Positions 1 to 32,000 of a stretch of DNA of 32,000 nucleotides are shown here, piece after piece. The stretch spans positions 1,620,001 to 1,652,000 of the forward strand of contig NZ_LT549890.1 in assembly GCF_900079115.1 (NCBI RefSeq). The letters are read 5' to 3'. How positions within the stretch are numbered: position 1 is the first letter of the stretch; each line of letters begins with the position of its first letter. Below the pieces are notes generated by a model that was given only the letters and a program-made list of their open reading frames with translations, was not told where the DNA came from and did no database searches. This DNA is from Saccharolobus solfataricus. Its GTDB lineage: Archaea > Thermoproteota > Thermoprotei_A > Sulfolobales > Sulfolobaceae. Position numbers and translations under genes: made by a program.

Positions 1-305
1 CTAGCTGGAACACCATTTGCAGCATCAGGATATCTAGATATGATAAAATGAGGTGATATAACCATTAAATCCTCCATTATATTTTGAGGAATCTTAAGTC
101 CTTCATTCTCTATCATGCTAGCAAGCTCTGTTAGAGAGTGGGTTTTCCCCGGATCTTTTCCTAAATGGATTAACAGAGATTTCAATGCTTTCTCTACAGC
201 TTGTTGAGAGTAAAAAGTTACTGCAAAATATTTACCAGCCTCTAATAAGACTCTAGCCACATCCAAGTCCTCCTCAGCTTGAATCATCCAGTCAGTGTAT
301 CTCAT
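1..305 (-). CDS. HEPN-domain protein (classical MNT/HEPN toxin-antitoxin type); its C-terminus runs off the window edge
   Basis: Not in the ORF track because it is edge-truncated. Reverse translation from ATG 305-303 gives MRYTDWMIQAEEDLDVARVLLEAGKYFAVTFYSQQAVEKALKSLLIHLGKDPGKTHSLTELA...PHFIISRYPDAANGVPA. The QQAVEKALK...THSL...SRYPD pattern is the hallmark of HEPN domains. A TATA-like tttaaaaa (327-334) lies ~25 nt upstream of the ATG. Confidence 0.8.
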   Translation of the reverse strand, partial: MRYTDWMIQAEEDLDVARVLLEAGKYFAVTFYSQQAVEKALKSLLIHLGKDPGKTHSLTELASMIENEGLKIPQNIMEDLMVISPHFIISRYPDAANGVPA

Positions 306-425
306 AATACTATTCCCTCTACAAAGTTTAAAAATAAGACTGTCCTTTTCACCATTTTAAAGGATTACACTCTAGGTAGTTATCCACTCCCACTGGAACA
401 GTGAGCAGTCAGTGACCGACCCCTT

Positions 426-557
426 ACATATTAGTCAGATCTGTGTAATACTGATCTGACTGGGGTTGAGGCCATTCACTTTCTTGAGCTCAGAACTCGA
501 TGGTGAGCTTGGACTCCTAAGCCGCCCGAAGTGGACTTTCGCCCCTTAACCCCGTTA
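426..557 (+). repeat. Orphan copy of the ISC1190-like (IS110 family) non-coding left end, with no transposase behind it
   Basis: It aligns by eye with 10462-10600, the region upstream of the IS110 transposase, with scattered mismatches. It includes the hairpin agtcagatc-N13-gatctgact and ggtgagcttgg. Similarity decays just before the position where the ATG would be. Confidence 0.75.
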
Positions 558-563
558 AATTAA

Positions 564-574
564 ATATTTAAAAA
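564..574 (+). promoter_or_regulatory. TATA-box-like element for the 596-3459 operon (leaderless geometry)
   Basis: atatttaaaaa is centred ~27 nt upstream of the A of ATG 596, the typical Sulfolobales TATA-to-start spacing for leaderless mRNAs. Confidence 0.4.
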
Positions 575-595
575 CAATTTCTACAATATATTCTT

Positions 596-1777
596 ATGGG
601 AACTGAGTGTAATTACAATCAACCAGAAAGGACTTCAATAGAAGGTTGGAAAAAATATGTGAGTAATTGTTTAGTTCCAGTTTATGAGAAACTAAAATTG
701 TTACAAAAAGTCGGTGAGTATTTAGAGCAAAATACTTTAAACCGAAGTTTAGATAAGATTGACCCTCAATTATTACCTTACTTTTTAGGAGGAGTAAATG
801 AAAATGGAGATTATATAAAGGGCTCTCTAGCTAGACTTATTACTTACATGTATGGTGTAGGGGTAGATACGAAAAAACTAGCTAATTCTATCAATATTGG
901 AGTGAAAAACCCATATTCGGAAGCATATGTGGGAAAAGTAAATAACTTGGTAATCGGTTTTTTTACTTTTACTGATGTACTTAATGCGACGGCTAAACAA
1001 CTAGAATTATTATTCAATAAGCTAAATGTAAGTATTAATTCTCCATCCTTTGCTGAAATAGAGAGTAATGCAAGAAATGTAGATAAGTTCATACAGACAG
1101 TTAATGATTATATTTATAGAGCAAAATTAATCTTACCAATGTACAATTATTATTCTTTTCTAATCGTAACTACTAGACATCTTCCTGCATCAATATTTCT
1201 AGATTCTTATCCTGAAGAGTTTACAAAGAATCCCAACTTAGGGTATGATTTTCTTGGGATAGGCATCCTTCATATTCCTTATATTAGCGATAAAGAACAA
1301 AGTGCTAGACTGGGACTAACTGGTCATAATCGTAATACTGTTTCTGACCTCATATTTAAGATTATAAATAATAATTTATTTATGATTAATAAATTATATG
1401 ATGTTATAGAGAATAGAGAAATATATGATAGAGAACATTTTACAGAAGAATATTATCAGTTTATGACAGATGTATTAAGAAAGTCTTCCATAATAGTTGA
1501 CGCTTCTAATTTAAGGTATAATTATTATATGGAGATTCACTATTACCAAAATCTTTCAGTCAGAATATGTTATGCCTCATCTCCTTCTTATTGTGAGTAT
1601 GGGAGGACGGATCGGGCTACTTTTAAGTATTATAGTACTATATCCGATATGTATAATGATCCTGAAATTATATCGATATTATTTATGAATGGGTATATAA
1701 ATATTAATATTAAGGAAGATGCAGGCCTCAATATTTATTTTAGGGGTCAATTTGGAACAGAGGTGATATTAAATTGA
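596..1777 (+). CDS. Hypothetical protein, 393 aa, no recognisable domain
   Basis: Long ORF with host-like AT-rich codon usage and an ATG start behind a TATA-like box. Its stop overlaps the next start (TTGA), which implies an operon. Confidence 0.6.
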   Translation: MGTECNYNQPERTSIEGWKKYVSNCLVPVYEKLKLLQKVGEYLEQNTLNRSLDKIDPQLLPYFLGGVNENGDYIKGSLARLITYMYGVGVDTKKLANSINIGVKNPYSEAYVGKVNNLVIGFFTFTDVLNATAKQLELLFNKLNVSINSPSFAEIESNARNVDKFIQTVNDYIYRAKLILPMYNYYSFLIVTTRHLPASIFLDSYPEEFTKNPNLGYDFLGIGILHIPYISDKEQSARLGLTGHNRNTVSDLIFKIINNNLFMINKLYDVIENREIYDREHFTEEYYQFMTDVLRKSSIIVDASNLRYNYYMEIHYYQNLSVRICYASSPSYCEYGRTDRATFKYYSTISDMYNDPEIISILFMNGYININIKEDAGLNIYFRGQFGTEVILN

Positions 1778-3459
1778 GTGAGAGTCAACAAAGGAGAGAT
1801 CTCCAGAAAGATAGAGAATATGAATCAAGAAGACAAAATAAAGAAACTAAGCCTGAAGAAAAAACTGATAAGGATGTTAGTGTACGTGAATCTTTTAATC
1901 CTCCTACAGTATTCACCAAAACCAAACCAACAAGTACCTTTAGACTTGAATTTTTTAGTCCTCCTACAGTAACGCAAGACGCTCAAAGAAAGATTGATTA
2001 TACAGTACACTACACTCCCAAAGAATCGAATATCACCATAAATAGAGGGGTTGAAAACATTGAACGTAAGCCTCATCTTTCACTACCTAAATTAAAAATT
2101 CCCTCTAGTTTCAATGTTCCATCAAAAGAAGTACTTAAACTCAATTATACTATCAACCTTAAAAATAACGCTAGCATCAACGTTTCGTCTCAACGTAAAA
2201 TCAAATTAATTATTCCGCACCGTTTTTGGGAAGCTAAAAGAGATAATCTAACGATAGTCACTGAAATAAAATTAATGAATATAGCGAAAGAGGTGAGTGA
2301 AAGAAAAGTAATGAAACTTATTCCGACAGAATTTTGGAAAGCCTTTGAAGAAAAGCTGTTTATAAATCCTACTATTTATCTTCCCGTCTCTAATAAAATC
2401 AAGCCTATTCAAAATACTCGTGAGATTGTTCAGTTAGAACCAACTCCAGAAGAGGTTTTGCCTACTGAAGACTTTGAAGAAGATGAAGTGTTAAGAGGCT
2501 TATCTAAGTTTCAATGTCATGGTTCATTAGTAATGGTTTATGACGAAAAGAAACAGAAAATTGAGGACAGTTTAGCGACATTGGGTGTAGAAATGAGTGC
2601 AATTTGTGGTGAAGAACTAAATGAAGTTAAGATAACTAATTATAGTTACGAATTATCAAGAATTAAAATTGATGAAGGCGTATTTGTTCTGGAACAGGAT
2701 ATCTGTGAAGAGATTACTGACGAGGTCGTAAAAAAGGAAATGGATGCTGTTATATCTAGCCTAACAGGGTACAAATTAACTATTCTCGTTATTCCCAATT
2801 GCTTATATGAAATGTACAAACATAAGCTAGTAATGGTGGTAAAGGAGAATTTCACCAGAGATAAAATACTAACGTTAGCCTATTTAGCATCTGGTCTTGA
2901 TAAAGACGTTGTGAGTGTATTGAATCCCTTTGAATCTCTCACCGCTGTATTTCATAAATATCAAGAGGATGTACTTTCACGAGGATTAAATTTAGTTTTA
3001 AAAAGTGATCTCTCACCACTATTAAAACCGGGTGAGAATGAATCTTCAGTCCATAAGAGTCTAAAGGCAATAATACTTCTACATTTAGTAAAAAATATGA
3101 ATATCGATAAAAAATTTATTAAAGTGGAGGAAGAGATCAATGGCTACATTCCAGACGTTTATGTGGAGAATGAAAAGATGGTTTACGATGCTAAAACGAG
3201 TTTTGAAGTCCATCCTGATGATGAAATTAGAAACGTAGTGACAAAGTACTCTAGTTTCGCAAGTAAGATTATTGTAGTAATGAGACCATTACCAGTCTTA
3301 ATTAACTTACCCATTATTGTTAATTTGTTAAAGGAATATAGGAAACAAAACATTAAAGTTGACGTACAAATTCCAGTTAAGGAAGGAGATAAGATAGTTC
3401 TAATGCCATTAAGCGAATTCATCAAAAAAGGTAAGGAGTTTCAAAAGAGAGGGAAATAA
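1774..3459 (+). CDS. Hypothetical protein, 561 aa: K/E-rich repeat-bearing N-terminus and a C-terminal PD-(D/E)xK-like nuclease motif
   Basis: TTG start overlaps the upstream stop. The motif F(N/S)PPTV occurs twice (DNA 1893-1912 and 1951-1970). The paired motifs IIPHRFWEAKRDNL and LIPTEFWKAFEEKL are present. The C-terminus reads ...GYIPDVYVENEKMVYDAKTS, giving PD at aa 460-461 and DAK at aa 472-474. The nuclease assignment rests on this motif only. Confidence 0.6.
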   Translation: MSESQQRRDLQKDREYESRRQNKETKPEEKTDKDVSVRESFNPPTVFTKTKPTSTFRLEFFSPPTVTQDAQRKIDYTVHYTPKESNITINRGVENIERKPHLSLPKLKIPSSFNVPSKEVLKLNYTINLKNNASINVSSQRKIKLIIPHRFWEAKRDNLTIVTEIKLMNIAKEVSERKVMKLIPTEFWKAFEEKLFINPTIYLPVSNKIKPIQNTREIVQLEPTPEEVLPTEDFEEDEVLRGLSKFQCHGSLVMVYDEKKQKIEDSLATLGVEMSAICGEELNEVKITNYSYELSRIKIDEGVFVLEQDICEEITDEVVKKEMDAVISSLTGYKLTILVIPNCLYEMYKHKLVMVVKENFTRDKILTLAYLASGLDKDVVSVLNPFESLTAVFHKYQEDVLSRGLNLVLKSDLSPLLKPGENESSVHKSLKAIILLHLVKNMNIDKKFIKVEEEINGYIPDVYVENEKMVYDAKTSFEVHPDDEIRNVVTKYSSFASKIIVVMRPLPVLINLPIIVNLLKEYRKQNIKVDVQIPVKEGDKIVLMPLSEFIKKGKEFQKRGK

Positions 3460-3663
3460 ATCTTGTAAATAGGTTAGGGAGTATATCTTTTTTATCTACA
3501 AATGCTTTATACGGGCGATTCAAGTTTCCTTTGCAAATTGTAATATTCTCTGTGAATTAGGATAATTCTATGAAGAAGTTATTGTGTATATTTCTAATAA
3601 AGTGAGAAAAATAAGATACACTGTAATATTATTACAATAACGAGAAAATAAGTTAATAGATTA

Positions 3664-5104
3664 TCAGTTGTGTTTCACCAAATTATCTCACTTGAAAGAT
3701 ATTGTGTTAGTTCTTTCAAAAGGGAATTGATATAGAGAAAGATAGTGATATTATAGTGAAATATAGCATATTGACATTATTTGGAATAAACATAGCGTGT
3801 AGATTCAGATTAAAGAGAGATAATCTGAATTTTTATCACGTGGTTAGAACGGCGTGCAGAGCGTCCTCTGCACGCCGAGGAAGTTAGAGAAGCCTGACGA
3901 AGGAGTCGAAGGAGAGAGGCTTCCTTTTCGTGGACTTGAAGTTGAAGAGGAGGTAATTCACGAGGTTCCACACCGAATCTAGGACAGTGTAATAGAGGTA
4001 GAGGAAGATCTTGTTGGTTAACTTCCTCACGTACCTTATCCTGGCCTTCCTGACCTTGAAGCCCTCTTCGCTCTGCCATCTCAACCTGTAGAGCTCAGCT
4101 AGCTTGTAGGGATCTCCATTGAAGTTGGTAACGAAGATGAAGTGCCTGGGTTTCTCCTTGACGTATATCACTTCATAGTAGTAAAGGTCATTGTACTTCA
4201 GGACCCTATACGCAACGTAAACCCTGTCATTTACCTCGCATTTCTTCTCGGTTAGAGAGACGTTGGAGAGTTCCTTGAAGCCCTTCAGGTTGGTCTTACC
4301 TCCTACCACGGTCTTCACAGGCATCTCCTTGATTACCTTCAAGTTCAGGAAACCCGCGTCAGCAACAACGTAGTCTATCTTGAGGTGCTGAGCAACTTCG
4401 CTCACGGCCCTCATCAGGAACTGGGAGGGAGTATCGCTTCTCAAGTCAGCTATCTCCTCGAGGAGGGACAACCTCAAGGGGAACACCAAGTCCACGGACC
4501 TCAACTTAACTCCCTTCCTCTTCCCGTTGTAGAGTTGAAATCCTTCCACCTTCCTCGACTCCTTCTCCCCCACGGTTATCGCGGTCTCGTCCACTGCAAC
4601 GATTGTAGTCTCTCCCTCAACTTTCACGTGAGGGTAGAACTTGAAGCTCCTCTCCCCTTGACTCATCACCTTCTCCCCTTCCCTAACGACCTTCAAGTAC
4701 TCCTTTCCCCTGTTCTCTGTCAACAGGAACGGAGCTGCGTCCGCGATCCTCGTGTCCAACTCTTGGGAGATAACGTTAAGATTATTGACGATGAAATAAC
4801 TAGCGAGGGACTTCAACTCCGTTTTGAATCCCGTTTCATAAACTTGCATAACGGAGTCATGGAGTCCCTCGCTTTAACCCTTTCCTGTTCACCTCCTCCC
4901 TAGACCTCCCCTCCCCGCTTGATAATGCTAAACAGATGATATTACCCTCTATATACAAACTCCTTTTTAACCATGCTTCTCGTTTAATCTAAAAATTTTT
5001 TGATAATCATGTTGAAATAAGCCGATTTTCACAACCATAACTCGATATTTTCCCCTACCATAGAAATTACATCATTTCTAGTAAAATTGGTGAAACACAA
5101 CTGA
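3664..5104 (-). mobile_element. ISC1439-like IS4-family element (1441 bp) nested inside the IS256-like element
   Basis: Perfect ~19-bp terminal inverted repeats (tcagttgtgtttcaccaa at 3664 and its reverse complement ending at 5104). A 7-bp direct target duplication tagatta sits at 3657-3663 and 5105-5111. Confidence 0.85.
3884..4849 (-). CDS. IS4-family DDE transposase (ISC1439-like), 321 aa
   Basis: Full-length ORF inside the IR-bounded element. A related C-terminal fragment (LYFDSFVKLL versus LSFDSFVRLL) occurs in the remnant at 13890-14151. Confidence 0.8.
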   Translation of the reverse strand: MQVYETGFKTELKSLASYFIVNNLNVISQELDTRIADAAPFLLTENRGKEYLKVVREGEKVMSQGERSFKFYPHVKVEGETTIVAVDETAITVGEKESRKVEGFQLYNGKRKGVKLRSVDLVFPLRLSLLEEIADLRSDTPSQFLMRAVSEVAQHLKIDYVVADAGFLNLKVIKEMPVKTVVGGKTNLKGFKELSNVSLTEKKCEVNDRVYVAYRVLKYNDLYYYEVIYVKEKPRHFIFVTNFNGDPYKLAELYRLRWQSEEGFKVRKARIRYVRKLTNKIFLYLYYTVLDSVWNLVNYLLFNFKSTKRKPLSFDSFVRLL

Positions 5105-6106
5105 TAGATTATAGTTGTTGGCTATGGTTCGAGCGATCTGTAGTATCCTCCAAGGGGAGTGAAACGACCCGAACCTCCTCCTTTCCAAGAGAGAATTGAA
5201 GGACTCGATCAAGTTATTGGATTTGAGCCACCTCCAGAGCTCCTTGGGAGTGGAGAGGTAACTCAAGAGCCTCGGACAAGTCTCGGGCTTAATCTCTCCA
5301 CTCTCTGCAGAGAAGATGACGTTTAACGCCTCCCTCTCCTCCTTAGTCGCGTTGCGCTTGAGGTGAACCAAGCATCCTTGCCTTCTTACCTGAAGTTCAG
5401 CCAGAGAGATCTTATCCAACGCCTTAGTTCCATCAACTACCACCAAGACGAAGCTATACTTCTTCCAGACCTCAACCAAGAGCCTCCAATAACTCATGAC
5501 GTCCTTCTCTACACTTAAGGTTATGTCCAGAACGGCCCTCTTGCCTTCCTCTGTCACACCAATCGCAGAGAAGGACCCCCTTCCTCCCTTGAGCTTCACG
5601 TACTTCCCATCAACTATTACATACTTGAAATCACCACTCGCTTGGATCTCGAGCATCCACAGCTTGGCGTTCAACTTACCTCCTAGCACAGAATAGACGG
5701 TCATCAGAGCCTTGAACACCTTCTCCTCCCTTAATAACCTTTCCTCCACTTGAGTCTTCACCCTTCCCTTATCACTGTACAGTACGGGTAGTTCCACTGA
5801 GATTCGCTCTAGCTTGTAAATGTCTTCTCTCCCTTTTAACATGATCTTGAATCCCTTGAGGAATCTGTACTTTGCGTAACCTTTCCTTCTTATCTTCTTA
5901 CCCCTCACGTGTTTTGGGCTAGTCTTATCAGCCTCTTCTAAGGCTATTTTCTCAATCTCCTTGACCGATTTGTTTAATAGGGCGTCTTCAGATAGTATAT
6001 TGGGGACGAGCGTGAGGTTTCCGTTGAGATGTGTAAGCTCTTCTATGACCTCACTTGGCTGAGTGAGGTTGTAGAGGGTTTTCTCGTCAATTGTTATAGT
6101 TTCCAT
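5078..6106 (-). CDS. IS256/Mutator-family transposase whose native C-terminus was displaced by the ISC1439-like insertion
   Basis: Motifs VVVDGTKALDK...RRQGCLVHLKRN...NLIESFNSLLERRR fit IS256-type transposases. The last ~9 codons read into the ISC1439 terminal repeat. Without the insertion the frame continues about 20 codons further. Confidence 0.75.
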   Translation of the reverse strand: METITIDEKTLYNLTQPSEVIEELTHLNGNLTLVPNILSEDALLNKSVKEIEKIALEEADKTSPKHVRGKKIRRKGYAKYRFLKGFKIMLKGREDIYKLERISVELPVLYSDKGRVKTQVEERLLREEKVFKALMTVYSVLGGKLNAKLWMLEIQASGDFKYVIVDGKYVKLKGGRGSFSAIGVTEEGKRAVLDITLSVEKDVMSYWRLLVEVWKKYSFVLVVVDGTKALDKISLAELQVRRQGCLVHLKRNATKEEREALNVIFSAESGEIKPETCPRLLSYLSTPKELWRWLKSNNLIESFNSLLERRRFGSFHSPWRILQIARTIANNYNLSVVFHQFY

Positions 6107-6847
6107 GATATTACCTCACGCTTGTCTCTTATTAGTATTATCGAAAATGTAGAATCAATTATTCTTATCTGTTTTTAGAGAAACAAATTGAAATCGCAAT
6201 GGATCCGTAAATCACCCTCGGCTTTAAGGTCTTCACTCTCATTCTACAATGTTACTTCATGATATTGAAGTGGAATTGGCTAACTGACAACAAGGTTGGC
6301 TTCTCAGTTGGCGGTTACAAGGTAGTTGATAGGGGCTTCCTTGGTAAATCCTCTACTTGGTTGATTGGTTTCTCGGATTTTAGGAGGCATGTGGAGTTCT
6401 TCGGAATTTTCTTGAGGAGGTATTGGAGGGCCTTATGCGACGAGTAAGGAGATGGCAGAGCTTTTCGTTTACGTTATTGCCTTGATATACAACTCCTTGA
6501 TCTACACGTCTGTTTTATCGAGAGTTCCCGAGAGTCAGCTTTCCAGTTGACTCTCGTAAGGAGTTAGCAAGGGTAGCGTAGGATATGTCAAAAATTCTGT
6601 TTTTATCTATACTTGAATGTTTTCCGTCATAATATAAAATTAATCTTCCGTTGTATTGAAAGATATAATTATATTTCTCTCCTATTATCGTTATTCAATT
6701 ATTTGCGTCTGGAGCACTCTTACGAGAGGTTGAAGATGTTCGTTAAAAATAATTTAGATGAGGCGATGGGTCTGATGAAAATCTTAAAATTCTCTTAAAG
6801 CCTCATAACTGTTGCCCTTATTCCACGACCATCTAAGAAAAATTTTA

Positions 6848-6885
6848 AGTAACAGGGGTGTAACTTAGTAACAGGGGTGTAACTT
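6848..6885. repeat. Perfect tandem duplication of a 19-mer (agtaacaggggtgtaactt x2) abutting the ATPase start codon
   Basis: Read directly: 6848-6866 equals 6867-6885. The TTG start of the 6885 ORF begins at the last base of the second copy. Confidence 0.9.
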
Positions 6886-7184
6886 TGCTATTTAGCGTAG
6901 AGCCTAAAGAATCTTTAAAAGATTTATTCAATAGGGAAGAAGAAGTAAAGAAATTTCTTCAGTGTGTAAATAATGAAAGAATGATAATAGTGACGGGGCT
7001 AAGAAGAGTAGGAAAATCAAGCTTAGTATTAGCTGGATTAAATTCCTTAAACAGAGGTTATATATTAGTAGACCTAAGAAAAATATTTGATAACGTATCG
7101 AAGAGAATAACTCCAGATAAACTTTATGAGGAAATACACTTTAACCTAACAAAAATTAACAAAATTTATCTTGATGGGGGTTAA
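6885..7184 (+). pseudogene. N-terminal fragment of an archaeal ATPase (Arch_ATPase/DUF234-type), truncated by an IS605-family insertion
   Basis: EPKESLKDLFNREEEVKKF...IIVTGLRRVGKSSL has the typical N-terminus and Walker A of this family. The ORF dies where the IS left-end hairpin begins. Confidence 0.7.
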
Positions 7185-7699
7185 GGGGGCGGAAGACCCT
7201 TCCTCAAGGGGATGGATAGCCCCCTTATATTTTAAATATAAGAACGACAGATATACAATTAATGCCTAACGTAGGATTCCCCTTCCATGCTTACACAGAC
7301 GAACAGACGTTGAGGGCGTTAAAAGCCCAGTTGAGGCTAGCATGTGAGGTATATAGCACCCTACGTTAGGCAGATGCGTATTTCTACCAAAGGGATGGGA
7401 AAGGACTTACACAGACGGAGTTAAGACAGATGGCCCTTAACTTAAGAAAGCAGGACGAGGAGTACAAACAACTTCACTCACAAGTTGTTCAGCAGATAGC
7501 AGATCGTTTCTACGAGGCTAAGAAGAGGTTTATGGACGGGCTAGCACGCTTTCCAAGAGAAAAGAAACCGCACAAGTACTACTCGCTAGTTTACTCAATC
7601 GGGATGGAAAGTGTTGAGCTTAAGGGAAATAAGAAGAAAGAGTAATCACAAGAAGAAGTTAATGAAGCTCTACCTATCTCATCTAGGAGTCTTCAACGT

Positions 7700-7778
7700 T
7701 AGTGCTTTCAGAAAGTCTATAGCTTTAGACAAAGGATATACCACTAGATCATAGTCTAAGAACTTTTCCAAAATACTA
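7700..7778 (-). mobile_element. 79-bp MITE related to the ISC1048 ends (SM1-like), inside tnpB
   Basis: Begins and ends with TA. Imperfect terminal repeats TAGTGCTTTCAGAAAGT / TAGTATTTTGGAAAAGT. A near-identical copy in the opposite orientation lies at 21572-21650. Both ends resemble the ISC1048-like termini at 25575 and 26624. Confidence 0.85.
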
Positions 7779-8095
7779 GTGATAGTACACAGGGACTTCC
7801 CTCTAGATAAGGTGAAGAGAATCATAGTGAAGTTAGAGCCGTCTGGGAGAATATACATCATTTTCGTGATTGATTACGAGTTCAAGGCCCTCCCATTTAC
7901 TGGAAAAGTTGTCGCGATCGACGTGGGAATTGAGAAACTCGTAACTACCTCCGATGGTCAGTATTTCCCTAACCTGAAGCCTTTTGAGAGGGCCTTAACC
8001 AAGGTAAGGGAACTTCATAGGTCTCTTTCGAGGAAGAGATTTCTCTCTCATAACTGGTTCAAAGCTAAGGTTAAGTTGGCTAGGGCTTATGAGCA

Positions 8096-8280
8096 CTACT
8101 ACTTCCAGTAAGTCCATAGTCTAGTATTATTTTATAAAATATTATTGAAAATAATTCCATTGTATTGGCCTTAATGAATACATAAAACTTATCAACTTGA
8201 TTAATTGATTCCTTGTTATCACTATTTATAAGAAACTTATTAATGAGTTATAAAGTATAACAAATTTCTGGAAACAGTAG
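8096..8280. mobile_element. 185-bp AT-rich MITE inside tnpB (size class of Sulfolobus SM2; name uncertain)
   Basis: It splits the conserved tnpB stretch ...LARAYEH | VKNLRRD.... Terminal inverted repeats are ctactacttccag / ctggaaacagtag. It has no coding capacity. Confidence 0.65.
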
Positions 8281-8597
8281 TGAAGAACTTGAGGAGAGAT
8301 ATTTACATGAAGCTCGGTAAGTATTTTGCAGAACACTACGATACCGTGGTAATGGAGGATATTAACGTTAAGAAGCTGGTTGGTAAGTCTCTCAAGGTAA
8401 TGAGGAGGAGGCTTCACGATATTGGTTTTTACGAGTTTAGGACGATACTGGAGTATCAACTAATAAAATACGGTAAGAAGTTCACCCTCGTCGATCCAGC
8501 ATACACGTCGATGACTTGTGCTAGATGCGGATACGTTAGGGAAGATTTAACGGGAGTGTTCTCATGCAGTCATCTTATTCGATATCATATAGTAAAA

Positions 8598-9101
8598 TTA
8601 TATCAAGTTCTCTCTAATATACTGTACTCCCTTCAAGTAAGTCTCATTTAAGGGAGTTCCCTCCCTTGAAAATACGTGAGGGTACATTACATTCAACAAG
8701 GCCAAACTGTACTCCGTCATCCTCATACTCCTAGTAACAGCTTTAGTATCCCTAGCCAGCCTCGCTAACCTACACCAAGAATTATGACTCTCCACAAGAT
8801 AAGTATACTTCTTACCCGCTACACGATTATCGAGAACTTGATAAACACAATAGTAGTCAGTATAGTTTACCTCACTCCTAGGTAACCAACCCAAACGAAA
8901 AGTCCCATAACTCCTATCCCCAAACTCATAGAAAGGCACCCCATCAGCAGTCCAAATCCACAAATCCTCCCTCATCACTCCATGCCTAACACGGAAATAA
9001 GTCCAGAACTCGTCAAACACCGTAGACTTAGCTGTGAAATTCTTGAGCTCACCCTTCAAGATCGTTAGATACGTGAAGGCCCTTATCTCAATCCTCCTCA
9101 C
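8598..9101 (-). CDS. IS1 InsB-like DDE transposase segment, 167 aa (GTG start overlapping the upstream stop)
   Basis: ...[12 protein letters not shown]...[29 protein letters not shown] resembles the C-terminal D...E catalytic region of IS1 transposases. The junction with the upstream ORF is TAGTG. Confidence 0.65.
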
Positions 9102-9355
9102 TAGGCTGTATTCAATGGTTTACCTTCAACTCTTGATATTGCCCTCATGCTCATCCTGTTCAAGTACTCCTTTAAGATTCTCTTCCTCTGTTCCCTATCC
9201 ATTCTGTGCTTTAACGCGTCGTAAAACGTCCTTCCACACGCTTTACACTTGTATTTTGCTTTCCCTCTAGATGAACCGTTCTTTACTACTCTGTTAGAGT
9301 TACATGATGGGCATGTTGGTCTGCTCTCTCTTCTCCTTATCCCTACTTTCCTCAA
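9101..9355 (-). CDS. IS1 InsA-like zinc-finger/HTH protein, 84 aa
   Basis: CPSCNSNRVVKNG...YKCKACGRTF is the CxxC...CxxC finger typical of IS1 InsA. It sits upstream of, and is coupled to, the InsB-like ORF. Confidence 0.7.
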   Translation of the reverse strand: MRKVGIRRRESRPTCPSCNSNRVVKNGSSRGKAKYKCKACGRTFYDALKHRMDREQRKRILKEYLNRMSMRAISRVEGKPLNTA

Positions 9356-9491
9356 GATAAGGTTGATGGTGGGATTCCCGTTTTCGTGATTTGAACTCCC
9401 AAGGAGTAGGCTGCTAATGCTAATGCAATATCCTTTAGCTCGTACTTTCTCGGCTTAAGATTTAAATTTCTTAGAATCATAAGTATTAATT

Positions 9492-9551
9492 GTGCGAGGG
9501 TTACGAGGTTCATCCTGGTAACCCTCACAAAAAATCTCGTAACCCTCGCAC
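9492..9551. repeat. Perfect 16-bp inverted repeat (gtgcgagggttacgag / ctcgtaaccctcgcac, 28-nt spacer) in the 334-bp leader of the IS1-like element
   Basis: Read directly. The same palindrome occurs in the leader fragment at 24765-24817 plus 27084-27090, where its 3' arm is split by an IS110-family insertion. Confidence 0.9.
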
Positions 9552-9887
9552 ATAAGCTTTTTCAGAGGCTGTTTTCATGTTCTAATTCATTGGCTGCATC
9601 TCGATCGAAACGACTAATTGTGGAAATTTCTAGCCTGATTTAATTTTACTATATGATATCGAATAAGATGACTGCATGAGAACACTCCTGATTTAACTCT
9701 CTCCGACCGCGTGTTTGTTTGTCCTAAATGCGGTTGGATAGTAGACCGTGACTATAATGCTTCCTTCAACATCCTACACAGATCGGGGTCGGAACGACCC
9801 TTAGTGCCTGTGGAGCTCTGCCTTCTACCGCTGGCAAGGTGGGGGTATGAAGCAGGAAGCCCTGTCCGTTAGGGCAGGGTAGTTCAC

Positions 9888-10391
9888 TTTGGAAAACTCC
9901 ACCTAAAGAAGAGAAAACCAGACGTCATACATGAAGTTAAAGAATTAGGATCTAGACTCGTGATGGAGGAGCTAAAAGAATTATTTGCAAAAAGCCAATA
10001 CTACTCCCTTATAATGAAAGCTATGGGCGATTCATGGATCCATTGCGAATTGTAATTTGTAAATAATACGTTGTAAAAATGTTAATATTGATAATCGTGT
10101 ATCTCTGCTAATTAGTCGTCTTCATTTAGTTAATTTCGTAACAATATTCGAAATAAAGTGAATTCGCAATGGATAACTGAATCTCTCAAAGCTATAGCAA
10201 CCTTAGAAAATGCCAGATGGAAAAACATAATGGATTACGTAATAGCAAAAACTGAAAGAAAAATCAGTAACACCACACTTTCCAGAGATCTAAGAAAACT
10301 AATGAAAATGGGGTTTATAGAGAAAGAAAACGACGAATACAGAATCCCAGATCCAATTACGAGGTACACATTGCTAAAAGACTTTCCTTAA
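9888..10391 (+). pseudogene. C-terminal fragment (winged-helix DUF234-like part) of the same archaeal ATPase, additionally split by a MITE
   Basis: An open frame runs from 9888 (FGKLHLKKRKPDVIHEVKELGSRLVMEELKELFAKSQYYSLIMKAMGDSW) and continues after the 135-bp MITE as ITESLKAIATLENARWKNIMDYV...TLSRDLRKLMKMGFIEKE. About 150 aa of the central region are missing. Confidence 0.6.
10039..10173. mobile_element. ~131-135-bp MITE whose ends match the IS256-like element
   Basis: Terminal inverted repeats tccattgcgaatt / aattcgcaatgga. The left end ggatccattgcgaattgtaatttg resembles both ends of the IS256-like element (3524 and 6206). It has no coding capacity. Confidence 0.7.
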
Positions 10392-10461
10392 TTTTCAACA
10401 TATTATACTCTATTTTAATCTAGATTTACGCTGTGCTTTGTGGCTGACTTCCTTATATAAA

Positions 10462-11651
10462 ACATATTAGTCAGATCTGCGTAATACAGATCTGACTGGG
10501 GTTGAGGCCGTTGACTCCTTTGGGCTTAGAGCTCGACGGTGAGCTTGGCCTCCTCCAATTCGGACCGGAAGTTGGGCTTGAAGCCCGAATAAGGGTGAGT
10601 ACACATGGAGGCCCCAGTCGCCGGAATAGATATATCAAAAGATAAATTAGTAGTGTACTTCCAAGGTAAATACTACGAATTTCAAAATAATAAGCAAGGT
10701 TTTGAAGGAGTAAAGCAAGTCTTGCCAAAGGGTTGTAAAGTGGCTATAGAAAGTACTGGAATTTACCACATCAACTTGGCTAAGTACTTGGGTAAAGAGT
10801 ACGACGTGAGGATTATTAACCCCTTCATACTCAAGAAGTTCAAGGACATTAGGGGCAAGAAGAGTGACAAGAATGATAAAAAGCTTGCCGAGCTAGTTGT
10901 AAGTATAGGCAGTGAGTTTACAACGAGTGAGGCTAAGGAGTTAACAAGCCAATGGGATTTTGTGACAAGGAGCATTGCTAGGGTTAAGAATAGGTTAAGG
11001 AGGGATTTAATACTTCTAGGATATAGGGATAGTTTGTCCAGGAAGAACTTGAATGAAGTATTGAGAGGGGAGGATAATGCAGCGTTATCTGAGATTAGGT
11101 TTCTTTTAGGCGAACTGGAGAGGCTTGAGGCTAGGAAGAGGGAGATTGAGGAAGAGCTTGAGGATCTTGTTCCCAAGGATAGTTTGATCTTCACGATTCC
11201 AGGTATTGGCAGAACGTTGGGTTGTATAATTTTAGCAAGGGTTGGTGATGTTAAGCGTTTTGGTGACAAGAAGAGGTTTGTTGCTTATTGTGGTCCTCTT
11301 GTTGAATCCAGTGGGAAGAGTGTTGTATCGAGAGGCATTTCTAAGAGAGGTGATGCTGTTTTGAGGAGTTCTATCTTGCAGCTTTAACTGCTATCAAGGT
11401 TAATCCTATTATCAAGCGTTTTTATGAGGAGCACAAGGGTAGGCTTAAGGGTAGGAAGTTGATTATTGCTTGTGCCAGGAAGCTTGCTGTTATTACTTGG
11501 GCTGTGCTGTATTATAATAAGCCCTTTGATGCTAACGAGTAAAGCAGGTGACATCACTTGCATAAGTAGTGTGTACTATGCTCGATTTTTCACGGAAAGG
11601 TTTTTATACCGGAAGCTCACCGCCCTAAACGATACTCCCAAAATAGTCTTA
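10462..11651 (+). mobile_element. ISC1190-like IS110-family element (~1.19 kb; right boundary approximate)
   Basis: A 143-bp structured non-coding left end is followed by an IS110 transposase. There are no terminal inverted repeats, as expected. ggtgagctt recurs in inverted form near the right end (aagctcacc ~11615). Confidence 0.7.
10605..11542 (+). pseudogene. IS110-family (DEDD/Piv-type) transposase with a 1-nt frameshift near 11372
   Basis: The N-terminus VAGIDISKDKL...IESTGIYH and C-terminal TIPGIGRTLGCIILARVGDVKRF...ISKRGDAVLR are followed, in another frame, by EFYLAALTAIKVNPIIKRFYEEHKGRLKGRKLIIACARKLAVITWAVLYYNKPF, ending at 11542. Confidence 0.8.
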
Positions 11652-12145
11652 CAAATATAAATTCAGCTAAGATTATCGTATTGTTTCTTCAAATGTAAGA
11701 AAACATATCCCATTGTACTTATCATTAATAACCTAAAATACAATTATACCCATCTAACAATATAAATAAAATGAAATTTCTTTGAATCTAATGTTATTTT
11801 TGATACATGTTCATACCCAATAACCATGGGCATTTCACCAATTTTACACTTTTTAGGTAAACAATTATAAAAAATATTATTATAGAGCTGGATTTTTCTA
11901 TAAATTTTGATATAATTAAATAAAATAGTCATATAATTCATGATCATTAGTTATAAACAGAAAGCAATTGTTTTTAATAATACGATTTTGGGAGTACCGT
12001 AAAAGGGCGAGGCTTTCAGCATTTTGTAAAGGACAAAGGCCTTTTCGTGGAAAAACTAACATAAAAAGGACAAATAATAAACCATTTTTACAAAGTGTAT
12101 CGACCATAAAACTTTATACGCCCACTAAGACTATTTAAAAATAGA

Positions 12146-12841
12146 ATGTGTAGAATGTTAGCATACTACGGACGGGATAAGGATTACCTTAAAAAATTAG
12201 CCAATTGCTTAGTTAGGGCATCTCAAAAGGATCCCCTATCAGATGACATTCACGGAGATGGATGGGGGGTTGCAGCACTGACTACAAATAAGTTAGTATA
12301 CTATAGGAGTCACTTACCCATTTTTGAAGATAAGGATAACCTAGAGAGTATAATAGACTCATTAGACGGTGAAGTGAAAGTAATTATCCACGCTAGACAG
12401 GCAAGTGATAAAAACTTAGTCTCTGTATACTATTCTCACCCCTATTTAGAAAGTAATCACGAACGTTTACTTTTTCTGGCACACAATGGAAGTGTTGATA
12501 AGTATAAACTAGGTGAAATGATAGGGATAGACCCTACACTGATGGTGGATTCTGAATTAGTTGCAAAGTATTTATCTATTTATGGGATTAAGGAAGTTGA
12601 TAAGCTCAGAGACGTTACACAATCTGCGTTAAACTTACTCCTATTGGAGATAAATAGAAAAGATAGATCTTCTCATCTATTCTATTATAACTATTATAGA
12701 AAGGATAAGATACGCAGAAAAGAGGACTATTACAAGCTGTATCTTCATAACGGTGCAGTATATTCATCCTCATTAGCATATACTGGATGCGAAAAAGGAG
12801 AGGAAGTAGAGTTAGGAAAGTTGTTAGTGTTAAATGGTTAA
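12146..12841 (+). CDS. Class-II (Ntn, YafJ/EgtC-type) glutamine amidotransferase, 231 aa
   Basis: Starts MCRMLAY (catalytic Cys2), then HGDGWG and RQAS...HPY...LAHNG, the standard class-II GATase motif order. Codon usage is host-like. Confidence 0.75.
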   Translation: MCRMLAYYGRDKDYLKKLANCLVRASQKDPLSDDIHGDGWGVAALTTNKLVYYRSHLPIFEDKDNLESIIDSLDGEVKVIIHARQASDKNLVSVYYSHPYLESNHERLLFLAHNGSVDKYKLGEMIGIDPTLMVDSELVAKYLSIYGIKEVDKLRDVTQSALNLLLLEINRKDRSSHLFYYNYYRKDKIRRKEDYYKLYLHNGAVYSSSLAYTGCEKGEEVELGKLLVLNG

Positions 12842-12942
12842 TATAGTACTTAGGATTCTCTGGAGTGGGGAAGTTACTAGGGTAGCGTTGGAGGAAGCTA
12901 GAAATATGAACGCTAAGTTAATAGTCTATAGGAACGCGGGAC

Positions 12943-13137
12943 AAAGTACGACTAGCATTTATAGGAAAATCGTTACACTTTTACGTTACGTTAAAAATAT
13001 ATAACGAATCTTTCCTAGTTAGATGAGAAATGTTTATTGATAAGCTATAATATTAAGAAGTACAATGAAAGATATTTATAAATACATGGATAAATATTTT
13101 GACTTTTTATGATAAGGGAATTTCCTAAAACTACTAA
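12943..13137 (+). repeat. ~185-195-bp AT-rich repeat U (MITE-like, imperfect 18-bp terminal repeats), inverted copy at 24527-24721
   Basis: The reverse complement of 24527-24721 aligns along its whole length with few mismatches. Internal termini are tagcatttataggaaaat / reverse complement of tagtagttttaggaaatt. It abuts a truncated ISC1359-like copy. Confidence 0.85.
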
Positions 13138-13769
13138 CTCTGCAACATCCCCTTGTACTTCTTGTACATCTGGGCCTTGGCAGATATGACGAAGTCCAAG
13201 CCCAACTCCAAGAGGTATCTAATCACTTCGTTCACTGCGAACTCCCTGTCCGCGAAGACCATGACGAGCCTCAGCTTGTCCTCCTCCAACTCCTTCACGA
13301 TTACCTCCATCACCGCCTTGAAACCTTCAGCTATGTTCTTCACGGTCACTGGGATCACGTCCAAGAAGCTCCTCGTCCTCCCCAGGAGGAAGATCGCAGC
13401 TTGAACCAGTCCCCACGACGTCCCCTTAGTTGGCTTTATCCTACTCAAGAAACTCTTGTTAGCGTGGTATTGAGGTATGGCATGGAAGTCCACTGCTACC
13501 CTCCTGTCCCTGACTCCCCTTAACGTCATCCTCCCCATCTTCCTCAACGCATCCCTCACGTCCTCAACTTGAACCGCGTTCAACTTTCTCAACGCTCTTC
13601 TCCCATCTTTTCCCAACCTGCTCAAGTAGCTCCCACTCGCCTTAAGCAAGGCACTGAGGAGTTCCTCAGGGAAAAGTATTTTAGTGAGGACCGAGTAAAT
13701 TATCTTGAGGGCAGACCTGGCGAAGTCCCGGTTGAACTTCGCCGGTTTAGTTGTATTCTCATGCTTCAA
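13134..13769 (-). pseudogene. N-terminal ~210 codons of an ISC1359-like (IS4 family) transposase; C-terminal part deleted
   Basis: Residues from IKPTKGTSWGL to KKYKGMLQ are near-identical to the ORF at 23800-24526. The ORF ends artificially 2 codons into non-IS sequence. Confidence 0.75.
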
Positions 13770-13888
13770 ACATTCAGGTTCGCCCTCGTATATACAAACT
13801 TTTCTCCAGAAATTCTCATCCTCTCAACTTTTTCTGTATTTCATTCATCTCGTTTTTTACGAGAAAAAAGAGATTCCCATACTGACGT
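13140..13888 (-). mobile_element. Truncated ISC1359-like IS (copy A: the transposase-5' end with its terminal repeat)
   Basis: The terminal sequence acgtcagtatgggaatctc (reverse complement at 13870-13888) is also present at 23605-23623. Positions 13140-13443 match 24223-24526. Parts A and B together reconstruct ~1.36 kb. Confidence 0.75.
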
Positions 13889-13889
13889 G

Positions 13890-14151
13890 TAAGAAGGTTT
13901 TGTACTTCGATTCATTCGTCAAGCTTCTCTAACTTTCTCGATGTTCGGATGAGACTATGCACGTCGTTTTCACCACGTGAGAAAAATTCAGAATTCTTCT
14001 CTTATTATTAGAATTGTACGCTATGTTTATTTGAGATTATCTTAACATGTTATGTTTCATGATATGTTTATCGTTTTTCTCTATATCTATCTCTTTTTGA
14101 AAGGACTAATATTATTTCTTTCAAATGAAATAATTTGGTGGAACACCACTG
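13890..14151 (+). mobile_element. 3'-terminal remnant of a second ISC1439-like element, cut off by the ISC1359-like insertion
   Basis: The reverse complement aligns with 3664-3915, including the terminal repeat (cagtggtgttccaccaaatt) and the last transposase codons (...LYFDSFVKLL*). Confidence 0.75.
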
Positions 14152-14182
14152 TTTTAAATACCTATATGGAAAAACTATACTT

Positions 14183-14509
14183 ATGGAATTAGAGAAGTAC
14201 GCTAAATTCCTTGAGGATTATGCTAACTTTGTGAAGAATAATAAACCTATCATTAACATACCATTATCTCCTGAGGAGTTGTTATCTGAGGCTTCCAGGA
14301 TTAGAGCATTGTCAAGGGTTAAGAGGGAGAATGGTTTAATTATTGTCAAGTTGGCTGAGGGTAATGCCGAACATTGGGCACACTTCGAAGGAGAAGTAAT
14401 CATGACTTTTGATAACTTGTACAGACCATTAAAAATAGAAATAGAGATAAAAGACACAATGGATAGTGAAAAAGTGTTAAAGGATGCTAACCTTATCGGC
14501 ACATCTTAG
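14183..14509 (+). CDS. Small hypothetical protein (108 aa from ATG 14183)
   Basis: The ORF-track start at 14135 lies inside the IS remnant, so I prefer ATG 14183 (MELEKYAKF...). The C-terminal beta-rich ...EGEVIMTFDNLYRPLKIEIEI is faintly DUF2283-like. It overlaps the next ORF. Confidence 0.4.
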   Translation: MELEKYAKFLEDYANFVKNNKPIINIPLSPEELLSEASRIRALSRVKRENGLIIVKLAEGNAEHWAHFEGEVIMTFDNLYRPLKIEIEIKDTMDSEKVLKDANLIGTS

Positions 14510-14786
14510 GAAGCATTTAGAGGATATAAATAATTATCTGAAAAAATTCAATAATACTATAGATCCATTAAGTGATAATGTACTTTCTTTTTTAGCTAAT
14601 TTAAAGGGAACTCCTCAAGTACCGAATAAAATTTTAGGCGAAAGTGAAAGGTGGAGAGTGTCATTCTTCATTTTAAACCCTGTGCAAAAAATAAGGTATG
14701 TTATAGCTAAGAGAGGAGAAGAGCTAATTTTGGTTACTGCACATCCAGATCCTGACGCTGATAAGTTCGTAGAATTTCAAGGTTAA
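14484..14786 (+). CDS. Small hypothetical protein, 100 aa
   Basis: ATG start, 26-nt overlap with the upstream ORF, host-like composition, no recognisable motif. Confidence 0.4.
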   Translation: MLTLSAHLRKHLEDINNYLKKFNNTIDPLSDNVLSFLANLKGTPQVPNKILGESERWRVSFFILNPVQKIRYVIAKRGEELILVTAHPDPDADKFVEFQG

Positions 14787-14955
14787 AACGTTTTATAATC
14801 ATTTTATAAATCTTACGGAAGGTCTTGCTTTGTGGACTTGTTGAATTTTAGCAAACGTTTAAGAGATCTCACAAGCCTAAATTGTGGACCTTGAGATTAA
14901 TTGAAAGTAAGATAATGGTGATTATTGTAAAAATATTCAATAAATTGACAAAGCT

Positions 14956-15609
14956 TTGGATAAAGAAAAGTTTTTAAACTGTGCAATGATTGTTAAAAAT
15001 GGTATGAAAAAAAAGCTCGATAAAAATTTTACTGTTACAACTCTTAAGACCGTAAGAGTTTCTAAGAAGTTAGTAGAAAAGTTGGATAGTATATTATACA
15101 AACAAAACAAAAACTTTAATCAACTTATTAATGAATTTATAGAAGAATACGTTAATTATAGAAATAAATTAGAACAAATAACTCGAGAAAAACCAATAAT
15201 TATCTCTTCTAGATTCTTTAAACATTTAATCGATTTACTAGGTGAGGATTTGGAAAAAATAAAAGAGAAATCCTACAAGCTAGGAAAGGAATGGGGAAAA
15301 GAGTATCTCCTATTATGGAACAATTCTAATGTTTCCTCCACCACGTTAAATGATATAAATATCTTTATAAAATATCTTAAAGATATAGCAGAGTACTCCG
15401 GTCTATATAAGTTAGATATTATTGAGAAAAAAGGAAGTTTAACGGTAATATTTCACCACGATTATAGTAATATTTTCTCTGCACTATTAGCTTTTTATTA
15501 CAAGGGAATATTTGAAGCCTTCTATGATAATTATGAAATATCAGATATCGCAATCAACCAAAATAACTTTATTATTTCAATAACTATGAAAAATTTAGAT
15601 CATCTATGA
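14956..15609 (+). CDS. Hypothetical protein with an N-terminal ribbon-helix-helix (CopG-like) segment, 217 aa
   Basis: VRVSKKLVEKLDSILYKQNKNFNQLINEFIEEYV fits the RHH beta-alpha-alpha pattern. The C-terminal ~130 aa are unassigned. The start is a TTG. Confidence 0.45.
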   Translation: MDKEKFLNCAMIVKNGMKKKLDKNFTVTTLKTVRVSKKLVEKLDSILYKQNKNFNQLINEFIEEYVNYRNKLEQITREKPIIISSRFFKHLIDLLGEDLEKIKEKSYKLGKEWGKEYLLLWNNSNVSSTTLNDINIFIKYLKDIAEYSGLYKLDIIEKKGSLTVIFHHDYSNIFSALLAFYYKGIFEAFYDNYEISDIAINQNNFIISITMKNLDHL

Positions 15610-15766
15610 TATTGTAATATTAACAGAATAATCATCAAATACATTAAAAACATAATAAAGATATGAATAATTATAACGAAAAATTTGGAGTTCCTTAACC
15701 TTCTTATAATACTTGTTATTAGCTTTCTACTATATAGCATAGAATTCACTAGTTATCATCTATTTA

Positions 15767-17749
15767 TTAATGACTCTTGTGCTCCCTATGTAGAGGTTGT
15801 CCATTGATTCTCAGTTGTCTAGGTAAATAGATAGTAGGATTCTTATCAAAGAACCCGTCTGGTATAAGTCGGAATCCCGCCATTTCAACAGGCATCACTG
15901 GCCAATCCTCTATTCTTACTACGTGCTCTACTCCTAATGTATACCATATCACTAGATCCTCATCTACGATAGATCTTTTCTTTAATATGTATTTAGGAAG
16001 GCCATCGTTAGCTCGCAAATAAGGATAGTCTCCACTAGCGTATCTCTCCTCTTCATTGTATGGAGTTACCCACAGATGATAATTTATGTAAGCACCACGT
16101 CTTCTTACATAGGAATCGTCCGGTAGTGGAGGTAAAACATTATGTCCCGGTACTAGTCTATAGGCTACCGGTAAACCCAGATAGTTTTTCTTTTGTATGT
16201 TCACTATTTTCCAATATCTCCCAGTTTGAGGATTTACATGTCTTCTGGCATCAGCTTCATTCTCCAATAAATTCTCCTCTGCGAAAAATGCATTACCTAC
16301 TGGGTTCTTTTCAGTTATAGGTTCTCCTCTTAGATTTACTTCATAAATTCTATTCCTTAAACCATCAACGTTTATATTTAACCTTATGTTAAAGAAATGT
16401 ATATGAATTGGGGCATAAACCTCTGGTGTAACTCTAGTGCCATATTTTGGTGTTGGGTCTTTTTCGCTTATACTATCATCGTTTATTATTCCAGTTAGTT
16501 TTACTAGAAATTCGATACTGCCATCCTGGTAAAAATACCAGAAGAATCCATAATCGTAATTAGCTAACGTCGCCCAAAATGAGACAACAAGCCTTCTGTT
16601 TCTTCTTACCTCGGACTTACCACTTCTTAAATCGGTATGCCTCCATAAGACTCCAAAGTCCTCTTCATGAACACAAATAGCTTTCTTTATTTTAATAGGA
16701 GTCCCATTAGAACTAACCCTTGTCACATCTAAATGATATATAACTTCTCCAAAACAATCACAGTTATATAGATCATAGTTTCCGTGTGATAATGGCACAA
16801 TAAAGTTTCCCAACCCATAATCACCTGCATCCAACACCATTTTTTTATTATGGAATGGAGAGGGATCTCCGTAAGGTACCATTAAATCCACTACAGAAGC
16901 CCTATATAATATCATTCTTTCTCGATTATTTTCATCAATATATCTAACATCATAAATAACTAAACCCTCTCTAGGTGTATAACCAATTCTTAATCTCCAT
17001 CTATACCAACTTATCTCCCAACCATTAATTTTAATACTTGAGGATAATGGTTGTCTTATCTCAATAGGCTTCAGATCGTCGCCAAATATCTTACCTAGCT
17101 TTTCAGGCGTATAATTAGCATCTTGTAATGGGAGAGGTGAAGTTCCATGATCGTCTATTCTGATAACCTCCATTTTATCTAGATCAACCCAAGGCATAAG
17201 CCCATGAACTGGCCTACCATATCCATTGTCCTCTATATCTTTTTTTACCCACATATACCCTATTGCTACCCTTCTACCTCGCAACTCCTCGTCAACATGA
17301 CCGGGAGCCCAACAGTCAACCATTAGCAAGTTCAAATCGTTTATTAAGATTCCCCTTTTAGTCAAAGCCTCTTGTACTCTTTTGTCATTTCGAACTGCTT
17401 TTTCACATTCTCCAAATTCATCTAACGTAATAGGTGGATAAGCGGCATCAATACTTCTTATTTCCTTCACTACGTTATTATCTAAGGATATTATTGCTTC
17501 ATAAACCTTTCGGTCTTGAAAATTATAGTATTTAACTAATGATTCTCTCTCTATTTTAATATTTTTGTTATTTCTCCATTCCAAATATTCTTGTTTTTTA
17601 GGCTCTTTCAATTCCACTGAGAAGAATTTAACTACTTTAGCATCTAAATTTAACTGTCTTTTTAAAACTTCCACGCTCTTTCTTATCTCTTCTTCATTTA
17701 ACGGGTCTAACGGGGATTTAGATATAGCTACTTGTTCCTCCTCGACCAT
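15767..17749 (-). CDS. Copper-containing (topaquinone) primary amine oxidase, 660 aa
   Basis: The TPQ consensus TLANYDY (T-x-x-N-Y-D-Y) is present. Copper ligands are the HIH pair in VYAPIHIHFF and the His in GVEHVVRIEDWPVMP. Length and motif order match the family. Confidence 0.9.
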   Translation of the reverse strand: MVEEEQVAISKSPLDPLNEEEIRKSVEVLKRQLNLDAKVVKFFSVELKEPKKQEYLEWRNNKNIKIERESLVKYYNFQDRKVYEAIISLDNNVVKEIRSIDAAYPPITLDEFGECEKAVRNDKRVQEALTKRGILINDLNLLMVDCWAPGHVDEELRGRRVAIGYMWVKKDIEDNGYGRPVHGLMPWVDLDKMEVIRIDDHGTSPLPLQDANYTPEKLGKIFGDDLKPIEIRQPLSSSIKINGWEISWYRWRLRIGYTPREGLVIYDVRYIDENNRERMILYRASVVDLMVPYGDPSPFHNKKMVLDAGDYGLGNFIVPLSHGNYDLYNCDCFGEVIYHLDVTRVSSNGTPIKIKKAICVHEEDFGVLWRHTDLRSGKSEVRRNRRLVVSFWATLANYDYGFFWYFYQDGSIEFLVKLTGIINDDSISEKDPTPKYGTRVTPEVYAPIHIHFFNIRLNINVDGLRNRIYEVNLRGEPITEKNPVGNAFFAEENLLENEADARRHVNPQTGRYWKIVNIQKKNYLGLPVAYRLVPGHNVLPPLPDDSYVRRRGAYINYHLWVTPYNEEERYASGDYPYLRANDGLPKYILKKRSIVDEDLVIWYTLGVEHVVRIEDWPVMPVEMAGFRLIPDGFFDKNPTIYLPRQLRINGQPLHREHKSH

Positions 17750-17900
17750 GATTTTTACACCATCTATATTTATCTCTCTATTTTATATATTTAAATATAA
17801 TTTGTACAAATATATATTACTAGGTAATACATAGAAATATCAAGTATTTCTTAAAAATACTAGTTATATTTATTTTTTATGATTTCTCTTATAACTGCTA

Positions 17901-19289
17901 GTGGAAAAAATGGGAAAGGAAACTGAAAAAAATACGCAACAAGGATTAGCTAAAGGTGTGGTAGGCTACAGAGAGGTGTTAGCTCAAGGCATTGCATCAG
18001 GGGCTCCTGCCGCTGCTACTATTGGAACATTAACTGGTGCAGCTGCATTCGCTTATGGCGCTCTTCCACTAGCTGTAGCAATAGCATTAATAATGGTTTT
18101 ATTGGATGCCACTAGACTATCTATAATAGCGCGCTATGTTCAGAGTGCGGGAGGTATCTACGCTTTTATTGAAAGGGGTTTAGGTAAGAAGGTTGCCTTT
18201 GTCGCTAGTATGGCATATACAATATATATATTTGCGGTGATTATCTTTGTATATTTAATCATGGGCTTAATGGTACCTACAGGGATTGAAGAACTTGGAA
18301 TAAATTTGCCATCGTGGATTTGGATACCTTTAGGACTAGTTAACGCTATAGTAAGTGTTATAATTTCATACTTAGGTATAAGACCATCCTTAAAGTTCAC
18401 CTTAATCATGAGTATAGCTGAAATAACTGGCATAATAGCTACTTCAATTCTTATATTTTCCAAAATCCCGCCCGATATCAATACCTTTACGCTTGCTTAT
18501 GTACCACCCCCAAAGATATCAAATTTAGGTTTAGGAGTTTCCTTTGGAATTCTGGCTTTTACGGGTTATGAAACTGTATCAGTATTGGGTGAAGAGGCTA
18601 AAGATCCAAGGAATAATATAGCAAAAGGAGTTTTTACAGCAGCCCTTCTATTAGGTATCACATATATAGTGGGTTCAGAAGCGTTTACCGTGGGATGGGG
18701 AGTTAATAACATGAGTACATATTTTAACTATTTAGCACCGGGATTAATATTGGCTAAAACCTTCGGAGGTACAATACTACTAATAATCCTAACAGCCCTT
18801 CTAATAAATAGTAACCTTGCTTGTGCAACCGGATTTACTAATTGTGTGACAAGAGTTATGTACGCTATGAGTGTGGACAAATTATTACCATCTAAATTGA
18901 GTTCAATACATCCGAAAAGAAGGACTCCGCATATTGCCAGTCTTTTCACCTTCATTTTTACAGCTTTATACTTCATTATAATGTCTCTGATATTCTCACC
19001 TTCCAATATTTTTATAGCTACTGGAATTACTACTACGTTCGGATTTTTAATAGCGATATTTGTAGTAAATATAAGTATGTTAATTGTAGTGAAGAAGAAT
19101 AACGCATTAAATATAGGAAATATACTTATTGTAGCAATTGTTGAAGCGATAATTGGCTATGTATTTTATGCGACTGTTATAACGAGTGCAATCAATGTGC
19201 CGGTATTAATTGGAGTTTTAACGTTAGTTTTATGGGTGGTTGGGGGCATAATTTATCTTACGCTTAAAAGGTTTTTTACCCAAAAGTAA
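17901..19289 (+). CDS. APC-superfamily amino acid/amine permease, 462 aa
   Basis: About 12 hydrophobic segments and the typical motif GYETVSVLGEEAKDPRNNI. It is divergent from the amine oxidase gene. The start may instead be ATG 17910. Confidence 0.85.
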   Translation: MEKMGKETEKNTQQGLAKGVVGYREVLAQGIASGAPAAATIGTLTGAAAFAYGALPLAVAIALIMVLLDATRLSIIARYVQSAGGIYAFIERGLGKKVAFVASMAYTIYIFAVIIFVYLIMGLMVPTGIEELGINLPSWIWIPLGLVNAIVSVIISYLGIRPSLKFTLIMSIAEITGIIATSILIFSKIPPDINTFTLAYVPPPKISNLGLGVSFGILAFTGYETVSVLGEEAKDPRNNIAKGVFTAALLLGITYIVGSEAFTVGWGVNNMSTYFNYLAPGLILAKTFGGTILLIILTALLINSNLACATGFTNCVTRVMYAMSVDKLLPSKLSSIHPKRRTPHIASLFTFIFTALYFIIMSLIFSPSNIFIATGITTTFGFLIAIFVVNISMLIVVKKNNALNIGNILIVAIVEAIIGYVFYATVITSAINVPVLIGVLTLVLWVVGGIIYLTLKRFFTQK

Positions 19290-19752
19290 ATCTCTTTTTA
19301 TTTCATTTTTGATGAGTTTATCTTTATTTAATCCTTTAGTTTTCAATTTTTGCTTAACAGTTGCATGATTTTGAGGGATGTTCTCATACAGACATCTTAT
19401 TTAACAACCATCAGTAAATGATACGAGATTATCCTAATACAATACTGTATTCTCTTCAAGCGTACCTCGTATCAAGATTAGCATTTTACGTATTTTTCCT
19501 TCTCTTAAACAGTTTCTTAATCCCACCCAAAGAGTGATAAATATTTTTTATCAACCTTGATATCCTCTTGACATCTAACTTCAAACCAAGGGAGTACTTG
19601 AACGAGAGGACCAAGAACAAGGAGAGGACCTTCAAGGTCACAAAACCCTTGTTCCTAACCCAAGTGAGGAAAGAACCCAACCCCAACGCCTTTAACTCCC
19701 TAATCAAAACCCCAACAACGACTCTCCCATGAAGTTATAGTCTTTTTCTTAA

Positions 19753-19780
19753 TAGGCACTACATGCTCCGCCTCTAACAA
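19753..19780. repeat. 28-bp perfect inverted-repeat arm (taggcactacatgctccgcctctaacaa); partner at 22581-22608
   Basis: Read directly; the reverse complement of 22581-22608 is identical. Confidence 0.9.
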
Positions 19781-19814
19781 AGTGACCGTAGCAGATCGGG
19801 ATTCTCTGCCACCG

Positions 19815-21014
19815 TAGGAGATGCGAAGGAGAAATTAATATTTCCCAATACAAAATATAGAAGAACACTCGAATAAGTCTAAATAGTTAATGAATTAAAC
19901 TTGATAGAACTTGAGAACAAATAATAAAGGAGAATCAATAAAAATTGTTTCATACTAACCTCTTCCTCCAGTTTCTCGAGCACGTCACGAAACTTATTAA
20001 CCCAATAGCTTGTATAATCACGCGTCAAAAACAAATAATAGAACTCCTCCTCCATCGAATCAAGAGTGTATTCAAAATTATAATAAGTATTAACCCACGA
20101 ACCAAGTCCCTCCAGACCAACTCAATCGGATTCAAATCCGGAGAATACGGAGGTAAGAAAAGCAAGGTAATGCCGAGCTGAGAAGCAACGGAGAAAACAT
20201 AAGCATTCTTGTGAAACTTAGCATTATCAAGGATCAACACGATAGGACCGGAATTCCTAAACAAGCGAAGAAACTCAGCAAAGATCTTGAAATTAACATT
20301 GGAATAGGTGGACATGAAACAAGGAACACCGTCAAACAAGGGAATAGAAGCGAGAACATTAAGCTTCTTACTGGGATAATCAACGGAAACATTATACAAC
20401 CCCAATCTCCTGGAAGGATCGTGATGAATACCGGACTCGTCCATGAAAAACACCTTAACACCCTTCTTAATAACACCCTTTAACCTCCCCCTCAAGATGT
20501 TATCTGCATTAAAGGGCCTCTTCTTGTTATATGGTTTTATGTAGGGGATTTTCAATCTCTTTCTAGCTATTCTCCAAGCTGTTACATGGCTTAATTTAAC
20601 GTGAAACTTCTCCTCTATATAAGCCTTTGCTTCCCATATGGTTTTACCTTGAAGTTCTTCTACTTTTATCTCCTTTTCGTCTATCTTCTTGTTTCTTCCT
20701 TTTCTCTCCTTGTAGAATAGGCATTTCTCTCCTTCTTTCTCGAATTGGTTGATCCATCTGTAAACTGTGCTCAAGTGTACTTGTAGTATCTTGGCTATTT
20801 TTCTAGTGTTCATTCCTTTCAAGTATAGTAATATTCCTCTTGCTTTGGTTTCGTTTAGGTTCTTGGGCTTCTTTTCGATCAGCTTTCTGATCCTCCTTTT
20901 TAGTGTCCTAAGCACATCCATTTATCTTTAATACTTCTTTTTATCTAATTGGGGAGATGCTGGGTTAAACGAGTAGTGTCCTAAGCACGTCCATTTTCCA
21001 GCATCTCCCCACTA
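19815..21014 (-). mobile_element. IS630/Tc1-mariner-family element (~1.2 kb; boundaries approximate)
   Basis: TA-flanked imperfect ends: ta|ggagatgcgaagg at 19815 versus the reverse complement of ccagcatctccccac|ta at 21014. It carries an IS630-type transposase and is GC-richer than host DNA. Confidence 0.6.
19879..20921 (-). pseudogene. IS630-family transposase with a frameshift near codon ~262
   Basis: N-terminal HTH (GMNTRKIAKILQVHLSTVYRWINQFEKEG), then DDE region (FFMDESG...LILDNAKFHKN...PPYSPDLNPIELVW). After VWRDL the plausible continuation SWVNTYYNFEYTLDSMEEEFYYLFLTRDYTSYWVNKFRDVLEKLEEE is in another frame. Confidence 0.75.
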
Positions 21015-21343
21015 AGTTTGATAATCCCTTCTAGTCCCCTTTGTAACTCCTACGGGGAATTCACGCAAAACTAGAGAACGAGTAAAACCAAGTATTACAA
21101 GAGAAAAACAAATAAGCAAGGAAGGAGAAAAACAACATAAGCCCAGTCGCAACATGGGGATAAAAACCCCAGATATTAGGCTGGCTGTGAAGCCCCTAGA
21201 ACGATCTAACAAGAGGGGACAAAACCCCGAGTAGGAGTGTGAAAGTAAATTTTTCTAGGGGCTGAAGGTAGTTAATATTATGCGAGAAAAACGTGGTATC
21301 ATGATAGTAAAGAATATCTCGCATACACGAGCAATATTCTATC

Positions 21344-22578
21344 ATGGAAAGTGAGATTAAGACAAGGGGTTTCGCAATAGACGTTTCAAGGGACAAGTTG
21401 ACGGTAGCGAAAGCTGAACTTGTAATAACGCAAGAGAAAAGGGAAGTAGAGGTCAACGAGGTGAGGGAATTCAAGTACGACAACGAGGGAATAGAAGAAC
21501 TAATCAAATTCCTTGGCGAATATAAGGAAGGGATAATGGAGTCAACCGGACCGTACTTCTTCTACCTACACTAGTATTTTGGAAAAGTTCTTAGACTATG
21601 ATCTAGTGGTATATCCTTTGCCTAAAGCTATAAACTTTCTGAAAGCACTAACGAAGAACTAACAGAAAAGGGATATAAGGTAACAGTAATAAATCCCTTA
21701 CACTTGAAGGAAGTATTCGGAAAGAAGACCGACAAGCTAGACGCGCAAAGACTGGCAAAAGCCTTCATCCTGGGAGCAGTTAAGGGGTCATACATACCGA
21801 CCGGGGAAATAAGGGAATTGAGGGAGTTAACGAGGTATAGGGAGAGTTTGATGAGGAAGATAACGCAAGTAAAGAACGAGATAAGGAAGTTTCTAGAAAT
21901 GGCGGGATACAAGATAGAGCCCTTTGATAAGAGGGGAATGGCGTTGCTGGAGAAGTTAAGTAGGGGAGAAGGGCTGAGCAAGGAGGAAAGGGACGAGTTG
22001 AAGGAGAAGTTAGGGAGAAGTTTGAATGATGCTGAGAAGCTAGCTTTGAAGCAGCTGGTAGACTTACTGAAGAGCTTGGAGGCTATGGTTAAGGAAGTTG
22101 AGGACATGATAATTTCTAAGATTCCTCAGCCTGTGGTCGAGTTGAGCCGGGAGTTGGTTTGATCAGTGCTGCAACCATTTACGCTGAGTTCGGTGATGTT
22201 TCTCGTTTTTCCAGTTCTAAGGCTGCAAGGGCTTATGCTGGTTTTGCTCCCAGGACTAAGCAGAGTGGTGAGAGCGAGTCTCACTCTGGTATGATTAGGG
22301 GTAATAAGTATTTGCGTAGGGCTTTTTTCTTGGTTGCTAGGGTTGCTAGGAAGTCTGAACGTTTTAAGGAGTATTACGATAGGCTTGTCTCCAAGTGGAA
22401 GAGTGCTACTAAGGCTACTTGTGCTCTTGGTGGGAAGCTTGCTTGTATTTGTTATCACGTTATAAAGGATGGTGTTTACAAGGGTGATGTTAAGAAGAGT
22501 TTTAGGGCACCTAGGGGGAAGGACGTTAACGTTCAAGATGTTGATGTGGGTGATGTGCTGGACTCGTTGTCCCAGTAG
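21344..22578 (+). pseudogene. IS110-family transposase interrupted by a 79-bp MITE and carrying a frameshift at ~22148
   Basis: MESEIKTRGFAIDVSRDKL...MESTGPYFFYLH | MITE | EELTEKGYKVTVINPLHLKEVFGKKTDKLDAQRLA.... At 22140-22160 the expected ...ELS(I)PGVGLISAATIYAEFGDVSRF needs a 1-nt correction. Confidence 0.8.
21572..21650 (+). mobile_element. Second copy of the 79-bp ISC1048-related MITE (SM1-like)
   Basis: Near-identical to the reverse complement of 7700-7778. It has TA at both ends and splits the IS110 transposase ORF. Confidence 0.85.
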
Positions 22579-22580
22579 GT

Positions 22581-22608
22581 TTGTTAGAGGCGGAGCATGT
22601 AGTGCCTA
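22581..22608. repeat. Right arm of the 28-bp perfect inverted repeat
   Basis: ttgttagaggcggagcatgtagtgccta is the reverse complement of 19753-19780. It starts 3 nt after the IS110 transposase stop. Confidence 0.9.
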
Positions 22609-22890
22609 ATATGAAAAAGACTATATTTTGGTGGGGAAGACCCGGTGTTATCACCTTGTCTTCACCACGTGATAATACCGGGTTCCTCACCTTAAACCTA
22701 TCTTCAATTAGTTGCGTTCTTGTCAAAGCTATAAATTCTATTATTTTTCAGAATCTGATGTTACCCAACCAAAATTATTTTTTGTAAAACGATTTTGGAT
22801 CTACCGTTTAGGAGGGGGTAGATCACAGAATTAAATGACTTCATGAGAGCACTTCCAGTTATTGTTAATATTTTGTGATGATATTGTTCT

Positions 22891-23280
22891 TTATTTCCTT
22901 ATCTTATTTTTAGCTTCTAATATTTCATTATCAAGGCTCAATATTTCACTATCAAGAATAATGCTAGCGGAGAGGTGAAGTAAATCTAGTGTCTTTAATT
23001 TCACTTTACTAGATATTTTAATGGCGAGATCTATCACTTTGCCAAGATCGACTTCTTCAATCTCACATCCGCACTTACTAAGAGTGTAATTAACTATTGC
23101 CTCTAATTCCTCGTCAGTGAGATTTAATTTTCTAGAGTAAACTGAATACATTTCAGCTAAAACTATTTTGCTTATTACTTTCTTACCATCATTAGGATAG
23201 GTCTTTAACGCAACCTCATGGTTAGGGTCTTTCTCATTAACTAGTGCTATTGCAAGACTTGTATCAATATAGTATTTCAC
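22891..23280 (-). CDS. vapC: PIN-domain toxin VapC, 129 aa
   Basis: The acidic PIN quartet is in the right order: YIDTS (D6), LAEM, TLDLLHLSAS, SLDNE. There is a 4-nt overlap with the upstream antitoxin gene. Confidence 0.8.
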   Translation of the reverse strand: MKYYIDTSLAIALVNEKDPNHEVALKTYPNDGKKVISKIVLAEMYSVYSRKLNLTDEELEAIVNYTLSKCGCEIEEVDLGKVIDLAIKISSKVKLKTLDLLHLSASIILDSEILSLDNEILEAKNKIRK

Positions 23281-23519
23281 TCTCTATCCCTTATTACATC
23301 ATTTGAGGTTGGCAAATCAAAGAGTAAGCCTTCTTTTAACCACTTCTCTGTTAATTCCTTAACTTTCTTCTTTCTCTCAATCTCTTCCATAGCCTTACTC
23401 AAACCATAAGATATAATCAAGTTAAAAGCCTCATTCTTTGATTTAACTATACCTAACTCAACCATTTGCTCTGCAATACTATAATACTCATCCTTTACCT
23501 TTATTGTTACTATCCTCAT
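23277..23519 (-). CDS. vapB: VapB-type antitoxin (RHH/AbrB-like), 80 aa
   Basis: A small ORF immediately upstream of and overlapping vapC. The N-terminal beta-strand MRIVTIKV is followed by helices. Confidence 0.65.
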   Translation of the reverse strand: MRIVTIKVKDEYYSIAEQMVELGIVKSKNEAFNLIISYGLSKAMEEIERKKKVKELTEKWLKEGLLFDLPTSNDVIRDRE

Positions 23520-23604
23520 ACTATTATATTACTTAAGTAAAAGAATATATAAAGTTAGCGTGTTGCGAGTTACATCAGAATTATACAAAAGTTTATAGTT
23601 AATT

Positions 23605-24526
23605 ACGTCAGTATGGGAATCTCATTTTTCTGATATAAATGATAATATATGTAAGATTGAACCACACCAGTTTTATTCAAATATAACTGCATATATTTTA
23701 TGAAAATGACAGTTAATAAGTCAGTTTTCAATAGCAGAATATAAATATATAGAATTAATTTCACGTAGCTGGAAGGAGGTGCATAGGGTTAGCTGGAGTT
23801 TAGGGGAATGGCGTCTTCACTTCACGGAACGCGCGTCCTTGTTCCACTCTTACCTCCCGATCGAGGAGATTCGAGAGGGAGACCGAGAACTCCCACAACT
23901 TTACCTTCCTCCAAGAGCGGATCAAGAACCAGACATTCAAGAGAAGATAGGAAAGCAGAACGAGAACCAGTTCCTTCCTCACGTCACAAGTCCTAGTCCT
24001 GATCCTGAACTCCTCAAGAGAGCGGAAGGCGTTCTCTATCCCCCACCTCTCCCTGTACATCTCGGCAAGGACTATGGCATCATAAAGATCCATCTCCCTC
24101 CTCACGAGGAAGGCAATAATCTTGCCGTCTTCCTTCCTCAGGATAATGAGATAAGCTCCACTCCCATATCTCACGCAGAGAAATCCAGTATATCTAACTC
24201 CGCCAAAACTCACATCCACATCCTGCAACATTCCCTTGTACTTCTTGTACATCTGGACCTTGGCAGATATGACGAAGTCCAAGCCCAACTCCAAGAGGTA
24301 TCTAATCACTTCGTTCACTGCGAACTCCTTGTCCGCGAAGACCATGACGAGCCTCAGCTTGTCCTCCTCCAACTCCTTCACGATTACCTCCATCACCGCC
24401 TTGAAACCTTCAGCTACGTTCTTCACGGTCACTGGGATCACGTCCAGGAAGCTCCTCGTCCTCCCCAGGAGGAAGATCGCGGCTTGAACCAGTCCCCACG
24501 ACGTCCCCTTAGTTGGCTTTATCCTA
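23605..24526 (-). mobile_element. Truncated ISC1359-like IS (copy B: the transposase-3' end with its terminal repeat)
   Basis: It starts with acgtcagtatgggaatctc (23605-23623). Similarity to copy A covers 24223-24526 and then stops abruptly at repeat U'. Confidence 0.75.
23800..24526 (-). pseudogene. C-terminal ~240 codons of an ISC1359-like IS4-family transposase
   Basis: IKPTKGTSWGLVQAAIFLLGRTRSFLDVIPVTVKN...FADKEFAVNEVIRYLLELGLDFVISAK...RERWGIENAFRSLEEF shows DDE/YREK-type features. The first ~10 codons of the tracked ORF come from repeat U'. Confidence 0.75.
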
Positions 24527-24721
24527 TTAGTAGTTTTAGGATATTCCCTTACCATAAAAAGTCAAAATATTTATCCATGTATTTATAAATATCTTTCATT
24601 GTACTTCTTAATATTATAGCTTATCAATAAGCATTTTTCATCTAACCAGGAAAGATTTACTATATATTTTTAACGTAACGTAAAAGTGTAACGATTTTCC
24701 TATAAATGCTACTCGTACTTT
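24527..24721 (-). repeat. Repeat U' (inverted copy of 12943-13137)
   Basis: See 12943-13137. The outer ~10 nt (ctcgtacttt) merge into the IS1-like leader fragment. Confidence 0.85.
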
Positions 24722-24817
24722 CTCGGCTTAAGATTTAAATTTCTTAGAATCATAAGTATTAATTGTGCGAGGGTTACGAGGTTCATATTGGTAACCCTCA
24801 CAAAAAATCTCGTAACC
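24712..24817 (+). mobile_element. IS1-like leader fragment, part 1 (homologous to 9443-9544)
   Basis: gtactttctcggcttaagatttaaatttcttagaatcataagtattaattgtgcgagggttacgagg... matches the intact element. It is cut inside the 3' palindrome arm at 24817. Confidence 0.85.
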
Positions 24818-25619
24818 TATATATAGGTTAATTAGCTGGGGAGAGTAATATTCTCCTCAGCTGGGGAAAAATGGTCGAATGGGAAATTGAAGCAAAGTCT
24901 TCGGGCGAGGGCGTGACGAGCCCCTACAGTCGGACTGAACATTGTGAAAATATTCACGAATATAGGTGTGACACAAGCGTAGGGGTAATTGGAATAGACG
25001 TATCAAAAGAACACTTGGTAACAAGTAAGGGGAGGGTGAGAAAATTCACAAACAACGAGAAGGGCTACGAAGAAATACTAACCATGAAGCCAAACATCAT
25101 CGTAATAGAACCCACAGGAGTATACTCAACAAGACCTTGCCAATACTTCAAAGAAAGAGGAGTGAAAGTCCTACTAGTCAGCCTTGCTATGGAAAGAAAA
25201 GGACGTAAGGGGAAGAAAACAGATTTTTACGACGCAGAAAAACTTGAAAACATGGTAAATAAGTCTAGAGAATACGTTAACAACCCCTTGAAAGAGTTAG
25301 TATCACTCTACCTCTTCATGAAGGATGTGCAAACGAAACAAGAGAACAGGTTAAGGAGAGCTCTCTTCCTCGTGAGCGACGAGGAGAAGTTGAGCGAGGA
25401 GAGATTGGAGAAGTTCTCTAAGGGAGACTTCTCTGACGTAAAACTGTATCAACTGGAATACACTGGTACAGTACTACGTGAGATTCAAGTCCTAGCGAGG
25501 ACACTAATTCAAACACGAGAAGAGTTGAAGGAGGTGAGGAAAATGATAGAGGGTAATGTGCCTCAAGACCACGTTAGTGTTTCCGAAAAGTTTATAGATT
25601 AGTATTACCAGATTGAACT

Positions 25620-26072
25620 ATGCAAGATTTGGTTCAAGCTTATAAGGAAGAGAAGAACGCGAGAATTAAGGAGAGGATTCTTGCGGTGAAGCTGCACGTA
25701 GTTGATGGTAAATCGGAGAAAGAAGTTTCGAAAATGCTTAACAAGGGCTATTCCACGATAAAATTGTGGATTGGCAAGTACAAGAAAGAAGGTCTTGATG
25801 GACTAAAGGACAAGCCCAGATCAGGAAGACCCAGAAAAGTAGAAGAGGAAAAGATAAAACAAATTCTGGAAGATAAGCCCCAAAAATACGGAATACAACA
25901 AGAGTACTGGACAATGAAAACACTCAAGATAGCACTACAAGAACAAGGAATAGAATACAAGAAATCCAGACTATACGAACTAGTCCACGAACTAGGATAC
26001 AACCTAGTAAAACCCAGACCTACCAACATCCAAGCAGAAAAGGACAAGTGGGAAGATTTTAAAAAAAAATAA
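25620..26072 (+). CDS. IS630-family transposase, N-terminal HTH part (150 aa), ending in an A9 run
   Basis: SEKEVSKMLNKGYSTIKLWIGKYKKEGLDGLKDKPRSGRPRK is the typical paired HTH of IS630/Tc1 transposases. The stop follows directly after A9 (26061-26069). Confidence 0.75.
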   Translation: MQDLVQAYKEEKNARIKERILAVKLHVVDGKSEKEVSKMLNKGYSTIKLWIGKYKKEGLDGLKDKPRSGRPRKVEEEKIKQILEDKPQKYGIQQEYWTMKTLKIALQEQGIEYKKSRLYELVHELGYNLVKPRPTNIQAEKDKWEDFKKK

Positions 26073-26077
26073 AGAAA

Positions 26078-26605
26078 TTGGAAAGAAAGGCACTATTCTT
26101 TCTAGACGAGTGTAGGACAGTAATTAGCACGTCAATTAAGAAGGTTCTAGCTAAGGTTGGCAGTAAGCCCGTAATGCGCGTCAATATAGGTTTTTCCTCA
26201 ATCTATGTTATTCTAGCTATAAACGCTTGGACCGGCGAAGTAGTGGTTTCTCTTGCTAAAAGGCCTAACTCTGAATCCGTTAAGTATTTCTTGAGGTACT
26301 TTAAGAGGCGTGTGGGTAGTGGTAGGGTTTACATGGTCATGGATAATTACTCTCCTCACAAGACTAAGGGTACGCTTGAGGTTTGTCGCAGGAAGGGTAT
26401 TCATCCCGTGTTTACTCCTCCTTACTCGCCTGAGCTTAATATGGCTGAGGCGGTCTTCAAGTCCCTCAAGAACTACATGAGCAATAAAATATTCTATACG
26501 ATAGAAGACGTTAAAAACTGTATTAAACAGTTCTTTGAAGAAAATAAGTATAGATTTAATCTTAATGCAATAACATACCTAGGATTAGATAAAATTGAAG
26601 TCTAA
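26078..26605 (+). CDS. IS630-family transposase, DDE catalytic part (175 aa), in the -1 frame relative to the upstream ORF
   Basis: FFLDECRT...YMVMDNYSPHKT...PPYSPELNMAEAVFKSLK contains the DDE triad context. The frame is open back into the A9 run. Confidence 0.75.
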   Translation: MERKALFFLDECRTVISTSIKKVLAKVGSKPVMRVNIGFSSIYVILAINAWTGEVVVSLAKRPNSESVKYFLRYFKRRVGSGRVYMVMDNYSPHKTKGTLEVCRRKGIHPVFTPPYSPELNMAEAVFKSLKNYMSNKIFYTIEDVKNCIKQFFEENKYRFNLNAITYLGLDKIEV

Positions 26606-27083
26606 GAACTTTCCGGAAATACTAGTGTTACTCACGATTTCCGGAATAGGGAAACTGGCAGCTGGGATTATAATTGGGATTGTGGGTGATATTAGGCGCT
26701 TCCCAAGACCTGAATCCTTCGTTGCTTATTGCGGTTTAGACCCGGTAGTTGAGAGGAGTGGTAGGATTGAGGTTAGAAAGGGTATCTCCAAGAGGGGTAA
26801 CAAGTATTTGCGTAGCTTGTTTTATTTCCTTGCCGAGACTCAATATTCGCGTAACCCTACTCTCCTTAAGCTCCACGAAGCTCACAAGGACAAACTGAAG
26901 GGTAGGAAACTGTACACTGCCTTAGCTAGGAAGTTGGCTAGGATAGTGTGGAGTGTTTGGTATAATAATAAGCCTTATGAGGTGAAGTGACCCTCCCCTA
27001 TCACGCGGATTGAAAGAGTCCGCGTGGCAATAGTAGCTGATACTATGCTCAAAATTCGACCGAAAGATTTATTACTGAACGCC

Positions 27084-27227
27084 CTCGCACATAAGCTTTT
27101 TCAGAGGCTGTTTTCATGTTCTAATTCCTTAGCTACATCTCGATCGAAACGATTAATTGTGAAAATTTCTAGTTTAATTTTATTTTACTATATGATATCG
27201 AATAAGATGACTGCATGAGAACACTCC
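27084..27227 (+). mobile_element. IS1-like leader fragment, part 2, including the terminal inverted repeat
   Basis: ctcgcacataagctttttcagaggctg...tatgatatcgaataagatgactgcatgagaacactcc matches 9545-9688. It ends 17 nt from the stop of the 199-aa gene. Confidence 0.85.
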
Positions 27228-27244
27228 CTATAATTTAGAGAGTG

Positions 27245-27844
27245 TTATTTGGAAGTTTGCCTTATATCCTTTAACACATTTTCTATTTCCTTGAATAGTT
27301 CGTCAATAGCCTTTTCTATGCAGTTATCTTTTATCTTTTTTAACTCCTTTTTATATTCTTGACAGCATCCTCTGCCTCTAAATTCTTTTATCTGCTCATT
27401 ACAAATTTTTAAAATAAAGTCCTCAATACAGCAATAATATCCGAGAAAGACGAAGTACATACGAAATTTTTTACTTCCTACTGAACATGAAAATCTATAA
27501 ATATCATATTCATTGTTAAGCTTTATCACGTCAGATGTGTATATTCCGTAATCTTTTGCAGTTTCCTTTACGCATTCTACATAATCTAAGGTACAGTGTT
27601 CCTTATCTATAAATATTATGTAGTTCAAGGAGAATCTCTTAACATCGTTTTTAACAAACTTAAGTACACTCTCAATCCCAATACCTATAGGCAAACTTTT
27701 ACCCTTAGCACCGCTCTCCGGAATAAACAGTAATAGCTCACAGTATTTATCCTTGTTCTTCTCAAGAGCGTTTCTGACAATCTCCCTATCAAAAGATCCG
27801 TCTCCAAAAACTATTTCGGTTGTAGCATTACTGCTGAATTTCAT
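27245..27844 (-). CDS. Cys-rich 199-aa protein, possibly Toprim/DUF4276-like; partner of the upstream ATPase
   Basis: The motif order EIVFGDGSFDRE (N-term), YIIFIDKEH (middle), YYCCIEDFIL (C-term) mirrors the acidic E/D-G, DxD/E and E motifs of DUF4276/RloB/OLD-Toprim modules. Its ATG overlaps the ATPase stop (TGATG). The fold assignment is an inference. Confidence 0.6.
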   Translation of the reverse strand: MKFSSNATTEIVFGDGSFDREIVRNALEKNKDKYCELLLFIPESGAKGKSLPIGIGIESVLKFVKNDVKRFSLNYIIFIDKEHCTLDYVECVKETAKDYGIYTSDVIKLNNEYDIYRFSCSVGSKKFRMYFVFLGYYCCIEDFILKICNEQIKEFRGRGCCQEYKKELKKIKDNCIEKAIDELFKEIENVLKDIRQTSK

Positions 27845-29238
27845 CAGTGTATTTTTAATGCAGTATATCTTAAATCTTCATAGTATAGCCTATCCAAAAC
27901 CTCCTCAGATGTAAGAACTTCATATTTATCATCGTTAATTAATATAAACCTAACCTTATCCGACCGCTTTTCAGCTAAATACGCGTAAATATCACTGCTT
28001 TGTGTGGTAATAAGTATTAAGTCAACGTCTATTTTCAGTAGAAGATCATAGAACATCTTAAGCAAATCCGGATGCAATGCGAAGCCCTCCAGATCATCTA
28101 TCAGAATAATTCTCGGCTGGTAAATTACATATAGCAAGATGAAATTCAATAAGCTCTTATAACCATAACCAAGTTCGTTGATTGACACATCAGTTCTGTC
28201 ATTAAAAAGCACCCTAAGTTCATTCCCAGAAGATAGATAAACGTAGAATATGTTAGGGTCAAATGAGTTCAATAATTCAGTAACTTTACGTAAACTTGAT
28301 TTCACGTAAGGGAGTACCTTATCGTCAATCACAAAGTCAATATCGTGGGAGTATATTAAGAGTACGTTCACATCTGCAGACCTATTAACTTGTGAGTAGG
28401 AAAACTCAGCCTTATAGTAGGTGTAGTTTACAAACAGTTCGGTTTCAGCAATTTCTGTTGAGATATTCCCTCTGAACTTCCTTATCTTATCCTCATTTTT
28501 ACCTAACATTGCTATAGCTTCCAATATGGTTGTCTTCCCTACGTTATTCTTACCCAGAATTACCCCTATTTTAAACTCTGGAAAAATCATCTTGAAATCC
28601 CTAAACCTTCTAAAATTACTTATCCTAATTCCAATTCCCAGGCTTGACAGTCGTTCCGGTAAGCTTAATATATACTGAGTGTTTACATAAGGAGAGTCGT
28701 AAAGCCTGACAAATGCTCCTTTACCGTATTTGTAAATCCAGGTGGAATAAAGCGTGTAAGGATGGCTCTTTACTATACTTATGGGTATTAACAAGGGATG
28801 AGGTTCAACGGGTCTCCACGAATCTTTAGGATCATATTTTAACATTTCACCCACTATGGAATTTTCACTCTTCTCAGACAGAGGTTTATGTCCCATTACG
28901 CTTATAGGCTTAAAAGGGAAAGGATTTCCCTTACTAAAGAGCTCCTTTTTTATACCATCCTTCTCGATGTAGAAAAAGGGGACATCGCCAGTCCAAATTA
29001 CAACACCTCCTCTTTCCATAAATTTAAATAGCGGGGTCTCATTTACGGGTATTTTAGGATATTCATATAGGGAATATGGAATAACGTCCGTACCGAAAAT
29101 TAGGAAAGCCCTCTCTTTTTGAGAGTTAACCCAATCAACTACTGAATTATAATCTACGACTTTTACCTCCTTAAGTGGCTTACTGCAAAGTTCGTTTGCC
29201 CAACTGTATGTTTTACCGCAATAGATTGCCATTTCCAT
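27844..29238 (-). CDS. AAA_21/ABC-type ATPase (aa ~200-464) fused to an unassigned ~200-aa N-terminal domain
   Basis: IRISNFRRFRDFKMIF...ILGKNNVGKTTILEAIAMLG is the Walker A (aa 229-236). LGYGYKSLL is signature-like. IILIDDLEGFALHP is the Walker B plus LHP (aa 377-390). ITTQSS is at the H-loop position. I could match no motif in the N-terminal domain. Confidence 0.75.
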   Translation of the reverse strand: MEMAIYCGKTYSWANELCSKPLKEVKVVDYNSVVDWVNSQKERAFLIFGTDVIPYSLYEYPKIPVNETPLFKFMERGGVVIWTGDVPFFYIEKDGIKKELFSKGNPFPFKPISVMGHKPLSEKSENSIVGEMLKYDPKDSWRPVEPHPLLIPISIVKSHPYTLYSTWIYKYGKGAFVRLYDSPYVNTQYILSLPERLSSLGIGIRISNFRRFRDFKMIFPEFKIGVILGKNNVGKTTILEAIAMLGKNEDKIRKFRGNISTEIAETELFVNYTYYKAEFSYSQVNRSADVNVLLIYSHDIDFVIDDKVLPYVKSSLRKVTELLNSFDPNIFYVYLSSGNELRVLFNDRTDVSINELGYGYKSLLNFILLYVIYQPRIILIDDLEGFALHPDLLKMFYDLLLKIDVDLILITTQSSDIYAYLAEKRSDKVRFILINDDKYEVLTSEEVLDRLYYEDLRYTALKIH

Positions 29239-29259
29239 AATCTAGTTTACTCAATTCGG

Positions 29260-29268
29260 TATAAAAAG
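29260..29268 (-). promoter_or_regulatory. TATA box for the ATPase operon (leaderless geometry)
   Basis: The minus strand reads ctttttata, centred ~26 nt upstream of ATG 29238. Confidence 0.45.
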
Positions 29269-29365
29269 GACTCACTTAGTATCAGCGAGATACTCGTTTG
29301 TGAAATTCTAAGTTAGGTTATAAATTTTTCCTCATCAGCTATGCTGGACCATTCATGTTTACATT

Positions 29366-29403
29366 TTGAATTCATTATATTTCAAAAATTATAATGAATT
29401 CAA
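29366..29403. repeat. Perfect 14-bp palindrome with a 10-nt spacer (ttgaattcattata-N10-tataatgaattcaa)
   Basis: Read directly. It lies ~130-165 nt upstream of the ATPase start, next to the IS1-like remnant. Confidence 0.9.
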
Positions 29404-29427
29404 TTAAGTGAAAACGGTCAAAAGTAT

Positions 29428-29638
29428 TAGTAAAATTAAATTAAACTAGAAATTTTCACAATTAGTCGTTTTAATCGAGATGTAGCTAAGGAATTAGAAC
29501 GTGAAAAACGGCCTCTGAAAAGCTCATGTGCGAGGGTTATGAAATCTTTTTGTGGTCGTACTAGAATGAGCCTCGTAAACCCTTTCACATAAGCTTTTCT
29601 AAAATAATGTCTTTGTTCAAATTTCTATATCTTAAGCG
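29428..29638 (-). mobile_element. Diverged, truncated IS1-like leader remnant in inverted orientation (terminal repeat lost)
   Basis: The reverse complement aligns with ~9455-9645 (cttaagat...ccctcgcacatgagcttttcagaggccgttt...ctaattgtgaaaatttctag...taattttacta) with many mismatches. Confidence 0.7.
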
Positions 29639-29693
29639 TTAAACAAGAGTTTTTCCATATTACTCCAATATTTTTACAAATATTTTTCGAATT

Positions 29694-30200
29694 TCATGAC
29701 TGTTTGAGAACACTCCACTCTAACAATTCTTTAATCTTACTCTCATCATAATTAACGTATATTTTGCCATTTTTCTTCTCTATAATTACATATTCCTTCA
29801 AAAGACCCGCATGAGCTATGAAATTCCTCTTTAACTCCTCTTCCGACAATTGTTTACTTCTTCCTTCCTCATCTTCGCTGTAAATTTCACTATATTGCTT
29901 TCTTTCTCCCTCTTTCAGATCTTTTGCCAAATTATAAATAATATTAATCTCCCTACTTATTAACGGTCCGGCGTTCATAGAAAACTTTTCTAAAATCTTT
30001 CCAAACTCCTCAATCTCCTCTTTAGTGTTATCCTTAACCTTACTACATACATAATCACATATAACATCAACCCAGGCACGATCTGGGTAAAGTTTCTCAT
30101 TTATCTTTATTTCTTTACCTTCAATTTTCACATTATTTAGGAAATACTGATAGTAATCATTATTAAACTCCTTTTTCTCTTTACATTTTTCAATAACCAT
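29694..30200 (-). CDS. Stand-alone HEPN-domain protein of the Csx1/Csm6 type, 168 aa
   Basis: RNFIAHAG (R125-x4-H130) is the Csx1/Csm6 HEPN RNase motif. Its ATG overlaps the stop of the CARF gene (TAATG). Confidence 0.7.
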   Translation of the reverse strand: MVIEKCKEKKEFNNDYYQYFLNNVKIEGKEIKINEKLYPDRAWVDVICDYVCSKVKDNTKEEIEEFGKILEKFSMNAGPLISREINIIYNLAKDLKEGERKQYSEIYSEDEEGRSKQLSEEELKRNFIAHAGLLKEYVIIEKKNGKIYVNYDESKIKELLEWSVLKQS

Positions 30201-30925
30201 TAGGGGGCATTTAACTTTAACGACTTAATTATAATCCTCTTTATAGGATCATCGCTTAACCCAACATTTATCTGAGTTAAATCAAAAGTATTCTTTTTCT
30301 CTTCCCTCTTAAATATCTCCATGTAAGTATACTCTTTATAGAGATTCGTTGGTACATAATTTATTACCTTAAATTTAAGATCTAATAATGAAGTGAGATT
30401 ATACAAAACACGAAAAACTATTATTGGCAAATAATTTACTCCATGTGTAGTATCTAAAACTATTTCATCATCATCAGCATCCTTCAATTCCTCATAAAGC
30501 TTCTGAACTAGAAGTGTTTCTACAATATAAGCATAAAGGTATGAAGGTAACTCCCTTTCTTTTAACTCGATCTTACCGTAGTTAAAATCATTTATCTTAC
30601 CTACAGCTGGAATCACTATGATACGCGTTTTATTAGCAGCTTCCTTATTAAGAGCATTTTCCACTATACAACTTATGTATTCTTTCACTTTATTTACCCA
30701 GCTTTCGTAGTCAGATGGTGTTTTCAGCTTTGAACAATTCTCAGCAACTTTATTCTTCGGCTTAGACTGTGGAGTAAGGACAGAATCTTGCACTATTAGA
30801 ATAATTTTTGAAGCGTTGTCGTAAGTAGATATCGTGCTAAAGCTTTTAATCTCCTTATCAGGACGCTTATATTCTACTTCAAACCAACCTGAAGGATCAC
30901 CCCACGTGGAAACGTAAACTACCAT
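30200..30925 (-). CDS. Stand-alone CARF-domain protein (Cas DxTHG / Csx1 N-terminal type), 241 aa
   Basis: The N-terminal strand [10 protein letters not shown] is followed by [13 protein letters not shown] (DxTHG at aa 158-162), the defining motif of the Cas_DxTHG/Csx1 CARF family. The length fits a single CARF domain. Confidence 0.7.
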
Positions 30926-31131
30926 ATAAATAAACTAGAATAGCGAAAAATAAATATTGTACTGTCAAGAAATTGCGTATTACTGATAGTGAGCTTTACC
31001 TTTCATGAAACAGTCCCTGCTCATTTTCTCTCCATAAGTTTTATTTGAGCGAATTGAGGGAAATGCTTACTAATACTACAAGCTTGGAGTACCGTTTATG
31101 GAGGAGGTTATGTCAGAGTAATCATTAAAAA

Positions 31132-31563
31132 CTACTTTTGTTTATAGTCCTTTATATGAATTACGAAAGGTAATTCTTTGACTTTTCTAATAAGTCTTTC
31201 ATCAGCAGTATAAACTTTCTCGTTGAGAACCTTACCCAATGCTATATATGCTGCATCATATATTGTTATACCGTATCTAAGAGATAAGGAAACCATTTCG
31301 TCCAATATATTTTCGAATCCGTAAAGCGTTATCTGAAAATCGGATAAAATTTTCCCTACCTCTTCCAGTTCCTTTTCTCCCAGACTATAAGTATACTTTA
31401 ACCCGTTTAGCACTTCAAAGGGAAGAATACAAGGTGCTAGTAAATCCTCTAAGCCTTTCACATATGCCTCCTTAAGAATTAACGCTTCTTTACTATAATT
31501 CTCATTAACAAACCATTTTATTACAACTGAAGCATCTACAACTGCCAATTCTTGTCTCTCCAT
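31132..31563 (-). CDS. vapC: PIN-domain toxin VapC, 143 aa
   Basis: AVVDASV (D10), PFEVLN, IYDAAYIALG and TADERL give the PIN acidic residues in canonical order. It overlaps the upstream antitoxin ORF. Confidence 0.8.
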   Translation of the reverse strand: MERQELAVVDASVVIKWFVNENYSKEALILKEAYVKGLEDLLAPCILPFEVLNGLKYTYSLGEKELEEVGKILSDFQITLYGFENILDEMVSLSLRYGITIYDAAYIALGKVLNEKVYTADERLIRKVKELPFVIHIKDYKQK

Positions 31564-31814
31564 TCCCTTATAATTTCTTCCGAACTCTTACCGCCATAAT
31601 TTAAGAAAAATTCATAAGATCTAACTGAAGCCTCAGCAATCTTCTTATAATCTTTTCTTTTTCCTTTTCTCTTCTCTTCTTCTTCCTCAATTACCTCTTC
31701 TATCTTTCTCCTTATTATCTCACTCCAATTTATATAACTCAACTCATCCATCTTCTTCTTCAACTTCTCATCTATTCTTATACTAATTATAGGCATATGT
31801 AAAAAATATGACAT
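31536..31814 (-). CDS. vapB: VapB-type RHH antitoxin (start possibly at ATG 31796, MPIISIRIDE...)
   Basis: ISIRIDEKLKKKMDELSYINWSEIIRRKIEEVI fits the RHH pattern. It lies upstream of and overlaps vapC. Confidence 0.65.
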   Translation of the reverse strand: MSYFLHMPIISIRIDEKLKKKMDELSYINWSEIIRRKIEEVIEEEEEKRKGKRKDYKKIAEASVRSYEFFLNYGGKSSEEIIREWRDKNWQL

Positions 31815-32000
31815 TCGTATATTATAAAATTTACGTATGCGTAATAAATGTATTATAACTGCTTAAGATTTCGTCTTCTTGCAATTACACAACATTTACA
31901 AAAGGTAGGAAAGCATAGTCCCTTCAAGCAGAGAATTCCCGCTATAAAAATCTTTCCGTATTTATGCATAAGGTAACTCTAGCTTCTCACTTTCGCTAAA

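Follow-up and report, generated by a model that had tools for sequence, protein, structure and literature searches.

Which function may be encoded by two tightly coupled genes of the thermoacidophilic archaeon Saccharolobus solfataricus, the first for an ABC-type ATPase and the second for a small protein with conserved acidic residues? The pair lies in a stretch of 32,000 nucleotides (hereafter the window) and had been predicted from the sequence alone to be a split OLD-like defence module made of an ATPase and a Toprim-like nuclease. Archaeal antiviral immunity other than CRISPR is little charted, and the pair is a concrete candidate in the genetically tractable Sulfolobales with their well-known viruses. 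We therefore analyzed both proteins, their homologues and their genomic neighbourhoods and compared them with known systems.

The gene pair, its surroundings and its distribution

Both genes are found on the minus strand exactly where the original prediction had placed them, the ATPase gene at 27844–29238 and the partner gene at 27245–27844, and the stop codon of the first overlaps the start codon of the second by a single base (TGATG). According to the open reading frame, Pfam and an AlphaFold model, the first product, 464 amino acids in length and 100% identical to an S. solfataricus protein (P0007), consists of an N-terminal MJECL34 domain (PF27344) joined to a compact AAA_15/AAA_21 ATPase of the ABC type. 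The second product (199 amino acids) belongs to an unannotated family of proteins of about 200 amino acids and is, judged from HMMER searches, an AlphaFold model and hhalign comparisons, a candidate for a divergent DUF3226/Toprim-like metal-dependent nuclease. A TATA-like TTTTTATA can be read on the minus strand at 29260–29267, 22–29 nt 5' of the ATG of the ATPase gene; it may act as promoter element, and its position would fit a leaderless transcript.

The pair is bracketed by two copies of a MITE-like repeat. One is located directly 3' of the pair at 27082–27227 and the other, identified by repeat comparison, lies in inverted orientation directly 5' of it at 29428–29581, the downstream copy forming with 29428–29536 an inverted repeat of 109 nt with 87% complementarity. 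A third copy is present in the window at 9498–9688. IS genes near the pair were found as predicted, and so were Csx1-type neighbours, seen as one CARF and one HEPN open reading frame. From the VapBC genes that had also been named the PIN/VapC gene could be identified, but the small overlapping open reading frame before it, which had been taken for VapB, shows no Pfam match.

Among 15 distinct loci encoding an MJECL34-ATPase, an intact partner follows directly downstream in 10 and a disrupted partner next to an intact ATPase is seen in 4 (L008, L011, L024 and L025). The pair is syntenic in all related loci with a readable downstream region except for L021, as the original prediction demanded, and ATPase stop and partner start often overlap across the loci. 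Every partner relative examined stands directly 3' of an AAA_15 ATPase. Three distant partner homologues (20–25% identity, on unrelated contigs) each follow a compact AAA_15/AAA_21 ATPase of 305–341 amino acids; these compact ATPases show their best PADLOC matches to PDC-M38A (up to 2.6e-26) and AbiLi, and one of the distant pairs is located directly 3' of an A-type ATP synthase operon.

In a collection of 5.8 billion proteins the ATPase is represented by 37 clusters, which are spread over scattered genera, with the full-length ATPase of Saccharolobus islandicus forming one cluster (P0020) from a single contig. In the S. solfataricus P2 series the partner has two accession numbers, a sign that two copies of it may be present. 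Scans for further loci yielded five in genomes, four in metagenomes and none in viral contigs, no relative of the pair being found among the IMG/VR viral contigs, and the chromosomal loci examined are not obviously located within integrated elements. A housekeeping operon as the main reading was rejected because the neighbourhoods vary from genome to genome; the embedding of the ATPase in fixed housekeeping operons, which had been named as an argument against a defence role, was not seen.

The ATPase and its N-terminal domain

The ATPase domain comprises residues 201–464 (27847–28638, minus strand), as delimited by Pfam and PADLOC matches starting at residue 204 and by the alignment with compact relatives. 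All previously named motifs could be located on the same strand: Walker A GKNNVGKT (residues 229–236, 28531–28554) with K235, which is kept in all homologues covering the site; the ABC signature-like LGYGYK (residues 356–361, 28156–28173), in which neither G357 nor G359 varies within the family or among distant relatives; Walker B IILIDDLE (residues 377–384, 28087–28110) with the catalytic glutamic acid E384, directly followed by LHP; and TTQ (residues 411–413, 28000–28008), which the alignment confirmed as the H-loop position. E384 is invariant in the window family, the compact archaeal ATPases, the Klebsiella plasmid ATPase and the OLD protein of Methanocaldococcus jannaschii. At the H-loop the window protein reads TTQS and not TTHS, and all 17 full-length homologues share Q413, whereas the compact relatives, the Klebsiella ATPase and M. 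jannaschii OLD possess the histidine (TTHS, STHS or VTHS). Because this histidine is replaced by glutamine across the whole clade, the alignment suggests nucleotide binding or switching and not fast hydrolysis.

The predicted AAA_21/ABC type is borne out by Pfam matches to AAA_15 (4.6e-17; 63.1 bits with a cut-off of 32.1) and AAA_21 (7.9e-10; 39.7 bits with a cut-off of 27). In PADLOC the top matches were AriA (2.8e-17) and AbiLi (4.1e-14) followed by PDC-M38A, NsnB, PtuA, GajA and Old, the AriA match being split into two partial stretches with AbiLi, PDC-M38A, NsnB and PtuA close behind. Foldseek with the AlphaFold model (pLDDT 88.5) identified the heads of SMC, Rad50 and PtuA (E about 1e-10, probability 1.00), and the 464-residue protein is devoid of coiled-coil arms. 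Thus, motifs, Pfam and the predicted model identify the protein as an AAA_15/AAA_21 ABC-type ATPase with an SMC/Rad50-head-like fold, and Pfam, PADLOC and Foldseek place it with the OLD/AriA/AbiLi/PtuA group, in line with the OLD-type ATPase originally proposed.

The N-terminal part (residues 1–200; 28639–29238, minus strand) had been described as matching nothing recognizable, which turned out to be incorrect, as the precomputed Pfam annotation of P0007 and its homologues assigns it to PF27344 (MJECL34), an uncharacterised family that is also recognizable in alignments. Invariant positions of the domain are Y6, F48, D51, P54, G77, W82, G84, P87, P143, I168, F176, R178 and D181. Its profile matches a free-standing open reading frame of the M. 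jannaschii plasmid pDSM2661_1 (42231–43106, E 4.3e-14), and this MJECL34 homologue is located 5 nt 3' of a fused OLD nuclease (AAA_15 + OLD-like_TOPRIM). The OLD protein matches PF20469 at 1.2e-09, serving as positive control, and about 390 nt 5' of its gene lies a gene for an EVE domain. Because the MJECL34 homologue directly follows OLD in M. jannaschii, the domain is tied to the ATPase–Toprim theme. With the N-domain profile we found no relative among PDB sequences and none in a Pfam copy without PF27344, and a literature search on MJECL34 yielded nothing. Foldseek with the full-length ATPase gave no fold match for the N-domain because the ATPase half dominated the search. For the homologue P0041 an EVE domain, as encoded 5' of M. 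jannaschii OLD, was considered for the N-terminal extension and ruled out (no Pfam EVE match, BLASTP E 0.092).

The partner protein

An exhaustive HMMER search gave 70 representatives of the partner family, and residues were counted over 50 of them. The acidic motifs of the original prediction proved to be conserved, their positions being taken from the model, hhalign and the alignment (all on the minus strand). The first one, FGDGSFD (residues 13–19, 27788–27808), lies just after predicted strand 1; its D15, which aligns with the glutamic acid of DUF3226, is conserved in 36 representatives and replaced by N in the other 14, and position 19 is D or E in 49. Predicted strand 3 ends in FIDKEH (residues 78–83, 27596–27613), in which D80-x-E82 aligns with the DxD of DUF3226; D80 is found in all 50 sequences, E82 in 47 (D in 3) and H83 in 43. 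The third motif, CCIED (residues 138–142, 27419–27433), is located at the start of the helix 140–147, with E141 conserved in 48/50 and followed by another acidic residue (D or E at 142) in 49/50, and G135 is invariant or nearly so. The cysteine pairs that had also been pointed out (C138/C139 and C160/C161) are indeed present but kept in only 7–8 of the 50 representatives, all from the Sulfolobales clade, and are no feature of the family.

The assignment of the partner to DUF4276 (PF14103), RloB (PF13707) or Toprim_OLD was not confirmed, as the window protein gave no match to any model of Pfam, NCBIfam or PADLOC, and the profile consensus sequences and most partner homologues likewise had no family match in these collections. 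PF20469 matches neither of the two window proteins, with the ATPase ending at residue 464 without a Toprim domain. No match to AriB/DUF4435 was obtained for the window partner or among the families listed for 50 members, and DUF3226, DUF4276, RloB, DUF4435 and OLD-like_TOPRIM are absent from the 25 most frequent of the 69 Pfam families of these members. A Toprim fold, which has three alpha/beta layers and the sheet order 2-1-3-4, was also not detected by structure search: the AlphaFold model is confident (pLDDT 84.7, pTM 0.85), and Foldseek searches of PDB and BFVD remained without a significant match (best E 0.04 and 0.013, respectively; TM ≤0.39), with no Toprim, OLD, AriB or 2P62 chain among the top 50. 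Profile searches of PDB sequences resulted in chance-level matches only.

Comparison of the partner alignment with a four-sequence DUF3226 alignment by hhalign gave a score of 31.9 over 155 columns (E 5.7e-4, probability 29.5%) and placed all three motifs in register. Decoys reached 13.0 ± 2.2 (column-shuffled, maximum 17.4), 21.5 (reversed) and about 15 (unrelated alignments). The hhalign probabilities between partner and DUF3226 are low (6.5–29.5%), the 50-sequence partner profile aligns only partly with the four DUF3226 sequences, and enlarging the DUF3226 alignment by tblastn in a plasmid collection added only near-identical Klebsiella/E. coli copies. In addition, the homologue P0044 matches mad4 (DUF4276) at 6e-5 over residues 11–102 and the consensus of the partner clade does so at 0.0066; the same match was sought in nine other close homologues and found in none. 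One family member matches PDC-M38B at 2.8e-4, a match that the window partner does not show. By profile similarity the partner may thus be weakly linked to DUF3226 and DUF4276/Mad4.

Toprim domains possess a glutamic acid after strand 1 and DxD after strand 3 (PMC12065111). In the partner D15 follows predicted strand 1 and D80-x-E82 ends strand 3, but the chemistry departs, with D or N in place of the catalytic glutamic acid and DxE-H in place of DxD. Any tie between the partner and the Toprim-type families is indirect.

A model for the pair and its relation to known systems

From the observed gene structure, ATPase family and predicted fold, synteny, residue conservation in the partner and the MJECL34–OLD linkage in M. 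jannaschii we infer a translationally coupled, horizontally mobile module of an ABC-ATPase as sensor and a small DUF3226-like Toprim-type nuclease as effector, which may act against viruses, and assign this reading as a whole a probability of about 0.55, its nuclease activity, Toprim fold, physical complex, trigger and defence phenotype being putative. The pair is most likely a candidate archaeal relative of the bacterial OLD/PARIS/AbiL anti-virus modules. The 464-residue protein would be sensor and regulator, its SMC/Rad50-head-like ATPase binding ATP and its MJECL34 domain recognising an infection-related cue as input domain. The partner would serve as effector, namely as a very divergent Toprim-type metal-dependent nuclease related to DUF3226, with an acidic cluster (D15/D19, D80-x-E82-H83, E141-D142) that would bind a divalent metal. 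As in PARIS, the partner might be kept silent by the ATPase until the cue is sensed; once released or activated, it would cut nucleic acid and halt virus propagation.

Whether the effector is a Toprim-type nuclease deserves a closer look. The partner could have a new fold and another activity, acting as a different hydrolase, in nucleotide processing or as an adaptor without catalysis, and still be the output that the ATPase controls in a conflict or addiction module. Its confident model without a significant neighbour in PDB or BFVD would fit, and so would the missing match to curated families, the D or N at the Toprim glutamic acid position and the conserved H83 after DxE, since canonical Toprim domains have no histidine after DxD. 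However, with DIDQEH the DUF3226 protein of M. jannaschii shows the D-x-E-H pattern of the window partner as well, all three motifs are in register with DUF3226 above decoys, one homologue matches Mad4/DUF4276, and a Toprim domain is found at the equivalent position in the M. jannaschii OLD operon. A partner outside the Toprim type appears unlikely to us. In a bolder version the partner would be an effector of new structure whose metal site is built from D-x-E-H and E-D/E, MJECL34 would be a new infection sensor working in trans after OLD in M. jannaschii and in cis, within the ATPase chain, in Sulfolobales, and the ATPase would have turned into a nucleotide switch through the loss of the H-loop histidine, the whole being an unrecognised archaea-centred defence class; this idea we also regard as rather doubtful.

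Other readings concern the purpose of the pair. To our knowledge Cran1 is the sole archaeal OLD-family protein characterised to date. Cran1 (SiRe_0086), a class 5 OLD protein of Sulfolobales, is a fused ATPase-Toprim and metal-dependent nickase whose gene shares an operon with that of a membrane protein; it is essential, cell-cycle regulated and vertically inherited, and the assays performed showed no action against viruses (PMC12796447). The defence role of the pair need not hold because Cran1 shows that OLD-like proteins of Sulfolobales can be non-antiviral, and a cellular role in chromatin, DNA repair or cell cycle, as for Cran1 or a Rad50/RecF-type ATPase with its nuclease, would also agree with the SMC/Rad50-head fold and the distant pair next to the ATP synthase operon. 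We consider it improbable, as Cran1 is vertical in all Sulfolobales whereas the pair is patchy (S. islandicus P0020 on its single contig), with neighbourhoods differing per genome and two suggested partner copies in S. solfataricus; moreover, MITE-like repeats bracket it in surroundings that are rich in IS elements and contain Csx1 and VapC, about 4 of 15 loci carry a pseudogenised partner, and the ATPase has no coiled-coil arms. The pair could also be a selfish, toxin-antitoxin-like addiction or stabilisation cassette of mobile elements, in which the partner would be a toxin restrained by the ATPase and antiviral action would play no part. AAA_15 + DUF3226 pairs are the near-sole cargo of 4-kb ColE1-type Klebsiella/E. 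coli plasmids, one such pair resides on an M. jannaschii plasmid, and the often disrupted partner beside an intact ATPase as well as the MITE-like flanks point in the same direction. Against such a cassette, which we judge quite unlikely, stand the closest modelled systems of this architecture (PARIS, AbiL, Gabija and OLD), all abortive-infection defences, as well as the absence of relatives from viral contigs and the chromosomal loci outside obvious integrated elements. Toxin-antitoxin and abortive-infection functions can coexist.

If the antiviral reading is true, the ABC-ATPase/Toprim-like defence theme would reach thermoacidophilic archaea, and a function would be gained for the partner family of about 200 amino acids and for MJECL34/PF27344, by extension also for DUF3226. 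The shuffling of MJECL34 between cis and trans, and between OLD and split systems, might then offer a handle on how such ATPases acquire sensor domains.

Among the known systems PARIS likewise consists of two separate adjacent genes with an AAA_15/21 ABC ATPase first and a small effector with acidic motifs second, and for its AriB HHpred ranks the DUF3226 structure PH0156 (2P62) first (PMC11381338). In contrast to PARIS, the window partner has 199 amino acids compared with 35 kDa for AriB, and the window ATPase carries the extra MJECL34 domain, has a far shorter ATPase domain (264 amino acids) without the coiled-coil insertions of AriA and shows glutamine for the H-loop histidine; also the host is archaeal and thermoacidophilic. 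An AAA_15 ATPase followed by a DUF3226 gene is found on small plasmids of Klebsiella/E. coli and on M. jannaschii pDSM2661_1, and these pairs resemble ours in gene order, tight coupling and partner size (DUF3226 210–241 amino acids). DUF3226 and the window partner share the motif order (V/L)EGxxD, (I/L)DxD or DxEH, and IE(D), but the first motif of the window family is GDG/GNG and not EG, and the Pfam DUF3226 model (PF11536) misses this family. With the PADLOC candidate system PDC-M38 the likeness lies in the compact archaeal ATPases of the distant partners, which match PDC-M38A to 2.6e-26, whereas the window ATPase does so at 1.2e-11 only and the window partner does not match PDC-M38B; a literature search on DUF3226 and on PDC-M38 found nothing.

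OLD proteins (P2 Old, classes 1–4, M. jannaschii plasmid OLD) have the same ATPase type, reflected in the weaker Old and GajA PADLOC matches of the window ATPase, but ATPase and Toprim (PF20469) are fused in one chain while the window genes are separate. AbiL, MADS (Mad3-Mad4) and Menshen (NsnB/NsnC) combine an AAA_15/21 ATPase with a RloB/DUF4276 Toprim-type partner (PMC11464382, PMC12065111), and the window ATPase matches AbiLi at 4.1e-14 and NsnB at 6.4e-11. Unlike in these systems, the window partner matches none of their models, and MADS comprises eight genes including a methyltransferase and Menshen three. Like the pair, Cran1 is from the order Sulfolobales, and its theme of an ABC ATPase joined to metal-dependent nicking resembles the one proposed here, but the pair is split, patchy and mobile-looking and carries the MJECL34 domain. 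In summary, the pair probably shares its broad design with OLD, Gabija GajA, PARIS AriAB, AbiL and MADS Mad3-4 and would be an unrecorded version of the split ABC-ATPase/Toprim-like defence theme.

Gene pair and surroundings

The two minus-strand ORFs of the original prediction, the 464-aa ATPase (window 27844-29238) and its 199-aa partner (27245-27844), were both found in place with their one-base overlap (TGATG), and the ATPase is 100% identical to a Saccharolobus solfataricus protein. Direct reading of the sequence revealed a TATA-like TTTTTATA at 22-29 nt before the ATPase start codon (ATG), a putative promoter whose spacing fits a leaderless Sulfolobus transcript. The surroundings, predicted to contain CARF/HEPN and VapBC genes in an IS-rich island, were borne out as well. 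On the minus strand a Csx1-type gene (29694-30925) is present as two ORFs with a one-base overlap, one for the CARF part (30200-30925, 241 aa, Csx1_CARF 3.1e-25) and one for the HEPN part (29694-30200, 168 aa, Csx1_HEPN 4.5e-19); the gene is either frameshifted or naturally split. The PIN/VapC gene (31132-31563) is overlapped and preceded by a small ORF without a Pfam match (31536-31814), and IS630-type and other transposase genes also lie around the pair. MITE-like repeat copies of 110-190 nt are located at 9498-9688, 27082-27227 and 29428-29581; the latter two are mutually inverted and bracket the pair, an arrangement resembling a composite mobile unit. For the partner there are two S. solfataricus P2-series accessions (AAK41914.1 and AAK41984.1), which suggests a second identical genome copy.

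Elsewhere in the window, a nested insertion (24871-26990) splits one transposase frame into 24871-25602 and 26595-26990, with ORFs for an IS630-type helix-turn-helix (25620-26072) and a DDE part (26078-26605) assigned by eye in between, and IS copies are repeated at 13140-13439/24223-24522 and 12940-13137/24527-24724. The overlapping large plus-strand ORFs 596-1777 (393 aa) and 1774-3459 (561 aa) gave zero Pfam matches and are a further coupled pair without family match. Between IS copies at 15767-19289 lie ordinary metabolic genes of the IS-rich region, one for a copper amine oxidase (660 aa) and, divergently oriented, one for an amino acid permease (462 aa).

The ATPase and its MJECL34 domain

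Residues 204-464 match AAA_15 (4.6e-17) and also AAA_21 in Pfam, and the top PADLOC models were AriA (2.8e-17) and AbiLi (4.1e-14), followed by PDC-M38A, NsnB, PtuA, GajA and Old. The AlphaFold model (pLDDT 88.5) matched the SMC, Rad50 and PtuA heads at E ~1e-10, and K235 of Walker A, the glycines G357 and G359 of the signature, the glutamate E384 of Walker B and the LHP are kept in the alignments, in support of the proposed ABC-type ATPase. Its H-loop position is Gln in 17/17 full-length members of its clade, whereas all relatives compared have His (TTHS). As GajA has retained nucleotide binding and lost hydrolysis, according to the discussion in PMC12796447, a switch-like role of the ATPase appears plausible by analogy.

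The N-terminal residues 1-200, which are more conserved than the ATPase half, had been thought to match nothing; this no longer holds, as the precomputed Pfam annotation assigns them to PF27344 'MJECL34'. A literature search found no mention of this name, and the domain had no match among PDB sequences or in our local Pfam copy. Its profile matched one ORF in the 50 kb analysed of the M. jannaschii plasmid pDSM2661_1 (42231-43106, or 42228-43106 as a gene, minus, 292 aa, E 4.3e-14), beginning 5 nt after a 630-aa AAA_15 plus OLD-like_TOPRIM protein (43112-45004, minus) that is a genuine OLD nuclease. An EVE-domain gene (45391-45825, minus) lies ~390 nt upstream of the OLD gene, and the three in a row are possibly a modified-base-linked OLD system. 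Also on this plasmid are NurA plus an ATPase, VapBC and an HsdR gene of type I restriction. MJECL34 is found in trans beside a fused ATPase-Toprim protein in M. jannaschii and in cis on the ATPase of the split pair. The strongest independent case for the small partner taking the role of Toprim in OLD comes from this shuffling pattern.

The partner family and its weak links to Toprim proteins

The partner itself had no match in Pfam, NCBIfam or PADLOC models. A word-indexed search returned only 8 relatives, all from Sulfolobales or Thermoprotei, and an exhaustive HMMER search collected 70 family representatives, mostly of ~200 aa. Of the predicted DUF4276/RloB/Toprim-like character the conserved acidic motifs could be confirmed, whereas no curated model matched and Foldseek gave no significant hit: in a 50-sequence alignment D80 and G135 are invariant (each 50/50), followed by E141 (48/50), E82 (47/50, D in the remaining 3) and H83 (43/50), with D/E in 49/50 at both positions 142 and 19 and D in 36 or N in 14 at position 15. 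The Cys-pair cluster is present in the Sulfolobales clade and absent as a wider family feature; it could possibly form stabilising disulfides or a metal site. In the confident AlphaFold model (pLDDT 84.7, pTM 0.85) the N-terminus is strand-helix-strand-helix-strand-helix, motif 1 following strand 1 and motif 2 ending strand 3; the same positions hold the Glu and the DxD of Toprim domains (PMC12065111). Foldseek nevertheless found no significant match in PDB or BFVD, which may mean that the fold is new or that the method has its limits on such a small alpha/beta domain with decorations.

Three distant homologues (20-25% identity, unrelated contigs) each follow a compact AAA_15/AAA_21 ATPase of 305-341 aa without N-domain, with PDC-M38A (to 2.6e-26) and AbiLi as top PADLOC matches. 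To judge from these gene orders, the core is a wider ATPase-plus-partner module to which MJECL34 was added in the Sulfolobales clade. Using tblastn and a compact ATPase as query we reached pDSM2661_1 and 4-kb Klebsiella/E. coli plasmids, where a DUF3226 protein comes directly after an AAA_15 ATPase in a split pair (8158-9890 on pDSM2661_1). On the ColE1-type plasmids (3.8-4.2 kb) this pair is nearly the sole cargo. Such plasmids were found in more than 140 records, mostly from Klebsiella pneumoniae, and the pair is a candidate cassette for defence or addiction among clinical isolates.

The DUF3226 motifs (VEGDDD/LEGITD, LDAD/DIDQEH, AIED) follow one another as FGDGSFD, FIDKEH and CCIED do in the partner, at similar distances. 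With the partner profile, the ORFs after these plasmid ATPases ranked top among 301 ORFs at weak E-values (0.02-0.18). Aligning the Sulfolobales-clade partners with four DUF3226 sequences, hhalign scored 31.9 (E 5.7e-4, 155 columns, three motifs in register), compared to 13.0 +/- 2.2 (maximum 17.4) for column-shuffled decoys, 21.5 for a reversed decoy and ~15 for unrelated alignments; other combinations were weaker. The solved DUF3226 structure, PH0156 (2P62), is reportedly the top HHpred match (>97%) of AriB, the Toprim protein of a lactococcal PARIS system (PMC11381338), and enterobacterial DUF3226 proteins matched OLD-like_TOPRIM below threshold (0.023 and 0.099). The PADLOC model of Mad4, a DUF4276 protein of the Toprim superfamily (PMC12065111), matched the partner homologue P0044 (6e-5) and the clade consensus (0.0066), and one family member matched PDC-M38B (2.8e-4). 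These links to known families are mutually consistent, each being weak.

Synteny and interpretation

The pair proved to be syntenic elsewhere, as anticipated: among 15 distinct MJECL34-ATPase loci the partner follows the ATPase, intact or disrupted, at 14. It is intact in 10, interrupted by insertions in L008 and L024 and frameshifted in L011 and L025, some frameshifts possibly being assembly errors. In L008 (1952-2710) ~600 nt break the partner right after its GDGHFDR motif, and in L024 (2353-3000) an insertion of similar size separates the ATPase gene from the resumed partner frame, the ATPase gene being intact in both. The sole exception is the metagenomic contig L021, where no partner was found and the ATPase gene is split. 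It holds two MJECL34-ATPase copies (1-1085 and 6001-7818), one with the ATPase part as separate ORF and a 130-aa N-terminal extension lacking a family match on the MJECL34 part; downstream of this copy there is no partner homologue. Neighbourhoods vary by genome (kinase genes, glycosyltransferases, sugar metabolism, PaREP1), and IMG/VR viral contigs yielded no relative.

We favour (probability about 0.55) a split OLD/PARIS/AbiL-like module with a putative Toprim-like nuclease. The MJECL34-ABC ATPase would serve as sensor and regulator and the partner as effector, a divergent DUF3226/Toprim-like metal-dependent nuclease, probably controlled by ATP-dependent sequestration and then release as in PARIS (PMC11464382). 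A truly new fold or activity of the partner is unlikely. Still less probable is an addiction cassette of mobile elements, a role for which the plasmid-borne DUF3226 pair is likewise a candidate. A cellular role, the least probable reading, has a precedent in Cran1, a fused Sulfolobales OLD protein that is essential, linked to the cell cycle and without antiviral effect in the assays that were made (PMC12796447). Cran1 is inherited vertically, however, whereas patchy distribution, variable contexts, the suggested two copies, the MITE-like flanks and frequent partner loss disfavour a core cellular role of our pair and fit a conflict system.

The pair, with a putative Toprim-like nuclease as central claim, is a good candidate for experiments in a tractable archaeal model. 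New with respect to the searchable literature are the partner family without curated model, the fused MJECL34, the H-loop Gln and the archaeal host range; the architecture itself, an AAA_15/21 ATPase with a small nuclease-type partner, is of a known kind.
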